The position numbers were made by a program, and so were the translations under genes. The notes beneath the pieces were generated by a model. It made no database searches and was not told where the DNA came from. It saw only the letters and a list, made by a program, of their open reading frames with translations. Below are positions 1 to 64,000 of a DNA stretch of 64,000 bases, in pieces (within the stretch, counting starts at the first letter, position 1; the number at the start of each line of letters is the position of its first letter). The stretch covers positions 100,432-164,431 of the forward strand of contig JBMNEO010000005.1 of NCBI GenBank assembly GCA_050948825.1. The letters run 5' to 3'. Source of the DNA: Dethiobacteria bacterium (GTDB lineage: Bacteria > Bacillota > Dethiobacteria > DTU022 > UBA8154).

Positions 1-2
1 AA

Positions 3-416
3 TTATGCTCCCTCAGAATTAATTACAGTAACAACTACCTTTCGATTACTCCTGGGCCCATCAAACTCGCACAAAAAGATATTTTGCCAGGTGGAAAGCC
101 CAATTGCACCGTTAATTATAGGAATTGTTTCGCTTGGTCCAATAAGACCGGCTTTTAAATGGGCATCTCCATTTCCATCCTGCTGATCGTGCTGCCAAAT
201 ACCTTGGGGTATTAACTTCTTCAGAAGTGATACTACATCTTCCTGAACGCTTTCATCCCAGTTCTCCTGTATCATGATAGCTGCTGTTGCACCCTGAGCA
301 TAAATATTTACAAGCCCGGATTTAATTTTGGATTCTGATACCACATCTTTAACTTCTGAGGTAATATCATAAAGGGCTTCTCTTTTGTGTGTCTTTAATG
401 ATATGGTTTTCTGCAA
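3..416 (-). CDS. yjbQ: YjbQ/UPF0047 family protein (secondary thiamine-phosphate synthase-like)
   Basis: 137 aa ORF with the UPF0047 signature (…NIYAQGATAAIMIQEN…GDAHLKAGLIGPSETIPI…); the stop codon lies at the window edge. Confidence 0.65.
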   Translation of the reverse strand: MQKTISLKTHKREALYDITSEVKDVVSESKIKSGLVNIYAQGATAAIMIQENWDESVQEDVVSLLKKLIPQGIWQHDQQDGNGDAHLKAGLIGPSETIPIINGAIGLSTWQNIFLCEFDGPRSNRKVVVTVINSEGA

Positions 417-697
417 TAATAATCACTCTTTCTTACTCTCTTTTACCTGTGAAGATTTTCTTTACTTAATTGACATACTCCCGTGGCTTTAGCCCTGGAT
501 TTCGTGTTCAAGCAGAGACTGCCTCTTTATCTTTTATAGTATGCCTTACATCTCCTAACCCAATGATCTACCTGGAAGGATTCCCCATTTAAATAATTCG
601 TCATAATATTTGCATATTCCTTTTTAATTAAAAACTCAAGAAAATTTGCTGGAAATGTATTATGTTACTGACTATAGGTTTAGGACCGTACCCGTGA

Positions 698-739
698 TTC
701 TCTAATCCCACCATTACAGGTGGGATTAGAGAATCTGCC
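698..739. terminator. Perfect 17-bp-stem hairpin immediately 3' of the CHRD gene; possible terminator
   Basis: attctctaatcccacc-attacag-ggtgggattagagaat followed by gccgttttt on the + strand; there is no U-tract in the minus orientation. Confidence 0.3.
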
Positions 740-743
740 GTTT

Positions 744-1169
744 TTATGGCCAGTTGGTCGCTGTTCTGCTGTGGCTAATCTGACCGCGAATTTCACCACC
801 GGGATTCTGGACTGTGTGTACATTCACATAAGTGTTCCCCCGCTGCATTTCATTTAACAAAGCAGAAAAAGGTTGCCCTTCTAGTGGGCCAACCAGATTT
901 CTTTGGCTGAAGGTGTCTTGAACGATTCCCTGGCTAACGGTAATAGCAGGGTCGGCAGGGCCAAACAAAAAGACAACAATAGGCCCATTTTCCCCCCGGC
1001 GTCCCAAGTGTATATGAGCCTCAGTCATATTTGCAAGGTTATTAACAATTAAACGAAATCGCATTGACATTTGATCGTCACTAACTCTAAAAACTGTATC
1101 ACCTGAGGCACTAGTCTGTACCGGAGGCACTTCTTCCGAACCGGTAAGCGTAGCAAAAAATTGTTTCAT
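744..1169 (-). CDS. CHRD domain-containing protein
   Basis: 141 aa, no signal peptide evident, CHRD-like pattern (…FRVSDDQMSMRFRLIVNNLANMTEAHIHLG…NVHTVQNPGGEIRGQI). Confidence 0.5.
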   Translation of the reverse strand: MKQFFATLTGSEEVPPVQTSASGDTVFRVSDDQMSMRFRLIVNNLANMTEAHIHLGRRGENGPIVVFLFGPADPAITVSQGIVQDTFSQRNLVGPLEGQPFSALLNEMQRGNTYVNVHTVQNPGGEIRGQISHSRTATNWP

Positions 1170-1325
1170 TATCCTCCCCCTCCCATATTATTCTTTTACA
1201 TATTATTCAGGTTATATATGTTTAGTTAACAGTAAGTAATAAAAAAATATACTATAAAATAATTACATAATATAATTACTAGATATTGCATTTGCTAATT
1301 GATTTATTGGATTAATCCCGCGTTC

Positions 1326-1364
1326 CATAAAAAATGGTGTGCCTGTCTGTTTAAGGCACACCAT
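1326..1364 (-). terminator. Rho-independent terminator of the SLH-domain gene
   Basis: 10-bp perfect stem atggtgtgcc/ggcacaccat with an 11-nt loop; the A6 run on + gives a U6 tail on the minus transcript, about 50 nt after the stop at 1418. Confidence 0.6.
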
Positions 1365-1417
1365 AATAGTAAAATCTATACCTATTCTTCGATTTCTTCT
1401 GTTAGTTGATCCTGTAA

Positions 1418-2710
1418 TTATTCTTCAGGCAGTTGTTCTTGCTCGGGCAGTTGCTCTTGTAAAAGTCCTTGATCCGGGAGTAACTCCGAAAAGTCCATTA
1501 AAGAAGCGTTCTCTGCCTCTTCCGGAAGTTCGATAACAATATCTTCGTTGTAGCTGAGCTCTTCTACTTTTATATTCATCTGAAATGCTTCCAGAGGAAT
1601 AGGTTCACCCGCAAATTCTTCTGCCATAGTGATAATCAAAAACATATCCGCACTCTTAGTAAGATAATCGTCAGCGTCTATGTATTCAATGCACCAAAAA
1701 GACAAAGAATCGATTATTGCCATACCTTGCCCTAAAAGCTCTAGCAGCTGCTTGTTACTGCCCAACTGCCCTGCCATCGCTTCTAAAAACGCATCAAAAT
1801 CATCTACACGCCCATAGGTTGCTAATTTATAGAACTCTTCTCCATTAATCTCTGAAGTACCGAGCAACTGGCAATACAGATAATCTTCCATACCTTCAGG
1901 TATTGCTGTACTGGCCCCTTCCAAGTTCATCATCTGCTCAAGGTCAGGGAATAGCTCCTCGGGATAGAGAACCCACTTCGTCTCCCCTGCTTCACCTAAA
2001 GGCAACTGCTGGTAGATTTTCCCGTCCAGAAGGTACATTTCAGAAGATATTTCCTGTTCCCCCGCACCGGGAATATCCATGATTATTGTTGTTAATTGAT
2101 GCATGCTGGCCGGTAAAACCATCTCCTGAACAGCTTTCATTTGAAAACTCATCTGCGGTATTTCTTCCGTTTTTTCAGCTCCGGGTCGCGGAATTATGTT
2201 CATATTGCCGCTGATAACGGAACGCAACGAACTGATACCCTTTGCTGCTTCCTTTGACTTCTCCAGCAACGATGTTGCCTCCGGACTGCTGGTAAAAACC
2301 TTTTCCAGAATAGCGCTTCCCTCTTCTTTAGTTAGAATATCTTTCGGGTTGCCGTCGGTTAACCCGAAATATTCTAGCCAGGAATAGAAGGTGTAACCCC
2401 AGTGGTTTTCGAGCGAAACATCTCCCTCCACCGGAGGAGCAATGGCCTCGGCCATGCCAAGAGTTTTCGCTATCAGGGCGGTTGCTTCCATACGGGTAAT
2501 ATTCCGGTCCAAATAAAGCTTTCCATCAGGATAACCCTTCATTATCCCTTTTTGCACCAGCAAATCGGCTGGAGGTAAATTTGATTCCATATTGCCGGCT
2601 TCAACCAGCATGGAGGCAAATTCCCCTCTTGAGAGCGCTTCCTGGCCTTGCACCGGGGCTGCAATCAACAGCATCAGCGCCAGAACCAGCAGTAATGCAA
2701 TTCTTTTCAT
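1418..2710 (-). CDS. S-layer homology (SLH) domain surface protein with a C-terminal LPEQEQ repeat
   Basis: Start at MKRIALLLVLALMLLIAAPVQG (signal peptide) with GGGGAG 9 nt upstream; N-terminal SLH motif (…SRGEFASMLVEA…GIMKGYPDGKLYLDRNITRMEATALIAKTLG); the ORF track's longer N-terminus is probably an over-extension. Confidence 0.6.
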   Translation of the reverse strand: MKRIALLLVLALMLLIAAPVQGQEALSRGEFASMLVEAGNMESNLPPADLLVQKGIMKGYPDGKLYLDRNITRMEATALIAKTLGMAEAIAPPVEGDVSLENHWGYTFYSWLEYFGLTDGNPKDILTKEEGSAILEKVFTSSPEATSLLEKSKEAAKGISSLRSVISGNMNIIPRPGAEKTEEIPQMSFQMKAVQEMVLPASMHQLTTIIMDIPGAGEQEISSEMYLLDGKIYQQLPLGEAGETKWVLYPEELFPDLEQMMNLEGASTAIPEGMEDYLYCQLLGTSEINGEEFYKLATYGRVDDFDAFLEAMAGQLGSNKQLLELLGQGMAIIDSLSFWCIEYIDADDYLTKSADMFLIITMAEEFAGEPIPLEAFQMNIKVEELSYNEDIVIELPEEAENASLMDFSELLPDQGLLQEQLPEQEQLPEE

Positions 2711-2907
2711 TCTTACTATCTCCCCTTTCATTTTTTTTAAAATCTTTTCAGTTCCAAATATGGAAGAATACTCCCCTAGCATTTTATTATATCATATAAT
2801 TTGGATTTAGGGTTGTAAGCCGCCAAAGCAATTTTTACCAACAATTCTCCTCACTTTAAGACACCAATAAATACGGAGCTTGTCTGTGGCGGATATGCAA
2901 GCTTCTG

Positions 2908-3288
2908 CTATTCATCTTCACCAAGCAGGTCTTCTCTTAAAACAACTGCTCCCCTCAGGTAGACATGTTTTATTTCTTGCGCTGTTTTTTTTGTATTTAC
3001 CAGCATCAGTACACGGATACAGCGCAGAAGTGAGCCCGGAACGCTGATTTCATTGGTGCAAAATAAGGGCACGTATTTCCAACCCAGTTCCCGTGCGGCT
3101 TTTGCGGGAAAAGCAGCATCCAGGTCTGCCGTCATGGAAAAAAATACAGCAGCAATTTGATCCTTATCAAGAGAATTTCTGCGCATGATTTCCTGCAGTA
3201 GTTCTCTCGTAGCTTCCAATATTTCTTCGCTTTTATTGGCGGGAACATCAATAGCGCCCCTGATGCCCCTGACATTCTGATCAGGCAA
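2908..3288 (-). CDS. aroH: Chorismate mutase, AroH type (monofunctional)
   Basis: 126 aa, MPDQNVRGIRGAIDV… is typical of the AroH class; it is the last gene of the aro operon. Confidence 0.75.
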   Translation of the reverse strand: MPDQNVRGIRGAIDVPANKSEEILEATRELLQEIMRRNSLDKDQIAAVFFSMTADLDAAFPAKAARELGWKYVPLFCTNEISVPGSLLRCIRVLMLVNTKKTAQEIKHVYLRGAVVLREDLLGEDE

Positions 3289-3422
3289 TTTAATTCCTCT
3301 CCTTTAAAATTTACCTTTGCCCTGGAAACCTTTTCTAAGAACTGGAGAAAAAATTGAAGAGCAAACATCGGCAAATTTTGCCATAGTTGCCTTTACAGAC
3401 TGTACGATCATTGAAACAGTTC

Positions 3423-3875
3423 CTATCTGCTAATAGATATGTTGCATAAAGCCTGTAAGGCCAGCAAATAGCTTTGCGGGCCGAAGCCGCTTATCTGCCC
3501 CCGCACTACCGGGGCTATAACGGAGCGGTGGCGAAACTCTTCCCGGGAATAAATATTGGAAAGGTGCACTTCCACCGCAGGCAGGTCAATCCCTGCCAGC
3601 CCGTCGCGCAATGCAATGCTGTAATGTGTATAGGCGCCGGGGTTAATAATTATTCCATCATACTTTTCAGGCGCGCGGTGAATATAGTCCAGCAGCGCAC
3701 CTTCGCTGTTGGATTGATAGCATTCCACCTTTACCGAGAGCCTTTCCGCTTCTTTGTGGAGCAGATTATTTATGTCTTCCAGTGTCATGCTGCCGTAAAT
3801 TCCCACTTCCCTTCTGCCCAGCAGGTTAAGGTTGGGACCGTGAAGCACTAAAAAGATCTTTTTTCTAACAACCAT
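3423..3875 (-). CDS. aroQ: 3-dehydroquinate dehydratase, type II
   Basis: 150 aa; [17 protein letters not shown]…HLSN motifs. Confidence 0.85.
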
Positions 3876-3992
3876 AGAAAAACCCCTTTGTAAATGATTG
3901 TTCGTTTCTTATCCGACAAGGATCCCGCCGGAATACATGAATATTCTCACGGGCGGTACTTTAAGCCAAGCAAGGCTCATGCCGGGCAGGCC

Positions 3993-4520
3993 TTACTGCC
4001 CTGCGCGGAGCACAACATTGCCGAATATCTCCCGGGCTATCTCCTCAACGGTTTTTCCGGAAGAATCAACTTCCAGATCCGCCTGCCGGTAGAAAGGCCT
4101 CCTTTCCTGCAGCAGTTCCCGGATTACTTTACAGGGATCAGCCACCCTTAGAAGCGGCCGGTTTTTTTTATATTTTATCCTGCGATAGGCCTCCTCTGCC
4201 GATACATCAAGGTAAACAACAAGGCCGTTTTTTCTCATTGCAGCGATATTTTCTTCCCTTAGAACCGCCCCGCCTCCGGTGGAGACCACGCAGGTTCCCG
4301 GCGGTTTGTTTCCCAGGATTCTTAAGGCTTCCGTTTCCCTGTTGCGGAAAAACTCTTCGCCGTAGCGCTTGAAGATTTCATTCACGCTCATTTTCTGGTC
4401 CCGGATTATCAATCCATCCGTATCAAAAAAATCTAACTTTAATAAATCAGCCAGCAGTATACCCACGCTGGTTTTTCCTGAGCCCATAAACCCTGTCAGA
4501 AAGATATTCTTTTTCAGCAT
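3993..4520 (-). CDS. aroK: Shikimate kinase
   Basis: Walker A NIFLTGFMGSGKTSVG; the start is probably the internal MLKKNIFL (the track ORF is extended to 4577). Confidence 0.85.
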   Translation of the reverse strand: MLKKNIFLTGFMGSGKTSVGILLADLLKLDFFDTDGLIIRDQKMSVNEIFKRYGEEFFRNRETEALRILGNKPPGTCVVSTGGGAVLREENIAAMRKNGLVVYLDVSAEEAYRRIKYKKNRPLLRVADPCKVIRELLQERRPFYRQADLEVDSSGKTVEEIAREIFGNVVLRAGQ

Positions 4521-4619
4521 GGGCTTAGCTGAAGAAAATTCAATCCCCGCAGTTTTATCCGGATTAGAGTAAAGCATTTTTAGCCTCGCAAGCTTTTATA
4601 GTAATTTCTTAAGGTATCT

Positions 4620-5519
4620 CTATTTCTGAAGATATTTCTTTCGGTTGTTTCTCAACACATCCTGCATGACTTCCAAAGGCGCCTCTGCCCCGGTAATAAT
4701 TTCGAAAGCTTTTACTCCCTGTCCAAGGAGCATCCCCAGGCCGTCGATGTACGGAATACCTTCCGCCTTCGCCCACTTTTCAAAAGGTGTTTGCCTTTGC
4801 CCATAGCGCAGGTCTATCGCTGCAGAGCAACCCGGCAGGTTATCTGGGAGTAACAAACCCAGTTCAACAGGATCTTCGCTTAAGGCATTGATAATCCAGG
4901 TGATGCCTGAAATACTGCCCCTGCACAACTGCTTAAGACTAATAATATTGACCTGTTTTGCGTTGAAATAACCTCCCCGGGTTAGCAGTGTAGCCAGCAT
5001 TTCAGCTTTACCGGCGGTTCGATTGGCGATAAGCAGCGCTTTCACTTTAATCCTGCCCAGGGCAAGCGCAACAGCCTTTGCGGCGCCCCCCGCCCCCAGC
5101 AATAGAACTCTTGCTGTTGTAAAAGAATCTCTGAAATTATTCTGCAGCAGGCAGAGGAAACCGTCAACATCGGTATTATAGCCTGTTAGTTTTCCTTCCC
5201 TGTTTACAATGGTATTTACTGCCCTTAAAAATGTCACTTCCGAGGAAAGTTCATGCAGAAAAGGAACCGCAGCTTCCTTATGCGGGGCAGTTATATTGAC
5301 ACCCTGCATGTTCAGAGAGATTATGGCCTTCATTGCCGCCGGGAGATCGTTTTTGCGCACAAGAAAAGGCAGGTAACAGTAGTTTAAACCTCTAGCCCTG
5401 AAGGCGGCATTATGCATTGCAGGGGAGAGCGAATGTTTTACCGGATCCCCGTAAATACCCACTATTTTAGTGTTTCCGTTAATGGCTCCCGGCTCAGCTG
5501 TTTCATCGTAAGGAAACAT
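4620..5519 (-). CDS. aroE: Shikimate dehydrogenase
   Basis: 299 aa; GDPVKHSLSPAMHNAAF, NTD, GAGGAAKAV Rossmann. Confidence 0.85.
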   Translation of the reverse strand: MFPYDETAEPGAINGNTKIVGIYGDPVKHSLSPAMHNAAFRARGLNYCYLPFLVRKNDLPAAMKAIISLNMQGVNITAPHKEAAVPFLHELSSEVTFLRAVNTIVNREGKLTGYNTDVDGFLCLLQNNFRDSFTTARVLLLGAGGAAKAVALALGRIKVKALLIANRTAGKAEMLATLLTRGGYFNAKQVNIISLKQLCRGSISGITWIINALSEDPVELGLLLPDNLPGCSAAIDLRYGQRQTPFEKWAKAEGIPYIDGLGMLLGQGVKAFEIITGAEAPLEVMQDVLRNNRKKYLQK

Positions 5520-5542
5520 TTTCTCACCGTTCCTTCGCGTTG

Positions 5543-6688
5543 TTATAATAGCCCCCCGTCCAGGTATTCTTCGATAACCCTTTCTATCAGGAGTGCGGGA
5601 GGGGCCTTAAAGGCCGTTGTTTGACCGAGTGCCGTAGGAAGGATGAAAACCAGCTCTTCTCCTTCTTTTTTCTTGTCATAAAATAAGGCTTTTGTAACAA
5701 CATCGGGGTTTAACCCTCCCGGTGGGGGATGAACATGCAGCCGCTTGAGCAGGGCAATAATCCTTTGTTCAAAAGGCGGATCCAGGATACCCAGCAGTAC
5801 TGCCAGCCTGGCAGCCATGGCCATTCCGCAGGCTACAGCTTCTCCGTGCAGATAATAATTAAAATTGGTTACCGCTTCCAGAGCATGCCCGAAAGTATGC
5901 CCGAAGTTTAAAATACGGCGCAAATCTTTTTCTCTTTCGTCCTGACTGACTATTTCCCCTTTAATAATAACAGCGCGGATAATATACTTTAACAGCCGGG
6001 AGCTGTTCATCTCCAGCAGGTACTTTTTTGGGGAAGTATCTTTGGCGGCAAAGAGCAATAGCTCAAACTTTTCAAAAAGCGTTTTGTCCCGGATGATCCC
6101 GTATTTTATCAGCTCCGCCAGCCCGGCGTTAAATTCGCGCTCGGGCAAAGTATTAAGTGTGCTTTCATCAGCTACTACCAGCGTGGGCTGGTAAAAAACC
6201 CCGATCAGGTTTTTCCCCAGAGGGTGGTTTACGGCAACCTTGCCCCCCACGCTGCTATCGACCATCGCCAGCAGCGTTGTTGGCAGCTGGACGTAAGGAA
6301 TACCCCTTAGATAAGTGGCGGCCACAAAACCCGCGAGGTCTCCAATTACACCCCCGCCGAGAGCGATTATTATCGCAGACCTGTCCATCCCCGCTTCCAG
6401 GGCAGAAGAATAAAGGGCTGAAGCAGACGCTAAAGATTTTTCCTTTTCTCCACCGTCCAGCACTTCCAGGAAAGGCTTGAAACCCCTCTTCCTTAAACTC
6501 TCCAGGCATCTTTCCCCGTAATGTGCAGCAACGTTTTTGTCGCTTATCACCAGGGCGGTGCAGGCGGGTAAATAGCTGGAGATTATCCTGCCGGCATTAT
6601 CCAGCGCTTTTCCGCCCTGGCCAAGATAAACGGGATAGGTTTTCTGTCTCGTCCTTATTTTTACTTTATACAATTTCTTTTCACCCAA
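5543..6688 (-). CDS. aroB: 3-dehydroquinate synthase
   Basis: 381 aa; GGGVIGDLAGFVAATYLRGIPYVQLPTTLLAMVDSSVGGKVAVN. Confidence 0.85.
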   Translation of the reverse strand: MGEKKLYKVKIRTRQKTYPVYLGQGGKALDNAGRIISSYLPACTALVISDKNVAAHYGERCLESLRKRGFKPFLEVLDGGEKEKSLASASALYSSALEAGMDRSAIIIALGGGVIGDLAGFVAATYLRGIPYVQLPTTLLAMVDSSVGGKVAVNHPLGKNLIGVFYQPTLVVADESTLNTLPEREFNAGLAELIKYGIIRDKTLFEKFELLLFAAKDTSPKKYLLEMNSSRLLKYIIRAVIIKGEIVSQDEREKDLRRILNFGHTFGHALEAVTNFNYYLHGEAVACGMAMAARLAVLLGILDPPFEQRIIALLKRLHVHPPPGGLNPDVVTKALFYDKKKEGEELVFILPTALGQTTAFKAPPALLIERVIEEYLDGGLL

Positions 6689-6711
6689 AACAAGAAATTA
6701 TTGCTGCAGCG

Positions 6712-7896
6712 CTAGATCCTCATTTTATTCTCAAAGTAACGCTGAACAAGCCCCGTATAATTATGATAGGCCTGCTCTAATTCTATCATTGTATCACCGG
6801 AGAATTTTTCCAGGAAGGCCCTGGCTATTTCCCAGGCGGTAACAGCTTCCCCCACTACTGAGGCTGCGGCAATTGCACAAATATCGGAACGCTCCACAGC
6901 GGCATTTCTTTGTTCGCCCGTAGACAGATCTATACTGGGCAAAGCCTTTTTCAGGGTCGGAATGGGTTTCATGGCAGCCCTTAAAATGAGGGGTTCGCCG
7001 TTGGTTATCCCCCCCTCAAGCCCCCCGGCATGATTGGCCGACCTCGAGATCTTCTTCTGCTCATCCCATAAAATAGTATCGTGTATCAACGAACCGCTAC
7101 TTTCGGCAGCGCGAAAACCAAGCCCTATCTCAACGCCTTTGATACCGGGGATACTCATTAATGCTCCGGCCAGACGCCCATCCAGGCGCCTGTCCCAGTG
7201 AACGTGACTGCCCAGGCCTGGAGGGATGCCGTCCACCACAATCTCAAAAACTCCTCCTAAAGTGTCCCCCGATTCCCTTGCGCGGTCAATCTTTTTCAGC
7301 ATTAGTTTTTCTGCTTCCGCATCAGTACAGTTGAGAAGGGAGTCCGCCGTTTTTTCTTTGATATCCTTTGCTTTTAACTCACGGTCAATTGTGGAAATTG
7401 TAATATCACCCACGGCGACGATATATCCGGCGCTTTCAATGTGAAAATGCTTCAGCAATAGGGAAGCAACACTGCCGACAGCCACGCGCATAGCCGTTTC
7501 CCTGGCACTGGCACGCTCAAGAACATCGCGCAGATCACTGCGCAAGTATTTAATCCCGCCGGCCAGATCAGCGTGTCCCGGGCGCGGGCTGCTGATTCTT
7601 TTTTCGGATGTCTCGTCCTGCGGTTTTACTGACATTACTTTCTGCCAGTTTGCCCAATCTTTATTCTCAATTTCCAGGGCCAGGGGCGCGCCCGTTGTTT
7701 TCCCAAAACGCACACCGGATAAAACTTTAAGGCGGTCTTTTTCTATGGCCATGCGCCCTCCCCTGCCATACCCCCCCTGGCGCCTGGAGAGCTGCAGGTT
7801 GATATAATCTTCTTTAATTTCCAGACCCGCCGGCAGCCCCTCAATAATACCCACCAGCGCCGGACCGTGCGATTCACCTGCGGATAAATATCGCAT
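6712..7896 (-). CDS. aroC: Chorismate synthase
   Basis: 394 aa; MRYLSAGESHGPALVGIIEGLPAG…. Confidence 0.9.
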   Translation of the reverse strand: MRYLSAGESHGPALVGIIEGLPAGLEIKEDYINLQLSRRQGGYGRGGRMAIEKDRLKVLSGVRFGKTTGAPLALEIENKDWANWQKVMSVKPQDETSEKRISSPRPGHADLAGGIKYLRSDLRDVLERASARETAMRVAVGSVASLLLKHFHIESAGYIVAVGDITISTIDRELKAKDIKEKTADSLLNCTDAEAEKLMLKKIDRARESGDTLGGVFEIVVDGIPPGLGSHVHWDRRLDGRLAGALMSIPGIKGVEIGLGFRAAESSGSLIHDTILWDEQKKISRSANHAGGLEGGITNGEPLILRAAMKPIPTLKKALPSIDLSTGEQRNAAVERSDICAIAAASVVGEAVTAWEIARAFLEKFSGDTMIELEQAYHNYTGLVQRYFENKMRI

Positions 7897-8050
7897 CTTT
7901 ATGATGGCAGTGTAACAATGGGGTTAGGTTTGAAGCAATCCCTTATTCACTTACTTAACATTCTTACCTTGCCCGCTTCAAGATCATTAAGTGAATATTA
8001 CAAGCCGGACCCCGGCCTCTGCCTTTCCTCCTTTTTTATAACACATTATA

Positions 8051-8950
8051 TCAATAAAAGGAGCGTCTCCACAATCTCCCTTCTGAAAGCTTCTTTACAA
8101 CATCTTTTTCATTTTCTTTTTGAATATGTTTGCATAGTATATTAAACTCCTCTAAAAAAAGATTAAGAGCATCACCTAAATTATGTTTATTTGTGGAAAA
8201 GATATCGGACCACATAGACGGTTCGCCCATGGCAATACGTGTCGTATCTTTAAAGCCGTTTCCGGCAAAGGCAAGGAGCTGCTCCTGCCGATAGCCGCTA
8301 TTTTTTAATGTATTGACAAGGGTCACCGCAACCAGATGCGGAAGATGGCTGATCAGCGCCGCCAGTTTGTCATGTTCCTCCGGATCTAAGACGAAAGGGA
8401 GCGCTCCGATTATGCGGATAGCCTTCTGCAGCTTATCCAACGCCTCCTGGGTTGTCCTCCGCGTGGGAGTTAACAGATAAGCAGTATTTTTTAGCAGGGC
8501 AGCATCTGCCGACGCAATACCGGATTTTTCCGAACCGGACATGGGATGGCCGCCGATAGCTGTTACTTCTGGAGGCAGGATCTCTTCCATAGCCATGACA
8601 ATCTTTTTTTTGGTGCTCCCTACGTCAGTAACCAGGGCTCCTTTTTGAAGCAGCGGAGCTATTTCCTTCAGGATTTTCAATGACTGCCGGACGGGCGCAG
8701 AGAGAATAACCAGCTCTGCATCCCGCAAAGCCTGCTGCAGACCGGAAGCGTTCAAGCCGGCTGCGTTATCTACAGCACCCCTTTTCACAGCCTTTTCCAT
8801 AGCCAGTGCATCAACGTCGTATCCCCAGCGTTCCCCTACCATATGGTATTTCCCCAGAGCCAGCCCCAAAGACCCTCCGATGAGACCCAGCCCCAGGATA
8901 CAGCATTTTTCAAACAACGGCTTACAAGGTCCGGCCAACGCTCTGTGCAA
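8051..8950 (-). CDS. tyrA: Prephenate dehydrogenase
   Basis: NAD-binding ILGLGLIGGSLGLAL; TTG start, and the 5' end overlaps the aroF stop by about 29 nt (exact start uncertain). Confidence 0.75.
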   Translation of the reverse strand: MHRALAGPCKPLFEKCCILGLGLIGGSLGLALGKYHMVGERWGYDVDALAMEKAVKRGAVDNAAGLNASGLQQALRDAELVILSAPVRQSLKILKEIAPLLQKGALVTDVGSTKKKIVMAMEEILPPEVTAIGGHPMSGSEKSGIASADAALLKNTAYLLTPTRRTTQEALDKLQKAIRIIGALPFVLDPEEHDKLAALISHLPHLVAVTLVNTLKNSGYRQEQLLAFAGNGFKDTTRIAMGEPSMWSDIFSTNKHNLGDALNLFLEEFNILCKHIQKENEKDVVKKLSEGRLWRRSFY

Positions 8951-9932
8951 CTCCTCTCAGCGGTTCCAGCATCTGCAAAAATTTTTGTGGAATCAGTGAC
9001 TGGGAACCATCGCAAAGGGCCTCTTCGGGAAAGGGGTGCACCTCTACCAGTAGCCCATCAGCTCCGGCAGCAATCGCAGCCAGGCTCATGGATGGAACCC
9101 ACTTCCATTTCCCCGTTCCATGACTGGGATCAACAAATACAGGCAAGTGGCTCAGTTCTTTTGCTATGGGCACGGCGCTGATATCAAGGGTGTTGCGGGT
9201 ATATGTTTCAAATGTACGTATCCCTCTTTCACAGAGAATAACGCGTTCATTCCCGCTTGAGAGAAGATACTCAGCTGCCATTAACCATTCTTCAATTGTG
9301 GCCGACATTCCTCTTTTAAGCAGGACAGGTTTTTTCAGCTGTCCCAATTCTTTCAGCAGCTTAAAATTTTGCATGTTGCGTGCACCCACCTGGATGATGT
9401 CAGCGCACTCGGCAACGATATCTATCGCGTGCTGATCCAGCACTTCCGTGATCAAGGGAAGCCCTGTTGACTTCCTGGCTTCGACCATTATTTTTAAACC
9501 CTCTTCTTCAAGGCCCTGAAAACTGTAAGGGGATGAGCGGGGCTTATATGCCCCTCCTCTTAAAATATCCGCTCCTGCATTTTTAACTGCTTCAGCCGCT
9601 TGAAGATAAGATTCCCCCTCCACTGCGCACGGGCCGGCTATGAGGACAATTTTTTCACCGCCAATTTCTACATCTCCAACCCTGAAAACGGTCTTTTCCC
9701 TTTTAAACTCCCGGCTGACAAGCATATATGGAGGTGAGACAAGTGCCACTTTTTCTACAGCGGGGAGCCTCTCCAATAACTCTTTAAAGTCTTCCCTGGG
9801 TAAACCTATGGCCCCTAAGATAGTGCGTTTTTCTCCGGTGGAACGGTGAACGCTGTATCCAAGTTCTACTATTTTTTCTTCTACCTCCAGGATGTCTTCT
9901 TCGACGGCGCCTAAATTCATAACAACAATCAT
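8922..9932 (-). CDS. aroF: 3-deoxy-7-phosphoheptulonate (DAHP) synthase, class I-beta with an N-terminal regulatory (FL/ACT-like) domain
   Basis: 336 aa; …IAGPCAVEGE…GADILRGGAYKPRSSPYSFQGL…; first gene of the minus-strand aro operon. Confidence 0.85.
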   Translation of the reverse strand: MIVVMNLGAVEEDILEVEEKIVELGYSVHRSTGEKRTILGAIGLPREDFKELLERLPAVEKVALVSPPYMLVSREFKREKTVFRVGDVEIGGEKIVLIAGPCAVEGESYLQAAEAVKNAGADILRGGAYKPRSSPYSFQGLEEEGLKIMVEARKSTGLPLITEVLDQHAIDIVAECADIIQVGARNMQNFKLLKELGQLKKPVLLKRGMSATIEEWLMAAEYLLSSGNERVILCERGIRTFETYTRNTLDISAVPIAKELSHLPVFVDPSHGTGKWKWVPSMSLAAIAAGADGLLVEVHPFPEEALCDGSQSLIPQKFLQMLEPLRGVAQSVGRTL

Positions 9933-10030
9933 TGAGCATCTTCCCCTTTTCCGTTTATTCTTTTATCATTGCAACATAAGTAGCTTAACAAAAACCTTCA
10001 AAGCAAATAGCAAAACCATTTTTTCATTGC

Positions 10031-10345
10031 AAAATAAAAACTTCCGCCCCATAGGGACGGAAGTATAACTTCACGCGGTACCACCCTGGTTAGGCTAGAA
10101 TAGAAGCCTCCCTCTTAAAGGGTACGGACCGTAACAATCCCGGCCTTATACCCCCTCCCTTTTAACGGCGGGAGTTTCCGTCAAAGCCTACTCACCGGAA
10201 TGAATAGCCACTGGCTGGTTTTCGGTTTGCTTTTCAGGGGTGTATTTGGGCAACTTACGACACCGGGTCACACCTTCCCCCGGCTCTCTGCAGTCGATCG
10301 GAATGCCTACTTATCCCCGTCATCAGTTTTTTCGTTTTACTTATG
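10031..10345 (-). promoter_or_regulatory. T-box riboswitch leader (Tyr specifier UAC) preceding aroF-tyrA-aroCBEKQH
   Basis: Minus-strand reading shows, in order: a putative Stem I with an S-turn (AGUA) and AGAGAG; a specifier loop CAAAUACA (UAC at + coords 10242-10244); the T-box sequence AACCAGGGTGGTACCGCG (revcomp of 10074-10091); and a terminator hairpin cttccgtccctatggggcggaag with a U-tract (10036-10063). Confidence 0.6.
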
Positions 10346-10354
10346 TTGTCCACC

Positions 10355-10384
10355 ATTCTATACATTATCAGTTTTATTGTCAAG
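10355..10384 (-). promoter_or_regulatory. Sigma-A-type promoter of the Tyr T-box/aro operon
   Basis: Minus strand: TTGACA, 17 nt, TAGAAT. Confidence 0.45.
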
Positions 10385-10444
10385 GAGTATTTAGAGAATT
10401 TTTTTCGGGGAAACTTATAAAACATAAAACTACAAAAATTATTG

Positions 10445-10474
10445 TTGACACCGGCTGGTTACTTATGCTAAGAT
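10445..10474 (+). promoter_or_regulatory. Sigma-A-type promoter of the divergent T-box/aroF2-pheA operon
   Basis: TTGACA, 18 nt, TAAGAT with a TGc extended -10. Confidence 0.45.
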
Positions 10475-10481
10475 ATGAAAA

Positions 10482-10793
10482 ATATTAAAATAGTAATGGC
10501 AATGAAAGAGGAAAGTAAACTGGTATTGTATGCTACAGAGAGGCGGGGCCGCGGCTGAAAGTCCTGCCGGCTAAGCACCCGGTTGAAGTTCCCTCCGGAG
10601 CTGCAGGCTGAAACCCATTTTATTAAAGGTTACCGGTTAAGTAGGCTGTGCCGGTTTTTTCAACCGTTAAAAGCGAAACAGGAATCGGATTCTTTAAACG
10701 GAATCCCGCTCCTGACAGAGTGGGCTTATTTTGGCCAACCAGGGTGGTACCGCGGAAACGACTTTCTGTCCCTCAGGGCAGAAAGTTTTTTTT
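10482..10793 (+). promoter_or_regulatory. T-box riboswitch leader (candidate Phe specifier UUC) preceding the second DAHP synthase and pheA
   Basis: AGUA and AGAGAG Stem I elements; loop GAAGUUC (UUC at 10589-10591); T-box AACCAGGGTGGTACCGCGG at 10737-10755; terminator ctttctgtccctcagggcagaaag plus U8 at 10762-10793. Confidence 0.55.
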
Positions 10794-10857
10794 ATAAGTT
10801 TACACTTTCGCCCCTGCGATCGTGTAAACTTTTTATTTTACCTAAAAATTTCAGGGA

Positions 10858-11925
10858 GTGATAATATTGATCTTAATGATGAAACGCGAAGCGGATAAAG
10901 CGGCAGTAAACAGGGTTGAAAAGCAACTGGAGCAAATGGGCTGCCGTTCTGTGACCATCAGAAGCAGCGAAGGGGTCATTATCAGCGTAACAGGTGGAAA
11001 CAGGTCGGAAGGCCTGCGGGACCTTGCTCTGCTCCCGGAGATTGAAAGGGTTATAGATGTTACGGTTCCCTACAAACTAGCCAGCAGAGAAATTAAAAAG
11101 GAAAAAAGCGTGCTGGATCTTCAGGATGGGGTAAGCATAGGCGGCAAAGAGGTAATCATAATGGCCGGACCCTGTGCCGTAGAAAGCGAAAAAATGCTTT
11201 TTACTATTGCAGAGCAGGTTGCCCGCGCAGGTGCACGGGTCCTGCGCGGCGGGGCATTTAAGCCCAGGACATCCCCCTACAGCTTCCAGGGCCTGGAAGA
11301 AAAGGGGCTAAAAATCCTGGCGGAAGCCGGGAAAAGAACCGGGCTTAAGATTGTTACCGAGGTAATCAGCCCTCAGGACGTGGAACTGGTTGCCTGTTAC
11401 GCTGATATTTTGCAGGTAGGTGCCCGTAATATGCAAAATTATTCCCTGTTGCGCAGGCTGGGGAAACAGCAGAAACCGGTATTATTAAAAAGAGGCTTTT
11501 CGGCTACCATCGAAGAATGGCTTATGTCTGCGGAATACATCCTGTCAGAAGGGAATTTTAACGTTATTCTTTGTGAAAGAGGGATACGTACATTTGAAAC
11601 ATACACCCGCAACACTCTGGATATCAGCGCCGTTCCGCTTGTGAAGAATTTGAGCCATCTGCCTGTAATTGTGGATCCCAGCCACAGCAGCGGGGACAGC
11701 AAGCTTGTACCGGCACTTTCCAGGGCGGCAATCGCCTCTGGAGCCGATGGTCTCTTAATTGAAGTTCATTCGCACCCGGAAGACGCTTTCTGCGATGGCA
11801 ATCAATCCTTAAACCCCAGGGAATTTCAATTCTTGATGAATAATCTGGCAGATTTCACCAGGGTGTGTGAACGTACGCTTAAAATAAATAATCAACCCGT
11901 AAAGAGTTTCGTTAAGGCAATCTGA
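10858..11925 (+). CDS. DAHP synthase paralog (class I-beta with an N-terminal regulatory domain)
   Basis: 355 aa; …MAGPCAVESE…GARVLRGGAFKPRTSPYSFQGL…; the likely true start is TTG at 10867, 7 nt after AGGGAG. Confidence 0.85.
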   Translation: MIILILMMKREADKAAVNRVEKQLEQMGCRSVTIRSSEGVIISVTGGNRSEGLRDLALLPEIERVIDVTVPYKLASREIKKEKSVLDLQDGVSIGGKEVIIMAGPCAVESEKMLFTIAEQVARAGARVLRGGAFKPRTSPYSFQGLEEKGLKILAEAGKRTGLKIVTEVISPQDVELVACYADILQVGARNMQNYSLLRRLGKQQKPVLLKRGFSATIEEWLMSAEYILSEGNFNVILCERGIRTFETYTRNTLDISAVPLVKNLSHLPVIVDPSHSSGDSKLVPALSRAAIASGADGLLIEVHSHPEDAFCDGNQSLNPREFQFLMNNLADFTRVCERTLKINNQPVKSFVKAI

Positions 11926-12026
11926 CCGGTTGATTGATCCGGCACCTGATATACTTGCCGGGGATATATACTACCGGCAATGTAAAATAAATATCATAAA
12001 AAGGTTATGCAGGGGATGATGCTAAC

Positions 12027-12860
12027 ATGAGCAAAATACTGGGTTTCCTGGGCCCCCCGGGAACGTTTACAGAAGAAGCATCCATAAAATATGCCAGGGA
12101 TAAGGATTTATTGCTTAAATCCTTCCCTGTTCTTGATCAAGTGTTTAGCGCTGTTATGCGCAAAGAAATAGAATATGGGGTAGTACCTGTAGAAAACTCG
12201 CTGGAGGGATCTGTCAGCCTTACCCACGATCTTCTTTCCAATTCCCAGGTGAAAATACAAGGCGAGCTGCTTATCCGGGTAAGGCAATTCCTCCTGGCAC
12301 GTCCGGGTCAAAAACCTGCCCAGATTCGAGAAATCTGTTCCCATCCGCAAGCCCTGGCCCAGTGCCGCTTATACCTGGATAAAAATTATCCCGGAAAGCC
12401 GCGGATTAATATCTCAAGCACAGCCGGGGCCGCTGCTATGGCGGCGCAAAATGACGGTAAAGCTGCGATAGCTTCTTTACGTGCAGCGGAGCTGTACGGC
12501 CTTGAAATACTCCAGGGCAACATCCAGGATGACCAATCCAATATCACCCGTTTTCTTTTACTTGCCCTGGACGATGCGCACCCTACAGGAAAAGATAAAA
12601 CGTCCTTACTGGTCGGGCTGCCCGACAAACCGGGAACCCTTTATTCAATACTAGGCATTTTTGCTCGTTACAGCATTAACCTGACAAAGATCGAATCCCG
12701 TCCCATCAAGGGCAAGTTAGGAAAATATATATTTTTTCTGGATTTTGTTGGGCACCGGAAGGATAATACAGTAGCCCGGGCTCTGTTGGAAGCGGAAAAA
12801 CAGGCGGTATTTTTAAAAATACTGGGAAGTTACCCGCGTGCGGAAAAAGCCGGTTGCTGA
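12027..12860 (+). CDS. pheA: Prephenate dehydratase (PDT catalytic domain plus C-terminal ACT domain)
   Basis: 277 aa; MSKILGFLGPPGTFTEEAS…; C-terminal ACT-like TSLLVGLPDKPGTLYSILGIFARYSINLTKIESRP. Confidence 0.85.
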   Translation: MSKILGFLGPPGTFTEEASIKYARDKDLLLKSFPVLDQVFSAVMRKEIEYGVVPVENSLEGSVSLTHDLLSNSQVKIQGELLIRVRQFLLARPGQKPAQIREICSHPQALAQCRLYLDKNYPGKPRINISSTAGAAAMAAQNDGKAAIASLRAAELYGLEILQGNIQDDQSNITRFLLLALDDAHPTGKDKTSLLVGLPDKPGTLYSILGIFARYSINLTKIESRPIKGKLGKYIFFLDFVGHRKDNTVARALLEAEKQAVFLKILGSYPRAEKAGC

Positions 12861-12961
12861 GGAAAAAAGTGAGGGACAAAGAAGCACTCCTTTTTAAGAA
12901 ATGCTTCTTCTCCTTTTAGCACATATTTGCAAACAGTTCATTATAAGAGATTGGCCCGGTT

Positions 12962-14467
12962 TTATAAGATGATCACTATTAAACCTCCGCTACCCTCATT
13001 GATTACTTTTTCAAGGGTTTGTTGGAGTTTTTGCTGGGCATTCAAGGGCATATTGCTCAGTTTTCCGGAAATACCGTCTTTGACCAGTTCATAAAGCGAT
13101 TTTCCAAAGATATTGGATTCCCATAGTTTTTCGGGGTTTTCGGCGAACTCCTCCATCAGGTAATTGACCAGCTCTTCGCTTTGTTTTTCAGTGCCTACAA
13201 TTGGTGTAAATTCTGATTTAATATCCACGCGGACCATGTGCAACGAGGGAGCGCTTGCCTGAAGCCGAACTCCAAAGCGGCTTCCCTGCCGGATAATTTC
13301 CGGTTCTTCAAGGGTAATCTCCTCCAGGAAGGGCGGCACAATGCCATAGCCTTTTTCTTTTACTTCTTCAAGTGCATATGCCAGTTTGGAATACTCTTTA
13401 CTGGCATGGGAAAATTCCTTTAATATTTTTAGGAGATCTGCTTCATCTTCAATTTCAACTCCACAAATGTCGGATAAAATTTTATCATATAGACTTTGCG
13501 GTGCGGTAATTTCAATAAAGGCACAACCGCTGCCAAGCTCTATATTGCTGATGATTACATCTTCTATAAGATCGTTATTTTTCAATTCCGCTATGGAATT
13601 TTCGATATCACGCAGGCGCTCCGCACTGAGGATATGTTCACGTATAGCCTTTGTATATTCTTCTGCAACCCAGTGGGACGGCTCCAGCACCTCTACCCAT
13701 GAGGGTAAATTTATGCTGATCTCCTGAACAGGGAATTCGTAGAGTACTTCTTTAAATAGCAAGTTGATATCGCTTTCCTTCAGCTCCAGACAGTTTAAAG
13801 GAACTACCGGCACCTCATATTTCATCGCCAGTTCGTCTTTAAGCTGCAATGTATTCTGTGAAAAAGGGTTTGCCGAATTAAGGATGACCACAAAGGGTTT
13901 CCCAATCTCCTTTAGTTCCCCAATCACTCTTTTTTCTGAATCCACATAGCTTCCACGGGGAATATCCGTAATCGTACCATCTGTAGTAACGACAATCCCG
14001 ATGGTGGAGTGCTCCTGGATTACCTTACGCGTTCCCATCTCCGCGGCTTCTTCAAAAGGAATAGGATCATCAAACCAGGGAGTAGACACCATTCTTTGGT
14101 TTCCCTGGTCATCATAACCCAATGCCCCTTCGACCGAATAACCTACACAATCTACCAGCCTGACGCGCATAGAGATATTTTCTGCCACATTTATTTCTAT
14201 AGCATCATCGGGAATAAACTTTGGCTCTGTAGTCATAATGGTCCTTCCGGCACTGCCCTGCGGCAACTCATCCTTTGTTCTTTCCAGCACATGAGGGTTA
14301 TCAATATTGGGGAGAACGAGTATTTCCATAAATTTTTTAATAAAGGTTGATTTACCCGTCCTTACAGGGCCTACAACTCCTAAATAAATATCCCCTCCCG
14401 TTCGCTCAACAATATCCTGAAAAAGGTCGAACTTCACAATTTCTCCCCTCCTTTTGGTTTCAGGCAT
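12962..14467 (-). CDS. spoIVA: Stage IV sporulation protein A (spore coat morphogenetic ATPase)
   Basis: 501 aa; FQDIVERTGGDIYLGVVGPVRTGKSTFIKKFMEILVLPNI matches the SpoIVA N-terminus almost exactly. Confidence 0.9.
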   Translation of the reverse strand: MPETKRRGEIVKFDLFQDIVERTGGDIYLGVVGPVRTGKSTFIKKFMEILVLPNIDNPHVLERTKDELPQGSAGRTIMTTEPKFIPDDAIEINVAENISMRVRLVDCVGYSVEGALGYDDQGNQRMVSTPWFDDPIPFEEAAEMGTRKVIQEHSTIGIVVTTDGTITDIPRGSYVDSEKRVIGELKEIGKPFVVILNSANPFSQNTLQLKDELAMKYEVPVVPLNCLELKESDINLLFKEVLYEFPVQEISINLPSWVEVLEPSHWVAEEYTKAIREHILSAERLRDIENSIAELKNNDLIEDVIISNIELGSGCAFIEITAPQSLYDKILSDICGVEIEDEADLLKILKEFSHASKEYSKLAYALEEVKEKGYGIVPPFLEEITLEEPEIIRQGSRFGVRLQASAPSLHMVRVDIKSEFTPIVGTEKQSEELVNYLMEEFAENPEKLWESNIFGKSLYELVKDGISGKLSNMPLNAQQKLQQTLEKVINEGSGGLIVIIL

Positions 14468-14504
14468 GTTATAACTAAAAATGTTTTAACGTTATATTTA
14501 TATG

Positions 14505-14542
14505 AAGATAAAAGGACAATATTACCTAAAATAAAGAAAAAA
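14505..14542 (-). promoter_or_regulatory. Candidate sigma-E-type promoter for spoIVA
   Basis: Minus strand: tAATATT, 13 nt, CATATAAAT (compare sigma-E -35 ATATT and -10 CATACA-T). Confidence 0.3.
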
Positions 14543-14700
14543 GCTGTCTTGTAAAAAGACAACCTTTAAATAGAAAATAAATGCTGCAAAGCACTTCACT
14601 TGTTTCACTTGCTTCACTTATGGTTAAGATGGATCATGATAATGCTAAAATAACGATGCAGGGTATATATATGGTTCTAACCGTGATACCCTTTTATTAC

Positions 14701-15717
14701 CTAATCGAAGGCCACCTCCTCAATTTCGCGTGTTTTATCCCTGCGCATCAAGCTTTCCACTGCATCCTGAGGCTTAACGCCCAGAAATAAAACTCTGTAT
14801 ACTTCATCAGTAATAGGCATTTCAACCCCGAGTTTTTGCGCCAGCAGATATGCTGCTTTTGTTGTTTTGATGCCTTCTGCAACCATTTTCATTGAAGATA
14901 TTATCTCTTCCATAGATTTTCCCTTACCGAGCATCATTCCTACGTAACGGTTTCTGCTATGGAGGCTTGTACACGTTACAAAGAGATCTCCTATCCCCGT
15001 AAGCCCGCTGAAAGTTCCGCGCTTTGCACCCAGGGCAAGACCAAGGCGGGTTATCTCCACTATTCCCCGCGTTATGAGTGCTGCCTTGGTATTATCGCCA
15101 TAGTTCATTCCTTCACAGACGCCGGCTCCTATAGCAATTACATTTTTTAAAGCGCCGCCCAGTTCAACCCCAATCATATCAGTATTGGTATAAACCCTGA
15201 AAAGAGAAGTCATAAAGATATCCTGGACAGCTTTAGCGACATTTTCTTCCTCGGCAGCCACTACTGTTGCAGTAGGAATAAACCGGCATACTTCTTCAGC
15301 ATGATTCGGACCGGATAAGACCGCAACCTTACAGGATAAATTGCCAGGAAGCCCCTCGGCTATCACCTGTGAAAGGCGCTTTAAAGACCCTTCAGCCAGC
15401 CCCTTGGCAGCGTTGACAATTATTGTACCCTCCCCGATAAAACCTCTTATCTTATTAATCAGATCCTCAACTGCATGCGAAGGGACGGCGATGACCAGCA
15501 GATCTTTCCCCTGAACCGCCTCTTCCAGATTATTGGTTAGCTTTATATTTTCAGGCAAAGAAACACCGGGCAAATAATCACTGTTTTCGCGTGTCCCGGC
15601 CATTTTTTCCAGTAAGTCCTTCCTTCGTATCCAAAGAACAACTTGAAAACCTTTAGAGCCCAGCAATATTGCCAGTGCTGTTCCCCAGCTTCCCGCTCCG
15701 ATTAATCCTATATTCAT
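14701..15717 (-). CDS. gpsA: NAD(P)H-dependent glycerol-3-phosphate dehydrogenase
   Basis: MNIGLIGAGSWGTALAILL…; the track's 544-aa ORF is an artefactual read-through from out-of-frame plsY into gpsA. Confidence 0.85.
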   Translation of the reverse strand: MNIGLIGAGSWGTALAILLGSKGFQVVLWIRRKDLLEKMAGTRENSDYLPGVSLPENIKLTNNLEEAVQGKDLLVIAVPSHAVEDLINKIRGFIGEGTIIVNAAKGLAEGSLKRLSQVIAEGLPGNLSCKVAVLSGPNHAEEVCRFIPTATVVAAEEENVAKAVQDIFMTSLFRVYTNTDMIGVELGGALKNVIAIGAGVCEGMNYGDNTKAALITRGIVEITRLGLALGAKRGTFSGLTGIGDLFVTCTSLHSRNRYVGMMLGKGKSMEEIISSMKMVAEGIKTTKAAYLLAQKLGVEMPITDEVYRVLFLGVKPQDAVESLMRRDKTREIEEVAFD

Positions 15718-15737
15718 ATCTGGAACAACCCGCCTTT

Positions 15738-16335
15738 TTAAGGAATTTTTACTTTGTCCCCCAGTTTGGATTCCCTGCCCTGTAGCAGCCTTTTTATATT
15801 CGGATAATGTCGCCATAAGAGGATAAAGCAAACGGATAACCCAAAAATAAAGTAATTCAGGGGATAGCTTAATAAATACATGGTAATAGGGATTAATATA
15901 GCTGCAACAATAGTACCAAGTGAAACGTAACGGCTGATTAGAATAATGGCGATAAAAAGGCCAGAATACTACCAGTGTTGGAATGGGTGCCAGGCCCAGG
16001 AATACTCCCAGTGTTGTTGCTGCCCCCCTGCCTCCTTTAAAAGCAAAAAACACAGGCCAGTTGTGACCGATTATTACTGCCAGGCCGCAGAGCAGAATAA
16101 CCCATGTTTCGGTTCCCAGATAAGATGATATAAGAATTGTCAGTAAACCTTTAACCGCATCAAGGATTAAGACGATGATCGCAAATTTAAATCCCATTAA
16201 TCTGGCGATATTTGTTGCTCCAGCGTTCCCGCTTCCAATTTTTCTGATATCCACCCCTTTTTGCGTTTTAGCAATTAAGTAACCAAAAGAAACAGAGCCT
16301 AATAAATAAGAAAGAATGATGAGAAGTACGGACAT
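15738..16335 (-). pseudogene. plsY: Glycerol-3-phosphate acyltransferase PlsY, interrupted by a 1-nt frameshift at about 15957-15965 (T5 homopolymer)
   Basis: N-terminal frame: MSVLL…GSGNAGATN…HNWPVFFAFKGGRGAATTLGVFLGLAPIPTLVV. The +1 frame continues LFIAIILISRYVSLG…WRHYPNIKRLLQGRESKLGDKVKIP* (canonical PlsY C-terminus) and ends at the TAA at 15738-15740. Confidence 0.7.
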
Positions 16336-16337
16336 TC

Positions 16338-17681
16338 CTATTTTTCTCCTTTCCTTTTACGGGATTTTACCAGCAATCTTAAAGGCGTACCTTTAAAATT
16401 AAAGGCTTCCCTTAAACGGTTTTCCAGATATCTCAAATAAGAAAAATGTATCAAGGAAGAATTATTCACAAAAAGAACAAAGGTGGGAGGCCTGGTCGCA
16501 GACTGTGTCCAGTAATATATGCGGCCTTTCCTTCCGCCGGAGGTTGGTAACGGATTCACACCCTGTGCTTCCGCCAGGAGGTTGTTTATTATAGAGGTGG
16601 AGATGCGCATACTGTAACTTTCGTACACTTCCCTGAAGAGGTTGAACATTCTTTTTAAACGGCGGGGTTCATACACAGAGGTGAAAATAATTGGAGCAAA
16701 GGATACAAATTTTAATTGTTTTTTAACATCATCTATTATTTCATTAACAAAGCCTTCTCTATGCCGTTCTTTTACCAGATCCCATTTATTTAAAGCAATA
16801 ATCAGGGCTTTGTTGCTCTCCAGGACATAACCGGCAATTTTTTTATCCTGTTCGGTTACCCCTTCGGGTGCTTCCAGCAGCAGTAAAACCAGATCAGCGT
16901 TTTCTATTGCTTTTAAGGAGCGTAAAACACTGTAGTACTCAACATTTTCATATACTTTGCTTTTTTTACGAATGCCGGCAGTGTCTACAAATATGTATTT
17001 GTTCCCTTCCCATTCCACCAGGGTATCGATTGCATCTCTGGTAGTTCCCGGTTTACCCGACACGATAACTCTCTCTTCACCTAACAGGGTATTAATAAGG
17101 GATGATTTGCCGACATTAGGGCGCCCAACCACAGCTACCCGTATCGCATCATCAGTCTCAATACTGCCGGCGCTCTTTGCCCTGCATGCGGGGAAAAAGG
17201 AGATAATTTTATCCAGCAGATCACCGATATTCAATCCATGGGCTGCGGAAACAGGCAGAGGGACGTCTAGGCCAAGCTTATAAAAATCTGCTGTATTCTG
17301 TTTGGCGGACTCGATCTTGTTTACTACCAGCAGCACAGGTTTCCGCTGCCTGCGAAGCATATCCGCGATTTCCTCATCAAGGGGAGTTAAGCCCTGTCTT
17401 CCATCAACAAGAAACACGATCACCGTAGCTTCTTCCAGAGCAAGCTGGGCTTGCTTTTGAACCAGTGTTTCTAATTCTTCGTTATCAGAAAGGGTAAGGC
17501 CCCCCGTGTCGACTACCAAAAATTCTTTATCCAGCCAGCTAGCCCTGCCATACAGGCGATCCCTGGTAACACCGGCCTTTTTTTCTTCGATAGCCCTTCT
17601 TCCGCCGGTGATACGGTTAAAGAGGGTAGATTTTCCAACATTGGGACGGCCTACGATAGCAACAAGCGGAACCACGGCCAA
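16338..17681 (-). CDS. der: Ribosome biogenesis GTPase Der (EngA), tandem GTP-binding domains
   Basis: 447 aa; two G domains (GRPNVGKSTLFN… and GRPNVGKSSLIN…) plus a KH-like C-terminus. Confidence 0.9.
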   Translation of the reverse strand: MAVVPLVAIVGRPNVGKSTLFNRITGGRRAIEEKKAGVTRDRLYGRASWLDKEFLVVDTGGLTLSDNEELETLVQKQAQLALEEATVIVFLVDGRQGLTPLDEEIADMLRRQRKPVLLVVNKIESAKQNTADFYKLGLDVPLPVSAAHGLNIGDLLDKIISFFPACRAKSAGSIETDDAIRVAVVGRPNVGKSSLINTLLGEERVIVSGKPGTTRDAIDTLVEWEGNKYIFVDTAGIRKKSKVYENVEYYSVLRSLKAIENADLVLLLLEAPEGVTEQDKKIAGYVLESNKALIIALNKWDLVKERHREGFVNEIIDDVKKQLKFVSFAPIIFTSVYEPRRLKRMFNLFREVYESYSMRISTSIINNLLAEAQGVNPLPTSGGRKGRIYYWTQSATRPPTFVLFVNNSSLIHFSYLRYLENRLREAFNFKGTPLRLLVKSRKRKGEK

Positions 17682-17694
17682 GATAAACCTCTCC

Positions 17695-19015
17695 TTAATA
17701 TTGGTTATTTAAATAGTTTCTGATCTCCGCCAGGTGATTTACGGGTACAATCTGAACTTCAAATTTGCCGGCAAGATCCCTCAAGGAAATATCATCCAGG
17801 AAGAGGTCAGTTCCTTCTCTAAGCATAACAGCAGGAATAAAGACAGCCTGACCAAGCTCCTTTTGTGCCAGGCCGGAAAGCAAGTCGCTCCCTGTTAACA
17901 ATCCCGTGACCGTAACATTCCCTCCCCAAAATTTGTTGGCAAGGACATGCAGGTTTGCCTTGATACCTCTGATTTTTTCTAACTCGGCCAGGAATAATTT
18001 TAAAAATGGACCCCCGGATTGACCTGTGACCAGGGAGATCTTTATTTCCCCGGGTAGAGGTGTTCACGGGAGTTTGCTTCCACTGTTCGAGTTCATTTAA
18101 AAATAGTCTTCCCAGCCCCACCCCGTTTTCCACCTGCTCGTAATGCCCGTAATGCTCATCGGAAGGTATGGGAAAACCGGAAAGAAGGTAAAATTCATCA
18201 GCGAGGTACACGAACGGGGTACCCAGGTTCCGTTTAAATTCTTCCTGCAGCTTTGAATAATGCTTTACTATGGTTACTGCATCTGCCGGCGTAATGCTTT
18301 TCAGAGCGGGGAGATCCTGTCTGTATCTGGTTAAACCGACTGGTACCAGGGCTACTGTCCTTAGAGCGGGGTAAAGTTGTGAAAGATCGCCGACCGTCTT
18401 TTGCAAATGTACACCATCATTAAGCCCGGGGCATACTACTATCTGTCCATGCATCACTATCCCCGCAGCAGCCAAGCGGGACAGTTGTTCTAGAATCCGC
18501 CCGGCAAAACGGTTTCCCATCATCTTTACGCCGGATAGTGGGATCGGTAGAATGTATGGAAATATATAGCGGAGATATGCCCCTGCGGATAATCCTCTTT
18601 ATATCCAGTTCTCCCATATTAGTCAAAGTAATATAATTGCCATGAAAAAAGGAAAGGCGATAATCATCATCTTTTTCAAATAATGAGGGCCGCAATGCGG
18701 GAGGCTGCTGGTCAACGAAAGCAAAACACGCAGTGGTTCCGGCAGCGCCTGACCGGCCCGATGGCAGGTGATATAAATTCCAGCCCCAGGTCTTCATCGT
18801 ATGCTTTAGTGACGCGGTATTCCCTGTGCATACCCTCTTTTTTGCGTATGGATAATGTTAGCATCCCGCTCTGCACAAAGATAATAATAATCGAGCAGAT
18901 CGTAAAAAGGCAGGCTGTTAATCCTGAGAAGACTATCACCTGTCTCAATACCCGCCCTGTCAGCCGGTGTTCCTTTTTTTATACCGCTAATTATGAATTT
19001 CCTGTCTCTAGGCAT
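17695..19015 (-). pseudogene. DUF512 (PDZ plus radical-SAM-like) protein gene broken by four frameshifts
   Basis: Five collinear ORF pieces rebuild one DUF512 protein: a PDZ domain (GTPADRAGIETGDSLLRINSLP); a CxxxCxxC-like motif (RRCRNHCVFCF); FFHGNYITLTN…SPLYISIHSTDPTIRRK; MMGNRFAGRILEQL…CPGLNDG; and …TGLLTGSDLL…FLDDISLRDL. The shifts lie at homopolymers near 18840 (T6), 18719 (A3), 18527 (T3) and 18050 (C4G3). Confidence 0.6.
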
Positions 19016-19048
19016 TACTGCAGTTCACCAAATAATTTTGATAAAATC

Positions 19049-19543
19049 TTAACTCATTATCCTATTTACATTCCCTTCTGTCAAGGCACTTACTTTCTCG
19101 TTTTTTACCTGTTTCACGACCTTTAAGATTTTGTTAAATGCAATCCTGCAGCCGGGAATTAAAAAAAGCCTGCCCAGAGTTTCCAGGTGCAGGCTCCTGG
19201 ATATAAAGCCCCCCACCTTCATCAATATATTGAGACAGGGAACTGTATCCACAATCATTATATCATCCGGATCAATCCCTTTAATCCTGCAGAAATTTAT
19301 TAGCGCCTGTTCAACAATATGGCCGGCGTTCTTACAACCCATAATAAATACTTCATGACCTTTTTCATCTTTGCCCATATAGAAAATCTTTCCAAAGTCT
19401 GCACCGCTCTGCCGGTCAAAATAAGGAAGCGCCAGTAGTTCTTTGCCCGCAGGTTTGCTGTCCCCGGGTAAAAGATCAAGATGAAGAGAAGCCGCCATTA
19501 CAGAAGAATGTGTGCCCCCGTAGCAGTGGTAAATAATAATCAT
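19049..19543 (-). CDS. DUF3189 family protein
   Basis: 164 aa; MIIIYHCYGGTHSS… N-terminus typical of the family; assignment from memory. Confidence 0.4.
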   Translation of the reverse strand: MIIIYHCYGGTHSSVMAASLHLDLLPGDSKPAGKELLALPYFDRQSGADFGKIFYMGKDEKGHEVFIMGCKNAGHIVEQALINFCRIKGIDPDDIMIVDTVPCLNILMKVGGFISRSLHLETLGRLFLIPGCRIAFNKILKVVKQVKNEKVSALTEGNVNRIMS

Positions 19544-19552
19544 AAGTCCCCC

Positions 19553-19741
19553 TTAGTGTCTGATGATTATATATGTTCCATTTTCAAGATCATGGACGAT
19601 GCCCTCCATTATACGCGAGAGGTAAGTAGCTACTTTGTCCTGTTCTTCTTTTGTTGAAGCATAAAAAATGGGCGCCCCACACCCGCCTACTTTCCCGGCA
19701 TCCAGAGTGATAATCGCAACAATATATTTTTCAAGCTCCAA
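19553..19741 (-). CDS. Small protein, putative capping-complex subunit for the YIEGIA protein
   Basis: 62 aa, immediately downstream of the YIEGIA gene (MELEKYIVAIITLDAGKVGGCGAPIFYA…). Confidence 0.4.
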   Translation of the reverse strand: MELEKYIVAIITLDAGKVGGCGAPIFYASTKEEQDKVATYLSRIMEGIVHDLENGTYIIIRH

Positions 19742-19758
19742 CCTTAAAAGTCCCCCTT

Positions 19759-20667
19759 TTAATCCGCAGCTTTCCGGCCCAGATAACTTTTTAGCGGCGT
19801 ACTCACGGCGCTTTCCAGCACAGGGACCTTTTTTACCGCTTCTAACAGATACTTGATGTCTTTTTCTAACGGAACGATAATCAGCGCCAGCCTTCCGGTA
19901 TCCAAATCCCTGCGCACAATAGGGGTGAATTCCGGGGTATCTACATCTTTGTAAATTCCCATTAAAGAGGCGGCATCGTGGGCGATTGCAATACGCTGGC
20001 CGTTATTTGCCAGTGTCGCCCGGCCATCGTCATTATATGGTTCAATTACTACACCCAGGGCTCTTTCGAGATAATCTTTCCTTACTTTCTCCATCCCCAG
20101 GTTCATTAAATGTATATCTTCTACAAAGAGATTAGGCCCTTCAAAGAATACCTTTCCTTCTCTCACATGGGCAATGTCGCCCAGTACTTTTCCTCCCATT
20201 AGTTTTTGTGTAATTAAAAAAGCAATGAAACCGACCACCAGACCATAAAAAATATTCCCCCAGTAAGTTGCACCACCTATTAATAGTGCTGCAAACATAA
20301 CGAGATAATTCCTCGCTTCAAATACCCTTGCTATGCCTTCTATATAGTCAGGTCCCCTGGGTACAAGATTGGTTTTATCCAGCTCCTCCAGCATAATTCT
20401 TTCCATTGTCCGCACTTCTCTAAACTGCGTTGCTGCCAAAGCTAGAAAAGTAACTGCAGTAAATTCCTTTTCCGTTAAGGCAGGTATCGCTATCGCCCCG
20501 ATTACAGCCGCAATAAAGGCCATGGAAAGGTGGCTGATTACTCCATGCGGATAACTTGGATACTGGCGGTAATCTCTTTTGAGCAGGAAGTAGCGAATTA
20601 AAACCCCGAGAACTACCCCGTTTAATACTGCCTGCAGGTAAGAGGAATTTATCATCGCTGCGCGCAC
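19759..20667 (-). CDS. YIEGIA family membrane protein
   Basis: 302 aa; contains the eponymous motif …RGPDYIEGIARVF…; multiple TM segments. Confidence 0.55.
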   Translation of the reverse strand: MRAAMINSSYLQAVLNGVVLGVLIRYFLLKRDYRQYPSYPHGVISHLSMAFIAAVIGAIAIPALTEKEFTAVTFLALAATQFREVRTMERIMLEELDKTNLVPRGPDYIEGIARVFEARNYLVMFAALLIGGATYWGNIFYGLVVGFIAFLITQKLMGGKVLGDIAHVREGKVFFEGPNLFVEDIHLMNLGMEKVRKDYLERALGVVIEPYNDDGRATLANNGQRIAIAHDAASLMGIYKDVDTPEFTPIVRRDLDTGRLALIIVPLEKDIKYLLEAVKKVPVLESAVSTPLKSYLGRKAAD

Positions 20668-20676
20668 TCCCCAGAT

Positions 20677-21849
20677 CTATTCGCTTTCCTCGCCTCCACC
20701 TTCTCTGTTTCCTTTTCTGCCAAATTCGGCAAACTCTTTTTTGAAGAAATGTGTCAGCTTGGCCCGCAATTCCTCTGGGCTGCCGGTAGCGATGAGCATA
20801 TATACGCCAAGGGCGATTGCGACAACTAGAATCACCCACAGTACGCTTCGTAAAGCAATCATCCCCAAACCTTCCCTTGCACCTGCATTTTCTTCCGCTC
20901 CAAAGTAAGCCCCCACCGCATCGGCAAAAAGGGCAACTGATTCCTCGGCTCCTTCTTTAGTATTTTCATGTGCCCCTACCTCCAGCAATACAGCCATCGG
21001 CAGCATATCCTGGTTGTAGTCTCCATTGGCCATAAAAATCCCTTTAATCAGGTTGGGGTGTTCTTCATCAGTTATTTTTTTAAGGTTTTCTGCAAAATTT
21101 CTGTTGGCCTCAAGGTTCTGGTTTTGACGCCCTACAACAAGCTGTATCTGTACTTTTTCGTCATCGTTGACAACTTCAAGATACTCCTCCGGAGGGACAG
21201 CATCGCGATGAACATCGAATAAAGCTGCGGCCCCGGATTTGAGCAGCTCTTCTGCAGTCCTCCTGGATCTTTGATAGGCCATGGCATCGTGTGGCACATG
21301 CGTCTCAGTTGAATGGATTATCTTAAAACCTTTTTGCTCCAGCGCTTGCGCAAAGCTATCTCCAACATCTATAATACCGCCGCCCTGCAGGATGCTTTCG
21401 GTTCCGTCCGAAGGAACATAGGATTCTGCCCCATGCGAATGATATATTCCCAGTACCGTCTCGCCGTTTTGCTCTTTTTGGCCCTCCAGTAAATTTGTTT
21501 CAGAAACATTAAAATTTAAAAAAACCTCCTGGTCAAAGTCGGAGAGTGTTATTTTCCCTAGATTTCGAGCCCAGGCAGTATCTCCTTCCAGACGTTCAAC
21601 GCGATACAGAATATTATCCTGGTTAATGTATTCGTCGTCTATATGTACCAGCCTTGCCGTTTTCATGATTACTTCCTCGGTTTCCAGATCTTTCATGGAG
21701 TAATACCCCTCTTTGGGGGAGCGCTCGTCAAGAATATCGGGAAGCTCTGCAGCTTCTGTACCCGGTGTAATAATCAATAAAATAAGCCATAACACTGCCA
21801 ATAAGCAAACAATACTTTTAAATAGTTTTCTACTCTGGATTGTTAACAT
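20677..21849 (-). CDS. spoIIP: Stage II sporulation protein P (SpoIIP family amidase)
   Basis: 390 aa; signal/TM at the N-terminus, IYHSHGAESY… motif, C-terminal TM. Confidence 0.7.
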   Translation of the reverse strand: MLTIQSRKLFKSIVCLLAVLWLILLIITPGTEAAELPDILDERSPKEGYYSMKDLETEEVIMKTARLVHIDDEYINQDNILYRVERLEGDTAWARNLGKITLSDFDQEVFLNFNVSETNLLEGQKEQNGETVLGIYHSHGAESYVPSDGTESILQGGGIIDVGDSFAQALEQKGFKIIHSTETHVPHDAMAYQRSRRTAEELLKSGAAALFDVHRDAVPPEEYLEVVNDDEKVQIQLVVGRQNQNLEANRNFAENLKKITDEEHPNLIKGIFMANGDYNQDMLPMAVLLEVGAHENTKEGAEESVALFADAVGAYFGAEENAGAREGLGMIALRSVLWVILVVAIALGVYMLIATGSPEELRAKLTHFFKKEFAEFGRKGNREGGGEESE

Positions 21850-21927
21850 CTAATCAACACCTGCCAAATATTATTTCGAAAATTTTTTTGGGGAAAAACC
21901 AGTAATTCTTTGACAATCTTAAACTGT

Positions 21928-22623
21928 TCATCCTTCAGTATGGTTATCCTCATCGGCCGGACGATTATCCCCGGCTGAATGTTCGGCAGGAAAAACATCT
22001 TCTTTTTTTTCTTCCCCACTTGCTTCGAGGTTTACTCTTTCAACTGTCTCGCCGACTAATTCTGCCAAACCAAGGGCAATAAAACCGGAAATTACTACAG
22101 CATCAAATACTCCGGCACCTCCGATAGTAATGGATGAGGCAGCTCCGGCAAACATGTTTTCTACCAGCGCCGCCAGATCATTAATTACCATGGCCATTGA
22201 TCCGGCAATAAACGAACCCCTTCTTGTCCTTCCTGAAGCGTAAGCTACTAAACCGGCTATTAATGCAACAATATACAAAGGGTCTAGAAAGAAATTATAG
22301 GTGGGTTCCAAAGGCATGATTTTCATAGTTGCATATACTACAGCTGAAGTAATTATTACAGCAATTACGGATCTGTTTACTTCTGACCTGTCACATTTAC
22401 TCCAGAGGTAGACCGCCAGGATAATCGGAACGACTCCGCCTCCCAGGTTAATGCTGATATTTCCGCCTAAAGGAATATCCGGCAAATATGTTCCGACAAT
22501 CATGGCTACCAGGAAGAGCAAAGCCGCACGGTCATTTAAACGCAACCTGTCAAGCGCCCGCTGTGCCAATCCAAGATATACTATAACGGCAATTACAAGC
22601 AAAAACACAACACCAAAGTTCAC
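21928..22623 (-). CDS. DUF1614 family membrane protein
   Basis: Probable GTG start (VNFGVVFLL…) 9 nt after AAGGGG; polytopic membrane protein; family call tentative. Confidence 0.4.
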   Translation of the reverse strand: MNFGVVFLLVIAVIVYLGLAQRALDRLRLNDRAALLFLVAMIVGTYLPDIPLGGNISINLGGGVVPIILAVYLWSKCDRSEVNRSVIAVIITSAVVYATMKIMPLEPTYNFFLDPLYIVALIAGLVAYASGRTRRGSFIAGSMAMVINDLAALVENMFAGAASSITIGGAGVFDAVVISGFIALGLAELVGETVERVNLEASGEEKKEDVFPAEHSAGDNRPADEDNHTEG

Positions 22624-22724
22624 TGTCAATCGCCCCTTTTTTTCAAATAAAGCGTTATTTCCTTTCAATAGATTTACCCCGAATTGTATTATTTATGCGC
22701 TGCGGTTATTTCCCCCCCCAAAAA

Positions 22725-22746
22725 AAAATCGGCCTTTTCAGGCCGC
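22725..22746 (-). terminator. Terminator after ispH-rpsA
   Basis: cggcc-ttttca-ggccg hairpin with A9 on + (a U-run on the minus transcript). Confidence 0.45.
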
Positions 22747-22788
22747 TTACTGACTTTGATATAAAAATAAGTTTAATATCAGGTAACG

Positions 22789-24816
22789 CTATTTTCCTTC
22801 CTTATCCACATTGCCGGTCTGGCCGTTATTAAAAAGGTCTCCAAAAACGTCCCCAAGGGTTACATTTTGATTTTCACTTTCTCCCTGGGGGGAATGTGAA
22901 GAATAATCCCTGGGAGCGGGCCGCGCCTTCTTTATACTTAAGCTGATTCTTTTGTTTTCTATGCTTATATCCAGGATTTTTGCTTCAATTTCTTCTCCCT
23001 CCTGGATAATTTCCGATGGGTGCTTGACATGGAAATCAGCCATTTGTGAGATATGCACTAAACCTTCAACCCCGGGAATAAGTTCTATAAAAGCACCAAA
23101 ATTTACAATCCTGGTTACCTTGCCCTTGATAATATCCCCGGCGCTGAACTGCTTACCTGCCGTAAACCAGGGATCCGGCTGAGCCTGCCTGATGCTGAGG
23201 CTGATTCTTTCTCTCTCCGGAATTACCTCCAATACTTTAACATCTACCTGCTCGCCAACCTTTAAAACATCCTGGGGATGGCCAACCCGTTGCCAGGAAA
23301 CTTCGGAAATGTGGACTAAGCCGTCTATACCCCCTACATCAACAAAAGCCCCGAAGTCGGTCAATCTCTTAACGGTTCCGGCAATGATTTCTCCTACTTT
23401 TAAATTTTCTATTGTTTCTTTCCTCTGTTTTGCCATTTCTTTTTCCAGCATCTGTTTCCTGGACACGATCACTTTGTCCCTATCCCGGTTTAATTCTATA
23501 ACATTAAAAGAAAATTCCTGCCCTAAGAACTGCTGAAAATCGGGAATATAACGTACATCAACCAGAGAACCAGGCATGAAGCCTTCTATCCCACAGCCTA
23601 AATCTATAATTATTCCTGCAGGAACTACCTCTTTTACGATACCTTTCATAGTTAATCCTGATTCCACGGCCTCTTCAAGTTCTTTCCAGCGCCTTTCTCT
23701 GTCTAAGCGCTTTTTAGAAACGATTACTTTTTCATCCTGTTGTTCTATTTTTAAAACCAACAGGTCAACCTCTTCCCCCTCAGAGTATTTTTCTTTTAAT
23801 GTGGTTTCGCCCTCTAAAAAAACTTCGTTTCGGGGAAGAACTGCCTCAGATTTGTAACCGATATCGAACAGAACCTGCTCATCCTCCACCAGCACAACCT
23901 TGCCTGTGATAATATCACCTGGCCGGTACTCTCTACCCTCTTCCGAGGAAAAGGTTTCCTCTGTTCCGGTTTCTAAGTTACCATCTTCCAACATAGCCAT
24001 GACCTCCTTTATCGTCCAGGATGGGGTTGAAGCCCCTGCGGTTACCCCAACTTTTTTGATCCCCACCAGCCACTCCCTCGAGACATCCCGGGCTCCGGCA
24101 ACCTGGTGAGTTGTTGTTATTTCACGGCAGACCTTTGTCAGCTTGCAGGTATTGGAACTCTTAACGTCACCTACTACAAGCATCAAGTCTGCCCTTGAAG
24201 CCAGTTTAGCAGCAGCATCCTGCCTTAACGCAGTTGCTTTACAGATAGTATTAATAACCTTAAGCTCCGGGCATATCTTTTCCAACTCTACAGCGGTCTT
24301 TAGGAACCCGGTTTCCTGCTGGGTGGTTTGTGAGATAAATAACGCCCTGGAAGAAAGGTTTAAATTATTTATGCCTGACCCGGTTTCGTCCGGTTCAACA
24401 ACAGTGGCATTTCCCCGGGACCAGCCGAGCAAAGCTTGTACTTCGGGATGCTGATGGTCACCATAGATTAAAATATCAAAGCCTTTTTGCTCATAATTGC
24501 GGGCAAGCATTTGTACTCGCTTGACAAACGGGCAGGTAGCATCAATTACTTCGAGATCGTCCCGCTGAAAAAGGCGTTCAAGGATATCCGGCGCAACACC
24601 ATGCGTGCGGATTATTACCGTGCAGTCCTTTAACTCATCCGGGTTATCGGTGGAGGCTACACCTTTTTCGCGTAAGAAACGGATTACGTTATCATTGTGT
24701 ACCAGTGGGCCCATGGTGATAACTTTTTTCCTTTTGCCGGCTTCCTGAAGGGTAATTTTTAATGCATTTTCTACACCTTTGCAAAAACCTGCATGTTCTG
24801 CCAGACAGATCTCCAA
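22789..24816 (-). CDS. ispH: Bifunctional 4-hydroxy-3-methylbut-2-enyl diphosphate reductase (IspH/LytB) fused to four S1 RNA-binding domains
   Basis: 675 aa; N-terminal LytB (…GFCKGVENA…ATCPFV…); C-terminal repeated S1 domains (GxV…FGAFV…GLVHIS ×4); a fusion typical of Clostridia. Confidence 0.85.
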   Translation of the reverse strand: MEICLAEHAGFCKGVENALKITLQEAGKRKKVITMGPLVHNDNVIRFLREKGVASTDNPDELKDCTVIIRTHGVAPDILERLFQRDDLEVIDATCPFVKRVQMLARNYEQKGFDILIYGDHQHPEVQALLGWSRGNATVVEPDETGSGINNLNLSSRALFISQTTQQETGFLKTAVELEKICPELKVINTICKATALRQDAAAKLASRADLMLVVGDVKSSNTCKLTKVCREITTTHQVAGARDVSREWLVGIKKVGVTAGASTPSWTIKEVMAMLEDGNLETGTEETFSSEEGREYRPGDIITGKVVLVEDEQVLFDIGYKSEAVLPRNEVFLEGETTLKEKYSEGEEVDLLVLKIEQQDEKVIVSKKRLDRERRWKELEEAVESGLTMKGIVKEVVPAGIIIDLGCGIEGFMPGSLVDVRYIPDFQQFLGQEFSFNVIELNRDRDKVIVSRKQMLEKEMAKQRKETIENLKVGEIIAGTVKRLTDFGAFVDVGGIDGLVHISEVSWQRVGHPQDVLKVGEQVDVKVLEVIPERERISLSIRQAQPDPWFTAGKQFSAGDIIKGKVTRIVNFGAFIELIPGVEGLVHISQMADFHVKHPSEIIQEGEEIEAKILDISIENKRISLSIKKARPAPRDYSSHSPQGESENQNVTLGDVFGDLFNNGQTGNVDKEGK

Positions 24817-24819
24817 TAA

Positions 24820-25410
24820 TCAGGCCTCCCCTAAATTAGCAGCAATCATCTTTATTTCCCGCATGATTCTAGAGCTGGCTTTTTCTAACACTTCACTTTT
24901 TAGTTTGCCCTCTTCTTTAAAATATATCAAAGAACCTATACCGACCTTTACGGGCTTAAAAAAACGCGACGGCCATTTGATAAAGACAGGGATAACCGGT
25001 TTTTGACTTTTTAAGGCGATTAGTGCCGCTCCATGATGGGGGTTTCCCAGTTCTTTTGCCTTAATCCTTGTTCCTTCAGGAAAAAGAGCAAGGATATCGC
25101 CTTCATCCAGAACCTGAAGCGCACGTCGGATTGCTGCCCTATCTGCAGTGTTTCTTTTAACCGGGAATGCATAAATTTTTTTAATTATATATCCAAGAAT
25201 AAAGATCTTGAAAAGCTCGTCTTTAGCCATAAAACAAAGCCTGTTCCTTGAAAACACACATCCCACAAGAGGTGGGTCAAACCAGCTGGTATGATTGGAG
25301 CAAATAATATACGGACCGCTGGAAGGAATATTATCCGCCCCATATATTTTTACGCTGTAAAAAAGATTAAAATAAACTTTGAATAACCATCTCAGGATTT
25401 TATAAAGCAT
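24820..25410 (-). CDS. plsC: 1-acyl-sn-glycerol-3-phosphate acyltransferase (PlsC family)
   Basis: 196 aa; HX4D motif NHTSWFDP, FPEGTR. Confidence 0.75.
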   Translation of the reverse strand: MLYKILRWLFKVYFNLFYSVKIYGADNIPSSGPYIICSNHTSWFDPPLVGCVFSRNRLCFMAKDELFKIFILGYIIKKIYAFPVKRNTADRAAIRRALQVLDEGDILALFPEGTRIKAKELGNPHHGAALIALKSQKPVIPVFIKWPSRFFKPVKVGIGSLIYFKEEGKLKSEVLEKASSRIMREIKMIAANLGEA

Positions 25411-25420
25411 GGCAGCCTCA

Positions 25421-26110
25421 TCAACGTATTACATCCCTATCTGTTTTTTGCTTATCAAGGATATAATTTAATACAATTCCAATAACCTCTTCCAGGGAAT
25501 ATGAAGTCGTATCAATTACATAAGCTTCGGGAGCAGCTTTTAAAGGCGACTCTTCCCTTTCCTGATCGATGCGATCCCTCATGGCGATTTCCTCTAAAAT
25601 TTCGTCAAATAAAACGCCGCTCTCTTTTAAATTTCTTTCCAGCCAGCGCCGGTTGGCACGTTCTTTTATACCGGCCAAAAGAAAAAATTTATAATCCGCC
25701 TCTGGAAGAACTTTTGTTCCGATATCCCTGCCTTCCATGACTATACCCCCGCTTTTTTCAGCAACTTTCTTTTGCAGTAGTACAAGTTCCTTTCTTATTT
25801 CCGGGGTTTTAGCAACCAGTGATACATTTTTATTTACTTCGGAGCTCCTGATTTTTTCCGTGACATCTTCCCCGTCCAGGATTATCGATGTCCCCTTCTC
25901 TTCGTTATATTCTATTTCCATATTGCATTTCCGTACAAGTTCGCCAAGTTTTTTGCCATCACTAACATCGATCTTTTCTTTCAACGCCTTATAGGTAATG
26001 GCACGATACATTGCACCCGTATCAAGACACTTCAGGTTCATCCGGCGTGCAACTTCTCTTGCTACGCTGGTTTTCCCGGCGCCGGCAGGACCATCAATCG
26101 CTATTTGCAT
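25421..26110 (-). CDS. cmk: Cytidylate kinase
   Basis: 229 aa; MQIAIDGPAGAGKTSVAREVARRMNLKCLDTGAMYRA. Confidence 0.9.
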   Translation of the reverse strand: MQIAIDGPAGAGKTSVAREVARRMNLKCLDTGAMYRAITYKALKEKIDVSDGKKLGELVRKCNMEIEYNEEKGTSIILDGEDVTEKIRSSEVNKNVSLVAKTPEIRKELVLLQKKVAEKSGGIVMEGRDIGTKVLPEADYKFFLLAGIKERANRRWLERNLKESGVLFDEILEEIAMRDRIDQEREESPLKAAPEAYVIDTTSYSLEEVIGIVLNYILDKQKTDRDVIR

Positions 26111-26438
26111 TTCTCCACCTCTGTTAAAAACCTGAAATATTTATCTTCTCTGAAAAAAAATATACCGGATAATTCGGCATCCTTGTCCAGAATCAGACAC
26201 AGAAGAATCTCTTGCCGACAAATAACCCGGTTATCTTTGCTTTATTTGCATATTTATCTAATGTTTTTTTTGTTTCTTCAAAAAATGATATAGATACACT
26301 CTCAAAAAAACTTTCTGCCCCTTTAGTGTTCTTCCGCCCAACATACTGCACCTTATTACCACCTCATAGGGAAAAAGAAAAACTCACCATAGCAATAATA
26401 TACTATTCTCTTCGTTTTGACAACCCTAACATTAAATT

Positions 26439-26999
26439 TTAAGGAATAATCCAGGCTAAAAGTTCTTTTTCTCCAAACGAATATACTTCTAGCCCCTCTT
26501 CGGGGGCACGCAGGTCTCCATAAACTTTCACAATTTTAACTGTAGCCGGGGTATTCCCCGGGACTTCGCCGACCAATTCCAGTATATCGCCGGCTTCTAC
26601 CCTAACATATATATCCGCATCGCCAAATTGTGCTGCGATCCTGTTGTTAACTTGAAGGAAAAGTTCTATTGAAACCCCTTCAGGAGGCAGAAGTCTTAAT
26701 ACAAGAGCCTTTTCTTCTGCTTTTTCCGCGGTTATAACCGGGGATGCTTTTTCTTCCACGACTTTTTTCCCGATTACATCCTGAATATTTTCCATAACAG
26801 GTATTCCTTCAAACTGTTGGGTTTTACTGAGAAAAAGCCGCGCATCATCTTCCATGAGCAAAGCCTGTATTAGAAAAAGCAAAACAACCATTCCAAGGGC
26901 AAGGCGGAAAACTATTTTTTCTACCTTTGTAACAAAGCGTTCTAACCATTTATCGAAATCCATAAATAAAGCCCCCCTTATAACATATTTTATGCACAA
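26439..26999 (-). CDS. Hypothetical protein with an N-terminal TM segment
   Basis: Probable start MDFDKWLERF… at about 26961; no family recognised. Confidence 0.3.
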   Translation of the reverse strand: MCIKYVIRGALFMDFDKWLERFVTKVEKIVFRLALGMVVLLFLIQALLMEDDARLFLSKTQQFEGIPVMENIQDVIGKKVVEEKASPVITAEKAEEKALVLRLLPPEGVSIELFLQVNNRIAAQFGDADIYVRVEAGDILELVGEVPGNTPATVKIVKVYGDLRAPEEGLEVYSFGEKELLAWIIP

Positions 27000-27037
27000 A
27001 AGGGAGCTTTATGCTCTTTTGGCAATGGATCTTCCGT

Positions 27038-27532
27038 TTAACGGTTGTTTTCTCTGAGAAGTAAGTTTATCCTGCCCTGTAAATGCTCGTTAATTTTAAA
27101 AAGCAGCCTTTCTATTTCTCTGTTGTTGAGAAGAATAGTTGTCGGTTCCAGGATTTCTATACGCCTGAATTCTTCTCTGATAATAAAGCGCAGCAGGTCT
27201 TCCAGTGAATCCGCGCTTACTGCCAATTCCAGGGGGGCATAAGCGATCTCCTCGTTGGATTCCTCATCATACACGCTATATATTTCCCCCAGATCCATAT
27301 TTTCCACATTTATTCCCTGTAAAGGCACATTCCGCCAGAGTTGCACCTGCTGTTCTCTGTAATCATGCGCGACGCTTTCAGTTTTTTTACCGCCGAAAAA
27401 AAACCTGGCCGGTTTAGGTTTTCCTTTATAATCAAATCTTACTTTAAATTTTAACCTCGAATTTGGATAGTTTTCATGCAGGTTATTATTCTCTTTTTCT
27501 TTCTCCCTGGAATTAATTTCAGTTCTCAACAT
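27038..27532 (-). CDS. Hypothetical protein
   Basis: 164 aa, charged, no family recognised. Confidence 0.3.
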   Translation of the reverse strand: MLRTEINSREKEKENNNLHENYPNSRLKFKVRFDYKGKPKPARFFFGGKKTESVAHDYREQQVQLWRNVPLQGINVENMDLGEIYSVYDEESNEEIAYAPLELAVSADSLEDLLRFIIREEFRRIEILEPTTILLNNREIERLLFKINEHLQGRINLLLRENNR

Positions 27533-27707
27533 TTTAACCCTCCCCTGAAACAGCGCCGGGTATTTGAGTTATTTTCCATTCCTTACCTGATACTATTTTA
27601 ACCCTTTTACGTGGATCTATTCGAGAAAAATTAATAATATCCTTCCTACAAAACGGCATGTCCTGTAAAACTTGTCCAGAAATAGAAAATAAACATACGC
27701 AAACAGG

Positions 27708-28445
27708 CTAATTTTTTAAACCAGTTAAAACGAAAAGTTTCTCTACCTCTGAAGGAGTTAGCGTCCTGTATTCCCCTTGCCTGAGTCCGCTGAGGTTTAA
27801 AAAAGCCAGGGAGATTCTTCGCAGCGATAGTACAGGGTATCCCAGCGCTTTACACATACGTTTTACCTGCCTTTTTTTACCTTCACTAAGTGTAATGAGC
27901 AAATGAGCGTTTTTATTATCTGCAAAGAGCACTGCGACTTCAGCAGGTGAAGTATAACCGTCTTCCAGCAGTATTCCCTTTTTAAACATTTGCAGATCTC
28001 TTTCAGTCGGGATACCCTTAACCTTTGCAAGATACTCCTTTTTTATTCTAAAACGCGGATGGGTAAGCCGAAAGGCGAGCTCGCCATCATTGGTAAGCAG
28101 GAGCAGGCCTGCAGTATACAGATCGAGCCTGCCGACGGGAAAGATACCCTTCTTTAGTTTCTCAGGGAATAAATCCAGCACAGTCGGCCTTCCAAAAGGA
28201 TCTTTTACCGTTGTCAGATAACCTCTGGGCTTATTAAGCAGATAGTATCTTTTTTTATCGGCAATTGTAACTATACAATCATCGGCTTCAATTTTATCAC
28301 GAAGAGCATCTACTTTAGTTCCCGGTTTTTTTACTACCTTGCCGTTTACTTTTATTCTTCCGCCTCTGATCATTTGTTCAGCTGCGCGGCGGGATGCTAC
28401 GCCCCCGGCGGCCAGGAATTTCTGCAGCCTCATTAAATTGCTCAT
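27708..28445 (-). CDS. rluB: 23S rRNA pseudouridine synthase (RluB/RsuA family)
   Basis: S4 domain (LQKFLAAGGVASRRAAEQMIRGGRIKVNG) plus PVGRLDLYTAGLLLLTNDGELAFRLTHP. Confidence 0.8.
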   Translation of the reverse strand: MSNLMRLQKFLAAGGVASRRAAEQMIRGGRIKVNGKVVKKPGTKVDALRDKIEADDCIVTIADKKRYYLLNKPRGYLTTVKDPFGRPTVLDLFPEKLKKGIFPVGRLDLYTAGLLLLTNDGELAFRLTHPRFRIKKEYLAKVKGIPTERDLQMFKKGILLEDGYTSPAEVAVLFADNKNAHLLITLSEGKKRQVKRMCKALGYPVLSLRRISLAFLNLSGLRQGEYRTLTPSEVEKLFVLTGLKN

Positions 28446-28592
28446 GCACAGGTCCCTCTTTATAACGGTATTAGTATTGATTAGCATTAAAATATTATAC
28501 TGCGGTCATCTTAAGAATCCACATCCAAGGTAAGAAGAAGTTTAATCAGCCGGGGGCTGAATAAATAATACATCTTGATTATATTATACACT

Positions 28593-29132
28593 TCAGGCAA
28601 AAACCAGCTTGCAAACAAATACGGAGGCCAGAATACCCGCCAGGTCTGCTATTAATCCTACAACCAGGGCATAGCGTATTTTTTTAATGCCCACTGCCCC
28701 AAAATATACTGTTAAAACATATAAGGTAGTGTCCGTGCTCCCCTGCATAGTGGCTGCCATGCGCCCAAGCAGCGAATCGGGGCCGTGGATATTCATTATT
28801 TCTGTGGCGATAGCCAGGGAACTGGTGCCGGAAGCCGGTCTCATAAAGGCCAGAGGAAGTATATCGGAAGGTATCCCCAGATGGCCCAGTAGCGGTTCAA
28901 TTATAGTGCTGAGCAGCTCCATGGCGCCGCTGCCTCTGAACAAACCAATAGCGACCATCATCCCTACCAGAAAAGGGATCAGCCTTACGGACATTCCGAA
29001 ACCTTCTTTTGCGCCTTCGACAAAGGTATCAAATACTTTTACCCCGCGGAAATGTGCATATATTAGTGACAGAAGGATAAGTCCGGGTACAACCCATACA
29101 GAGATAACATTAAAAATCGCATAAATGTCCAT
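28593..29132 (-). CDS. spmB: Spore maturation protein B
   Basis: 179 aa membrane protein, nucleoside-recognition-like; dacB-spmA-spmB arrangement as in Bacillus subtilis. Confidence 0.75.
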   Translation of the reverse strand: MDIYAIFNVISVWVVPGLILLSLIYAHFRGVKVFDTFVEGAKEGFGMSVRLIPFLVGMMVAIGLFRGSGAMELLSTIIEPLLGHLGIPSDILPLAFMRPASGTSSLAIATEIMNIHGPDSLLGRMAATMQGSTDTTLYVLTVYFGAVGIKKIRYALVVGLIADLAGILASVFVCKLVFA

Positions 29133-29148
29133 CTTTCAACCTGTCACT

Positions 29149-29769
29149 TTATTGGAATTTTTTATGATTGGAAGTTACACCTTGCTCCTTCTTCCTGCTG
29201 TAAAAGCGGAAGAACCTGTCAACGAGGATGGCTACTGTTATGGAGCATAGGCTTGCTATGATCGTAGTTCCAACAATATCCGTGGGGTTTTGTGCACCTG
29301 TAGCCGACCTGATGGCAATAATAGTGGTAGGAATCAAGGTAAAACTGGCGGTATTGATGGCTAGAAAAGTACACATATTTTCTGAAGCGGTATCGCGCTC
29401 GGGATTTAGCTGCTGCATTTCCTCCATCGCCTTGATGCCGAACGGCGTAGCGGCATTTCCCATGCCAAGCAAATTAGCGCTCATATTCATCAACACGGCG
29501 TTCATGGCCTTGTGGTTACGTGAAATGCCTGGAAATAACCAGTAAGCCAGTGGTTTTAAAAAAAAGTTAACCAGATGAATAAACCCCGACTTTTCAATAA
29601 TTTTCATTATGCCCAGCCAGAAGACCATAATGCTGATCATGCTCAAAGAGATATTCACCGCGTTTTCTGCTGAACTAAAAATAATCGGCGTAATTGTCTC
29701 GATTTTTCCGTTTATTCCGGCAACTACAATCGCGATAATAATCATTCCTGCCCACAGTAGATTTACCAC
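29149..29769 (-). CDS. spmA: Spore maturation protein A
   Basis: 206 aa membrane protein MVNLLWAGMIIIAIVVAGINGK…. Confidence 0.75.
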   Translation of the reverse strand: MVNLLWAGMIIIAIVVAGINGKIETITPIIFSSAENAVNISLSMISIMVFWLGIMKIIEKSGFIHLVNFFLKPLAYWLFPGISRNHKAMNAVLMNMSANLLGMGNAATPFGIKAMEEMQQLNPERDTASENMCTFLAINTASFTLIPTTIIAIRSATGAQNPTDIVGTTIIASLCSITVAILVDRFFRFYSRKKEQGVTSNHKKFQ

Positions 29770-29770
29770 A

Positions 29771-30919
29771 TCATTCTCCCCTCACGAAAAACCTTTTTAT
29801 ACGCCTCCAAAGGCTTAATCTTTGAACTTCGGCGCCGGCCAGCAAATCGACTACACCGGCTATTTCATCCTCAAAATAAACCTCCAGCTCTCCAATTCTT
29901 TCACCTTTTTTTAGAGGAGCTTTTAAGGGTTCATTTAAAACAAAACGGTATGTTATCTTATCTTCCTCCAACGGCTGCAACGGATAATAATAGTTGCCAC
30001 CGGCAACTGCTTTTATTTTTTTCTGAAGACCATCTGCTACCGCCACTGATTTAAAAAACTGGCCGTCTTTTACCAGGTTTGTATTAGAAAAGGAATCAAA
30101 ACCGTAATCCAATAAGGCAGTGGTATCCTCCCACATCTGTGGCGCGTTTAAGACTACAGAAATCAGCCTGCGGCCATTTCGTTCGGCCGATCCTACGAAA
30201 CAACGCCCAGCCGGGGTGGTCCATCCGGTCTTTATCCCTTCAGCCCCCTCATAAAGATCAAATAGTTTATTCTGGTTATAGAGATAGCGGGACCAGGGAT
30301 GTCCCGGCCAGGAAATAGTTTTACTGGGGGTAGAAATAATGCTGCGGAATTCTTTTAGACCCATGGCGTGTGCAGCGATGACCGATAAATCATAAGCGGT
30401 GGTATAATGCTCGGGATCGTGCAGGCCGTGAGGATTGCGAAAGGATGTATTTTTTGCCCCCAGTTCCTTCGCTCTTCTGGTCATTAATTCGGCAAATGAT
30501 TCTACGCTGCCGGAAATATGTTCGCCGATTGCTACCGCTGCATCATTTCCGGAGCGCAGCATCAGCCCGTACACCAGCTCTTCAAGAGTTTTTTTCTCTC
30601 CCTCTTCCAGCCAGATCGAAGATCCTCCGGTATTAGCAGCTCTGGGACTTGTGATTACCTCCTCGTCCATTTTACCCCTCTCCAGAGCAATAATAGCGGT
30701 CATAATTTTTGTTGTACTGGCCATATGTTTGGGTAAATGCGGGTTTCTGGCATAGAGGATTCTTCCGCTGTTCCAATCAAGTAAAATCGCCGCTTCAGCA
30801 GATATTTCCGGCGATGCGATTTTGGCTCCAACAGCCCTTACATCGGTTGCGGTGGGTAAAAATATAATTGCAAACAACAAACATATAGAGAAAAAGATAA
30901 AAATAAATCTTCTGGTCAT
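29771..30919 (-). CDS. dacB: D-alanyl-D-alanine carboxypeptidase (sporulation-type PBP5*)
   Basis: Signal peptide, SXXK active site (…HMASTTKIMTA…), SGN motif; start probably MTRRFIFIFF. Confidence 0.8.
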   Translation of the reverse strand: MTRRFIFIFFSICLLFAIIFLPTATDVRAVGAKIASPEISAEAAILLDWNSGRILYARNPHLPKHMASTTKIMTAIIALERGKMDEEVITSPRAANTGGSSIWLEEGEKKTLEELVYGLMLRSGNDAAVAIGEHISGSVESFAELMTRRAKELGAKNTSFRNPHGLHDPEHYTTAYDLSVIAAHAMGLKEFRSIISTPSKTISWPGHPWSRYLYNQNKLFDLYEGAEGIKTGWTTPAGRCFVGSAERNGRRLISVVLNAPQMWEDTTALLDYGFDSFSNTNLVKDGQFFKSVAVADGLQKKIKAVAGGNYYYPLQPLEEDKITYRFVLNEPLKAPLKKGERIGELEVYFEDEIAGVVDLLAGAEVQRLSLWRRIKRFFVRGE

Positions 30920-31063
30920 TTCTTCCCCCTGTATCGACATGCATCTAACTGCAGCAGTAGCCTGCAATAAGTAATTACTATGCGGGAGTACTACGAACTT
31001 GAAGTGATTCTGCTTCTCTAGCTATATTTATTCTGCACCGAAGATAATAATTCATCATCTCGA

Positions 31064-31516
31064 TCATAGTTTGGTGATATTGTCTTTAGACCGGCCCGGT
31101 TTAAAATAGTCTTCAAGATGTTGAAATATCTGGGGGGCAAGATCGATTAGCCGATCAAAAACCGCGTTTCGATCAACCGGCAAAAGCCTGACTTCACCCG
31201 GGCCTACGACTAAAAAGGCTATCGGCTGGATAGAAACTCCGCCGCCGCTTCCTCCTCCAAAAGGAAAACCAGCCGATTGATTATGGTTTTGGTTCTGATT
31301 CTGGTTTTGATTCTGAGGAACTCCTTTTTGTTGTTCTTCCAGAACATCAAACTCTGTTCCACCTGCTACAAATCCAAATGATACTCTGGAAACTGGAATG
31401 ATAACATGCCCGTCAGGGGTCTCTACTGCATCCCCGACTATTTTATTAACATCAACCATCTCCCTTAAGTTTTCCATTGCCGTAATCATTAAACCCTGAA
31501 TAGGATGTTCCGCCAT
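31064..31516 (-). CDS. ytfJ: Sporulation protein YtfJ/GerW family
   Basis: MAEHPIQGLMITAMENLREMVDVNKIVGDAVETPDGHVIIPVSRVSFGF…PFGGGSGGGVS…; contains a (QN)5 low-complexity insert. Confidence 0.8.
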   Translation of the reverse strand: MAEHPIQGLMITAMENLREMVDVNKIVGDAVETPDGHVIIPVSRVSFGFVAGGTEFDVLEEQQKGVPQNQNQNQNQNHNQSAGFPFGGGSGGGVSIQPIAFLVVGPGEVRLLPVDRNAVFDRLIDLAPQIFQHLEDYFKPGRSKDNITKL

Positions 31517-32165
31517 TTTTAAAGTACCTCCATATTTTTTTAAAATAACCGGCAACTACTATTTCAAAGAAGAGCCATGTCAGGTAATAAATGATCCTCA
31601 ATCCATTTAAGCTGAATTCTGCACGAAAAGAAAAAACAAGCTCCTTTTGAAAGAAGGAAGGGTAAACAAATATTCCAGGCCTTTGGCAAGAACCTGCAAT
31701 CTTCAATAGATACAATGACAGCATGCTGGAAAGAAAACGCAAAAAGCCTGTTATTATCCCGGTCCAGGATGGATCGCCGGTTCCCAGCTTTACATACAAA
31801 TCCATCCTTTCCCAACCAAATGCGGTTATTAAACGGAGTATGAGTAATAGATGCTTTTTTATTTCCCTTTCGAGCGGCTTTTCCCAGCCCTGCTTTTTCT
31901 CCATTAATGAACGCAAAAGCGATAGTAAAGTGTCCCCTTCCCCCTCGTTTAAAGAAAGCAGGATTCTTTTATATGAAAAAAGCTTAAACCTCCCCAATAA
32001 AAAAAGGTTAAATTCAAAGGAGACGGTATTAGCTTTCCGCAAATTATTAATTGATATTCGTATTGTTAAAGGCAGCAGCAGGAAAATAATAAGTAATATT
32101 AAAGAGATCAACAAAAAAAGGAGAAACAAAAAATAAAAAGACTTTTCCGGTAACATAGAGAACAC
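31452..32165 (-). CDS. ytfI: DUF2953 domain sporulation membrane protein (YtfI-like)
   Basis: 237 aa, N-terminal TM, directly upstream of and overlapping ytfJ as in B. subtilis ytfI-ytfJ. Confidence 0.45.
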   Translation of the reverse strand: MFSMLPEKSFYFLFLLFLLISLILLIIFLLLPLTIRISINNLRKANTVSFEFNLFLLGRFKLFSYKRILLSLNEGEGDTLLSLLRSLMEKKQGWEKPLEREIKKHLLLILRLITAFGWERMDLYVKLGTGDPSWTGIITGFLRFLSSMLSLYLLKIAGSCQRPGIFVYPSFFQKELVFSFRAEFSLNGLRIIYYLTWLFFEIVVAGYFKKIWRYFKNGGTSYSGFNDYGNGKLKGDG

Positions 32166-32219
32166 CTGCTTTTAAGTTAAGTCTTCTTATTAGTTTCTCC
32201 AATTTCAGGATAATAAGTA

Positions 32220-32759
32220 TTAAGTATCCAGTTCAATTAATTCTTCCAGGTCTTTGGAATTTTTAATACCGAAGTAATGCATAAAATTTTCAGTAATCCC
32301 ATAAAGAAGGGGCCTCCCTAACCCTTCTTTGCGTCCTGTTATTCTGATTAATCCTCTTTTTAACATATTTTCAATTACTCCATCTGCTTTTACACCGCGA
32401 ATATTCTCAATCTCCAGTCTGGTGACAGGCTGTTTTGCAGCAATAATTGCGAGCGTTTCCAACGCTGCTTGACTCAAAGGGCTGCTATTTTGCTCCGCGG
32501 AAAATAATTTTTCGACACATGCGGCTGTTTCCGGTTTGGTTCCCAATTGGAAACCTCCAGAGGTTTCCAGCAGGACAAGCCCTCTTTCGTTTCTCGCCAG
32601 ATCTGCCTTTATCTGTTGCAGCGAATCCCTTATTACAGAAAGAGATACTCCACAAATTTGCCCCAATTTATCAAGTGGCAAAGGCTCATGGCTTAAAAAA
32701 AGAGCAGCTTCTATGATCGCTGTTGTGGTTGCTTTTTGTCCTGCATCGTTTCCGCGCAT
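32220..32759 (-). CDS. scpB: Segregation and condensation protein B
   Basis: …AIIEAALFLSHEPLPLDKL…VTRLEIENIRGVKADGVIENMLKRGLI…; start likely the internal MRGNDAG. Confidence 0.8.
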   Translation of the reverse strand: MRGNDAGQKATTTAIIEAALFLSHEPLPLDKLGQICGVSLSVIRDSLQQIKADLARNERGLVLLETSGGFQLGTKPETAACVEKLFSAEQNSSPLSQAALETLAIIAAKQPVTRLEIENIRGVKADGVIENMLKRGLIRITGRKEGLGRPLLYGITENFMHYFGIKNSKDLEELIELDT

Positions 32760-32850
32760 TATATACCTCCCTGCCAAACCTATCTGAAAAATGAAAATAG
32801 CTTTTATCAGCTTGAGAAACACCTGTGCTTCATGCCGGTATTGTAGAAAT

Positions 32851-33615
32851 TCACACTCTCTTTGACACTTGAATCCTGTTGGAGCTATCCTTCTGATGAA
32901 GGGAAAGCCTCCCTTGTTTTGCCAGCTCCAAAAGGGCGGCAAATGTTAAGATTAACTCCCGTTTTTCAAATTTTAAAAGGAAATCTTCCAGGAAACAGGC
33001 GGTACATTTTTTTAACCTGGAGACAATCTGCCTGACTTTTTTTGAAAAGGAAATTCCATCCGGCAGCCTGATTCTTTCTTGTTCCGCTTTTTTTTCATTC
33101 TTCCTCTTCTTTATGTTTAACAATGCCTGTTGTAGAACGCCGAGCTCATAACCATGAAAATTTAACTGCGTATTAACCATCAATATTTTCGGCTGCCCAG
33201 GTGAACGTAAAAATATTTTATTCCGTTGTTCCTCCCTGTTTTTTAGCTTAACAGCAACAGACTTATAAAAGTTATATTCCAGCAGGCGTTGCACAAGTTC
33301 TTCTTTTGATCCAAAAAAAAGGGCCTCCTCCTCTTTTCCCTGGAGAAAAGGGGAAGTCTGCGGCAGCAGGATTCGCGATTTTAAGTACAAAAGGGAAGCC
33401 GCCATAACCAAAAAATCCCCCGCCCTATCGGTATTCAATTGGGGTAAAGAATGCAGGTATTCGAGATACTGGTCAGTAATTTTACCCAAAGGAATGTCCC
33501 GGATATCCACTTCTTCTTTATTTATAAGATGAAAGAGGAGATCAAAGGGGCCCTCGAAAGCGGACAGCTTTACGTAATAACGATCCTCATGTTCCTGTTT
33601 GAGTAACATTTCCAT
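32851..33615 (-). CDS. scpA: Segregation and condensation protein A
   Basis: 254 aa; …YYVKLSAFEGPFDLLFHLINKEEVDIRDIPLGKITDQYLEYL. Confidence 0.8.
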   Translation of the reverse strand: MEMLLKQEHEDRYYVKLSAFEGPFDLLFHLINKEEVDIRDIPLGKITDQYLEYLHSLPQLNTDRAGDFLVMAASLLYLKSRILLPQTSPFLQGKEEEALFFGSKEELVQRLLEYNFYKSVAVKLKNREEQRNKIFLRSPGQPKILMVNTQLNFHGYELGVLQQALLNIKKRKNEKKAEQERIRLPDGISFSKKVRQIVSRLKKCTACFLEDFLLKFEKRELILTFAALLELAKQGRLSLHQKDSSNRIQVSKRV

Positions 33616-33634
33616 ACGCTATTCATACCGCCGC

Positions 33635-34624
33635 CTACACTCCCATTGCCAGGCGGACCTCCTCCATGGTTTTACGGGCGACCTTTACAGCCTTTTTCCT
33701 TCCTTCTTCCAGTATTTCATCGATTACCCGGGGGTTATTCTCTAATTCCCTGCGCCTGTCATAGACGGGTGCCAGAAATTTTTGCATCCAGCCGGAAAGG
33801 TCCTTCTTACATTCCACACAGCCAATCGCTCCTGCCCTGCAGGACCCTTCAATACCGGAAAGACCCGCAGCGTTAAAAATTCGGTGAAAAGCATAAATGC
33901 TGCATATTTCCGGATTACCCGGATCACTTTTCCGCATACGGCCCGGATCGGTAATCATCATCCGCACTCTCTCCAATATTTTTTCCGGCGGAATCGATAT
34001 CTCGATGATGTTATCATAACTCTTGCTCATTTTTCGATTGTCAAGGCCGGGAACCACTTTATATTCGTTTAAAATAGTAGCCGGTTCCGGAAATATGGCT
34101 TTGTTATACAGGTGGTTTGCCCGGCGGGCAACCTCCCTGGTAAACTCGATGTGTGGTGCCTGATCCTCGCCGACAGGAACAGCATCCGCTTTATAAAGAA
34201 GAATATCTGCCGCCTGTAAAAGGGGATATCCCAAAAAACCATAGGTCGCCAGATTGCGCCCCTCGATCTGCTTTAGCTGTTCTTTGTAAGTCGGCACCCG
34301 CTCCAGCCAGGACAGCGGAGTTATCATGGAAAGCAGCAGGTGCAGCTCTGCATGTTCTTTTACGTCGGACTGCTTGAATATCACCGACTTTTCAGGATCT
34401 ATTCCACAGCTCAACCAGTCAATAACCATTTCCTTAACATTGCCCCTGATATTCTCTGTTTCTTCGTAGGCCGTTGTCAAAGCGTGCCAGTCCACCACAC
34501 AGAAAAAACAGCGATACTCATCCTGAAGTTTAGCCCAATTTTCAAGAGCACCGAATAAATTCCCCAGATGGAGTTTACCCGTAGGCCTCATCCCGCTGAG
34601 AATTGTCCCTTTTTTTGACTGCAA
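33635..34624 (-). CDS. trpS: Tryptophan--tRNA ligase
   Basis: 329 aa; class I HIGH (TGKLHLGN) and KMSKS motifs. Confidence 0.9.
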   Translation of the reverse strand: MQSKKGTILSGMRPTGKLHLGNLFGALENWAKLQDEYRCFFCVVDWHALTTAYEETENIRGNVKEMVIDWLSCGIDPEKSVIFKQSDVKEHAELHLLLSMITPLSWLERVPTYKEQLKQIEGRNLATYGFLGYPLLQAADILLYKADAVPVGEDQAPHIEFTREVARRANHLYNKAIFPEPATILNEYKVVPGLDNRKMSKSYDNIIEISIPPEKILERVRMMITDPGRMRKSDPGNPEICSIYAFHRIFNAAGLSGIEGSCRAGAIGCVECKKDLSGWMQKFLAPVYDRRRELENNPRVIDEILEEGRKKAVKVARKTMEEVRLAMGV

Positions 34625-34669
34625 GTTAGATCAACCCTTTCAACTTTCTTTTGCTTTACTTTTGCTTAA

Positions 34670-35320
34670 CTAAAGAAATGGACTAAGAAAAATAGATATA
34701 ACTGCTTCATAAAGATTTATGATAAAAAATGCAATAGGACCTAAAATGCTTCCCAAACCACCAAAAATAAGGAGTAAAATAAGCAATATAGGTCCATACG
34801 GTTCAATTTGGTAGTAAGTTTGCAGATTCCGCCCTTTCAGCAGTGTGGATAGTATCTTAGATCCGTCAAGAGGCGGCAGGGGTATCATATTAAAAATTGC
34901 AAGAAAAACATTGTAAATAACAAGATTGTACAGGATATTATCAAATACGCTGTACAGGCTGCTTCCATAAATGCTATACGCGGTTATTCTAAATACAATT
35001 AAGAAAAACACTGCCAGGAAACCTAAGATCAAATTTATTCCCGGTCCGGCAAAGGAAACCCAGAACAGGCCTTTCCTGCGATCCTTGAAGTTGAAAGGGT
35101 TAATGGGAACGGGTCTTGCCCAGCCAAAACGGACGATAACCAGCATCAGCAGGCCGATAGGATCCAGGTGAGCTAAAGGGTTTAAAGTTAATCTTCCCTG
35201 GAGTTTGGCAGTCGGATCACCCCAGTAATACGCCATCCTGCCATGGGCATATTCGTGAAAGGTTATTGCAATCAACAAAGCGGGTATTCGTCCCAGTAAA
35301 TCTGTCGGCAATGAAAACAT
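34670..35320 (-). CDS. Site-2 protease family zinc metallopeptidase (M50)
   Basis: 216 aa membrane protein with HEYAHG (HExxH) and a downstream LDG motif. Confidence 0.6.
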   Translation of the reverse strand: MFSLPTDLLGRIPALLIAITFHEYAHGRMAYYWGDPTAKLQGRLTLNPLAHLDPIGLLMLVIVRFGWARPVPINPFNFKDRRKGLFWVSFAGPGINLILGFLAVFFLIVFRITAYSIYGSSLYSVFDNILYNLVIYNVFLAIFNMIPLPPLDGSKILSTLLKGRNLQTYYQIEPYGPILLILLLIFGGLGSILGPIAFFIINLYEAVISIFLSPFL

Positions 35321-36636
35321 TAATTATCTCCTTTCCCGGCTTCTTCACGCATTTTATTATTTTTTATTAGAAAGGTGACAAATTCTAATTCCTCTTCTTT
35401 CCCCGCAACTTTCCCATCAAGGACAGCTTCATAGAGGCTTTTCAGGATCCCGTTAAAGACAGGCCCGGGCTTTAAACCCTTTTCTAATAGATCTTTTCCG
35501 GTTATTAACGGACGCCGACAAACCAGTTCCTGATTAAAATAAGAGATCCGCTCCCGCAGATGCGGATCGCTTTCCAGAACAGTCATGAGCATAAGTCCCT
35601 CTTTCGGCAATTCATGAAGTAGAAAATAAAGCTGCGCCGGGCTGATCGATGCTTTCTTTATTTTAGGTATAGCTTCAGGGACCTTCTTTAAAATAGTAAA
35701 CAGGCTAAGGCGTTCCTTTCTTTTCAAACGCATCAGATGACAAAGGTAAGCAGTATCATGCTCCGATAAATCGTAAAAAAGGGCTGAGAGGTAGAGAACA
35801 AAGAAATTACAGTTTTCTACAAGGGCACTTTCCGCTGGTTCCGCAATGCTCTTTTCTAATAGCAAGAGCCTATCCCTGAGCTGATCATTAAATTCCAAGC
35901 GTGGAAAAATATCCTTGAACAACTGCAGTCCATTCAAGCGCATTAAGACCTTTAAAGGAGAAGGTTCCTTGAAAACCAAGCGTATTTCGTTATAAAGGCG
36001 TTCCTTGCTTACCTTTTCAAGCAATCTTTTCGCTATGGCTTTGCGCAGTAAGAGAAACGTATTTTCCTCAATTATAAAATCAAGCCGTTGTTCAAAGCGA
36101 ACAGCCCGGATAATGCGCAGTGGATCATCTACAAAGCTCAGATTATATAGAACTCTGATAATCCTTCTTTCCAGATCTTCCCGGCCTCCAAAATAATCAT
36201 AAAGGCGCCCAAAATTTTCAGGATTCAGGGCGCAGGCCATGGTATTGATGGTAAAATCCCTGCGGTAAAGATCGTTTTTCAAAGATGAACGTTCAATATC
36301 CGGCAGCGCACCGGGGCCGGCATAAAATTCTTGCCTTGCCGTTACCATATCAAAAATAATTCCCTTGGATAAAATTAATTTGGCTGTACCGAATCTCTCA
36401 AAGCACTGGAGCCGCCCTGGCATTATATTCACTACATATTTTGCAAATTCTGCAGCAGAGCGATCGACAACTAAATCCAGATCACGGTTTTCTTTGCCCA
36501 GGAGAAGATCCCTGACAAAACCTCCCACCGCAAAGACCTTAAAAGACTCCTTCTGGGCTAAATAACCCAGGAGATAAATTGTCGCATGAAGCTCTTTTGA
36601 AAGGGAACTATTAATTAGTGGGGCCAGGTTGGTCAT
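35320..36636 (-). CDS. cca: CCA-adding tRNA nucleotidyltransferase / poly(A) polymerase family protein
   Basis: 438 aa; head domain FAVGGFVRDLLLGKENRDLDLVVD…. Confidence 0.7.
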   Translation of the reverse strand: MTNLAPLINSSLSKELHATIYLLGYLAQKESFKVFAVGGFVRDLLLGKENRDLDLVVDRSAAEFAKYVVNIMPGRLQCFERFGTAKLILSKGIIFDMVTARQEFYAGPGALPDIERSSLKNDLYRRDFTINTMACALNPENFGRLYDYFGGREDLERRIIRVLYNLSFVDDPLRIIRAVRFEQRLDFIIEENTFLLLRKAIAKRLLEKVSKERLYNEIRLVFKEPSPLKVLMRLNGLQLFKDIFPRLEFNDQLRDRLLLLEKSIAEPAESALVENCNFFVLYLSALFYDLSEHDTAYLCHLMRLKRKERLSLFTILKKVPEAIPKIKKASISPAQLYFLLHELPKEGLMLMTVLESDPHLRERISYFNQELVCRRPLITGKDLLEKGLKPGPVFNGILKSLYEAVLDGKVAGKEEELEFVTFLIKNNKMREEAGKGDN

Positions 36637-36883
36637 TATATTAACCCTTTGACTTTAATAAATGCTTGCTTATAAATGCTCGTTAACAAAGGTAACTTGT
36701 CCAAACTTCTCTTAATTATACCATATAATAACAAAAGAAAAAATATCAGGGAAAATCATAAATCATTGCCGCAATTAACCGCTAAACGGAACGGAGGATA
36801 AATCCTGCCCAATTCAAGGCGTTAACAGTTCTTATTGTAATGTATTTGAGAAGAATGAAAGACGATTACATGGTATATTGATA

Positions 36884-36988
36884 ATTACCAGTTAATTTCT
36901 GGGTATTACCAGTAATATTTTAGCAATTACCAGTTATTATTTGGTAACTTCCAGTTAATAATTGGAAATTACCAGTTAATAATTGGTT
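36884..36988. repeat. Tandem array of five 21-bp direct repeats (ATTACCAGTTAATAATTGGNN-like)
   Basis: ATTACCAG/ACTTCCAG cores at 36884, 36905, 36926, 36947 and 36968, exactly 21 bp apart; an inverted copy CTGGTAAT at 37017-37024. Confidence 0.7.
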
Positions 36989-37031
36989 TTGCCAGGCAAG
37001 CAATTAGAACTATTCTCTGGTAATAAATGCC

Positions 37032-38516
37032 TTATTTCTCCCCTGGAGGTGAAGTGTCGGTATCACGTGTCTTTAAAAAAGAAGGTCTGAACCCTTTAAC
37101 CGGTACCGGTTTTCGAAATAAAACATTAAAAAGAGCTTTGCCGTTGAACGGTAGCAGAGGCCATAAATAGGGAAGATTAAATGAGCGGGTAGTAATCAGT
37201 CTGAGGAATACAATCAATAATCCGGCGACAAACCCGTAGATTTGGAAAATCCCCGTTAATAACAACAAAAAAAGATGCACCAGCCTGTTTGCCAAACCCA
37301 GTTCCCAGCTGGGAGTAGAAAAAATTCCTACTGCTACCAGTCCTATATATAGCAATACCTCAGGAACAAAAATCCCTACTGTAACTGCAATATCACCAAT
37401 TAACAGTGCTCCGACAAGCCCCAGGGCAGTGGCAAGCGGAGATGGGGTATGAATACTGGCCATCCGCAATAAATCAAGACCGATATTTGCTAAAATAAAT
37501 TGCAGAAAAAGCGGCAGGGCGGCCTCTCCTTTAGGGCCAATAAATTGTAAAGCCTCCGGCAGCATTTCGCTGTAATCTGCTAATAAAAGCCAGATGGGAA
37601 CCAAAAAAATTGAAATAAAAATGCCCAGCAGGCGAACCCAGCGAATATATACCCCCACAATGGGGTTATGCCTAAATTCCTCTGCATGCTGGATATGGTG
37701 AAAATATGTAACGGGGGCGATCATCACGGAAGGGGATGTATCTACGATAATACACACATGCCCCTCCAGCAGATGCACTGCGGCTACATCCGGCCTTTCC
37801 GTGTAACGTACCTCGGGAAAAGGATTCCAAAAATCAGCGGTGATAAATTCTTCAACTGTTTTTTCCGCCATCGGCAAACCATCAACATCTATTTTTAAAA
37901 GCCTGCTTCTTATCTCCTCCAGGATGGCAGGATTGATGATGTCTTCAATATATAACAGCGTAACATCCGTTAAAGACCTGCTGCCGATAGTAATTGCTTC
38001 GACCCTCAACTTCGGATCCCTCAATCTTCTTCTAATGAGGGCAACGTTAAAGAGCATCGTTTCTACAAAACCATCTCTCGAGCCGCGTGTAATTTTTTCG
38101 ATATCGGGCTCATCGGGTTGCCTGGAAGGGTACTGCCGGATATCTAAAATGATGATTTTTTTTTCGCCATCTATTAAAAATACAAGCGGGCCGCCTAAAA
38201 CCTCATTGGCCGCCTCTTCAAGATTATCAACTAAGGTGATTTCTCCATAAGGTAACAATTGAGCAGTGATTTTCTCCAACGGATTGGGCACAATATCCTC
38301 CTGTTTTGCATCCAGGAGCGTTTGCATGATATAGATAATTACCTCTCCATTGGCAAAAGCGTCCAGAAAAACAAAGGCTACTTTTTTGCGGCCAATTTTA
38401 AACTCCCTTAAAATAACGTCGAAGCTAATACCGATTCCCAGTTCCCTACGAAAATAATCGATATTGTCCTCGATTTTGGGATAGATAAATGTTTTATCTG
38501 CTGTCTTTGTCGGCAT
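37032..38516 (-). CDS. spoVAF: Stage V sporulation protein AF (GerA-family spore germination protein)
   Basis: 494 aa; N-terminal soluble domain plus C-terminal polytopic membrane domain of the GerAA family; last gene of the spoVA cluster. Confidence 0.7.
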   Translation of the reverse strand: MPTKTADKTFIYPKIEDNIDYFRRELGIGISFDVILREFKIGRKKVAFVFLDAFANGEVIIYIMQTLLDAKQEDIVPNPLEKITAQLLPYGEITLVDNLEEAANEVLGGPLVFLIDGEKKIIILDIRQYPSRQPDEPDIEKITRGSRDGFVETMLFNVALIRRRLRDPKLRVEAITIGSRSLTDVTLLYIEDIINPAILEEIRSRLLKIDVDGLPMAEKTVEEFITADFWNPFPEVRYTERPDVAAVHLLEGHVCIIVDTSPSVMIAPVTYFHHIQHAEEFRHNPIVGVYIRWVRLLGIFISIFLVPIWLLLADYSEMLPEALQFIGPKGEAALPLFLQFILANIGLDLLRMASIHTPSPLATALGLVGALLIGDIAVTVGIFVPEVLLYIGLVAVGIFSTPSWELGLANRLVHLFLLLLTGIFQIYGFVAGLLIVFLRLITTRSFNLPYLWPLLPFNGKALFNVLFRKPVPVKGFRPSFLKTRDTDTSPPGEK

Positions 38517-38535
38517 AACATTTTTTCTCCTCTTT

Positions 38536-38889
38536 CTATCCTTTCGGCTTAAAACATATCGCCATAATAAAACCGAAAATAATAGCGGCCGTTATTCCCG
38601 TAGAAGTAAGTTCAAACATACCGGTTAATACTCCTATTACCCCTGTACGGGCAGCTTCCGACATGGCACCTTTTGCCAGGGAATTACCGAAACTGGAGAT
38701 GGGAAGCAGCGCACCCGCACCGGCAAAATCAATTAGACGGTCATAAAGGCCGAGCCCTCCCAGGATACCACCTCCTATGGTAAAACCGGTTAAGATATGA
38801 CCCGGGGTCAACGGGGTCAGATCAAATAACAATTGCCCGATAATGCAAATAATACCGCCCACTATAAAGGCCGTAAAATAATTACCCAA
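38536..38889 (-). CDS. spoVAE: Stage V sporulation protein AE (AEb-like)
   Basis: 117 aa membrane protein, …GFTIGGGILGGLGLYD…. Confidence 0.7.
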   Translation of the reverse strand: MGNYFTAFIVGGIICIIGQLLFDLTPLTPGHILTGFTIGGGILGGLGLYDRLIDFAGAGALLPISSFGNSLAKGAMSEAARTGVIGVLTGMFELTSTGITAAIIFGFIMAICFKPKG

Positions 38890-38911
38890 TGCTTACACTC
38901 CTTCAGCGTGA

Positions 38912-39931
38912 TTATATTTCCAGTGAAACGGCATGAGCAATACAGGGAATGCTTTCCTGCTGCAATACCGTAGTAGGGCTGTGGAGGGCCCCGGTGGCTA
39001 CGAGCAGGACTTTACGGAGTTCTTTTGACATCATTTTACGATAAAAATGGCCCAAAAAAACCAGGGCTGAGGAGGCACACCCGCTGGCCCCAGGACCGGC
39101 TTTCTGATGCGGATAGTATAATAAAACACCGCAATCGGCATAATTCGCCTGGATATCATATCCCTTACCCGCAAGGATATCTTCATTTAATTTTTTCCCA
39201 ACCCCGCCCAGATCACCCGTAAGGATTATGTTGTAGTAAGACGGATTTCTATCCAGATCAATGAAATGATTGTATATCGTATCAGCTGCTGCTCCCGCCA
39301 TTGCCGCACCGAGAGCAAGAGGGTCTTTGATACCGGCATCAACTACTTTACCTGTAGTAATTGATTCCACACGGGGACCTTCCCCCCCGCACCCCAGAAC
39401 AACCGCCCCCGCTCCTGTTGCGGTCCACTGCGCGTAACCCGGCCTCTGGAAACCATATTCTGTTGGGTAGCGATACTGCCTCTCTGCACTGCAGTTATGG
39501 CTGGACGTGCCGGTAAGGATGCGTTTTGCAAAACCGCCCTCGATCAACATTGCTCCCAGGGATAACCCTTCCGCAAAGGTTGAACATGCGCCATAAATAC
39601 CCAGGAAAGGGATAGCAAGCTTTCTGGCACAAAAAGAAGCTGTTACCACCTGGTTGAGAAGATCTCCGGCGATAAACAAATCTATATCATCCGGAGTAAG
39701 CGTTGCCTTACCCAGTGACAGGTAACATGCCTCTTCCAGCATGTGACACTCTGCTTTTTCAAAACTTTTTTCTTTAATAATATTATCGCTGTAGATGCGA
39801 TCAAAATCGGCCGACAAAGGCCCCAAACCTTCTTTGGGGCCTGCAACCGTTGCTGAGGAAAGCAGCATTATATCTCTTTCCAGAAGCACACTCTGTTTCC
39901 CAATTTTCCTTTCAACTGTAAGAGTTTGCAA
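38912..39931 (-). CDS. spoVAD: Stage V sporulation protein AD
   Basis: 339 aa, thiolase/KAS-like fold (…GKQSVLLERD…CSTFAEGL…). Confidence 0.85.
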   Translation of the reverse strand: MQTLTVERKIGKQSVLLERDIMLLSSATVAGPKEGLGPLSADFDRIYSDNIIKEKSFEKAECHMLEEACYLSLGKATLTPDDIDLFIAGDLLNQVVTASFCARKLAIPFLGIYGACSTFAEGLSLGAMLIEGGFAKRILTGTSSHNCSAERQYRYPTEYGFQRPGYAQWTATGAGAVVLGCGGEGPRVESITTGKVVDAGIKDPLALGAAMAGAAADTIYNHFIDLDRNPSYYNIILTGDLGGVGKKLNEDILAGKGYDIQANYADCGVLLYYPHQKAGPGASGCASSALVFLGHFYRKMMSKELRKVLLVATGALHSPTTVLQQESIPCIAHAVSLEI

Positions 39932-39958
39932 TACCAGCTCCCCCCCTTGCCGGCTTCC

Positions 39959-40387
39959 TTAGATTAATGCCGATATAAGCCCAACAACAAAAGCGGTTAC
40001 CACGCCGAAAACAATGATCGAGCCGGCCAGGGCGAACATCTTTGACCCTGTTCCTGTGACTAGCCCTTCTCTTCTAAATTCCATCGCCATGGAAGTTACA
40101 GAATTGGCAAACCCTGTTACAGGAACTGCAATACCCGCTCCTGCCAGCTGGGCAATATCATCGAAAACCCCTGCAGCAGTAAGCGATGCTGCAATAAAAA
40201 TAACGGTTGCGACAGTCGGGTTTCCCGCTTCCTGTTGAGGAATGCCTAAGGAAATATAAATATTTAAAATTAGCTGGCCGAACATACATATCAAACCTCC
40301 AAAAATAAAAGCATAGATGATATTTTTTATGATTGGAGGTTTAGGTTGTTTTAACCGCTGCCAGTTGTTGATCCAATTCCTATCAAT
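39959..40387 (-). CDS. spoVAC: Stage V sporulation protein AC (no canonical start codon at the homologous N-terminus)
   Basis: Homology to SpoVAC runs from …DRNWINNWQRLKQPKPPIIKNIIYAFIFGGLICMFGQ… through the track ORF; the frame is open to 40486 with no ATG/GTG/TTG; an in-frame ATT (revcomp of 40385-40387) lies 7 nt after AAGGA. Confidence 0.6.
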   Translation of the reverse strand: MDRNWINNWQRLKQPKPPIIKNIIYAFIFGGLICMFGQLILNIYISLGIPQQEAGNPTVATVIFIAASLTAAGVFDDIAQLAGAGIAVPVTGFANSVTSMAMEFRREGLVTGTGSKMFALAGSIIVFGVVTAFVVGLISALI

Positions 40388-40446
40388 TAGAATATCCTTT
40401 GTTTCTTTGGTGGAACTAATCGTTCTACACTTCCCTTTGAAGCCGG

Positions 40447-40650
40447 CTACTGGCGTACACCGAAGGCTAGCTTTACATTGGCTTTATACTCCACAACATC
40501 ACCGTCAGATACATTTGCGGTCAGATTTAATACCTCAACCCCTGTAATCCCCTCCACAGTATCAGAAGCCCTCATTACCGCATCCCTGACCGCATCCTCC
40601 CAGCCCTCGGTTGATTCGCCGATTAACTCAATTACCTTTGCTACTCCCAT
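40447..40650 (-). CDS. Dodecin family flavin-binding protein
   Basis: 67 aa; MGVAKVIELIGESTEGWEDAVRDAV…. Confidence 0.55.
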   Translation of the reverse strand: MGVAKVIELIGESTEGWEDAVRDAVMRASDTVEGITGVEVLNLTANVSDGDVVEYKANVKLAFGVRQ

Positions 40651-40779
40651 TTCCTTCTCCTTTCTATTGATTTTGAATTGATTAGGTTTGTTGATTTGGA
40701 TCTGTTAATTGAATCTAGTTTATACATTAACCTTCTAGCCTTCGATAGTTTGCCTCATTATTTTATCTTCTATTCCAAC

Positions 40780-40874
40780 GCGACAAAGAGCTGCGACAGG
40801 GTGCTGCAAGTTGCGACAGTGAGAACCGTCCCCTATGTCGCACGTGCGACATAGGGGACGGTTCTCACTGTCGC
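40780..40874. repeat. 62-bp perfect palindrome (40813-40874) with six GCGACA/TGTCGC hexamers
   Basis: gcgacagtgagaaccgtcccctatgtcgcac | gtgcgacataggggacggttctcactgtcgc; extra GCGACA copies at 40780 and 40793. Confidence 0.8.
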
Positions 40875-41150
40875 AATGTTGGGTGGTGATGACGGGACGG
40901 GAACGCCGGGGCGCCTGTTCTTCTGGTGGCAAAAGAGAAGTAACCAAAAAGAAGGAAAATACTGTCATCAAAATAATTACGATCAAAATTAGTATTAAAA
41001 AATGTTGTGTATCCTTTGACAATAGAATATTCCTCCTGAGGTTATGCTCTTTTTTCTATTATTCTCGTATCCGGTTTTTTTATTTATAAAAAAAAGGCCT
41101 TCTGCAAGCCTCTTTTTAGGTAATGACATTATATATGCTGAAGGATTTTC

Positions 41151-41837
41151 TCAGGGTTTTTCCTTTAACTGCCTGATAACCTGCCTTTCCAACCGCGAAA
41201 CATGGGATTGGGATATCCCGAGCATTTTGGCTACCTCCTCCTGGCTCTTTTCCAAAAAATATCTTAAAACAATAATTTGCCTTTCACGCGGAGGAAGCAA
41301 ATTCAACTTTTCTTTTAGGAATATTCTATCAAAAAAGCTGTCGGTATCGCCAGGTACAGAGCCTTCTTCTTGCAAAGGCATGACCGGATGCTGAAGCTCC
41401 ATCAACCAGACAATTTCTTCTTTTGGCAGACCCATTTTTTCGGCAAGCTCTTCCAATCGCGGGCGGCGTTTTAATTTTTGCTGCAGTTCATCTCTATTCT
41501 GCAGGAGTTGAAGATAATGATTGTGATAGGAACGCGATACTTTAAACAGATGACCGTTACGGCGTAAAAATGATTTGATCTCACCGAGGATAAAAGGAAC
41601 AGCATACGTTGAAAACTTCGTTTCTCTGTCAGGATCATAATTATTGAGGGCTTTAAGCAGCCCCAGGCAACCTTCCTGGAAAATATCGTCATATTCAATT
41701 ATATCCAGAGGATACCTCCTGCAGAGGGCATGTACTAAAGGCAGGTGATAATTAACAACCTTTTCCCGGGCTTCGGGATCACCTTGTTTATTTTTAAGGT
41801 AGAGCTCTCGCAGTTGCTCTTCAGTGTACTCCGGCAT
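41151..41837 (-). CDS. sigF: RNA polymerase sporulation sigma factor SigF
   Basis: 228 aa sigma-70 family; follows spoIIAA-spoIIAB. Confidence 0.8.
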   Translation of the reverse strand: MPEYTEEQLRELYLKNKQGDPEAREKVVNYHLPLVHALCRRYPLDIIEYDDIFQEGCLGLLKALNNYDPDRETKFSTYAVPFILGEIKSFLRRNGHLFKVSRSYHNHYLQLLQNRDELQQKLKRRPRLEELAEKMGLPKEEIVWLMELQHPVMPLQEEGSVPGDTDSFFDRIFLKEKLNLLPPRERQIIVLRYFLEKSQEEVAKMLGISQSHVSRLERQVIRQLKEKP

Positions 41838-41867
41838 ATGACTATCCCCTTTTTATGCCCAGTTTGC

Positions 41868-42305
41868 TTAATGATTGTTTTCAGCAACCCTGCCAAAGAC
41901 CTTTGACATTTTAACAGCCGTTCCCTTTCCCGGCGCAGATTCAACTCTTACCTCATCCATGAAATTTTCCATAATCGTAAAACCCATTCCGGATCTCTCC
42001 AGTTCCGGTTTTTCTGTGTAAAGCGGTTCACGGGCCCTGGCGATATCTTCAATGCCTTTCCCGGAATCATATATTTCCACAGTTAACTGCCGTTCATCAA
42101 CATAAGCGCTTATTTTAATAATACCGCGATCATCTTCATCATAGGCATGTAAAATGCTATTTGTAACCGCTTCCGAGACCGCAGTTTTTACTTCGTTTAG
42201 CTCCTCAAGGGTAGGATCGAGGCGTGCTGCAAAAGCAGCGATAACAACTCTCACAAAACCTTCATTCTCTGATCTTGCGGGGACTTCAAGCATCATATAG
42301 TTCAT
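41868..42305 (-). CDS. spoIIAB: Anti-sigma F factor (serine kinase)
   Basis: 145 aa; GHKL ATPase motifs (…EAVTNSILHAY… DSGKGIED…). Confidence 0.9.
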   Translation of the reverse strand: MNYMMLEVPARSENEGFVRVVIAAFAARLDPTLEELNEVKTAVSEAVTNSILHAYDEDDRGIIKISAYVDERQLTVEIYDSGKGIEDIARAREPLYTEKPELERSGMGFTIMENFMDEVRVESAPGKGTAVKMSKVFGRVAENNH

Positions 42306-42363
42306 TAGCCACTGGCCTGACCTGCAAGCCAGTCTCCACCTCCTAAATAAAAATGATCAAAAA

Positions 42364-42705
42364 TCAATCCAGGTTGGCTATTGCCTTACTTTCATCGCTG
42401 CAAACCGGAATAATCTTTAACAGGCCTCCCATCTCCAGGATCTTTTTATTATGCGTTTTTAATCCACAGATTATGACCTTCCCCCCCCTGGCCTTAATCT
42501 GTTTATAACGTCCCAGGATAACACCAATACCGGAACTGTCCATGAAAGTCAAATTTGTCATATTTAAAATTAAGTTCTGTACATGATCATTTTTTTCTAA
42601 TTCTTTATCTACTGTCTGGCGAAAAACAAAAGAAGTGTGGTGGTCTAATTCACCCTTAAAGCGTGCAATAAGGTTTTTTTTTCTTCTGATAAGCTGGACC
42701 TGCAA
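42364..42705 (-). CDS. spoIIAA: Anti-sigma F factor antagonist (STAS domain)
   Basis: 113 aa; …LTFMDSSGIGVILGRYK…. Confidence 0.85.
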   Translation of the reverse strand: MQVQLIRRKKNLIARFKGELDHHTSFVFRQTVDKELEKNDHVQNLILNMTNLTFMDSSGIGVILGRYKQIKARGGKVIICGLKTHNKKILEMGGLLKIIPVCSDESKAIANLD

Positions 42706-42765
42706 TGATATGCCCTCCCTTTATGAAAACAGCTTACTGCTTATAAAACAGCCTACTGCAAAATA

Positions 42766-42792
42766 ATTCTGCATATAATGGAAATTTCCTGC
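42766..42792 (-). promoter_or_regulatory. Candidate sigma-H-type promoter for spoIIAA-spoIIAB-sigF
   Basis: Minus strand: gcAGGAAAT, then gcaGAAT with AGGA-to-GAAT spacing of 17; preceded by the dacF terminator aagccctccgtgggctt plus U8. Confidence 0.35.
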
Positions 42793-42830
42793 AAAAAAAA
42801 TAAAGCCCACGGAGGGCTTGCAAAAAATAT

Positions 42831-43997
42831 TTACCTGCCAAATTTTAACCAGGTTTCCAGGTATCTCCGGAAAAGGCGCGTCAAAGAAGCTCCGGCCACA
42901 TCCCGGGCAACCTCAAGATCTACTTCTTTCAATATGGTATCCCCCTGCATTACTTTAATCTTTCCCACCTTTTTTTCTATTAGAACGGGGGCCTCCAATC
43001 TTTTGGGGAGCTCAAGTTCAGTCCTGTACTGCGGCTCATCCCCTTTTTTGATCAACAGGCTTAAATTTTCGGTTGTCAGGATGTCTATTTCCCGGGCGGT
43101 ACCTTTTTCTACAGGAAGTCTTGCTACTTTTTCCCTTTTATCTGCCAGCTCCAGAGTGTAGAAATTTGCAAATCCGTAATTAAGTAAATCCTGTGCCTCT
43201 TCATAACGGATATCACTTGTTGGGCTGTTTAAAACAACCGCTATAAAACGGGTGCCATCCTTTTCCGCCGTAGCGGATATACAGTGCATTGCTTTATCCG
43301 TATACCCTGTTTTTACGCCGTCACACCCCTCGTAGTAGTGAATGAGACGGTTTGTATTGCTCAAATATACTTTTTCACTTTTAATTTTGCCTTCTAAAAA
43401 GTTCTCATCCATCCAGATAGATACCCAGCGGGTAAAAATTGGATAAGACATCAATTCCCTGCTCATCAGGGCAACATCAAAGGCTGTAGTATAATGATCA
43501 TCGTGGTGAAGGCCATTGGCATTTACAAAATTTGTATTTTTCATTCCCAGTTCATCAGCACGCCTGTTCATTATTTCGACAAATCCTGTTTCGCTGCCGG
43601 AAATATACTCTGCCACTGCTACCGAAGCATCATTTGCCGAACCGACGGCCATGCCAATCAACAATGATTCCATATCTACAACATCGCCGGCGGATAAGAA
43701 AATAGTTGAGCCTCCCATTGACTCCGCGTATTTTGTTACGGGAACCTGGTCATCAAGTGAAATTTCCCCTCTTTCCAAAGCTTCCAGGGCCAGCAGCATA
43801 GTCATGATCTTCGTCAAACTCGCGGGGTAAAGCTTTTCATGCTCGTTAACAGCAAATAAAATTTCTCCTGTTTTATATTCCATCAATAACGCTGCCTTGG
43901 ATTGAATCCTCCCTTCAAAGGCTTGACCTTTTCCTAAAGGGAAAATAAGCAGTGTAAAGAAAATCAGGAAACATACAGCAAAAAGTTTTCTTTTCAT
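42831..43997 (-). CDS. dacF: D-alanyl-D-alanine carboxypeptidase DacF (forespore PBP)
   Basis: 388 aa; signal peptide; SXXK (…PASLTKIMT…); gene order dacF-spoIIAA-AB-sigF as in Bacillus. Confidence 0.8.
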   Translation of the reverse strand: MKRKLFAVCFLIFFTLLIFPLGKGQAFEGRIQSKAALLMEYKTGEILFAVNEHEKLYPASLTKIMTMLLALEALERGEISLDDQVPVTKYAESMGGSTIFLSAGDVVDMESLLIGMAVGSANDASVAVAEYISGSETGFVEIMNRRADELGMKNTNFVNANGLHHDDHYTTAFDVALMSRELMSYPIFTRWVSIWMDENFLEGKIKSEKVYLSNTNRLIHYYEGCDGVKTGYTDKAMHCISATAEKDGTRFIAVVLNSPTSDIRYEEAQDLLNYGFANFYTLELADKREKVARLPVEKGTAREIDILTTENLSLLIKKGDEPQYRTELELPKRLEAPVLIEKKVGKIKVMQGDTILKEVDLEVARDVAGASLTRLFRRYLETWLKFGR

Positions 43998-44056
43998 GTT
44001 TCTGTCATCCCTCCTGCTATATTTTCCCCACTACTTATTAAATGATACAAAATAGC

Positions 44057-44096
44057 CTTGCTTCTTCTAAAACAAGGCTGTTTTTGTTTTTTATAT
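44057..44096. terminator. Bidirectional terminator between pdp and dacF
   Basis: agccttg-cttcttctaaaa-caaggct followed by gtttttgtttttt. Confidence 0.45.
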
Positions 44097-44105
44097 ATGA
44101 ATGGG

Positions 44106-45422
44106 TTAACTGGGAAACGGGGGGACTACACCATAAATAAGCGGAAGTTCTTCCACCGTTTCATCGCTAATAGCAAAAGCATTAATTAAGTCTTTGCAAG
44201 CAGCCTGAAGGAGGTCTTCATTATTGCCGTGGATATGGGCTAAAACATCCCCTGCAAGCACCTGGTTCCCAACTTTCTGGTTCAATACAACCCCTACAGA
44301 GGGATCTATCTCTTCCCCCTTGTAAGATCTTCCCGCACCGAGAAGGGCTGCCGCCTTGCCCACCTTTTTCGTGTCAATTTCCGAAATAAAGCCCGCTTTT
44401 GGCGCCTCGATTACTTCAACGAATTTGGCCTGTGGCAATAAGGCTGGATCATCCACACATTGGGCGTCTCCTCCCTGGCAACTGATCATCTGTTTAAACT
44501 TTTCCAGCGCTGCCCCGTTTTTTAACAGTTTGCGGAGTTCAGCCTGACCCTCTTCCGGGTTTCTTACCTTGCCGGCAAGCGCAAGCATATATCCGCCGAG
44601 AACGATACAGAGTGTTTCCGCATCAGCAGGGCCTTCGCCTTTTAAAATACTGATTGCCTCCTTCACCTCCAGGGCGTTTCCAACGGCAAAACCCAGAGGT
44701 TGATTCATATCCGTAACAACTGATACAATTCGCCTGCCCATTTCTTTTCCTATACGGAACATCGTCTCCGCAAGGTAAAACGCCTCTTCCCTGGTCTTCA
44801 TAAAGGAGCCCTGCCCGGTTTTGACATCCAGTAAGATAGCACCGGCCCCGGAGGCAATTTTTTTGCTCATAATGGATGCAGCAATCAGTGAAGTATTTTC
44901 GACTGTTCCTGTGACATCCCGCAGGGCATAGAGTTTCTTATCCGCGGGAGTCATTCTCTCCGTTTGGGCCATTATCGCCAGATCGTTTTCTTTAATCAGC
45001 TCGATAAACCTTTCCAGGGAAAGTTCTGCGCTAAAACCCGGTATGCTCTCCAGTTTATCGATCGTCCCTCCGGTAAAACCCAATCCTCTTCCGGAGACTT
45101 TGGCCACGGGAACCTCTGCAGCAGCTACCAGCGGGGCCAGCGCAAGGGTTGTTTTATCCCCTACCCCGCCGCTGCTATGTTTATCGGCTACCAGTTTCCC
45201 CAGGGAGGAAAAATCAAGCGTCTCCCCCGATTCAGCCAGGGCAGCAGTAAGCGCAGCGGTTTCCTTTGGGCTGAGACCCTGAAAGAAGACAGCCATTAAA
45301 AATGCGGCCATTTGATATTCAGGAATCAAGCCCTTGTTATACTTGTCAATCAGAAAAAATATCTCTTCCGCAGAAAGGCTTTGACCGTCCCTTTTTCTAA
45401 TAATAAGATCTAACGCCCTCAT
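44106..45422 (-). CDS. pdp: Pyrimidine-nucleoside (thymidine) phosphorylase
   Basis: Start MRALDLIIRKRDG…; …DKHSSGGVGDKTTLALAP…. Confidence 0.85.
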   Translation of the reverse strand: MRALDLIIRKRDGQSLSAEEIFFLIDKYNKGLIPEYQMAAFLMAVFFQGLSPKETAALTAALAESGETLDFSSLGKLVADKHSSGGVGDKTTLALAPLVAAAEVPVAKVSGRGLGFTGGTIDKLESIPGFSAELSLERFIELIKENDLAIMAQTERMTPADKKLYALRDVTGTVENTSLIAASIMSKKIASGAGAILLDVKTGQGSFMKTREEAFYLAETMFRIGKEMGRRIVSVVTDMNQPLGFAVGNALEVKEAISILKGEGPADAETLCIVLGGYMLALAGKVRNPEEGQAELRKLLKNGAALEKFKQMISCQGGDAQCVDDPALLPQAKFVEVIEAPKAGFISEIDTKKVGKAAALLGAGRSYKGEEIDPSVGVVLNQKVGNQVLAGDVLAHIHGNNEDLLQAACKDLINAFAISDETVEELPLIYGVVPPFPS

Positions 45423-46613
45423 CCCCGATCCTCTCCTCTTATGAGCAATTTTCCGGCAAAGCTCTGACCGTCCTTTGTTAATTTTCCACATAATAGCTCT
45501 GCCACCGTAGCCCCCAGGTCAGCAAAGCTTTCCCTGGTACCAAGGTTTCCCGGAGTGATCTGATGCCCGTATATAAGCAGCGGTACATATTCTCTGGTAT
45601 GATCCGTCCCTTTAAAAGTTGGATCACAGCCGTGATCGGCGGTTATTACCAGCATATCATCGTCATTTAAACGTTTCATAACTTTTCCTAAAAAACGATC
45701 AAAAATTTCCAGGGCGGCTGCATATCCTTCAACATCGTTTCTATGTCCATAAAGCATATCAAAATCAATTAAATTAGCCCACAATAACCCGTCAAAATTT
45801 TCATCGAGTGCAAAGGAAACGGCTTCCATAATGCTATCATTATCCGAGCCGGGAAGATGACGAGTAACCCCTTTTCCAGAAAAGATATCCATTACTTTGC
45901 CGACAACCCATACCTGCCTTCCATTATTTTGCACCAGATCAAGCAAAGTAGGAGTCAAAAGGAACCAGAGAAAAATCCTTTCTTTCTTTGAGGCGGTAGA
46001 AACTGCCCGGCTTACCCTCGAATGGTCTGGCGATTACCCTGCCTACGGCATGGTTTCCTACAAAAATATTTCTACGTGCCAGGATACACCACTCATACAG
46101 GGTTTCTAATGGAATAATTTTCGTGTGCGCCGCTATTTGAAAAACGCTGTCCGCTGAAGTATAAACGATGGGAAAACCTGTCCGCAGATGTTCCTCCCCT
46201 AGTTTATTAATGATCTCGGTCCCTGAAGCGGCGATATTCCCCAGGGTCTTGCGCCCGATCATATTTTCAAAAGGGCGGATAATTTCGGCGGGAAAACCTT
46301 GCGGGTAAAGGGGAAAAGGGGTTTTCAGGACCAATCCGGCCAGTTCCCAGTGTCCTGAAATCGTGTCTTTGCCAGGGGAAAGCTCAGCCATTTTACCGTA
46401 AGCTCCAAGCAAGTTGTCCACAGGTCCCCTGTGGCTATTATTGTCTAAGATTTTACCCAGTCCCAGGGAAATGAGATTTTCAATCTTCAGCTCCTTTTTA
46501 TGCAGAACATGTCCCAGGGTGTTGCTTCCTGCATCGTTATATTCTTCAGCATCCGGCAGAGCCCCAACTCCTGCACCGTCCAGTACTAGAATAAATGTCC
46601 TGTTTATTGAAAT
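45419..46613 (-). pseudogene. deoB: Phosphopentomutase DeoB with an internal frameshift (about 45940-45950) and no canonical start codon
   Basis: Middle ORF (…[14 protein letters not shown]…[14 protein letters not shown]…[11 protein letters not shown]…) and C-terminal ORF (TPTLLDLV…ITADHGCDPTFKGTDHTREYVPLLIYG) sit in different frames. The N-terminus reads [11 protein letters not shown] with ATA where the conserved Met is expected, and an ATT lies 7 nt after GGGGG. Confidence 0.6.
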
Positions 46614-46685
46614 ATTATTACCCCCTTTTTAAATTTTACAGAAATAGGACTGGCAGCGTTCCTACAAAAAAAACATAGCCTATTA

Positions 46686-47573
46686 TTAGGCGCGGGGATG
46701 TGTCTGGTTATAAATTTCTTTTATTTTTTTCCTGGTAATCTGGGTGTATATTTGTGTGGTTGAGATATCTGCATGACCAAGCATCTCCTGGACAGAGCGA
46801 AGGTCTGCTCCATTTTCGAGCAGATGCGTTGCAAATGAATGACGCAGTGTATGAGGGGTAATCTCCGCGTTTATCCCTGTTCTCAAAGCGTATTTTTTCA
46901 ATATTTTCCAGAAACCCTGGCGGGTTAACCGTTTACCATGCTGGTTTATAAAAAGCGCTTTTTCATCCCTTTGTTTGAGCAGCTTTAACCTTCCGTTTTG
47001 AAGATATTCCTGAAGGCTCTTTATCGCTACAGAACCAAGCGGTACAATCCTCTCCTTATTACCTTTGCCGTCACATTTCAAAAAACCCATTTTCAGGTTA
47101 ACGTTATCCAGATTCAAAGAAACCAGTTCTGAAACACGTATTCCTGTGGCATACAGCAACTCCAACATCGCTTTGTCCCTCATACCGATGTTTCCCTTTG
47201 GCTGTGGCTGCTCAAGCAGCAGTTCAATATCTTTAAACGATAAAACAGTAGGCAACCTTTTTTCTGCTCTTGGAGATTCAAGCTCTCCGGCAGGATTTTC
47301 CTGGATTATTTGTTCCTGCAGAAGATATTGATAGAAGGAACGGATCGAAGCTAAATTCCTTGTCAAAGTAGAAACGGCCAGTCCTTTTTGCTTTTGCTCA
47401 GCTAAATACTCCAGAATTATTTTTTTTGAGGTTTCGTTGAAATCCCTTACCTCCTGACGATTTAAAAACTGTATATACTTTTTCAAATCTCGTTGATAAG
47501 ATTCCAGAGTATTTTCCGCAAGTCCTTTTTCTACCGAAAGGAAAAAAACGAAATCCTTTAAAATCCTTTCCAT
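46686..47573 (-). CDS. xerD: Site-specific tyrosine recombinase XerD
   Basis: 295 aa; C-terminal R…HxxR…Y catalytic region (…HTLRHSFATHLLENGADLRSVQEMLGHADISTTQIY). Confidence 0.85.
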   Translation of the reverse strand: MERILKDFVFFLSVEKGLAENTLESYQRDLKKYIQFLNRQEVRDFNETSKKIILEYLAEQKQKGLAVSTLTRNLASIRSFYQYLLQEQIIQENPAGELESPRAEKRLPTVLSFKDIELLLEQPQPKGNIGMRDKAMLELLYATGIRVSELVSLNLDNVNLKMGFLKCDGKGNKERIVPLGSVAIKSLQEYLQNGRLKLLKQRDEKALFINQHGKRLTRQGFWKILKKYALRTGINAEITPHTLRHSFATHLLENGADLRSVQEMLGHADISTTQIYTQITRKKIKEIYNQTHPRA

Positions 47574-47752
47574 CCAAGGTTATCCCCTTTAACTAAAAAG
47601 CAGCAATTTTAATAAGTTATTCCACACATTTTGCAAAAACCCTTTTTTCAATGTATTGATCGATCAAATTATTAACAGCGAAAGACAGCACAATTTGCCA
47701 CAGGCAACGTTAACAAATACAAAACCTTTACCCCTGTAGCTTATGCGGGAAG

Positions 47753-48394
47753 TTATATTATGTTAATCACAAGCTCCATAAAAACAGGTGTTACATAGGC
47801 TTCAACCAGACCGCCTAATAATTCAAAAATCAGTACCATAAACATCATAATACAGTACTGTTGGAAATACTGCCTCCTGTTGTTTGCATGTTTTTTAGCT
47901 AAACGGCCTTTTACATTTAAAATTGAAAAGGTCATCGCTGTAGCCCCTGCAACAAGGTAACCAGGGACCATAATTATATTATGCGGCAACACGGCGGCTA
48001 AACAAAAAACAATTCCTTTCAGCGAATAATGCCTTACCATAAATCCAACGGTAAAACCGATGGCAAACCCCTTAATAAGGAGCAAAAATAAAATAAACGG
48101 GAAACCCATCCAGAGCAAGCCCAGCAGCCATAGAACCGATAATAGCAGGATATTTTTTTGATAAGACGTTTTTAATATTTCCAGCGGCTGCAAGATAACA
48201 TCCGCATCTTTTTTTAAGCCTTCAAAAAAATGGCCCATTGCCGTACCCAGCTCTATTACCTGGCTCTCCTGCAAAAAACCGAGCAAAATCGGCCCTGCGA
48301 TAACCCCGGCAAGAAAAAATGCTGTAACAACAGTATATATACCCAGGTTTTCCCTGATATATTCTAAAATATCTCTTTGGAAGCGCTTTAACAT
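47753..48394 (-). CDS. spoIIM: Stage II sporulation protein M
   Basis: 213 aa membrane protein; KGFAIGFTVGFMV, LPHNIIMVPGYLVAG, IEAYVTPVFME align with B. subtilis SpoIIM. Confidence 0.8.
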   Translation of the reverse strand: MLKRFQRDILEYIRENLGIYTVVTAFFLAGVIAGPILLGFLQESQVIELGTAMGHFFEGLKKDADVILQPLEILKTSYQKNILLLSVLWLLGLLWMGFPFILFLLLIKGFAIGFTVGFMVRHYSLKGIVFCLAAVLPHNIIMVPGYLVAGATAMTFSILNVKGRLAKKHANNRRQYFQQYCIMMFMVLIFELLGGLVEAYVTPVFMELVINII

Positions 48395-48485
48395 AAGAAC
48401 CTCTCAGGGGTTTGTCCTTCTATACTGCTTAATAATATGTTCTCTTGAAAGAGAATATGTTAAAGAACTAAGGCAGGACCCAGTA

Positions 48486-49598
48486 TTATTTATTAGCCAT
48501 TTTTTTCCTGAGCAATTTATCTGTAAGTAAAGCAGCTGTTGCTGCGGCAGCAAAAAATGCGGGGTCTTTTCCGATACCTCTTCCCATTGTATGCAAATCA
48601 TAACCCTTATTTTTGAGAAAGCGCAATAACCCGGTGCTTTTTATAACAGTAACACTATGTTTTTTAAGCAAGCCATTCATTTTCAATTGCTGAATTAGAA
48701 GCAACATTTTTTTTCTATCAAAGGAGGGTAATGGCAGGCAAGCTTTGCAAGAAGAGATTTCTCCAAGTACGGTCAGCGTATGGTGGCTGAATCCAAAATG
48801 CCTCGCCCTGCTATCACTGAAGCTTATCCTGGGTATAAGGATCGGCAGCCCTCCCAGCTTACAGATCCGGTCAATATGCTCCCCCTGTTCTATACCGCCA
48901 AAGCCGTAACGTGTTGAAGTCCCAACGACACCGGGCCCCGGTATAACGACAATTACCTCTGCACCGAGCTCTTCTCTGGCAGCCATCAGGGCAGTATAGA
49001 TATTAATCGTTTCCAGGTCCCCTCCGAAGGCATGGCCGCAGGTTACCGTGCCCGCAAGGCAAGCATCGCTTTTTAAACGGTGCACCGTATCGCTGAGGTA
49101 AAGAGGCAGCGCTGCGCTATCGGTCATGATATATGCTATCCTGCACCCTGGATTTAACTCCTTCAGCGTCAGGATAAAAGGGGCCAGCATGCTGTGCAGC
49201 TCACCAATTACAACCGGCACATTCTTCAAACCCTGATATTTTTCTGTTGCCAGAGCAGGATTTTTATCCGTCAGAAGTTCTTCATAAACCTGAACTTTAA
49301 GCTGCAGCGGGGAGTAACGTAACTTTATGATATGGCCTCCGGGCGATAAAGTTTTATTACCGGTGGCCTCATTGGCAATAACGAAATGGTACCCTCCGCT
49401 TCCCAACCCAAGCTTCATGGCGGTTATATTTAAAATAACCTTATGTCCTGGTAAGGCCGTTCCGGTTAGAAGGGGATAATTTATGGCTTTTTCACTTATT
49501 TCTCCCCTGCATACCTTTAGACATTGTATTCCTTCCCTTGACCAGAGAATTTTATCTACTATACCCTCTCCGGTTTCAATCAATTCAACCTCTCCCAT
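48486..49598 (-). CDS. DUF3866 family protein
   Basis: 370 aa; family assignment from memory. Confidence 0.4.
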   Translation of the reverse strand: MGEVELIETGEGIVDKILWSREGIQCLKVCRGEISEKAINYPLLTGTALPGHKVILNITAMKLGLGSGGYHFVIANEATGNKTLSPGGHIIKLRYSPLQLKVQVYEELLTDKNPALATEKYQGLKNVPVVIGELHSMLAPFILTLKELNPGCRIAYIMTDSAALPLYLSDTVHRLKSDACLAGTVTCGHAFGGDLETINIYTALMAAREELGAEVIVVIPGPGVVGTSTRYGFGGIEQGEHIDRICKLGGLPILIPRISFSDSRARHFGFSHHTLTVLGEISSCKACLPLPSFDRKKMLLLIQQLKMNGLLKKHSVTVIKSTGLLRFLKNKGYDLHTMGRGIGKDPAFFAAAATAALLTDKLLRKKMANK

Positions 49599-50424
49599 TC
49601 GTTCGGTTTAGGCGGTAAAAAAGCACTTTTTTTTCCAGGAGCCTGCTGAGAGAAAATTTTTCTAAATACCAGTGCAGGAATATTAATATAAAGCTGATTA
49701 CAAGCAAATATTCCGCTGATAAATTAATCATTAAGTAAAAGCCCAGCACTCCTCCCAGTAAATAAGCACCTGCGTCACCAAGCATAATGCGTGTTTTCGT
49801 TTCCCAGAACAAATAGACATAAAGCGCGCTCCAGAGTGAAAAAAGCATGGGAAAGGGGCCTTTAAAAAGCATCAGCAATAGCGATAAAACAAAAAAAACC
49901 TTTGCCGACCTTGCCGGTCTGGTATCCAGGAGATTAAAGATGTTGGAAAAAAGTGCCAGAAAAAGCCCTTTTAGGATCCATACAGGCCAGGAATAACCGC
50001 CTACTGTAAAAGCGGCGAGTACGAACCCCATTGTTCCCCCTCCCACAGCTTTATATATACCGGTGGAAATACCTTCTCCCCTCAACATTTTAAACAGGTG
50101 CCCGCGGAAACCTTTGCATTCCTTTTCGCCAAAGAAATCATCCACAGCTCCCAGCAGAGTAATCCCTCCGAAATAGAGCAGCGCAAGCCCTCCGGGAATC
50201 AGCGGGCGGGAAGGGTAGAAGTAATCTGGACTGCAATAGTATAAAAACAGGAAGGAGAAAAAATAAGCCGCCAGCAAAATGATACCTCCCGCTGTTACAA
50301 CCTTTATTCCCTCATAGTTTAAAGTAAGCGCTTTTTCTTTCCTTCCCATGCGCTTAATAAAAAAAGGGGTCAAAAAATAAGCTGTCAACCCCGGAATAAG
50401 GATTATGCCAGTTATGCTCTCCAT
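49585..50424 (-). CDS. Polytopic membrane protein, possibly a glycosyltransferase family 4 (MraY/WecA-like) short form
   Basis: 279 aa, about 8 TM; weak MraY-like features. Confidence 0.35.
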   Translation of the reverse strand: MESITGIILIPGLTAYFLTPFFIKRMGRKEKALTLNYEGIKVVTAGGIILLAAYFFSFLFLYYCSPDYFYPSRPLIPGGLALLYFGGITLLGAVDDFFGEKECKGFRGHLFKMLRGEGISTGIYKAVGGGTMGFVLAAFTVGGYSWPVWILKGLFLALFSNIFNLLDTRPARSAKVFFVLSLLLMLFKGPFPMLFSLWSALYVYLFWETKTRIMLGDAGAYLLGGVLGFYLMINLSAEYLLVISFILIFLHWYLEKFSLSRLLEKKVLFYRLNRTNGRG

Positions 50425-50467
50425 ACTCTTAGTAAGAGCTCCTTTTACAGATTTTCAAAATACCTTT

Positions 50468-51133
50468 TTAAAAATTATAATGTAAGAGTAACTTCATCAC
50501 CGCAAAAAACTGGGATCCCCGGTGAAGATAAGAATGAAAATCGTTTCCCCTCATACGGTGGCTCATCTCAACCGGAATCTCTTTTACCCTGAAGCCTTTC
50601 CTGATACTTTCAATTGTCAGCGCTACTTCTGCGGCAAAACCTTCAGCCTTGAAATCTATCGCTTCCCAGAGAGAACGCTTGATTACGCGCTGGCCAGAGA
50701 GGGGAGCAAGCATCTCCTGCCCCGTATATAACCGAATGCTCCAGAAAGCGAGAGCTTTTACCAGCCCCAGCCCCGCGGCTTTTCCTGAAGAATTAAATCG
50801 GGCAACGGTCATATCCGCTTCGTCCGCCGCGACAGGCAGTATAAGCTTGCGCACTTCCAGGGCCGAATCTCTGAGATCGGCGTCTACAAAGGCCAGCAAT
50901 TCCCCCCTGGAAATACCGGCACCGTCTCGCAATGCCTGGCTTTTTCCCCTGTTTGTACTGTTCCGGCAAACAACAGCCCCGGCGCTTAAAGCTTCAAGAG
51001 CTGTCTTATCCGACGAGCCATCATCGACAACAATCACCTCATCGATCTCAGGCAGCTTGAACAAAGCCTCCACCGTTTTACCAACCCAGCCTTCTTCGTT
51101 ATAAGCCGGAATAATCGCGGAAATTAACAACAC
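50468..51133 (-). CDS. Glycosyltransferase family 2
   Basis: 221 aa; …ISAIIPAYNEEGWVGKTVEAL…VVDDGSSDKT…AFVDADL (DxD). Confidence 0.7.
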   Translation of the reverse strand: MLLISAIIPAYNEEGWVGKTVEALFKLPEIDEVIVVDDGSSDKTALEALSAGAVVCRNSTNRGKSQALRDGAGISRGELLAFVDADLRDSALEVRKLILPVAADEADMTVARFNSSGKAAGLGLVKALAFWSIRLYTGQEMLAPLSGQRVIKRSLWEAIDFKAEGFAAEVALTIESIRKGFRVKEIPVEMSHRMRGNDFHSYLHRGSQFFAVMKLLLHYNF

Positions 51134-51188
51134 TGTATCTCCCTTTGGCAGTGTATACAGCAGTTAGGCCCTGGATCCCCGGCTTCCC

Positions 51189-52034
51189 TTAAGCACTGCT
51201 GCAACTTTTATTTATTAACTCCAGCAGTTTTAATCTGCTGAAAAAAGTCCCTGCACCATGCCTGGCAGAGGAAGCCGGATTATTTTCTGTCCCGGCAATA
51301 CTACCATTAATGTCGGTAATGCCGGTAATAAAATCCTGCCAGATAATAACCTGCTCCGATCCAACCTTTTCCACAAGATGATCAATAAGCTGCCCGGGGA
51401 AGCTGCCGGCGATAAATACTTCCCGCCCGCATTCATTCATCGGGGGTATGCTATTTTCGTTTGGAGCCTTTTTACCGGAGATGATCTCCAGCAACTCTTT
51501 TTCACACAGGATATCCAGGATACTGTCTGCGGCCATCTCCTGCTCTGCTCCGGGAGGCAGGGCCAACTCATTTCCTAGAACATTATACAGTTCAGCTTTA
51601 TCGTTTATAATAAACTCTTCACCCGCATAATTATGCAGTAAAACAGGTTCTTCTCCGCCAAATCCTTCATCAAAAATATAAATCTGATAAGCAGCTCCGG
51701 TTAACTCCAAAAAATCAAGCAGTCCCCCGGGAATTTCTTCATGAACAATTACTTTAACAGCCCGGTTTACGAGTTTATCTTCCAGGAGCAAAGGGGTTAA
51801 ATAATCTTCCTCCAGGGTTTCCCAGTGTAAAAGCTCTTCTTCCAGAAGAGTTAACGACGTAAAGTAAGTATTAACCTCATCTTTATAACGCACTATTTCA
51901 CTTCTTAAACTGTCAATAACAGCAATTTGATTGTGAATTAGCGCATTTTCTCCCATGGACGCACCGATCAGAATTCCGATTCCCAGGGCTAAAAAAACAG
52001 CGATTAGTGAAAAAAAATGATTTTGCTGGTCCAT
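51189..52034 (-). CDS. MctB/SteB-like membrane-anchored protein (annotated 'copper transporter' family, DUF3186)
   Basis: 281 aa; N-terminal TM HFFSLIAVFLALGIGILIG; sits beside a SteA-like gene as in actinobacterial steA-steB. Confidence 0.45.
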   Translation of the reverse strand: MDQQNHFFSLIAVFLALGIGILIGASMGENALIHNQIAVIDSLRSEIVRYKDEVNTYFTSLTLLEEELLHWETLEEDYLTPLLLEDKLVNRAVKVIVHEEIPGGLLDFLELTGAAYQIYIFDEGFGGEEPVLLHNYAGEEFIINDKAELYNVLGNELALPPGAEQEMAADSILDILCEKELLEIISGKKAPNENSIPPMNECGREVFIAGSFPGQLIDHLVEKVGSEQVIIWQDFITGITDINGSIAGTENNPASSARHGAGTFFSRLKLLELINKSCSSA

Positions 52035-52068
52035 TAAAACACGCCTTTATAGTTAAGTAAAATAAAAT

Positions 52069-53214
52069 TTAATGAAATCCGAACCTCCAGGAAAAAAGGT
52101 ATAAAAAATGACGGACAAGCGGAGAGAAAGAGGCCAGCACAACGATTGGGAAAAGTGCTGAAGCAACTAAAATTGATAAATATTGCCATCTGATACCACC
52201 ATGGTACAGTTGGGCAAGGCCTCTGGCATCCACCAGTTTATGGCCCATTTTTAATCTTACCAGGAAAGTTGAAGCCATACCCTTCCTTCCCTTTTCTAAA
52301 AAATCAAGCATATGGGAATGCGAGCCCACGGCCACAATAAGCTCGGCTTTACTTTCATAAGCCAATAGAAATGCCAGATCTTCGCTGGTTCCCGGTGCCG
52401 CAATTATTTTTGCTTCTAAGCCCATGCGGGAAATGCGCTCCATCCCGGGGGCTCTGCCATCCGGATATGCGTGAACGATTATCTCCCCGGCTTTTTTTAG
52501 CGATCTATCCTCAACACTGTCCATGTCTCCGATAATAAGGTGGGGCCTCAGCCCCATCATGCAAAGGGCATCCCCACCTCCGTCAACACCGATAAGCACC
52601 GGCTGAACTTCCCTGATATACGAACGTATCGCTTGCAGATCTTTCTTATAATTTTTACCCCTAACAACAATTAACACATGTTTGCCGGCCAGCCTGGTTT
52701 TGATATCCGGAATATCCAGGTTTTTTAGGATTAGATCTTTTTCCCTTCTGGCATATTCAAGAGTATTTTGTACAAATAAATCAAGCTGCTTTTTTAAATT
52801 TTTTTCTGCTTGATCCAGCTTTTTTTTAAGAAATTGCTTGCTTATTACTCTGCCCTGCCCCAGCATTTCCTCCCTGCAATAAATAGTGCTTCCTGCAATT
52901 GTGACAATCTCTCCCTCGCGTAGAAGTGAATATAGTTTATCCCCAACATTATCCAAAACATAAATACCCTGATCGAGCAATACTTTTGTTCCAAGCGCGG
53001 GATATTCGCCGTTAAAAGTGTTATCAACATTGATTACCGCCTTAACCCCTCTTTCTGCAAGTTCCTGCCCTGCCAATTCATCAAGATTTTTATGTGCGAT
53101 TAAAGCAATATCACCCGGCTGCAGCCTTTTACAGAGGTTCTTCGTTCTGCGGTCCTTTTTTAGAATTCCCTTATAGATCTTTTCCATAAAACCACCTGAA
53201 ACAATTATTATCAT
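52069..53214 (-). CDS. SteA-like protein (thiamine-pyrophosphokinase-like fold, putative cytokinetic ring protein family)
   Basis: 381 aa; directly downstream of spo0A; C-terminal TM segment. Confidence 0.45.
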   Translation of the reverse strand: MIIIVSGGFMEKIYKGILKKDRRTKNLCKRLQPGDIALIAHKNLDELAGQELAERGVKAVINVDNTFNGEYPALGTKVLLDQGIYVLDNVGDKLYSLLREGEIVTIAGSTIYCREEMLGQGRVISKQFLKKKLDQAEKNLKKQLDLFVQNTLEYARREKDLILKNLDIPDIKTRLAGKHVLIVVRGKNYKKDLQAIRSYIREVQPVLIGVDGGGDALCMMGLRPHLIIGDMDSVEDRSLKKAGEIIVHAYPDGRAPGMERISRMGLEAKIIAAPGTSEDLAFLLAYESKAELIVAVGSHSHMLDFLEKGRKGMASTFLVRLKMGHKLVDARGLAQLYHGGIRWQYLSILVASALFPIVVLASFSPLVRHFLYLFSWRFGFH

Positions 53215-53250
53215 TAATTTAACCTTATTTATTAAATTTAAACAAAAAAA

Positions 53251-53280
53251 GGCGTTTAAACGCCTTTTTTGTTCAACGGC
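53251..53280. terminator. Bidirectional terminator downstream of spo0A
   Basis: aaaaaaa-ggcgtttaaacgcc-ttttttg. Confidence 0.6.
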
Positions 53281-53353
53281 ACTTGGAAGTATACATGCTT
53301 GCGGAAGTATACGAGCTTGCTGCGCTCATTCTACCCTGCTTGACTCTTTTTTA

Positions 53354-54151
53354 CTATAGAACCTTGTAGTCGTACTTTCTATTTTTTAAACGAATCCTAT
53401 CGGCCACAAGGGCAATAAACTCAGAATTTGTTGGTTTGCCCTTTTCTGTATTAATTGTATAGCCAAAGAATTTTTTTATCGTATCAATATTATTTCTGGC
53501 CCAGGCAACTTCAATAGCATGGCGGATTGCCCGTTCCACCCTGCTCGGTGTAGTTTCATATTTTTGAGCAATGCGCGGGTAGAGAATTTTTGTAATTGAA
53601 CCAAGCAGCTCAATCTCCTCAGCTACCATAGAGATAGCATCGCGCAGATAAAGATAACCCTTTATATGTGCCGGAATACCAATTTCATGAATAATCTGAG
53701 TAATTTCCTCAATAAAGCCATTATCCTTCCTGATATTAATATTCTTTACCGGATTAACCTGTATCTTCCCGCTTCCGGCAGGTACTTTGCCCAGCTGTCT
53801 AATTCTTTCAGCCAGAACCTCCAAATTAAACGGTTTAAGTATGTAATAAGATGCCCCCAGTTCAACCGCCCTTTGGGTTATATTTTCATGTCCAAAAGCA
53901 GTCAACATGATCACTTTCGGTTTCGGGGAGAGCTCCATTTTATTTAATTCTTCCAGCACTCCGATCCCGTCCAGGTGAGGCATTATTATATCAAGTAGAA
54001 TAATATCAGGATTTTTTTCTTTTACCAGTTCCAATACCTCTTTGCCATTAAAAGCATTGCCAATAATATCCATATCCTCTTCTTTACTTAAATACTCCGA
54101 CAAAAGTTCATTAAATTCCCTATTATCATCTGCGATTAAAATTTTAAACAT
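53354..54151 (-). CDS. spo0A: Stage 0 sporulation protein A (master response regulator)
   Basis: Start [21 protein letters not shown] (GGGGG 7 nt upstream); receiver domain; C-terminal Spo0A DNA-binding domain (…[45 protein letters not shown]…). Confidence 0.9.
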
Positions 54152-54196
54152 TTTAAAGCCCCCTTCAATTAACTGAATTATTCTTTTCATATAATT

Positions 54197-54221
54197 ATTC
54201 GACATTAAAAAGACAGTTCCT
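54197..54221 (-). promoter_or_regulatory. Candidate sigma-H-type (Ps-like) spo0A promoter with an overlapping 0A box
   Basis: Minus strand: aAGGAAct, 17 nt, GAAT; TGTCGAA (Spo0A box consensus) overlaps the -10. Confidence 0.35.
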
Positions 54222-54263
54222 TCTATTAAGTAATATTATTATTTATTTTTTATGAATAATAAT

Positions 54264-55577
54264 TTAAGAAACAGGAATTATATTTGTTTCTTTCACCATC
54301 CATTCAGCATAAATCCCGTATCCTCTCGTAGGGTCATTGACAAAAACATGGGTTACAGCTCCAATCAGGCAGCCGTTCTGGATAATCGGGCTGCCGCTCA
54401 TACCCTGCACGATACCTCCTGTTAACTCCAGTAATTCTTCGTCAACAATGCGTAAAATAATTCCTTTATCACCAGGCGTGTTTTTATTTACCGCCCTTTC
54501 GATTTCAATTTCAAAACTTTGTATTTTATTCCCCTCCACAACGGTAAGGAGCTCTGCCGGCCCTGGTTCAACTTGAAAGGCAAGGCCAAGCGGGATAGGA
54601 TCGGGATATGGTGTGACATACTCCCCAACATTGTGCAACTCACCGTATATCCCAAATTTACAGTTTTTCCTGATACTTCCCAAAATGTCCTTTCCTTCTC
54701 GAAAAATCCCCGCTTTTTCACCGGGACGACCTTTTCGTGCCGTTTTAATATTCACTATATCAGCTCTTACAATCATACCGTCGTTAATTTCCAGGGCTGC
54801 GTTGGTATCCAGGTCATTAATGATATGGCCCAGCGCACCATAGAATTGGTTCTCAGGATCATAAAAAGTTAATGTCCCCACACCGGCAGCGGTGTCCCTG
54901 ATATATAAACCGATGCGTCTTTCCCCGGTTTCCGGGCAGGGGTAAGGGACGACATTTATAATAACTGTTTCTTTTTGTCGTTTAACGGTAAACTTCAAAT
55001 CCCCTTTTGCAGATTCACTTCTGATTACATCGGCTGCCATATCAATATCATCTATTGCTATACCGTTCACTTTAATAATTACATCTTCAATAAGAATCCC
55101 GGCTTCCTCAGCAGGTGAAAATTTATTCTTTCCGGTTTCCAGATAAAAATATCCTACAGCAAGCACTCCTTTTTCATGAAGTTTAATCCCGATGGAATGG
55201 CCGCCCGGGATTAACTCCATCTCAGGCAAAACACTTACAGTGAGCTGCTTGATTGGAATAAGCCCTTTAAAAAGGCTTAATTCCAGGTTTACATTTCCCC
55301 GGGAAACACCCCGCAGCGAGATATCATTCTGAAATCCCAGCAGGCTTATTTCATCATCGCCCACAGGAGAGCCGTTGATATTAAGAATATCTGCTCGATC
55401 AGCTTTGATATAAAGGTCGAGGGGGAATTTAACAGAGTAGGAGTGTTCCTGCCCTTCAAAAAGCCGGATATTATCCTCGAGGTGAATTCTTATTTCCAGC
55501 GGCAGAAACAATAAAAAAAGCACTGTAAAGACCGTTATTACCATTAGTATATTTCTTTTTCTGTGAAGGTTGCTCAT
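54264..55577 (-). CDS. spoIVB: SpoIVB peptidase (S55)
   Basis: PDZ domain plus catalytic GGIVQGMSGSPIIQNGCLIGAVTHVFVNDPTRGYGIYAEWM; spoIVB-spo0A arrangement as in Bacillus. Confidence 0.85.
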   Translation of the reverse strand: MSNLHRKRNILMVITVFTVLFLLFLPLEIRIHLEDNIRLFEGQEHSYSVKFPLDLYIKADRADILNINGSPVGDDEISLLGFQNDISLRGVSRGNVNLELSLFKGLIPIKQLTVSVLPEMELIPGGHSIGIKLHEKGVLAVGYFYLETGKNKFSPAEEAGILIEDVIIKVNGIAIDDIDMAADVIRSESAKGDLKFTVKRQKETVIINVVPYPCPETGERRIGLYIRDTAAGVGTLTFYDPENQFYGALGHIINDLDTNAALEINDGMIVRADIVNIKTARKGRPGEKAGIFREGKDILGSIRKNCKFGIYGELHNVGEYVTPYPDPIPLGLAFQVEPGPAELLTVVEGNKIQSFEIEIERAVNKNTPGDKGIILRIVDEELLELTGGIVQGMSGSPIIQNGCLIGAVTHVFVNDPTRGYGIYAEWMVKETNIIPVS

Positions 55578-55813
55578 CCTAATCCTCCCGATAACAATGC
55601 AATTTTTTTTTGCAATTTTTTTTAAGAACAATTTTAAATTGCCTCCGGGAGTTTTTTTTATGCTCCAACTGTTTACATAACCTTAATGTTTTATTTGGCA
55701 TTAATAACAATAAAAAACCTCATTTATTTTTTAAATGAGGTTTTGCGGTATAAAAATTTTAATTTTACGGGGAAGAAAAGATTATTTCTCCCCATATTCC
55801 GGCAATCTCGCGC

Positions 55814-57496
55814 TCATCCGCGTGATTTCTTTAATAGTTCCTCTGCATGGCGCCTGGTTATTTCACCGGTATCGTTACCGCTGAGCATGCGGGCAATTTC
55901 AAGGACCCTGTTTTCACCCTCAAGATAATTCACGCGTGTTGCCGTGCGACCTTCAATTATTTCTTTGTATATATAATATTGGTGATCAGCCGCGCTTGCA
56001 ATATGGACATTGTGTGTTACCGAAATAATCTGGTGCTTTTTGCTTAAATTTACCATTTTTTCAGCTACTTTCTGGATAGTCTTTCCTCCAATACCGCTGT
56101 CAATTTCATCAAAAATTAACACAGGGATATGATCCTGCTCGGCAAGGATGCTTTTTAATGCGAGCATTACCCTGGCCATTTCTCCGGCAGATATTATTCG
56201 CGCCAGGGGTTTTAAAGGTTCTCCGGGATTCGCGGAAAATAAAAATTCCAGCTCTTCTTTCCCCCTGTGGTCCGGGGTATCCTTGGGGGTAAAACCGACA
56301 GAAAAACGGGCACTTTCCATCCCCAGTTCTTGCAGGGCTTCTGCCACCTGCAGCTCGAGTTTTTTGGCTGTTTCTTTCCTCTTGAACGACAACTGTTCGG
56401 CAAAGGTCTCAATTTCAACCTGCAGTTCCTGCAGCTGTTCTTCCAAAAGCAGCGATTCTTCCTCGCTGCTTTCCAAAACACTTATTTCATGACGGCACTG
56501 TTTTTCAAAAGCAAGAATCTCTTCGACGGTTGCTCCGTATTTGGATTTTAAACGACGGTAGAGTTCCAGCCGGTTTTCTATTTCTATTTTTTCTTCGGGG
56601 CAGTATACAAGCCCCTCCAGATATGAGTAAAGATCATGTCCCAGTTCTGATAACCCTGCACTGATCTCCTGCAAGACTTGAATAAAAGGGGTAAGAGCGG
56701 CATCAACCTTAACCAGGGAAGAAAACTCTTCTGTAAAACTATTAATCGTATCCAAAACAGCCGGCAAGTCATGATCATTACCATAGATTTGGTTATATGC
56801 CCTGTTGGCTGTAAAGAGCAGTTTCTCCATATTATCCAGGACCAATAGCCTTTCCCTTAAGCTGTTCTCTTCATCTGCAGCGATAGAAGCATCGTGAATC
56901 TCATCCCTTTGAAAACGGAGCATTTCAAGCCGGCGCTCCCGCTCCCGGGGGGAGATACCGCGTTCGTTCAGTTTTTTCTTGATCTCCTGCCTGCGATCAA
57001 TGAAACCGATCATTTGCTGTTTGACCTTCAAGAGTTCCTCATCCCCGAATTCATCCAAAAGGTACAAATGCTGTTCGGGCCTTAAAAGGGATTGGTGGCT
57101 GTGCTGGCCGTGAAGATCAACCAGGATAGTGCCCAGCTCTTTTAAGGCTGTCAGGGGAACAATACGCCCGTTTACCCGGCAGGTATTCCGACCGCTGCGT
57201 GATATCTCCCTGGTAACGATCAGCTCCTTTTCAAAATCAGGGCCGTATGCTTCCAGTATTTTTTTTAATTGGAGGTCAGCTTCAGAGACTTCAAAAACCG
57301 CTTCGATAATTGCTTTGCTGCATCCAGTTCTCACCTGCTCGCTGGCTGCCCTCTCACCCAGGATAAGATTAATTGCTCCAATCAGAATTGATTTCCCGGC
57401 CCCTGTTTCCCCTGTTAAGACATTCATGCCGGGGAAAAATTCTATCGATAGATCATCGATCAGGGCAAAATCTCGCAGATGTAAAAATGAGAGCAT
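55814..57496 (-). CDS. recN: DNA repair protein RecN
   Basis: Start MLSFLHLRDFALIDDLSIEFFPGMNVLTGETGAGKSILI; SMC-like coiled coil; C-terminal signature. Confidence 0.9.
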   Translation of the reverse strand: MLSFLHLRDFALIDDLSIEFFPGMNVLTGETGAGKSILIGAINLILGERAASEQVRTGCSKAIIEAVFEVSEADLQLKKILEAYGPDFEKELIVTREISRSGRNTCRVNGRIVPLTALKELGTILVDLHGQHSHQSLLRPEQHLYLLDEFGDEELLKVKQQMIGFIDRRQEIKKKLNERGISPRERERRLEMLRFQRDEIHDASIAADEENSLRERLLVLDNMEKLLFTANRAYNQIYGNDHDLPAVLDTINSFTEEFSSLVKVDAALTPFIQVLQEISAGLSELGHDLYSYLEGLVYCPEEKIEIENRLELYRRLKSKYGATVEEILAFEKQCRHEISVLESSEEESLLLEEQLQELQVEIETFAEQLSFKRKETAKKLELQVAEALQELGMESARFSVGFTPKDTPDHRGKEELEFLFSANPGEPLKPLARIISAGEMARVMLALKSILAEQDHIPVLIFDEIDSGIGGKTIQKVAEKMVNLSKKHQIISVTHNVHIASAADHQYYIYKEIIEGRTATRVNYLEGENRVLEIARMLSGNDTGEITRRHAEELLKKSRG

Positions 57497-57572
57497 CTGA
57501 AACACCTTCCCAAAAAAATTCAAAACTATTAAAGCAGATCTCCACCTGGAACAGTAATCCCTTAGCCAGATT

Positions 57573-58421
57573 CTAAATTAGTTTATCGTGTAACAGCTTA
57601 TAAAAATTATTTTCTTCAAAGGTAATTACTTTTGTTACACACTCCGCCCGCCTGATATGAATAGAATCGTTATATTTTAAGGCAAAGCCTTCCTGGCCAT
57701 CCAGCGTCAAAAAAATATCGGCACCCTTTGTGGCTACAGTTAAAGATACAACGTCATTTTGATCGACAATTACAGAACGCTGATAGAGCAGATGGGGGCA
57801 AATAGGAGTAACTACAAGTACATTAAGAAACGGGTTTACAACCGGGCCTCCTGCAGACAAGGAATAACCGGTAGATCCTGTCGGGCTTGCAATGATCACC
57901 CCATCTCCCGGATAACTCTCTAAAAAATCGTGATTAATATATGTATCGATTCTAATAATCCTGGAGAACGGCCCCCTGGAGACAATGACATCATTCAATG
58001 AAATAGATGAAGCGAAATACCGATCGTCTCTAATCACTTCGGTATGAAGCATCATCCGTTCACCAAGCCGATAGTCCCCTTTAACAAGTTTTTCCATAAA
58101 ATAGCTTAGCTTGTCGATTTCGATTTCGGCCAGAAAACCCTTATGGCCTAGATTTATTCCTAAAATGGGAAGTTTTGTACAGGCCAGCTCCCTGGAGGCC
58201 CTTAAAAAAGTGCCGTCACCTCCTACAACAATCGCCAGATCAACTATTTGCGGCCATTTTTTGATTTCATCTATTGGTGAAGCCACGTGCAAAAGGGGAT
58301 CTTTCTCCGGTGCAACATATACAGGGATGCCATGGCTGCTGAAAAAGCTTTTGATACCAGTGACAACTTCCGGCACCCTTTTTTTTTGCCAGTTGGGTAT
58401 TACTCCGATACCTTTTAACAA
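57573..58421 (-). CDS. nadK: NAD(+) kinase
   Basis: 282 aa; GGDGTFL, NDV…RG motifs. Confidence 0.85.
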   Translation of the reverse strand: MLKGIGVIPNWQKKRVPEVVTGIKSFFSSHGIPVYVAPEKDPLLHVASPIDEIKKWPQIVDLAIVVGGDGTFLRASRELACTKLPILGINLGHKGFLAEIEIDKLSYFMEKLVKGDYRLGERMMLHTEVIRDDRYFASSISLNDVIVSRGPFSRIIRIDTYINHDFLESYPGDGVIIASPTGSTGYSLSAGGPVVNPFLNVLVVTPICPHLLYQRSVIVDQNDVVSLTVATKGADIFLTLDGQEGFALKYNDSIHIRRAECVTKVITFEENNFYKLLHDKLI

Positions 58422-58449
58422 CGCGCCTTTCCCCTTCCCTGTAAATTTC

Positions 58450-59289
58450 TCAACTCTTCTTCAGGCAGGAATGGGCCTCCAGAACTACTTCTCTAATAAT
58501 ACACTGCAGCTCTCCAAACAGTTCCTTACCCGGCAGGACCGTTTGGCCACTATTTCGCAAAAGATATAATAGAAATTCTATGTTGCCTTTCGGCCCTTTC
58601 AGTGGAGAAAAGGTGATTCCTCCCACAAGATAGGAAAGCTCTAAAGAAAGTATAGCGATCTTTTCCAGGACTTCTTCATGAACCTCTTTAGATCTAACCA
58701 CTCCTTTTTTTCCAACCTGAGAGCGGAGAGCTTCAAACTGGGGTTTAAGCAGGCAGATTACTTCGTTGATGCCCAGCGCGGCAACAACCGGCAGTACTTT
58801 TTCCAGTGAAATAAAAGAAACGTCAATTACCGCCAGTTGCGGCACAGGTGATAAGTCTTCTTTTTTTAAAAAACGGACATTAAAACGTTCCATATTTACA
58901 ACCCTGGGATGGTTGCGTAATACCCAGGCCAGCTGGCCATAACCGACATCAAGCGCATACACTTTCTCTGCTCCGTTATCTAAAGCGCACTGGGTAAAAC
59001 CTCCCGTGGAAGCGCCGATATCAAGAACGATTTTCCCCTTCATATCGATTCCAAACTCATCCAGCGCTTTTTTAAGTTTCAATCCTCCCCTGCTGACGTA
59101 CGGGTTTGCAGGCTTATGCAGATCAATATTTGCTAAGATCGGGGTAAGTGATCCCGGTTTATCGCTTTTTTTCCCGTTTACAAAGACATTGCCGGCCATA
59201 ATTTCGGCTCTGGCGCGGCTTCGCGTAGGGAAAATATTTTTTTCTACCAGAAGAACATCAAGACGTTTTTTTTCTTTCTCCCCGGTCAT
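58450..59289 (-). CDS. tlyA: TlyA family rRNA 2'-O-methyltransferase
   Basis: 279 aa; S4 domain plus FtsJ-like MTase (…VLDIGASTGGFTQCAL…). Confidence 0.8.
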   Translation of the reverse strand: MTGEKEKKRLDVLLVEKNIFPTRSRARAEIMAGNVFVNGKKSDKPGSLTPILANIDLHKPANPYVSRGGLKLKKALDEFGIDMKGKIVLDIGASTGGFTQCALDNGAEKVYALDVGYGQLAWVLRNHPRVVNMERFNVRFLKKEDLSPVPQLAVIDVSFISLEKVLPVVAALGINEVICLLKPQFEALRSQVGKKGVVRSKEVHEEVLEKIAILSLELSYLVGGITFSPLKGPKGNIEFLLYLLRNSGQTVLPGKELFGELQCIIREVVLEAHSCLKKS

Positions 59290-59292
59290 TTA

Positions 59293-61185
59293 TTATTTCT
59301 TCTCACCTTCCCGGCAGAGTTGGAGAGCCGCATCTGCTATTCCTTTGCTGCTCAGCCCATGAAGTTTCAGCAGATAATCCCTGCTCCCCCTTCCGGTAAA
59401 CGGATCGTGAAATCCCAGGCGCTTCAGGTGCACCCCTTTCATCCCTTCCTCCTCCAGGAGCTCTAAAACTGCGCTGCCAAACCCTCCGGCCAGAAGATGA
59501 TCTTCCACTGTCAGAATCTTACCGCATTTATCGCCCCAGCGGCAGATCAGCTCCCTGTCCAGAGGTTTGATAAAGCGGGGGTTGATAATGCAGCTTTGAA
59601 TACCCTCTTTTTGGAGCAGTTCATGAGCTTTTAGGGCTTCGGAAACCAAGCAGCCTGCTGCAAGGATTAAAATATCGCCGCCCTCTTTTAAAAGAATGCC
59701 TTTCCCTAATGGCAGCGCGGCCGGTACCGGGCCTTGCGGCAAAGGTTCGTGAACTTTTCCCCGCGGATACCTGATTGCCGCCGGGCATTTTAAATCAAGG
59801 GCAGTTTTCAACATGGAAGCCAGTTCAGCACCGTTGCCGGGTGCCATGAGCACTATGCCCGGCAGATGGCGCAGAAAAGCAATATCAAAAAGGCCATTAT
59901 GGGTTTCCCCGTCCTCCCCCACTATACCCGCGCGGTCAATGGCGAAGATCACATGCAGATTTTGCAGGCAGACATCGTGCAGGATTTGGTCATATGCCCT
60001 TTGCAGAAAAGTGCTGTAAATAGCGACCACCGGCTTTAGCCCCTCAATAGCAAAGCCCGCGGCCATTGTAACAGCATGCTGTTCTGCTATCCCAACATCA
60101 AAAAACCGTTCCGGCCACCTGTTGGAGAACCCTTCCAGACCGGTGCCGCTGGTCATCGCCGCAGTTATGGTGACTATTTCAGCATCGCCGGTGGCGAACT
60201 CTTCCATTGCATGGCCAAAAACCTGGCTGTAGCTTGTAGCTGTGCTGTTTGCTTTCAGTAATTTTCCTGTACCTTTATCAAAAGGTCCCACTCCGTGAAA
60301 AAAATGCGGGTCCTTTTCAGCATAAATATAGCCCTTACCTTTCTTTGTTACTGCATGGATTAATATGGGACCCTTAACCCCTCTGGCTTCCCGGAAAAGT
60401 GCCAGCAAGCCCGGGATATTATGCCCGTTTACAGGCCCCAGGTAAGTAAAACCAAGTTCTTCAAAGAGCATCCCCGGAACCAGCAAGTATTTTACGCTGT
60501 CCTTGAGACGTTCGGCCGAGCGCAGCATGGTACGGCCAATAGCGGGAATTCTCTCCAGCAGCTGTTCCAGATCCTCCTTTAACCGGAAATATTTTGGATC
60601 GGTTCTCAACCTTGCCAGATACGAATGCACTCCACCTACATTTTGGTCAATAGACATCTCGTTATCGTTTAAAATAACAGTTAGATCGGTGTTGGTATCT
60701 CCGGCATAGTTTAGTGCCTCAAAGGCCATGCCTCCTGTTAATGCGCCGTCTCCGATTACACTTACAACGGAAAAGTTTTTCTTCCGCAGATCCCTGGCCT
60801 GAGCCAGCCCCAGTGCTGCAGAAAGCGATGTACTGCTGTGCCCGGTGCCAAAAACATCATAAGGGCTTTCCTCAATATTTGGAAAACCACTGATCCCTTC
60901 ATAACATCTTATCGTCTCGAACTGCTCCCTGCGCCCTGTGATGATTTTATGGGCATAACACTGGTGCCCCACATCCCATATTATTTTATCTTCCGGTGTA
61001 TTAAATATGTAATGAAGAGCCAGCGTCAACTCGACAACACCCAGGCTGGAAGCCAGATGCCCTCCTCTTTTTGAGATAACCTTAACCATCAGTTCCCTAA
61101 TTTCAACGGCAAGCCGTTCAAGTTCATTTACTTTAAGCCTTCTTAAATCTGCGGGCTCATTGATACTCTGCAATAATAACTTCAA
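59293..61185 (-). CDS. dxs: 1-deoxy-D-xylulose-5-phosphate synthase
   Basis: 630 aa; TPP-binding GDGALTGGMAFEALN; DRAG…EDGETH. Confidence 0.95.
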   Translation of the reverse strand: MKLLLQSINEPADLRRLKVNELERLAVEIRELMVKVISKRGGHLASSLGVVELTLALHYIFNTPEDKIIWDVGHQCYAHKIITGRREQFETIRCYEGISGFPNIEESPYDVFGTGHSSTSLSAALGLAQARDLRKKNFSVVSVIGDGALTGGMAFEALNYAGDTNTDLTVILNDNEMSIDQNVGGVHSYLARLRTDPKYFRLKEDLEQLLERIPAIGRTMLRSAERLKDSVKYLLVPGMLFEELGFTYLGPVNGHNIPGLLALFREARGVKGPILIHAVTKKGKGYIYAEKDPHFFHGVGPFDKGTGKLLKANSTATSYSQVFGHAMEEFATGDAEIVTITAAMTSGTGLEGFSNRWPERFFDVGIAEQHAVTMAAGFAIEGLKPVVAIYSTFLQRAYDQILHDVCLQNLHVIFAIDRAGIVGEDGETHNGLFDIAFLRHLPGIVLMAPGNGAELASMLKTALDLKCPAAIRYPRGKVHEPLPQGPVPAALPLGKGILLKEGGDILILAAGCLVSEALKAHELLQKEGIQSCIINPRFIKPLDRELICRWGDKCGKILTVEDHLLAGGFGSAVLELLEEEGMKGVHLKRLGFHDPFTGRGSRDYLLKLHGLSSKGIADAALQLCREGEKK

Positions 61186-61244
61186 AAGACCACATCCTGA
61201 ACAAAAAAGAAATGGAGATTAGAAATTAAACAACCGCTCCTTCT

Positions 61245-61808
61245 TCAATGATTACCCTTTATCCTGCGCCGCCGTTTACTGTTCTTCCAAAACAATGCCT
61301 TTTCAAGGGTTGTTATAATCCGTGCTGCAGCCAGAACAATTTCTATCGAATTATTAATTGCCAGTGATTTCCCGTATGCTTTACCGCCTACAGTTATCGC
61401 CGAAACAACGCCTGCCATAATAATGCTTAAGTATATTTCGCCCGGTTCCTGCACTCCCACGGCCAGACTGATAGTAATTATCGCACCGATACTTCCGCTT
61501 ACAATACCGCTGATATCACCGATAACATCATTGCAAAAATTGGCGACCTGTTCGGCATTGCGTACCATGTAAATTCCTTTTTTGGCGCCGTAGATCTTTT
61601 TGGCGGCTTTGGAATGAAAGGGCTTTTCATCAGCAGCAGTTATAGCTGTACCAATAATATCAAAAAAAATACCGATAAAAATTACTAATATTAAAAGAAT
61701 AAACGAAATTAAAACCGACTGCAGATTTTTCAGCAGCAATTGTGTTACCAATGAGAAAATAACAGCCAGAATAAAGGTCCAGAAACCAACCAGTATTACC
61801 CAAAACAT
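61245..61808 (-). CDS. oapA: Small polytopic membrane protein, candidate OLE-associated protein A
   Basis: Start probably MFWVILVGFW… (about 187 aa, about 4 TM); it sits between dxs and the long ORF-free region next to ispA. Confidence 0.45.
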   Translation of the reverse strand: MFWVILVGFWTFILAVIFSLVTQLLLKNLQSVLISFILLILVIFIGIFFDIIGTAITAADEKPFHSKAAKKIYGAKKGIYMVRNAEQVANFCNDVIGDISGIVSGSIGAIITISLAVGVQEPGEIYLSIIMAGVVSAITVGGKAYGKSLAINNSIEIVLAAARIITTLEKALFWKNSKRRRRIKGNH

Positions 61809-61829
61809 GGTTCCTCTTTTCTGACCCCG

Positions 61830-62441
61830 CCTGTTTTTTTTCAAAACTTGTTGCACCTCGATAAATAAAAAGGACATAAGTGGCAACCCTATGAGTAAAC
61901 TTTGCGGCTTAAGGTCCAGCAGGTTTTCCCAAATGCCCGCCTGCCTGTCACCAGGCAGGCAGTTTCCTTTTAAGAGCATTTCTGCCGTGTTGCCAACAGC
62001 AGGGCTGGATTACCACTCAGACCACACTTTAATCCCCACAGGGCTTCTCACCGGTGAAAACAGCCTAGGAGTTTTCCTCAATGGCACATTTAACGTTTTC
62101 TATCCTCTTTTGCAGCACTGGTTTCCTAAGGATGTACCTTTCTCCCCCAGAACCACTCAAGGCAGGCTACACTGTGCACAGTTTCTGCCGCACACAGGTT
62201 CAAGCCTAAGCCGTAACCTTTTACCTGTCGGTAATGCGCCACCAACTTAGGTCTCCACGAAGGCAGGGTCAACGCCTACATGCCTTTGTAGATCGCCCCA
62301 TCCTTCTTAACTCCCAGCACCAACCCCCGACTGGGCTTCGGCAGCCAGCACCAGGAACTTCATCGATATGCCCTAAACGGATTTTTAGGCCCGTTTTCAA
62401 AAACGATGTGCCAACTAGGATACTGCACCACCTACGTCCTG
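61830..62441 (-). ncRNA. ole: Candidate OLE (ornate, large, extremophilic) RNA
   Basis: About 600 nt with no credible ORF, between ispA and the small membrane protein, upstream of dxs (the canonical OLE locus); highly structured GC-rich helices (e.g. ctgcctgcctggtgacaggcaggcgg); its own promoter lies immediately after the ispA stop. Confidence 0.5.
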
Positions 62442-62447
62442 ATTAAA

Positions 62448-62476
62448 ATTATAGCATAACCTGTTGCCTAACTCAA
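62448..62476 (-). promoter_or_regulatory. Sigma-A promoter for the candidate OLE RNA/oapA transcript
   Basis: Minus strand: TTGAGT, 17 nt, TGcTATAAT (extended -10). Confidence 0.5.
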
Positions 62477-62483
62477 TGCAGGG

Positions 62484-63401
62484 CTAGTAGTCTCTGTATA
62501 AGATAAAACGGGTAAGTTCACGTAAAACATCAGCTTTGTCGCCAAAACCGTCCAGTTCTTTTAACGCCAGGTTGTAAAGCTCCTCTCTGCGTTTTTTTGC
62601 GCCATTAAGGCCGTAAAGGGATACGCAGGTCGGCTTCTGGTTCTTTGCGTCCATCCCCTTTGCCTTGCCCATTTTTTCTTCGTCACCTTCTATATCCAGC
62701 AGATCATCGACAACTTGAAAAGCACGCCCCAATAGATCGGCATATTTTGTTAGACTGCACAGATCTTGACGGCCGGCTCCCGAGGCAAGCGCTCCCAGGC
62801 GCACCGACGCTGTGATTAGCGCTCCTGTTTTATGGCGCTCTATATAATCCAGCGTTTCTGCAGAAATACATTTCCCTTCGGATTCAAGATCAACTACCTG
62901 CCCGCCAATCATCCCGTTTACCCCTGCAGCCGCAGCGATTTCAAAAATTATCTTTAACTTTACCTCCGCAGCTACATCATTCCAGTAGCCGCTTGCATAT
63001 CTGTTATATCTTTCCTTCATACCCGCCATAATTTCAAAAGCCAGGGTAAGTAGCGCATCTCCCGCCAGAACAGCCAGGGCTTCCCCAAAAACCTTGTGCG
63101 AGGTAAGGCGGCCTCTTCTGTAGTCGTCATTATCCATCGCCGGCAGGTCATCGTGAATAAGCGAGTATGTATGGATGAGCTCCAGGGCACAGGCAGGCGG
63201 GATAACCTTTTGCCAATCTGGGGAAAACAACTCCGCAGTTAGCAAGGATAAAATTGGCCTGATCCGTTTCCCTCCGGCAAAAACGCTGTAATGCAGAGCC
63301 CGGTTAATGCTTGAAGGATATTCTGTTTCATCCGGCAAAAAGTACCGCAACGCCGTGTCGATAACCGCTTTTCTTTCTTCCAGTAATGTGTTTAAATACA
63401 T
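62484..63401 (-). CDS. ispA: Farnesyl diphosphate synthase (polyprenyl synthetase)
   Basis: FARM (LIHDDLPAMDNDDYRRG) and SARM (VVDDLLDIEGD) motifs. Confidence 0.85.
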   Translation of the reverse strand: MYLNTLLEERKAVIDTALRYFLPDETEYPSSINRALHYSVFAGGKRIRPILSLLTAELFSPDWQKVIPPACALELIHTYSLIHDDLPAMDNDDYRRGRLTSHKVFGEALAVLAGDALLTLAFEIMAGMKERYNRYASGYWNDVAAEVKLKIIFEIAAAAGVNGMIGGQVVDLESEGKCISAETLDYIERHKTGALITASVRLGALASGAGRQDLCSLTKYADLLGRAFQVVDDLLDIEGDEEKMGKAKGMDAKNQKPTCVSLYGLNGAKKRREELYNLALKELDGFGDKADVLRELTRFILYRDY

Positions 63402-63405
63402 GGTC

Positions 63406-63660
63406 TTATGCCTCTTCAGCTTCTTTATACTCTTCCAGCTCCCCATTTTGCAGAATCTGCTCCACTTTAAATTCCGCTTCTGTCAACAGCTTGCGGCAAT
63501 GGCGTGTTATTTTCATACCCTCTTCAAAATGCCGCAGCGATTCATCAAGGGAGAACTCTTCGTTTTCCATTTTTTCAACGATTTCTTCCAGTTTTTTCAG
63601 GGCTTCCTCGTAGGTCATCTTTAAAAAATCTTCTTCGTGCACAATAAAACCTCTTTTCAA
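63406..63660 (-). CDS. xseB: Exodeoxyribonuclease VII small subunit
   Basis: 84 aa; …FLKMTYEEALKKLEEIVEKMENEEFSLDESL…. Confidence 0.85.
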   Translation of the reverse strand: MKRGFIVHEEDFLKMTYEEALKKLEEIVEKMENEEFSLDESLRHFEEGMKITRHCRKLLTEAEFKVEQILQNGELEEYKEAEEA

Positions 63661-63663
63661 TGA

Positions 63664-64000
63664 TCAGCGATCCAGTTGATTATCAAAAGGTATTTTCCTT
63701 ATTATTTCCCTGACCCGGCAATTTGCCTCTCCATCATAAAAAACAACTCTGATATCCTGGTCTTCCCTCAGTCTGGACGTATTGTTGAGGACCCGATTAT
63801 TTTCATCCACAACAAAAGTATACCCCCGGCCCATAATTTTTAAAGGGCTCAGCGCTTTGAGTTTCTCTTCAAAGCTGCGAATTTCGGCTCCTTTAAGCTT
63901 GATATTGTAAGCAATTATTCTCATCAGCCGCTGCCACTGCTCGTCTATACGCTGCTGGCCCTGATTTATTATATCACGAGGATATTGTTGCAACGCTGCC
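63664..64000 (-). CDS. xseA: Exodeoxyribonuclease VII large subunit (C-terminal part; the gene continues beyond the window)
   Basis: C-terminal segment …LSPLKIMGRGYTFVVDENNRV…; the ORF is open to the window end. Confidence 0.75.
   Translation of the reverse strand, partial: AALQQYPRDIINQGQQRIDEQWQRLMRIIAYNIKLKGAEIRSFEEKLKALSPLKIMGRGYTFVVDENNRVLNNTSRLREDQDIRVVFYDGEANCRVREIIRKIPFDNQLDR

What the first reader, a model, noticed from the sequence alone, without database searches (positions are those of the whole stretch)
40780..40874. Perfect 62-bp palindrome flanked by repeated GCGACA/TGTCGC hexamers between the dodecin gene and sigF
Positions 40813-40843 are exactly reverse-complementary to 40844-40874. 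This gives a 31-bp arm with no mismatches and a CACGTG centre, and by RNA folding a stem of about 29 bp. No U-tract follows on either strand, so it is not a standard intrinsic terminator. Six copies of GCGACA/TGTCGC occur within 95 bp (40780, 40793, 40813, 40836, 40846, 40869). TGTCGCA is one substitution from the Spo0A 0A-box TGTCGAA. The element lies roughly 160-270 bp upstream of the dodecin start and roughly 400-480 bp upstream of the spoVAC homology start, and about 280 bp downstream of sigF. An element this long and perfect is unusual. It could be a high-affinity operator for a dimeric or oligomeric regulator, a cruciform or recombination hotspot, a processed RNA stem, or an assembly artefact (hairpin chimera). 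A 95-aa ORF on the minus strand runs straight through it and is probably spurious in that part.
Basis: seen in the sequence. Interest (0 to 1): 0.7.

Follow-up and report, generated by a model that had tools for sequence, protein, structure and literature searches.

The report
Inverted pair of a dispersed hairpin repeat
The perfect palindrome is real, but it is two back-to-back copies of a roughly 30-base hairpin repeat that is scattered through this uncultured spore-former's genome, so it is repeat DNA that landed in the tail of a small gene and not a dedicated control site for the sporulation genes.

Summary
Arms 40811-40843 and 40844-40876 are 33 nt and 100% complementary with no spacer. 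The palindrome is unique in the window and appears in independent assemblies, so it is not an artefact.

It is not a site-specific operator. It is a head-to-head doublet of a ~29-32-nt hairpin unit, (G)TGCGACAG-TGAGAACCGTCCC-(0-4 nt)-CTGTCGCA(C). The same unit occurs as singlets, direct pairs and inverted pairs in at least seven unrelated genomic contexts. At least three of these are in the window's own Dethiobacteria species.

At the sigF/spoVA locus, the nearest outgroup has none, one sister lineage has a single unit, and another has unit + 17-nt partial copy + inverted unit. The two flanking hexamers are decayed unit ends and are not conserved.

The 95-aa ORF is a real, conserved small membrane-protein gene only for about its first 46 codons. 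The palindrome merely lengthens its unconserved tail. A conserved forespore-type promoter for dodecin-spoVA lies just downstream.

The closest known kind is REP/BIME/REPIN-like repeats. Two contexts lie inside reading frames, as with Rickettsia palindromic elements. The mobilising enzyme and any local RNA role remain untested. It is a new member of a known kind, of modest interest.

The parts
40811..40876 (.). 66-bp perfect palindrome, formed by two hairpin-repeat units abutted head-to-head. The CACGTG centre is the junction of ...TGTCGCAC and GTGCGACA...
   Evidence: The same structure is in L001 and L007.
40812..40842 (+). Repeat unit copy 1: TGCGACAGTGAGAACCGTCCCCTATGTCGCA. It has a 7-bp stem (TGCGACA/TGTCGCA) and a loop carrying the family's conserved core GAGAACCGTCCCC.
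   Evidence: The same unit occurs in other contexts.
40845..40875 (-). Repeat unit copy 2, the exact reverse complement of copy 1.
40780..40798 (-). Two flanking TGTCGC hexamers (40780-40785 and 40793-40798). On the minus strand they read CCCTGTCGCA and CTTTGTCGCG, which are decayed 3' ends of further units. They are not conserved in close relatives.
   Evidence: Similar partial unit ends sit next to units in L026 and L021.
40735..41022 (-). 95-aa ORF with an AGGAGG-N8-TTG start. Codons 1-46 (40885-41022) encode a conserved small membrane protein: a TM helix followed by S..P.EE..PRRSRPV. Codons 49-70 are the palindrome read in frame (CDSENRPLCRTCDIGDGSHCR). The rest is unconserved tail.
   Evidence: (20 differences from L006, split 3/2/15 by codon position; 15 synonymous and 3 non-synonymous codons)
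40746..40775 (-). Forespore-type (sigma-F/G-like) promoter motif GAATA-N18-CAAACTA upstream of dodecin-spoVAC/D/E/F. It is conserved in all relatives, with or without the repeat.
   Evidence: The assignment to a sigma factor rests on consensus knowledge and was not tested.
41081..41117 (-). Terminator-like hairpin plus U8 directly after sigF. It separates sigF from the small gene.
   Evidence: conserved; -12.8 kcal/mol

Best explanation
The palindrome is an inverted doublet of a short dispersed hairpin repeat. The unit is (G)TGCGACAG - TGAGAACCGTCCC - 0-4 nt - CTGTCGCA(C), about 29-32 nt. It belongs to the genome of an uncultured Dethiobacteria-class spore-former and its sister species. It works like REP/BIME/REPIN elements. 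Units sit mostly just downstream of genes, occur singly, in direct pairs or in inverted pairs, and expand or contract locally.

Shown: at this locus the repeat entered the variable stretch between the conserved core of a small membrane-protein gene and the conserved forespore promoter of the dodecin-spoVA operon. This happened in the common ancestor of three closely related lineages.

Inferred: the two arms are kept identical by hairpin-templated copying (template switching) or by selection on the hairpin. That would explain why the palindrome is perfect. Spread to new sites probably needs a hairpin-recognising enzyme acting in trans, of the HUH/Y1 transposase type, which has not been found.

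Local consequences are incidental. The small ORF is lengthened by about 45 unconserved codons. Its transcript also carries a very stable hairpin near its 3' end, which may protect that end or hinder read-through into spoVA.
For: Dispersal:
- The 19-mer ACAGTGAGAACCGTCCCCT hits 8 metagenome contigs.
- The contexts are sigF-dodecin, inside uppS in frame, ECH/GTPase, CapA/PP2C, 3D-domain/speD and AraC/LacI. Related copies lie in RsmB/SEC-C.

Same genome:
- SigF, acyl-CoA dehydrogenase, PP2C and CapA of the sister species share NCBI accession blocks NLL21065-21879 and MGI6317143-6319310. The ECH/GTPase and CapA/PP2C loci lie on two contigs of one assembly, GCA_050948805.1.
- The window's own species is identified by SigF MGI6328313 and PP2C MGI6328490, from the same samples ERZ2648087, SRR31066035 and ERZ21942150. 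It has a second perfect 31-nt-arm doublet between CapA and PP2C, and further copies by RsmB.

Lineage-restricted insertion at this locus:
- L010 (SigF 80% identical) has an empty site.
- L008 has one unit.
- The window has two abutted units.
- L006 and L009 have unit + 17-nt partial copy + inverted unit, with 31-nt arms 100% complementary.
- L027 has an extra 43-nt tandem copy.

Arm co-variation:
- The window and L006 differ at arm positions 24 and 31, mirrored in both arms.
- At CapA/PP2C, lineage-specific changes including a 1-nt indel are mirrored in both arms.

The doublet, singlet and tandem-cluster architecture matches the REPIN description (PMC3116915, read). In-frame carriage by ORFs has a precedent in Rickettsia palindromic elements (PMC10969869).
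Against: - Copy density looks low. There is one locus in this 64-kb window and only 8 contigs among 241 million metagenome records. Classical REPs are far denser.
- No transposase of any kind lies in the ~10-kb flanks that were read. Association with a RAYT-like gene could not be tested.
- No target-site duplication or conserved target is visible.
- All structural changes actually observed are local duplications or deletions. None is a new insertion into a previously empty, otherwise identical site.
- The 13-nt loop is far more conserved than neutral drift would allow. It could therefore be a host-used binding site and not a purely selfish sequence.
Confidence: 0.7

Rival explanations
1. A locally selected RNA element. 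The 31-33-bp stem in the small gene's transcript would act as a 3'-end stabiliser, an RNase III site, or a barrier that insulates the late forespore spoVA promoter from upstream transcription. Selection on pairing would then keep the arms perfect. This reading is compatible with a repeat origin (exaptation).
For: - The predicted hairpin is extremely stable.
- Perfect arms are retained in two lineages about 10-13% diverged, with mirrored changes.
- Five of seven contexts lie within about 100 nt downstream of a stop codon, as for REP stabilisers.
- It lies between a gene end and the next promoter.
Against: - It is absent in L010 and in all more distant relatives that keep the same gene order and promoter. 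It is reduced to one unit in L008.
- No U-tract follows it.
- sigF already has its own terminator.
- Mirrored changes are equally expected from hairpin-templated repair (PMC7202029, found).
Confidence: 0.15
2. A site-specific operator for a dimeric or oligomeric sporulation regulator (Spo0A-like boxes, or another factor) controlling the dodecin-spoVA promoter.
For: - Six TGTCGC/GCGACA hexamers lie in 95 bp, just upstream of the -35 element.
- TGTCGCA is one base from the 0A-box TGTCGAA (own knowledge).
Against: - The same hexamers are the stem of a repeat found beside unrelated genes.
- The promoter is conserved without the element in L010-L015.
- The flanking hexamers are mutated in L005 and L007; in L006 one is deleted and the other mutated.
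- The most conserved part is the loop, not the hexamers.
- spoVA-type promoters are read by the forespore sigma factor late in sporulation, not under Spo0A control (own knowledge).
Confidence: 0.04
3. A purely local inverted duplication made by replication template switching, with no mobility. On this view the other copies are independent or ancient and the family does not transpose.
For: - Every polymorphism seen is a local duplication or deletion.
- Arms within a doublet are more alike than copies at different loci.
- No target-site duplication and no transposase were found.
Against: - A ~30-nt sequence with an identical 19-mer in at least seven unrelated contexts, in contigs of 35-47% GC, cannot arise independently.
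- The unit is an insertion relative to L010.
Confidence: 0.08
4. The palindrome encodes a genuine Cys-rich (zinc-binding) C-terminal domain of the small membrane protein.
For: - The ORF stays open through the palindrome and reads HCDSENRPLCRTCDIGDGSHCR, which contains a CxxC.
- There is a weak, sub-threshold resemblance to the PP0621 small-protein family (E = 0.09).
Against: - The CxxC is lost in L006 (CREPSPLPRDKGDGSHC), the frame is shifted in L005 and a different frame is used in L008.
- In 22 family representatives only residues 1-46 align.
- The mirrored arm change causes a non-synonymous I-to-K change.
Confidence: 0.02
5. An assembly or sequencing artefact (hairpin chimera).
For: Perfect spacer-less palindromes are a known artefact class.
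Against: - Three assemblers give the same sequence in different samples, with neighbouring SNPs.
- Logan contigs break exactly where a real palindrome predicts.
- Evolutionary variants exist in sister species.
Confidence: 0.01

Closest known systems
REP / BIME elements and REPINs (REP doublets forming hairpins), mobilised by RAYT Y1-transposases (Bertels & Rainey 2011, PMC3116915)
   Same: - A short unit (~30 nt) that is itself an imperfect palindrome.
- It is dispersed and mostly extragenic, close to gene 3' ends.
- It occurs as singlets and, typically, as inverted doublets that fold into a long hairpin, with or without a spacer.
- There are tandem expansions that include flanking sequence.
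- A singlet plausibly derives from a doublet (L008).
- Loci are inherited vertically across sister species.
   Different: - The host is a spore-forming Bacillota class (Dethiobacteria), not Proteobacteria.
- Copy density appears much lower.
- The unit lacks the GTAG-type 5' motif.
- The conserved part is a 13-nt C-rich loop.
- Here the doublet has no spacer at all.
- No RAYT has been found or could be looked for.
- Some copies lie inside reading frames.
Rickettsia palindromic elements (RPEs) and other MITEs that insert in frame (reviewed in PMC10969869)
   Same: A palindromic repeat is carried inside ORFs without breaking the frame. Here that is the small gene's tail and, in L020, the middle of a uppS-like gene. 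In both cases it adds the same peptide, DSENRPLC.../...GDGS.
   Different: - RPEs are ~100-150 bp, are specific to Rickettsia and insert in many genes.
- Here the unit is ~30 nt, only two of seven contexts are coding, and there are no terminal-repeat/target-duplication hallmarks of MITEs.
Quasipalindrome correction by replication template switching (e.g. PMC7202029)
   Same: It explains how two arms of an inverted repeat become and stay identical, including mirrored substitutions and a mirrored 1-nt indel.
   Different: That literature describes a mutational mechanism, not an element family. It was not demonstrated for this locus.
parS (Spo0J/ParB site TGTTNCACGTGNAACA of Bacillus subtilis; own knowledge)
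   Same: The central 16 bp TGTCGCACGTGCGACA match 14 of 16 positions, with two symmetric mismatches.
   Different: This centre exists only in the window-type junction. L005, L006, L008 and L009 have other centres, so the resemblance is a by-product of abutting two unit ends.

Membership tests
REP/BIME/REPIN | Short (about 20-40 nt) unit that is an imperfect palindrome | tested here: met
   The unit is 29-32 nt with a 7-9-bp stem. DNA folding energies are -5.5 to -8.5 kcal/mol, z = -3 to -5.7.
REP/BIME/REPIN | Many copies dispersed in extragenic space of one genome | tested here: inconclusive
   At least 3 loci lie in the window's species and at least 4 in the sister species. However, there is only one locus in this 64-kb window.
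REP/BIME/REPIN | Inverted doublets that fold into one hairpin (the REPIN) | tested here: met
   Seen in the window, L006/L009, L020, L023/24 and L025, and L048/L050.
REP/BIME/REPIN | A cognate RAYT (Y1/HUH transposase) gene, typically flanked by the repeats | not testable with these tools
   No transposase-like gene lies in the flanks read. The complete MAGs could not be scanned.
REP/BIME/REPIN | Conserved 5' GTAG-type tetranucleotide next to the stem (classical REPs; own knowledge) | tested here: not met
   Units begin (G)TGCGACAG, and no GTAG is present.
MITE | Terminal inverted repeats plus target-site duplication, length about 50-500 bp | tested here: not met
   No direct duplication flanks the filled site when compared with the empty site (L010) or the singlet (L008). 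The unit is only ~30 nt.
Rickettsia palindromic element-like in-frame repeat | Repeat carried in frame inside protein-coding genes | tested here: met
   The small ORF remains open through the palindrome. The uppS-like ORF in L020 remains open through an inverted doublet.
Rickettsia palindromic element-like in-frame repeat | Length ~100-150 bp and membership of the RPE sequence families | tested here: not met
   The unit is ~30 nt and the doublet 66-80 nt. There is no Rfam or literature match to the core.
Intrinsic terminator | GC-rich hairpin followed by a U-tract | tested here: not met
   No T-run follows on either strand, and the scan finds none at this site.
Spo0A operator (0A boxes) | TGTCGAA boxes conserved upstream of a Spo0A-controlled promoter | tested here: not met
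   There is no exact box. The hexamers are not conserved in relatives. The element is absent in L010-L015 although the promoter is conserved.
parS | 16-bp TGTTNCACGTGNAACA conserved at the locus | tested here: not met
   It matches 14 of 16 positions, in the window-type only. Sister lineages have different centres.

The most novel reading that the evidence does not exclude
The repeat may not be mere selfish DNA. It could be the visible half of a previously undescribed REPIN/RAYT-like or host-domesticated hairpin system in Dethiobacteria. In that reading, the invariant C-rich loop AACCGTCCCC is recognised by a dedicated protein or RNA, and the arms are kept perfect by selection. The copy at sigF/spoVA would then have been co-opted to uncouple early (spoIIA) from late (spoVA) sporulation transcription, or to modulate the conserved small membrane protein.
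Probability: 0.15. Interest if true: 0.55.

Novelty: new member of a known kind. Interest (0 to 1): 0.3.

Why it matters
The finding turns an eye-catching 'regulatory palindrome' into an ordinary class of object, a short dispersed hairpin repeat in its doublet form. It does so in a lineage (uncultured Dethiobacteria from anaerobic digesters) where no such family has been described.

Practical points:
- These perfect doublets break k=31 assemblies at predictable bases.
- They lengthen ORFs with repeat-encoded peptides, which can mislead annotation.
- They are hotspots of small rearrangements between strains.

The work also shows that a conserved ~50-aa membrane protein gene sits between sigF and the dodecin-spoVA operon in this class. 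That gene is easy to dismiss as spurious.

Tried and rejected
- **Rfam.** On the region it gave only sub-threshold eukaryotic miRNA hairpin matches. At gathering thresholds it found nothing here.
- **Pfam and NCBIfam.** No family matched the 95-aa ORF.
- **Viral contigs.** A scan for the arm gave 0 hits.
- **BLAST.** The 66-mer against plasmids and phages gave no match.
- **Literature.** Searching the 13-nt core in either orientation gave only a chance hit in a C. elegans paper.
- **Further copies in held sequence.** blastn-short and fuzzy searches for diverged copies in the window and in the flanks of L008-L015 found none above chance.
- **Overlap with other contexts.** tblastx of the other-context contigs against the window found no shared genes.
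- **Peptide query.** A composite of all open frames of the unit against 5.8 billion proteins returned only P0001, which is a dead end.
- **Considered and rejected:**
  - Tn3-type GGGG termini were rejected because both relative orientations of the units occur.
  - A CRISPR repeat was rejected because there is no regular array.
  - attC and dif sites were rejected because no consensus is present.
  - parS was rejected because the match is 14 of 16 and the centre is not conserved.
- **L005.** This contig (2x coverage) combines a window-type left arm with an L006-type right arm. It could be a recombinant or a chimeric assembly, so I did not build on it.

Full report
**1. The observation**

Reading 40300-41500 and the repeat finder confirm the palindrome and extend it. 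Arms 40811-40843 and 40844-40876 are 33 nt each, 100% complementary, with no spacer and a CACGTG centre.
- It is the only long inverted repeat in the 64-kb window.
- The arm occurs nowhere else with up to 3 mismatches, and 0 of 100 shuffles gave a match.
- Six of the window's 17 GCGACA/TGTCGC hexamers lie in 40780-40874.
- No T-run follows on either strand.
- As RNA the region folds at -76 kcal/mol, z = -10.7. As DNA the 66-mer folds at -41.7 kcal/mol.

**2. Not an artefact**

SigF's exact sequence is encoded on contigs from other samples.
- A JGI contig (L001) and a megahit k141 contig (L007) carry the same perfect 66-bp palindrome, with SNPs in the flanks.
- Three Logan contigs from three runs all end 3 nt before the centre. 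That is the last base of the k-mer preceding the first 31-mer lying wholly inside the palindrome. A k=31 de Bruijn graph must branch there. That Logan uses k=31 is my own knowledge.

**3. Gene context**

All genes here are on the minus strand (families):

| Feature | Coordinates |
|---|---|
| spoIIAA | 42364-42705 |
| spoIIAB | 41868-42305 |
| sigF | 41151-41837 |
| Terminator-like hairpin + U8 | 41081-41117 |
| 95-aa ORF | 40735-41022 |
| dodecin | 40447-40650 |
| spoVAC | 39959-40294 |
| spoVAD | 38912-39931 |
| spoVAE | 38536-38889 |
| spoVAF-like | 37032-38516 |

The organism is an uncultured Dethiobacteria-class Bacillota. NCBI names the identical SigF (MGI6328313.1) and SpoVAD '[Dethiobacteria bacterium]'.

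**4. The ORF is half real**

Homologues of the 95-aa ORF exist only in close relatives and differ after residue ~60 by frame changes.
- Against the sister lineage L006, the first 48 codons show 20 nucleotide differences, split 3/2/15 by codon position. That is 15 synonymous and 3 non-synonymous codons, a clear coding signature.
- A gene with the same N-terminus lies between sigF and dodecin in every relative recovered from GTDB genomes, with SigF identity from 91% down to 54%.
- A full HMMER search with residues 1-49 finds 22 cluster representatives of 44-86 aa that align only over residues 1-46. Invariant positions are P32, P38, R40, R42 and V44, within the motif S..P.EE..PRRSRPV.
- The tails are unrelated. 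The window's 95-aa version is the longest because the palindrome is read through in frame (CDSENRPLCR-T-CDIGDGSHCR).
- The CxxC this creates is lost in L006, shifted out of frame in L005 and read in another frame in L008. It is therefore not a conserved domain.

**5. The palindrome is a lineage-restricted insertion**

The alignment of the small-gene-to-dodecin interval gives these states:

| Locus | State |
|---|---|
| L010 (outgroup, SigF 80%) | The small gene runs straight into GAATAG... with no element |
| L008 | One unit only, TGCGACAGTGAGAACCGTCCCCTTTGTCGCA |
| Window, L001, L007 | Unit + inverted unit, directly abutted |
| L006, L009, L022 | Unit + 17-nt partial direct copy + inverted unit (31-nt arms 100% complementary, 17-nt loop) |
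| L027 | As L006/L009, plus a further 43-nt tandem copy |

- The window group, L008 and L006/L009 are three roughly equidistant lineages (87-93% nucleotide identity in sigF and spoVAD). L010 is the outgroup at 76-81%.
- The motif GAATA-N17/18-(GG)nAAACTA lies immediately downstream (40775-40746). It is conserved upstream of dodecin in all lineages, with or without the element. It fits forespore sigma-F/G promoters (own knowledge), as expected for spoVA.
- The two flanking hexamers at 40780 and 40793 read CCCTGTCGCA and CTTTGTCGCG on the minus strand, so they are decayed unit 3' ends. They are mutated in L005 and L007; in L006 one is deleted and the other mutated.

**6. The unit is a dispersed repeat**

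A scan of JGI metagenome contigs for ACAGTGAGAACCGTCCCCT gave 8 contigs. Two (L022, L027) are the sigF locus of the sister lineage. The others are different places:
- L020: an inverted doublet with an 11-nt spacer, in frame inside a uppS-like gene (...GQGDGSPVILEEHDSENRPLCPAP...).
- L021: two direct units between an enoyl-CoA hydratase gene and a GTPase gene.
- L023/L024: an inverted doublet between CapA and a PP2C phosphatase gene.
- L025: an inverted doublet with a 22-nt spacer between a 3D-domain gene and speD.
- L026: a singlet with a partial duplication between AraC-type and LacI-type genes.

The consensus is (G)TGCGACAG-TGAGAACCGTCCC-(0-4 nt)-CTGTCGCA(C). The stem is 7-9 bp and the invariant core is AACCGTCCCC. 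The CACGTG centre in the window is simply ...TGTCGCAC abutting GTGCGACA....

**7. Several copies in one genome**

- Exact-sequence look-ups tie the sister species' SigF (NLL21879.1, MGI6318684.1) to the acyl-CoA dehydrogenase of the L021 context (NLL21601.1, MGI6319310.1). They tie it equally to the PP2C and CapA of the L023/24 context (NLL21065.1/NLL21066.1, MGI6317143.1). All fall in the same accession blocks.
- Both of those contexts lie on contigs of one assembly, GCA_050948805.1.
- The PP2C of the window's own species (MGI6328490.1) comes from the same samples as the window-type sigF locus. It leads to contigs L048-L052. There the CapA-PP2C spacer holds TGCGACAGAGAGAACCGTCCCCGTTGTCGCA + a 20-nt partial copy + CA + its perfect inverse.
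- Two Logan contigs (L049, L051) break at that doublet, and more core copies lie beside RsmB.

**8. Dynamics**

- At ECH/GTPase, strains differ by a 37-nt tandem duplication containing a whole unit, and by two different 11-nt insertions inside a unit.
- At CapA/PP2C, one strain group has lost 61 nt between two CGGTT microhomologies, leaving a 17-nt remnant.
- Arms co-vary. The window and L006 differ at arm positions 24 and 31, in both arms. At CapA/PP2C the lineage-specific changes, including a 1-nt indel, are mirrored.
- This points to hairpin-templated copying between arms (template switching, PMC7202029) or to selection on the hairpin. Sequence alone cannot separate the two.

**9. Comparison with known systems**

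- The architecture matches REP/BIME elements and specifically REPINs (PMC3116915). It shares the short palindromic unit, inverted doublets forming a hairpin, singlets as probable remnants, and tandem clusters that include flanks.
- Differences are the host class, the low apparent density, the absence of a GTAG motif, the conserved C-rich loop and the spacer-less form here.
- The defining RAYT association could not be tested. No transposase lies in the flanks that were read.
- In-frame carriage resembles Rickettsia palindromic elements (PMC10969869), but the size and sequence do not match.
- It is not an intrinsic terminator, not a Spo0A operator and not a conserved parS. The centre matches parS at 14 of 16 positions only in the window-type junction.

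**10. Verdict**

The perfect palindrome is explained as a doublet of a newly noticed, low-copy dispersed hairpin repeat of Dethiobacteria. It sits in a variable spacer at the 3' end of a conserved small gene.
- Its perfection is a property of the doublet form, not evidence of a dedicated regulatory site.
- A secondary RNA-level effect on the small gene or on insulation of the spoVA promoter remains possible but untested.
- It is a new member of a known kind, of modest interest.

Noticed in passing
window 61864-62447 (-): A full-length OLE (ornate large extremophilic) RNA, 475.6 bits against a gathering score of 50. This fits an anaerobic Bacillota host.
   Followed up: no
window 10050-10332 (-) and 10493-10776 (+): Two divergently oriented T-box leaders about 160 nt apart, at 108 and 98 bits.
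   Followed up: no
window 40885-41022 (-); L008-L015: A conserved family of ~50-aa membrane proteins: M.K..., a TM helix, then S..P.EE..PRRSRPV. It is always encoded between sigF and dodecin-spoVAC in Dethiobacteria-like genomes. It has no Pfam or NCBIfam model. There are 22 representatives among 1.84 billion proteins.
   Followed up: yes
window 40447-40650 (-): A dodecin gene is the conserved first gene of the spoVAC/D/E/F cluster in all relatives found. It lies directly behind a forespore-type promoter. This is an unusual partner for spoVA genes.
   Followed up: partly
window 40295-40420 (-): The N-terminal ~42 residues of SpoVAC (TISSTKETKDILIDRNWINNWQRLKQPKPPIIKNIIYAFIFGGL) are conserved and in frame, but no ATG, GTG or TTG precedes them. 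An ATT at 40420-40418, about 10 nt after AAGGGAAG, is conserved in the window, L006 and L008. It may be the real start. Gene callers report a truncated 108-111-aa protein.
   Followed up: partly
L020 426-477 (Ga0123356_10137441): An inverted doublet of the same repeat lies in frame inside a uppS-like gene. It adds about 28 residues in a surface-loop position while the ORF stays intact.
   Followed up: partly
L038-L047 about 1190-1560; L048 1100-1440: The RsmB/SEC-C intergenic region holds a sub-type of the repeat, CAGAGAACCGTCCCCAAACTTGC. It shares the core but lacks the 3' stem partner. AACTTGC also follows the palindrome in the window at 40804-40810.
   Followed up: partly
window 40836-40851: The junction of the two units, TGTCGCACGTGCGACA, matches the B. 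subtilis parS consensus at 14 of 16 positions. About 0.11 such matches are expected per window. It is not conserved in sister lineages.
   Followed up: partly
L005 829-892 (ERZ2648087, 2x coverage): This contig combines a window-type left arm with an L006-type right arm and a 2-nt shorter centre. It is either a natural recombinant between co-occurring strains or a chimeric low-coverage assembly.
   Followed up: no

What the first reader, a model, noticed from the sequence alone, without database searches (positions are those of the whole stretch)
48486..53214. Conserved spo0A-proximal module: SteA-like, MctB/SteB-like, GT2, GT4-like and DUF3866 genes mirror the actinobacterial recN-steA-steB neighbourhood
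Directly downstream of spo0A lie a cytoplasmic TPK-fold protein resembling SteA and a membrane-anchored protein of the MctB/SteB ('copper transporter', DUF3186) family. Two glycosyltransferases and a DUF3866 protein follow. Upstream are recN, nadK and tlyA, as in the Mycobacterium tlyA-ppnK-recN-Rv1697-mctB cluster. In Corynebacterineae, SteA and SteB act in cell-separation/divisome control. A Firmicute version embedded between spo0A and spoIIM hints at a role in asymmetric division or engulfment-associated wall remodelling. That role would be undescribed.
Basis: inference. Interest (0 to 1): 0.5.

Follow-up and report, generated by a model that had tools for sequence, protein, structure and literature searches.

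The report
SteAB cell-envelope operon beside spo0A
The five genes after spo0A are a real, very widely conserved cell-envelope operon (SteA, SteB, two sugar transferases and DUF3866), but it appears to be an ancient housekeeping module that is essential for normal growth in a related bacterium, and nothing here ties it specifically to sporulation.

Summary
On the minus strand, 48486-53214 encodes:
- SteA (NCBIfam NF040608, 493 bits);
- a soluble GT2;
- a short MraY/WecA-type transferase (Pfam Glycos_transf_4, not CAZy GT4);
- DUF3866.

Synteny is strong. SteB follows steA in 79 of 80 genome loci. GT2 and the MraY-like gene follow in all untruncated Firmicute loci. Starting from the MraY-like gene, 39 of 40 metagenome loci have steA upstream.

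The sporulation reading is not supported:
- A strong terminator separates spo0A from steA.
- Actinobacteria, Armatimonadota and asporogenous Peptostreptococcus canis have recN directly next to steA.
- Tumebacillus carries the four-gene unit away from spo0A.
- In C. difficile the orthologous cluster is essential for vegetative growth (0 to 2 transposon hits), while spo0A and spoIVB are dispensable.

Adjacency to spo0A is best explained as spoIVB-spo0A inserted into an old recN-steA...xerD block.

SteAB downstream of spo0A in Clostridia was already published in mBio 2026. What I did not find in the literature is the near-obligate coupling of SteAB to the two transferases. That coupling suggests a lipid-linked sugar arm of the SteAB system.

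The parts
53245..53270 (-). Intrinsic terminator after spo0A and before steA (AAAAAAGGCGTTTAAACGCCTTTTTT plus a T tail)
   Evidence: Terminator scan, sequence. Fold gives dG -17.4 kcal/mol, z -5.3, with 0 of 200 shuffles as stable.
52069..53214 (-). steA: cytoplasmic TPK-fold nucleotide-binding protein with a C-terminal membrane anchor. The likely true start is the ATG at 53187.
   Evidence: NF040608 493 bits; PF12555 at residues 331-374; TPK_catalytic sub-threshold. 9hmy_A E=8e-61. GDMDS and VDGGGD motifs invariant in 14 homologues. RBS and start.
51189..52034 (-). steB (MctB family): N-terminal TM helix, a long extracytoplasmic helix, and a small alpha/beta domain. The C-terminal half is divergent in Dethiobacteria.
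50468..51133 (-). Soluble GT-A (GT2) glycosyltransferase of 221 aa
   Evidence: PF00535 85.7 bits. Sub-threshold hits to AglJ, GpgS and PpgS. Nearest structures are GpgS/MpgS at 48 bits and DPMS at 33 bits.
49585..50424 (-). Short (279 aa) polytopic MraY/WecA-superfamily (PNPT) protein, called 'GT4L' in this report
   Evidence: PF00953 21.7 bits, below the cutoff. Alignment A5 has invariant D95 D96, N161 N164 D167, and M214 G216 D217. The profile hits MraY 8g01/5jnq/4j72 at E about 5e-8. 25 of 34 members hit PF00953.
48486..49598 (-). DUF3866 protein. Its start overlaps the end of the MraY-like gene by 14 nt.
53354..55631 (-). Context: spoIVB (54264-55631) and spo0A (53354-54205). These are interpreted as the lineage-specific insertion between recN and steA.
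   Evidence: TIGR02860 442 bits and TIGR02875 394 bits. Both are absent between recN and steA in L012, L034, L050-L080 and L087.
55814..59289 (-). Context: tlyA (58450-59289), nadK (57573-58421) and recN (55814-57523), the ancestral upstream block
   Evidence: ORFs. Conserved order in 80 loci.
46686..48394 (-). Context: spoIIM (47753-48394) and xerD (46686-47573), downstream of the operon after a 91-nt spacer
   Evidence: TIGR02831 152.7 bits. ORFs. Spacer sequence.

Best explanation
The region is a five-gene operon: steA, steB, GT2, an MraY-like transferase and DUF3866. It is transcribed separately from spo0A and belongs to an ancient housekeeping cell-envelope and division module. It is not a sporulation locus.

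Shown here:
- SteA and SteB are true homologues of the actinobacterial SteAB pair, by sequence and by fold.
- They are followed almost invariably by a GT2 and a short MraY/WecA-type transferase with intact catalytic Asp motifs.
- The block sits in an old tlyA-nadK-recN-steA-steB...(NUDIX)-xerD arrangement shared with Actinobacteria and Armatimonadota.

Inferred from phyletic pattern:
- Endospore-forming Firmicutes inserted spoIVB-spo0A between recN and steA, and spoIIM before xerD.

From the literature:
- SteA is a membrane-anchored cytoplasmic dimer that binds UDP/GDP-type nucleotides.
- SteB is its extracytoplasmic coiled-coil partner. SteB positions and activates a peptidoglycan endopeptidase for daughter-cell separation.
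- The C. difficile orthologues of all five genes are essential in vegetative growth. Knock-down gives short, swollen, chaining cells.

Inferred mechanism for this locus:
- SteA-SteB form a transmembrane complex that controls septal wall remodelling or cell separation during ordinary growth.
- The GT2 and the MraY-like enzyme build a polyprenyl-phosphate-linked sugar at the same membrane site. This reaction is functionally coupled to SteAB, for example by supplying or consuming the UDP/GDP-type ligand of SteA.
- DUF3866 is a cytoplasmic accessory enzyme of unknown chemistry and is coupled less tightly.
For: Identity:
- Family and structure matches.

Operon structure:
- Gaps between genes are 34, 55 and 43 nt, and the last pair overlaps by 14 nt.
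- A terminator lies between spo0A and steA.
- There is no TGTCGAA 0A box upstream of steA.
- A hairpin plus T-run occurs in 22 of 35 spo0A-steA spacers of relatives, against 15 of 175 coding controls.

Coupling of the genes:
- SteB follows steA in 79 of 80 loci.
- GT2 is present in 51 of 51 and the MraY-like gene in 50 of 50 untruncated Firmicute loci. DUF3866 is present in 36 of 46.
- Reciprocally, 39 of 40 metagenome loci found with the MraY-like gene have steA upstream.
- In Tumebacillus avium the four-gene unit lies between MoeB/MoaE and GH18 genes, away from spo0A.

Ancestral synteny:
- recN lies directly next to steA in 20 of 22 actinobacterial loci, in Armatimonadota L034, and in Peptostreptococcus canis L012.
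- L136 reads tlyA-nadK-recN-steA-steB-GT4L-pyrG-M20-DUF3866-NUDIX-xerD.

Vegetative function:
- In C. difficile R20291, genes 1053-1057 have 0/130, 0/117, 0/76, 0/111 and 2/122 TA sites hit. spo0A has 85/99 sites hit and is non-essential (PMC12548448 supplement).
- The knock-down phenotype is reported.
- A Clostridioides locus with the same gene sizes and Pfam content was recovered.

SteAB mechanism and UDP/GDP binding:
- PMC12977500.
Against: - No experiment exists for this organism.
- In 45 of 46 Firmicute loci with a recognisable upstream gene, spo0A is the nearest upstream core gene. In a few lineages the spacer is only 40-60 nt and has no detectable terminator, so read-through from spo0A is possible there.
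- No RipA-like partner hydrolase was identified for Firmicutes.
- The C-terminal half of this SteB is divergent. Its Pfam match covers only residues 2-114, and the model has only moderate confidence.
- The MraY-like protein lacks the last roughly 60-80 residues of MraY, so enzymatic competence is inferred from motifs only.
- The nearest solved relatives of the GT2 act on a soluble acceptor (GpgS), so a lipid-linked product is not established.
- DUF3866 is absent from the locus in 10 of 46 Firmicute loci. Elsewhere it is separated from the other genes by pyrG and M20 genes, so its membership of the functional unit is weaker.
Confidence: 0.65

Rival explanations
1. Sporulation-specific module. 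SteAB and the transferases act at the asymmetric septum or during engulfment. Their position between spo0A and spoIIM would reflect co-regulation with sporulation. This is the reading of the first-stage reader and of the mBio 2026 authors.
For: spo0A is the nearest upstream core gene in 45 of 54 Firmicute loci, and spoIIM or xerD follow in many. Some lineages have 40-60 nt spo0A-steA spacers with no detectable terminator. The suggestion is printed in PMC12977500.
Against: - A terminator follows spo0A here and in 22 of 35 relatives.
- The module is retained next to recN in asporogenous Peptostreptococcus canis, in Actinobacteria and in Armatimonadota.
- The module lies away from spo0A in Tumebacillus.
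- CCA-adding enzyme, RecX (opposite strand) or GlnRS genes lie between spo0A and steA in some lineages.
- The C. difficile orthologues are essential in vegetative culture, while spo0A and spoIVB are not.
- An additional role in sporulation cannot be excluded.
Confidence: 0.12
2. The five genes are only syntenic neighbours inside a very old housekeeping block (recN ... xerD). There is no functional link between SteAB and the transferases or DUF3866.
For: The whole block tlyA-nadK-recN...pyrG...NUDIX-xerD is conserved although its genes have unrelated functions. DUF3866 is separated by pyrG and M20 in L053 and L136, and by M20 or YkuD in L023 and L013. It is missing from the locus in 10 of 46 Firmicute loci. 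L124 has GT2 plus the MraY-like gene without steAB.
Against: - steA-steB-GT2-GT4L occurs as one contiguous unit outside the recN/spo0A block in Tumebacillus.
- 39 of 40 loci found through the MraY-like gene carry steA.
- Spacings are tight, and here GT4L and DUF3866 overlap by 14 nt.
- All five C. difficile genes share the same essentiality, and the four that were targeted share the same knock-down morphology. CRISPRi polarity could contribute to that shared morphology.
Confidence: 0.15
3. The database names are correct. The MctB-family protein is a copper transporter and the SteA-like protein is a thiamine pyrophosphokinase.
For: Source annotations read 'copper transporter' and 'pyrophosphokinase'. 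There is a weak TPK_catalytic hit.
Against: - TIGR01378 thi_PPkinase scores 33.8 bits against a cutoff of 76.4, whereas the SteA model scores 493 bits.
- The copper-channel role of MctB is contradicted by the SteB-RipA structures (PMC12977500).
- The original role was proposed for a mycobacterial outer membrane, which Firmicutes lack (my own knowledge).
Confidence: 0.02

Closest known systems
SteA-SteB (Rv1697-Rv1698/MctB; Cg1603-Cg1604) cell-separation regulator of Mycobacteriales
   Same: - SteA: 493 bits to the NCBIfam equivalog, E=8e-61 to the solved core, a conserved GDxDS-type pocket and a C-terminal TM anchor.
- The genes are adjacent and follow tlyA-nadK-recN.
   Different: - Here the pair is followed by GT2, an MraY-like transferase and DUF3866 in one operon. 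By my own knowledge of the M. tuberculosis and C. glutamicum gene order, pyrG follows steB there.
- spoIVB-spo0A lie between recN and steA.
- The host has no mycolate envelope, and no RipA-type partner is known.
- The SteB C-terminal half is strongly divergent.
- In C. difficile both genes are essential. In M. tuberculosis only SteA is reported essential.
C. difficile essential cluster cdr20291_1053-1057 (J Bacteriol 2025, PMC12548448)
   Same: Same five families in the same order directly after spoIVB-spo0A and before nudF/xerD, with similar sizes. A Clostridioides locus shows 51%, 40%, 28% and 48% identity for SteA, GT2, GT4L and DUF3866, and its SteB scores 216 bits against the SteB profile.
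   Different: That paper lists the genes as of unknown function ('pyrophosphokinase', 'exported protein') and does not name SteA or SteB. C. difficile has nudF after DUF3866, whereas here spoIIM follows directly.
MraY / WecA polyprenyl-phosphate N-acetylhexosamine-1-phosphate transferases (PNPT, Pfam PF00953)
   Same: A polytopic membrane protein in which the DD, NxxNxxD and (M/F)xGDxG(S/A) motifs align to those of MraY. The profile E-value to MraY structures is about 5e-8.
   Different: - It is only about 270-300 aa, against 360 for MraY.
- The alignment stops near MraY residue 300, so the C-terminal part is absent.
- The motif reads NLxDxRPGR rather than NLTDGLDG.
- The window protein is below the Pfam gathering score.
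- It forms a distinct clade found almost only next to steAB.
FtsEX-type transmembrane activation of wall hydrolases (FtsEX-PcsB/CwlO/RipC)
   Same: The logic is the same, as argued in PMC12977500. A cytoplasmic nucleotide-binding component is coupled through the membrane to an extracytoplasmic coiled-coil that positions a hydrolase.
   Different: The proteins are unrelated. SteA is TPK-fold, not an ABC ATPase. No hydrolase partner has been identified for Firmicute SteB.

Membership tests
SteA (NCBIfam NF040608) | Full-length match to the equivalog HMM above its cutoff | tested here: met
   493.3 bits against a cutoff of 150, covering residues 15-374 of 381.
SteA (NCBIfam NF040608) | Homology to the solved SteA cytoplasmic core, with the TPK-like nucleotide pocket motifs conserved | tested here: met
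   9hmy_A E=8e-61 over residues 16-337. VDGGGD and GDMDS are invariant in 14 homologues. Ligand binding itself was not tested.
SteA (NCBIfam NF040608) | C-terminal transmembrane anchor (SteA-like_C) | tested here: met
   PF12555 29.3 bits against a cutoff of 26.4, residues 331-374.
SteA (NCBIfam NF040608) | Septal localisation and recruitment of SteB | not testable with these tools
   Needs microscopy or interaction assays. Only the gene adjacency is shown here (79 of 80 loci).
SteB / MctB (Pfam PF11382) | HMM match above the gathering score | tested here: met
   38.6 bits against a cutoff of 25.6, but only residues 2-114 of 281 align. 35 of 35 proteins in the same slot in other loci match, best E 7.6e-89.
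SteB / MctB (Pfam PF11382) | Fold of the extracytoplasmic part: a long helix plus an alpha/beta core | tested here: met
SteB / MctB (Pfam PF11382) | Binds the coiled-coil of a RipA-type NlpC/P60 endopeptidase | not testable with these tools
   No partner is known for Firmicutes, and the window does not cover the whole genome.
GT2 (Pfam PF00535) | GT-A domain match above cutoff | tested here: met
   85.7 bits against a cutoff of 23.3. All specific NCBIfam equivalogs are far below their cutoffs, so no donor or acceptor can be assigned.
MraY/WecA PNPT superfamily (Pfam PF00953) | HMM match above the gathering score | tested here: not met
   The window protein scores 21.7 bits against a cutoff of 27. 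25 of 34 family members match at E<=0.01, best 4.2e-10.
MraY/WecA PNPT superfamily (Pfam PF00953) | Conserved catalytic Asp motifs (DD; NxxNxxD; GDxG) | tested here: met
   D95 D96, N161 N164 D167 and G216 D217 are invariant in 34 sequences and align to the MraY motifs.
MraY/WecA PNPT superfamily (Pfam PF00953) | Complete 10-11 TM architecture including the C-terminal segment of MraY | tested here: inconclusive
   The family is 266-330 aa and the profile alignment ends near MraY residue 300 of 360. I therefore file it as a distinct short clade of the superfamily, not as MraY or WecA.
DUF3866 (Pfam PF12982) | Full-length HMM match | tested here: met
   391.2 bits, profile positions 1-318 of 318.
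Sporulation (Spo0A/sigma-controlled) gene set | Co-transcription with, or regulation by, the sporulation machinery, and restriction to spore formers | tested here: not met
   A terminator follows spo0A. There is no 0A box upstream of steA. The module is present in non-spore-formers and other phyla. It is essential in vegetative C. difficile. Promoter dependence itself was not testable.

The most novel reading that the evidence does not exclude
SteAB may ancestrally be one arm of a four-gene machine. Its other arm, a GT2 plus a short MraY-like phospho-sugar transferase, would make a so-far unidentified polyprenyl-linked sugar. The UDP/GDP-type pocket of SteA would read out or feed this reaction. 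That would couple septal wall hydrolysis and cell separation to a lipid-linked glycan step. The coupling would be essential in Clostridia and would have been lost in Mycobacteriales, where SteAB has been studied.
Probability: 0.3. Interest if true: 0.7.

Novelty: new variant of a known kind. Interest (0 to 1): 0.42.

Why it matters
Two separate literatures meet at this locus. The SteAB field lacks the natural ligand and energy source of SteA, and has studied only the two-gene mycobacterial version. The C. difficile field has a five-gene cluster that is essential, gives a division and shape phenotype, and is listed as of unknown function.

Three results here give a concrete, testable hypothesis for the missing ligand:
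- The two systems are the same.
- SteAB is almost always linked to a GT2 and an MraY-like transferase across Firmicutes, many Actinobacteria and other lineages.
- The link to spo0A is most simply explained as an inherited gene arrangement.

They also point to a set of essential envelope proteins in Clostridia that have no B. subtilis orthologue, which makes them possible narrow-spectrum targets. And they correct the tempting sporulation reading.

Tried and rejected
Searches that found nothing useful:
- Single-sequence phmmer of SteB, the MraY-like protein and DUF3866 against PDB found nothing meaningful.
- A DUF3866 family profile against PDB also found nothing.

My own analyses that failed:
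- My regular expression for the SteB N-terminal motif undercounted. I replaced it with an HMM search.
- My terminator script missed the window's own terminator, because its A-run and T-run are part of the stem. The tool scan and folding show it.

Other dead ends:
- A search for the TGTCGAA 0A box found none near steA, and only chance numbers in the window.
- The preprint version of the C. difficile paper holds no supplements. The journal version does.
- The genes inserted between spo0A and steA in some lineages were checked for wall hydrolases. They are CCA-adding enzyme, RecX, GlnRS and DUF4846.

Readings considered and rejected:
- Copper transporter.
- Thiamine pyrophosphokinase.
- CAZy GT4.

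Full report
**What is there**

All genes between 46.6 and 63.4 kb lie on the minus strand. In the direction of transcription the order is:
- ispA
- OLE RNA and a membrane ORF
- dxs
- tlyA
- nadK
- recN
- spoIVB
- spo0A
- five ORFs at 52069-53214, 51189-52034, 50468-51133, 49585-50424 and 48486-49598
- spoIIM
- xerD

The best SteA homologues come from Dethiobacteria MAGs at 93% identity. NCBI already names them 'putative cytokinetic ring protein SteA'.

**Identity of the five proteins**

1. SteA
   - It scores 493 bits on NCBIfam NF040608 (cutoff 150).
   - It carries the C-terminal SteA-like_C anchor.
   - It aligns to the crystallised SteA core 9hmy_A at E=8e-61.
   - The GDMDS and VDGGGD pocket motifs are invariant among 14 Firmicute homologues.
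   - The thiamine pyrophosphokinase model is far below its cutoff (33.8 against 76.4 bits).
   - The real start is probably the ATG at 53187, preceded by GGTGG. This gives 372 aa, as in most homologues.

2. SteB
   - It passes the Pfam MctB gathering score (38.6 against 25.6 bits), but only over residues 2-114.
   - It has only 37 detectable close relatives.
   - An AF2 model (pLDDT 73) shows a TM helix, a 55-residue helix and a small alpha/beta domain.
   - Foldseek found nothing.

3. GT2
   - It is a 221-aa soluble GT2 (PF00535, 85.7 bits).
   - Its nearest solved relatives are GpgS/MpgS and, more weakly, DPMS.

4. The MraY-like protein ('GT4L')
   - It is not CAZy GT4. It is a weak hit to Pfam Glycos_transf_4, the MraY/WecA family (21.7 bits, below the 27-bit cutoff).
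   - In an alignment of 34 orthologues from the related loci, DD, NxxNLxDxRPGR and MLGDxG are invariant.
   - The profile of that alignment hits MraY structures at E about 5e-8, with these motifs aligned to the MraY catalytic motifs.
   - The family is about 80 residues shorter than MraY.

5. DUF3866
   - It is a full-length member of the family (391 bits).

**Operon structure**

- Gaps inside the cluster are 34, 55 and 43 nt, and the last pair overlaps by 14 nt.
- Between the spo0A stop and steA lies AAAAAAGGCGTTTAAACGCCTTTTTTT. It folds at -17.4 kcal/mol, with z -5.3.
- No 0A box lies upstream of steA.
- In relatives, 22 of 35 spo0A-steA spacers carry a hairpin plus T-run, against 15 of 175 size-matched coding controls.
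- Lineages with 40-60 nt spacers do not carry one.

**Neighbourhood survey**

A scan of one genome per species with a SteA alignment gave 80 loci with 10-kb flanks. I then ran tblastn and HMM searches with the window's proteins.

| Feature | Result |
|---|---|
| SteB-family ORF directly after steA | 79 of 80 loci (the exception is truncated) |
| Slot ORFs scanned with Pfam that hit PF11382 | 35 of 35 |
| Firmicute-type loci (54): nearest upstream core gene | spo0A in 45, recN in 1 |
| Firmicute-type loci: GT2 present | 51 of 51 untruncated |
| Firmicute-type loci: MraY-like gene present | 50 of 50 untruncated |
| Firmicute-type loci: DUF3866 present | 36 of 46 untruncated |
| Actinobacterial loci (22): recN immediately upstream | 20 |
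| Actinobacterial loci: MraY-like gene after steB | 16 of 19 |

The reciprocal test started from the MraY-like gene in metagenome contigs:
- 39 of 40 loci with enough upstream sequence carry steA.
- The one exception, L124, is a GT2 plus MraY-like pair next to an ECF sigma/anti-sigma pair.

**Why the link to spo0A looks historical**

- Loci such as L136 read tlyA-nadK-recN-steA-steB-GT4L-pyrG-M20-DUF3866-NUDIX-xerD, and L053 additionally has GT2. By my own knowledge of the M. tuberculosis gene order, this is a superset of the mycobacterial order tlyA-ppnK-recN-Rv1697-Rv1698-pyrG-NUDIX-xerD.
- Armatimonadota L034 has nadK-recN-steA-steB.
- Peptostreptococcus canis belongs to a non-sporulating genus (my own knowledge). 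It has recN-steA-steB-GT2-GT4L-DUF3866 followed by PNP and YceG genes, with no spoIVB, spo0A or spoIIM.
- Tumebacillus avium carries steA-steB-GT2-GT4L between molybdopterin genes and a GH18 gene.
- In Romboutsia and Terrisporobacter a CCA-adding enzyme gene separates spo0A from steA. In the Natronincolaceae MAG (L055) and Alkaliphilus pronyensis (L078) a RecX gene on the opposite strand does. In L017 several genes do.

The simplest reading is that spoIVB-spo0A, and spoIIM, were inserted into a pre-existing recN-steA...xerD block.

**Literature**

- PMC12977500 (mBio 2026) solved the SteA and SteB-RipA structures.
  - It showed that CgSteA is stabilised by GDP or UDP.
  - It rejected the copper-transport role of MctB.
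  - It states that steA-steB occur in a subset of Bacillota, mainly Clostridia, immediately downstream of spo0A, 'suggesting a possible role' in sporulation.
  - It mentions neither the transferases nor DUF3866.
- PMC12548448 (J Bacteriol 2025; preprint PMC12157513) lists cdr20291_1053-1057 as essential genes of unknown function. The knock-down phenotype is short, swollen, phase-bright, chaining cells.
  - Its Tn-seq table shows 0/130, 0/117, 0/76, 0/111 and 2/122 TA sites hit for the five genes.
  - spoIVB and spo0A (85/99 sites hit), nudF, the following membrane protein and xerD are non-essential.
  - 'No ortholog' in B. subtilis is recorded for 1053 and 1054.
  - The paper does not use the names SteA or SteB.
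- A Clostridioides locus with the same sizes and Pfam content matches the window's proteins.
- I found no paper in the library that links SteAB to the transferases.

**Interpretation**

The observation and the synteny claim are correct. The sporulation inference is not supported, and the idea is not new.

The most likely function is a vegetative envelope and division module. A SteA-SteB transmembrane complex would control wall remodelling, as in Mycobacteriales.

The SteA-SteB pair is coupled to a GT2 and a short MraY-like transferase. These probably act on a polyprenyl-phosphate carrier.

That last step and the role of DUF3866 are inference only. DUF3866 is less tightly linked, and in other lineages it pairs with an M20 peptidase.

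An additional role in sporulation cannot be excluded.

**Limits**

- The genome survey kept the 80 loci most similar to the query out of more than 450, so it is not an unbiased census.
- Taxon labels of MAGs are as deposited, and two 'Desulfovibrio' labels are probably mis-binned Firmicutes.
- No expression or interaction data exist for this organism.

Noticed in passing
window 61864-62447 (-), with ORF 61245-61979 (-): A full-length OLE (Ornate Large Extremophilic) RNA scores 475.6 bits against a gathering score of 50. It lies between ispA and dxs. A 244-aa membrane ORF follows and overlaps the 3' end of the RNA. From memory, this is the position of the OLE-associated protein OapA.
   Followed up: partly
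window 10050-10332 (-) and 10493-10776 (+): Two divergently oriented T-box leaders (108 and 98 bits) sit back to back, each in front of genes on its own strand.
   Followed up: no
window 45419-46421 (-): The phosphopentomutase-like gene downstream of xerD is split into at least two overlapping ORFs in different frames (160 aa and 179 aa). No N-terminal piece of 40 aa or more was found. This is either a frameshifted pseudogene or an assembly error.
   Followed up: partly
L023 13639-15873; L053 15170-17463; L136 8582-10773: An M20-family peptidase gene lies immediately before DUF3866 in Syntrophomonas, in an actinobacterial MAG and in a metagenome contig. In L053 and L136 pyrG comes before the pair; in all three loci a NUDIX gene follows it. 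This suggests an M20-DUF3866 functional pair that is independent of SteAB.
   Followed up: partly
L013 13526-14224: In a Thermoanaerobacterales MAG, an L,D-transpeptidase (YkuD plus PG_binding_1) is inserted between the MraY-like gene and DUF3866. This is a direct peptidoglycan link inside the module.
   Followed up: no
L054 9956-14814 (Tumebacillus avium chromosome): The four-gene unit steA-steB-GT2-GT4L lies away from spo0A and recN, between MoeB/MoaE-MoaD genes and a GH18 glycoside hydrolase. No DUF3866 lies within 10 kb.
   Followed up: partly
L124 5044-6612: This is the only locus found where the GT2 plus MraY-like pair occurs without steA and steB. It is flanked by a methyltransferase gene and an ECF sigma / zf-HC2 anti-sigma pair.
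   Followed up: partly
L056, L061, L062, L072-L076, L080 (about 10630-12080): In several actinobacterial loci the stop-to-stop frame that holds SteB begins about 400 nt before the end of the SteA match. This may reflect the steA-steB gene fusions reported for Nocardioidaceae, or merely stop-poor high-GC DNA.
   Followed up: no
window 51189-52034 versus L001-L004: Dethiobacteria SteB proteins score only 100-181 bits on the family HMM, against about 230-330 bits for most other Firmicutes. They also have a low-confidence, gap-rich C-terminal half (residues 192-202 and 236-259 have pLDDT below 50). The ectodomain is evolving fast in this class.
   Followed up: partly
window 48434-48463 (-): The 91-nt spacer before spoIIM contains ACATATT-N14-CATATTAT. 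From memory, this resembles the sigma-E promoter consensus, and it would give spoIIM its own sporulation promoter separate from the steA operon.
   Followed up: no

What the first reader, a model, noticed from the sequence alone, without database searches (positions are those of the whole stretch)
61830..62476. Candidate OLE RNA with oapA in the canonical ispA-[RNA]-membrane protein-dxs locus
The 500-680 nt stretch between ispA and the small 4-TM protein gene is non-coding and GC-rich. It forms many long imperfect helices and carries its own strong promoter (TTGAGT-17-TGcTATAAT) directly after the ispA stop. The surrounding synteny (xseA-xseB-ispA-RNA-small membrane protein-dxs-tlyA-nadK-recN-spoIVB-spo0A) is exactly where OLE RNA and its partner OapA are found in anaerobic or extremophilic Firmicutes. 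OLE is one of the largest, still functionally enigmatic bacterial ncRNAs, so a new representative plus its OapA partner is worth confirming. I could not recall OLE consensus motifs well enough to verify them by eye, so the call rests on synteny and on ruling out tmRNA, RNase P, SRP and riboswitch hallmarks.
Basis: partly seen in the sequence, partly recalled or inferred. Interest (0 to 1): 0.7.

Follow-up and report, generated by a model that had tools for sequence, protein, structure and literature searches.

The report
OLE RNA gene with oapA partner

Summary
Confirmed. Window 61864..62447 (minus strand) matches Rfam RF01071 (OLE RNA) over the whole model at 475.6 bits (gathering score 50, E 1.7e-137). 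It keeps 229 of 245 highly conserved consensus positions and 130 of 144 consensus base pairs. The next gene (61245..61844, minus) encodes a 199-aa helical membrane protein. Its homologues sit directly downstream of an OLE-like sequence in all 77 genome loci that have upstream DNA, which is the operational definition of OapA. It has a weak CNNM (PF01595) match, its predicted fold hits only the archaeal CNNM transporter MtCorB, and it carries the invariant NFCNDVIGDISGIVSG motif. The synteny xseA-xseB-ispA-ole-oapA-dxs-tlyA-nadK-recN-spoIVB-spo0A was verified with Pfam. The promoter TTGAGT-17-TGcTATAAT is real and conserved.

Corrections:
- The 244-aa ORF that overlaps OLE is an over-extension.
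- "GC-rich" means only 50% against 44% for the window.

This copy belongs to a minority with a short P9 arm, which lies within published variation. The nearest relatives are Dethiobacteria. What OLE does biochemically remains unknown for the whole family, and this locus adds no new handle on that. Novelty is low.

The parts
62448..62476 (-). Sigma-A-type promoter of ole: -35 TTGAGT, 17-nt spacer, extended -10 TGcTATAAT. It starts 8 nt after the ispA stop codon.
   Evidence: 10 of 12 matches, TG present. Both hexamers and the TG are conserved in L084 and L001 while the spacer differs. An equivalent promoter scores at least 10 of 13 upstream of ole in 57 of 68 loci, against 2 of 68 control regions.
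61864..62447 (-). ole gene: OLE RNA, 584 nt, full length.
   Evidence: Rfam RF01071, 475.6 bits, E 1.7e-137, model 1-616, not truncated. 229 of 245 conserved consensus positions match. 130 of 144 consensus pairs are canonical. Covariation was shown on 69 sequences. MFE z = -6.0.
62302..62367 (-). P5 stem (62312..62356) with its flanks J4a/5 (AUCGAUGAAGU, 62357..62367) and J5/6 (GUUAAG side). These segments form the OapC-binding kink turn in H. halodurans.
   Evidence: Both flanks are identical to the Rfam consensus. The helix pairs in 94.8% of cells and 14 of its 20 pairs covary (helix 2). The role comes from PMC9723947. Formation of the k-turn was not tested here.
61982..62002 (-). P13 hairpin with a GNRA tetraloop (GCAA) and a single bulged nucleotide (G). 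These are the OapB-binding determinants.
   Evidence: Alignment to the Rfam consensus and coordinates. The requirement for a GNRA loop plus bulge comes from PMC7936274. One U-C mismatch lies inside the stem.
61939..61960 (-). P14.1 hairpin with a GUGA (GNRA) tetraloop. This is a weak secondary OapB site in H. halodurans.
   Evidence: The plus-strand 'terminator-like' hits here are just this hairpin read from the other strand.
61864..61884 (-). 3' end of OLE. The GCCACUUAUGUCC segment pairs with the 5' GGACGUAGGUGG segment and is followed by a U-rich tail (UUUUUAUU). The scan called no canonical terminator on this strand.
   Evidence: MFE structure, the U-rich 3' tail of the Rfam consensus and the terminator scan.
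61854..61859 (-). Shine-Dalgarno GAGGTG for oapA, 9 nt before the TTG start.
   Evidence: Read directly from the sequence. Conserved in L084.
61245..61844 (-). oapA: 199-aa integral membrane protein (TTG start) with basic N- and C-termini, a basic loop and an invariant NFCNDVIGDISGIVSG motif (DxxxD at residues 106-110).
   Evidence: 2029 homologues were found; the best is 95% identical and starts MKKNRR/LKKNRR. CNNM PF01595 scores 26.8 bits, just under the 28.4 cutoff. The hydropathy profile has peaks in four regions. The AF2 model has pLDDT 75.7, and the only confident fold matches are MtCorB 7m1t/7m1u. OLE lies upstream of homologues in 77 of 77 loci.
62484..63446 (-). ispA (farnesyl diphosphate synthase), the upstream neighbour.
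   Evidence: PF00348 at 190 bits and NF045485 FPPsyn at 349.9 bits against a cutoff of 275.
59293..61185 (-). dxs (1-deoxy-D-xylulose-5-phosphate synthase), the downstream neighbour.
   Evidence: TIGR00204 at 821.7 bits.

Best explanation
Window 61864..62447 (minus strand) is the ole gene, encoding a full-length OLE (ornate, large, extremophilic) RNA. Window 61245..61844 is oapA, encoding its membrane partner. The host is a spore-forming Bacillota organism whose nearest relatives are Dethiobacteria.

Shown here:
- Family membership by sequence, structure and covariation.
- The ole-oapA pairing.
- A conserved sigma-A-type extended -10 promoter directly upstream.
- No detectable terminator between ole and oapA.

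Inferred from this anatomy:
- The promoter drives an ole-oapA (and probably dxs) transcript, in addition to read-through from xseA-xseB-ispA.
- The 584-nt RNA accumulates because its 5' and 3' ends pair and protect it.

Inferred from published work on H. halodurans and C. acetobutylicum:
- The RNA dimerises and is bound cooperatively by OapA dimers, which tether it at or in the cytoplasmic membrane.
- Where the genome encodes them, the P13 GNRA hairpin with its bulge recruits OapB, and the P5-flanking kink turn recruits OapC.
- The resulting ribonucleoprotein helps cells tolerate stresses such as short-chain alcohols, cold, excess Mg2+ and poor carbon sources. It probably overlaps in function with CNNM/MpfA-type Mg2+ exporters, whose transmembrane domain OapA resembles.

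The biochemical activity of the RNA itself is unknown for the whole family.
For: - Rfam RF01071: 475.6 bits, E 1.7e-137, full model.
- 93.5% of the highly conserved consensus positions are identical, and 90% of consensus pairs are canonical.
- An independent covariation test used 68 OLE sequences retrieved only through oapA homology. 87.1% of cells pair, against 40-48% when partners are slid. 112 of 142 pairs show compensatory changes. The covariation score is 0.477 against at most 0.16 for slid controls, and 0 of 500 shuffles reach the observed value.
- The oapA homologue family is tied to OLE in 77 of 77 loci.
- OapA has weak CNNM similarity by sequence and by fold, as published for OapA (PMC11332333).
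- P13 has a GNRA loop plus a bulge, and the k-turn flanks are identical to the consensus.
- The promoter is conserved. B. halodurans ole is reported to have its own promoter inside a larger operon (PMC9723947).
- The gene neighbourhood matches the published ole neighbourhood of isoprenoid, DNA-repair and sporulation genes.
- The same gene order occurs in a relative with 80% OapA identity (L084).
Against: Nothing contradicts membership. The limits are these:
- No expression, localisation or binding data exist for this organism.
- oapB and oapC were not looked for, and a 64-kb window could not exclude them.
- The P9 arm is about 38 nt shorter than in most representatives, and P8 is short.
- One P13 pair is a U-C mismatch, and the bulged base is G rather than the U of H. 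halodurans.
- No direct alignment to experimentally studied OapA was possible.
- The mechanism beyond 'membrane-tethered RNP' is unresolved in the literature.
Confidence: 0.97

Rival explanations
1. The region is protein-coding. Either the 244-aa ORF 61245..61979 is the true long form of the membrane protein, so the 3' quarter of the 'RNA' is its N-terminal coding sequence, or the 119-aa plus-strand ORF 61891..62250 is a gene.
For: Both ORFs exist. Gene callers on public metagenome contigs carrying this exact locus called the 244-aa form.
Against: Homologues begin at MKKNRR, aligned to the TTG at 61844. None of those retrieved carries the 45-residue extension. The extension lies on P12-P14.1, where substitutions across 69 sequences are compensatory base-pair changes (helices 12-19). 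The covariance model covers the region at posterior probabilities near 1. In the relative L084 the gene was called at the TTG start with a 640-nt gap after ispA.
Confidence: 0.01
2. It is a decayed or non-functional OLE remnant. It is recognisable by sequence but no longer works, because the P9 distal arm is missing and P8 is short.
For: P9 is 61 nt against a median of 99, and P8 is 26 nt against 32. The literature mentions rare, apparently defective ole genes (PMC11332333).
Against: Those defective copies were seen in organisms lacking OapA. Here an intact, conserved oapA follows directly. The score of 475.6 bits would be above the 390-bit 'full-length' class cutoff of Fernando and Breaker, although that cutoff was set with their own model rather than Rfam's. 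The short P9 form is shared by 10 of 69 loci from different lineages, and the remaining stems still pair. The promoter is conserved. Shorter P7-P9 stems are a published natural variation.
Confidence: 0.02
3. It acts mainly as a cis-acting 5' leader that controls oapA-dxs expression, in the manner of a riboswitch or attenuator, rather than as a trans-acting RNP component.
For: The RNA lies 19 nt upstream of the oapA start, no terminator was detected between them, and the promoter is shared.
Against: The only Rfam hit reaching a gathering score in this region is OLE. In H. halodurans the RNA accumulates as a discrete species of about 630 nt, is among the most abundant transcripts, binds OapA, OapB and OapC, and localises to membranes. 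No expression platform, meaning an alternative terminator or anti-terminator or an SD-sequestering helix, is evident. The SD lies outside the structured core.
Confidence: 0.03

Closest known systems
OLE RNA (Rfam RF01071), e.g. Halalkalibacterium halodurans ole and the 577-nt Clostridium acetobutylicum OLE solved by cryo-EM
   Same: It matches the covariance model over its full length (475.6 bits). It has the same conserved single-stranded blocks: GGUGCAGUAUyCUAGU, CCUAAAAAUCC, AUCGAUGAAGU, GUGUAGCCUGCCUUGAGUGG, CUGCAAAAGAGG, GAGGAAAACUCCUAG, GGAUUAAAGUG..AGUGGUAAUCCAG, GGGAAAACCU and GGACCU.AAGCCGCAA. It also shares the same helices with covariation, the P13 and P14.1 GNRA loops, its own promoter inside a larger gene cluster, and oapA immediately downstream.
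   Different: At 584 nt it is near the short end. The distal arm of P9, which carries the GGCC-containing apical loop in 58 of 69 sequences compared, is absent (P9 is 61 nt against a median of 99). P8 is short. The P13 bulge is G, not U. The host is a Dethiobacteria-like organism known only from metagenomes.
OLE 'variant 1' of Fernando and Breaker 2024 (shorter P7, P8 and P9; common in the TANB77 clade)
   Same: It has shortened P8 and P9 stems.
   Different: Variant 1 RNAs score 310-390 bits on those authors' own model (the Rfam score here is not strictly comparable) and often lack the P13 OapB site. This RNA scores 475.6 bits on the Rfam model, has a normal-length P7 (47 nt against a median of 46) and keeps the P13 GNRA loop and bulge. 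It is therefore better described as a full-length OLE with a compact P9.
OapA (OLE-associated protein A, H. halodurans BH2780 / WP_010898928.1)
   Same: It is about 200 aa, is predicted to be all helical with hydrophobic peaks in four regions, and has basic clusters at both termini and in a loop. It is encoded directly downstream of ole. It shows sub-threshold similarity to the CNNM/DUF21 transmembrane domain and a fold match to MtCorB. It has a conserved DxxxD-containing motif.
   Different: It could not be aligned directly with the experimentally studied protein. Identity to Bacillaceae homologues is about 40-45%. RNA binding was not tested.
CNNM/CorB/MpfA Mg2+ transporters (PF01595)
   Same: The transmembrane-domain fold is similar: Foldseek probability 1.00 to 7m1t/7m1u, TM-score 0.45-0.53 normalised to the query. 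PF01595 scores 26.8 bits.
   Different: It lacks the CBS-pair and CorC/HlyC cytoplasmic domains. It scores below the Pfam gathering threshold. It is not a member of that family in the strict sense. The literature proposes that OLE RNA may stand in for the missing domains.

Membership tests
OLE RNA (RF01071) | Covariance-model score above the curated gathering threshold over the full model | tested here: met
   475.6 bits against a gathering score of 50, model positions 1-616 of 616, not truncated, E 1.7e-137.
OLE RNA (RF01071) | About 600 nt with roughly a quarter of nucleotides almost invariant | tested here: met
   584 nt. 229 of 245 upper-case consensus positions are identical. Long invariant blocks are shared with 68 other loci.
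OLE RNA (RF01071) | Ornate multi-helix secondary structure supported by covariation | tested here: met
   130 of 144 consensus pairs are canonical in the window. On 69 sequences, 87.1% of cells pair against 40-48% for slid controls, and 112 of 142 pairs have changes on both sides. The weaker helices (P7, P8 and distal P9, 56-72% paired) fall in regions that MAFFT aligns poorly.
OLE RNA (RF01071) | oapA immediately downstream on the same strand | tested here: met
   oapA starts 19 nt after the end of the model. The same arrangement holds in 77 of 77 homologue loci.
OLE RNA (RF01071) | Host is a Bacillota organism, typically an anaerobe or extremophile and often a spore-former | tested here: met
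   spo0A and spoIVB are in the window. The nearest OapA homologues are named Dethiobacter, Dethiobacteria or Candidatus Contubernalis alkaliaceticus. The organism itself is unnamed and is represented only by metagenome contigs. Its lifestyle is inferred.
OLE RNA (RF01071) | [quoted passage not shown] | tested here: met
   Loop GCAA, bulged G, at 61982..62002. There is one internal U-C mismatch. Binding was not tested.
OLE RNA (RF01071) | Sequences flanking P5 that can form the OapC kink turn | tested here: inconclusive
   J4a/5 and J5/6 are identical to the consensus, so the elements are present. The alternative k-turn fold itself was not modelled or tested.
OLE RNA (RF01071) | Abundant stable transcript, membrane localisation, dimer formation | not testable with these tools
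   This needs RNA-seq or northern blots, fractionation, and mass photometry or cryo-EM.
OapA | Small (about 200 aa) integral membrane protein predicted to have four transmembrane helices | tested here: met
   199 aa. Kyte-Doolittle peaks lie at about residues 16-34, 43-61, 107-131 and 135-153. The AF2 model is all helical. Topology was not determined.
OapA | Near-exclusive co-occurrence with, and adjacency to, ole | tested here: met
   77 of 77 loci with upstream DNA carry an OLE-like sequence ending 15-200 nt before the homologue.
OapA | Weak homology to the CNNM (DUF21) transmembrane domain, clustering just below true MpfA/CorB proteins | tested here: met
   PF01595 scores 26.8 bits against a cutoff of 28.4. 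The Foldseek top four hits are all MtCorB. This matches the published description.
OapA | Conserved clusters of positively charged residues proposed to contact RNA | tested here: met
   6 K/R in the first 14 residues, 7 in the loop at residues 72-100, and 7 in the last 15. That these face the cytoplasm is inferred.
OapA | Sequence homology to the experimentally characterised H. halodurans OapA (WP_010898928.1) | not tested
   The reference sequence was not retrievable. The nearest proxies are the homologues next to OLE in Halalkalibacter wakoensis and H. lacteus (L068 and L078; 39-40% identity, E 6e-43 and 2e-42).
OapA | Cooperative binding of OLE RNA (at least 2:1) | not testable with these tools
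   This needs a biochemical assay.
CNNM/CorB/MpfA transporters (PF01595) | Pfam gathering score reached, plus CBS-pair and CorC/HlyC domains | tested here: not met
   The score of 26.8 bits is below 28.4. No other domain was found, and the protein ends after the transmembrane region. It is therefore not filed as a CNNM transporter.

The most novel reading that the evidence does not exclude
The compact form seen here lacks the distal P9 arm and has a short P8, yet keeps a full-strength core and an intact P13 OapB site. It could be a distinct, recurrent structural subtype of OLE: 10 of 69 sequences compared have it, the length distribution is clearly bimodal, and it occurs in Dethiobacteria-like, Syntrophomonadaceae-like and Thermovenabulum genomes. 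If so, the flexible P9 arm seen by cryo-EM would be dispensable for core function, and these sequences would offer a naturally minimised OLE for structural work.
Probability: 0.3. Interest if true: 0.25.

Novelty: new member of a known kind. Interest (0 to 1): 0.15.

Why it matters
OLE remains one of the largest bacterial non-coding RNAs without a known biochemical function, and recent work proposes that it spans the membrane as a dimer. This locus does not open that question any further, because it is one more canonical representative among about 2,850. Its practical value is limited to three points:
- It corrects an annotation. The public gene calls at this locus extend oapA 45 codons into the RNA.
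- It documents OLE/OapA in an uncultured Dethiobacteria-like lineage.
- It adds a naturally compact, short-P9 sequence that could be useful to structural biologists.

Tried and rejected
- A sequence search of the candidate OapA against PDB chains found nothing meaningful (best E 0.14, a beta-hexosaminidase). No OapA structure is deposited.
- NCBIfam has no OapA model. The only hit was a spurious 15.5-bit match.
- An exact look-up of the window's TlyA found only short metagenome contigs (Logan SRR31905291, JGI 3300060679 and 3300061452), with no named genome.
- A weak isrK hit inside oapA (22.7 bits against a gathering score of 50, E 0.1) was dismissed as chance.
- The plus-strand 'terminator-like' hits at 61939-61962 are the P14.1 hairpin read on the wrong strand.
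- I considered and rejected the readings as protein-coding sequence, as a decayed remnant and as a cis-regulatory leader (see the rival explanations).
- A literature search for OLE in Dethiobacter found only a soda-lake metatranscriptome that lists OLE reads without linking them to Dethiobacter.
- PM1/D100 terms were not found in PMC10898510. The equivalence of the DxxxD motif here to the residues mutated in the published OapA PM1 mutant therefore rests on my memory only and is not claimed.

Full report
**Observation**

A scan of window 58000-64000 against all 4,227 Rfam families, with permissive filters, gave one strong hit. It is RF01071 (OLE) at 61864..62447 on the minus strand, at 475.6 bits against a gathering score of 50, E 1.7e-137. 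It covers model positions 1-616 of 616 and is not truncated.

A gathering-threshold scan of the whole window found only this hit and two T-box leaders elsewhere.

The 584-nt RNA folds to -236.9 kcal/mol, z = -6.0 against dinucleotide shuffles, and none of 100 shuffles folds as well. Its G+C content is 50.3% against 44.1% for the window. "GC-rich" is therefore true only relative to the AT-rich oapA next door, and the neighbouring dxs gene is similar.

**Fit to the family**

I transcribed the cmscan alignment and counted matches. The window is identical at 229 of 245 upper-case (highly conserved) consensus positions. It forms a standard pair at 130 of 144 consensus pairs. Most of the non-pairs sit in the apical parts of P7, P8 and P9, which the literature describes as variable.

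I also ran a test that does not lean on the Rfam seed:
- I collected loci through the protein only. A scan of one genome per GTDB species for relatives of the downstream protein returned 80 loci.
- I aligned the 68 near-full-length upstream sequences with the window using MAFFT.
- I projected the Rfam consensus structure through the window row and counted pairs.

The result was clear:
- 87.1% of cells pair, against 40-48% when partners are slid by 1-3 columns.
- 112 of 142 pairs show changes on both sides.
- The covariation score is 0.477 against at most 0.16 for slid controls, and 0 of 500 shuffles reach the observed value.
- Helices 12-19 (the P12-P14.1 domain) are 88-100% paired, and nearly every pair covaries.

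**The partner gene**

The ORF list shows a 244-aa ORF at 61245..61979 that overlaps the 3' quarter of OLE.

A search of 5.8 billion proteins gave 2,029 homologues. The closest (95, 88 and 80% identity) begin L/MKKNRRGQK, and they have I, I and V where the window has its ATG codon. The DNA alignment with the 80%-identity relative L084 shows the TTG and a GAGGTG Shine-Dalgarno conserved. The most likely gene is therefore 61245..61844: a TTG start, 199 aa, beginning 19 nt after the end of the OLE model.

Gene callers on public metagenome contigs that carry this exact locus called the 244-aa form. That call is an over-extension into the RNA.

**Is the protein OapA?**

There is no curated OapA model in Pfam or NCBIfam, and no solved structure. 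I therefore tested the published defining properties:
- **Adjacency to ole.** nhmmer with the window's OLE found an OLE-like sequence on the same strand, ending just before the homologue, in 77 of 80 loci. The three without a hit (L008, L018 and L061) have at most 65 nt of upstream DNA. The loci span Bacillaceae (Halalkalibacter, Halobacillus, Rossellomorea, Aeribacillus), Clostridia, Syntrophomonadaceae, Oscillospiraceae, Heliorestis and others.
- **Size and topology.** The protein is 199 aa. Its hydropathy profile has peaks in four regions, and it has basic clusters at both termini and in the loop at residues 72-100. The AlphaFold2 model is all helical, with mean pLDDT 75.7.
- **Weak CNNM relationship.** PF01595 scores 26.8 bits, just under the 28.4 cutoff. 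This matches the published description of OapA as the next-best cluster below MpfA. In a Foldseek search of the PDB the top four hits are all the archaeal CNNM MtCorB (7m1t and 7m1u). Their probability is 1.00 and their TM-score is 0.45-0.53 normalised to the query; every other hit has probability 0.12 or less. Fernando and Breaker used 7M1U for their overlay.
- **Conserved motif.** NFCNDVIGDISGIVSG is invariant or nearly so across 46 homologues.

I could not retrieve H. halodurans OapA for a direct alignment.

**Context**

| Gene | Window coordinates |
|---|---|
| xseA C-terminus | 63664..63993 |
| xseB | 63406..63660 |
| ispA (FPP synthase) | 62484..63446 |
| ole | 61864..62447 |
| oapA | 61245..61844 |
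| dxs | 59293..61185 |
| tlyA-like FtsJ/S4 methyltransferase | 58450..59289 |
| nadK | 57573..58421 |
| recN | 55814..57523 |
| spoIVB | 54264..55631 |
| spo0A | 53354..54205 |

The same order, preceded by two folD genes, occurs in the relative L084 (GCA_900198705.1). This matches the published ole neighbourhood, which links to isoprenoid synthesis, DNA repair, central metabolism and sporulation.

**Transcription signals**

Its hexamers and the TG are invariant in L084 and in the more distant L001, while the spacer differs.

I also scored the 72 nt around the projected OLE 5' end in the 68 loci with an aligned 5' end. 57 have a match of at least 10 of 13, nearly all with the extended -10 TG, against 2 of 68 control regions taken 800 nt upstream. 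This is not new: B. halodurans ole is reported to lie in a large operon but also to have its own promoter (PMC9723947).

No terminator-like site was found on the minus strand between ole and oapA. I therefore infer that oapA is co-transcribed with ole. In the MFE fold, the 3' end of the RNA pairs with its 5' end and is followed by a U-rich tail.

**Functional elements inherited from the family**

- P13 (61982..62002) has a GCAA tetraloop and a single bulged nucleotide. These are the two features required for OapB binding in H. halodurans.
- P14.1 has a GUGA loop.
- The J4a/5 and J5/6 segments, which rearrange into the OapC kink turn, are identical to the consensus.

Whether this organism encodes OapB or OapC is unknown. 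About 60% of OLE hosts carry OapB and about 45% carry OapC.

**Mechanism**

Shown here are family membership, the pairing with oapA, the conserved promoter and the retention of protein-binding determinants.

The following is taken from the literature and only inferred for this locus:
- OLE dimerises (C. acetobutylicum cryo-EM, PMC12286853).
- OapA binds cooperatively and localises the RNA to the membrane.
- The RNP is needed for tolerance of ethanol, cold, Mg2+ above 2 mM and poor carbon sources.
- MpfA-type CNNM transporters anticorrelate with OLE and may be all-protein functional analogues.
- A transmembrane arrangement of the RNA has been proposed.

The catalytic or transport activity of the RNA itself is unknown for the whole family.

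**What is slightly unusual**

Relative to the 68 other sequences, the window's P9 region is 61 nt against a median of 99, and its P8 region is 26 nt against 32. P7 is typical at 47 nt against 46. The P9 length distribution is bimodal: ten sequences have 57-63 nt and all the others have 93 nt or more. The short forms lack the distal arm, whose apical loop contains GGCC in 58 of 69 sequences.

Shorter P7-P9 stems are already described as natural variation ("variant 1"). Those RNAs usually score lower and often lack the OapB site. This RNA does neither.

**Verdict**

The feature is a new member of a well-known family, catalogued in Rfam, with about 2,850 representatives already surveyed in GTDB. 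It offers no new mechanistic handle, and interest is low.

Noticed in passing
window 10050-10332 (-) and 10493-10776 (+): Two divergent T-box leaders sit back to back (108.4 and 98.5 bits against a gathering score of 93). Each precedes a paralogous DAHP-synthase gene. On the minus side the operon is aroF-like (8922-9932), prephenate dehydrogenase (8051-8950) and chorismate synthase (6712-7896), and the specifier reads UAC (Tyr). On the plus side it is aroF-like (10858-11925) and prephenate dehydratase/ACT (12027-12860), and the specifier is ambiguous between GUU and UUC (Phe would fit pheA). The arrangement looks like separate Tyr- and Phe-tRNA-sensing control of two aromatic amino-acid branches.
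   Followed up: partly
window 61845-61979 (-); loci L081 and L082: Public gene calls on metagenome contigs that carry this exact locus annotate a 244-aa 'CNNM (weak)' protein. Its first 45 codons run through OLE P12-P14.1. This is an over-extended start. Homologues start at the TTG at 61844.
   Followed up: yes
loci L001-L079, about 40 nt upstream of each OLE 5' end: An extended -10 sigma-A-type promoter (TTGAnn-17/18-TGnTATAAT) directly abuts the OLE 5' end in most Bacillota loci examined: 57 of 68 score at least 10 of 13, against 2 of 68 controls. An ole-specific promoter is known for B. halodurans. Its near-universal conservation and fixed position may be worth a line in a survey.
   Followed up: partly
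window about 62104-62164 (-), P9 region; A4 columns 449-572: The length of the OLE P9 arm is bimodal. 10 of 69 sequences (the window, L001, L002, L003, L005, L006, L009, L014, L017 and L031) have 57-63 nt, and all the others have 93-114 nt. The short forms lack the distal arm with the GGCC-containing loop.
   Followed up: partly
locus L032 (PWYO01000232.1): One OLE-oapA locus comes from a MAG labelled Actinomycetota. The literature attributes the few non-Bacillota OLE hits to binning errors or horizontal transfer. I did not examine it.
   Followed up: no
locus L079:2194-2899 (Symbiobacteriaceae MAG), A4 columns 159-200: This OLE carries an insertion of about 40 nt between P5 and P6 (ACAGCCGACGGCUGAAACCGGAAGGUUUCAGCCCCAGGCUGC) that is absent from the other 68 sequences. 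It lies in the J5/6 region, which takes part in the k-turn.
   Followed up: no
window 51189-53214 (-): Downstream of spo0A lie a SteA-like protein (PF12555 with a weak TPK_catalytic match, 52069-53214) and an MctB-like protein (PF11382, 51189-52034). They are not part of the finding and were not examined further.
   Followed up: no
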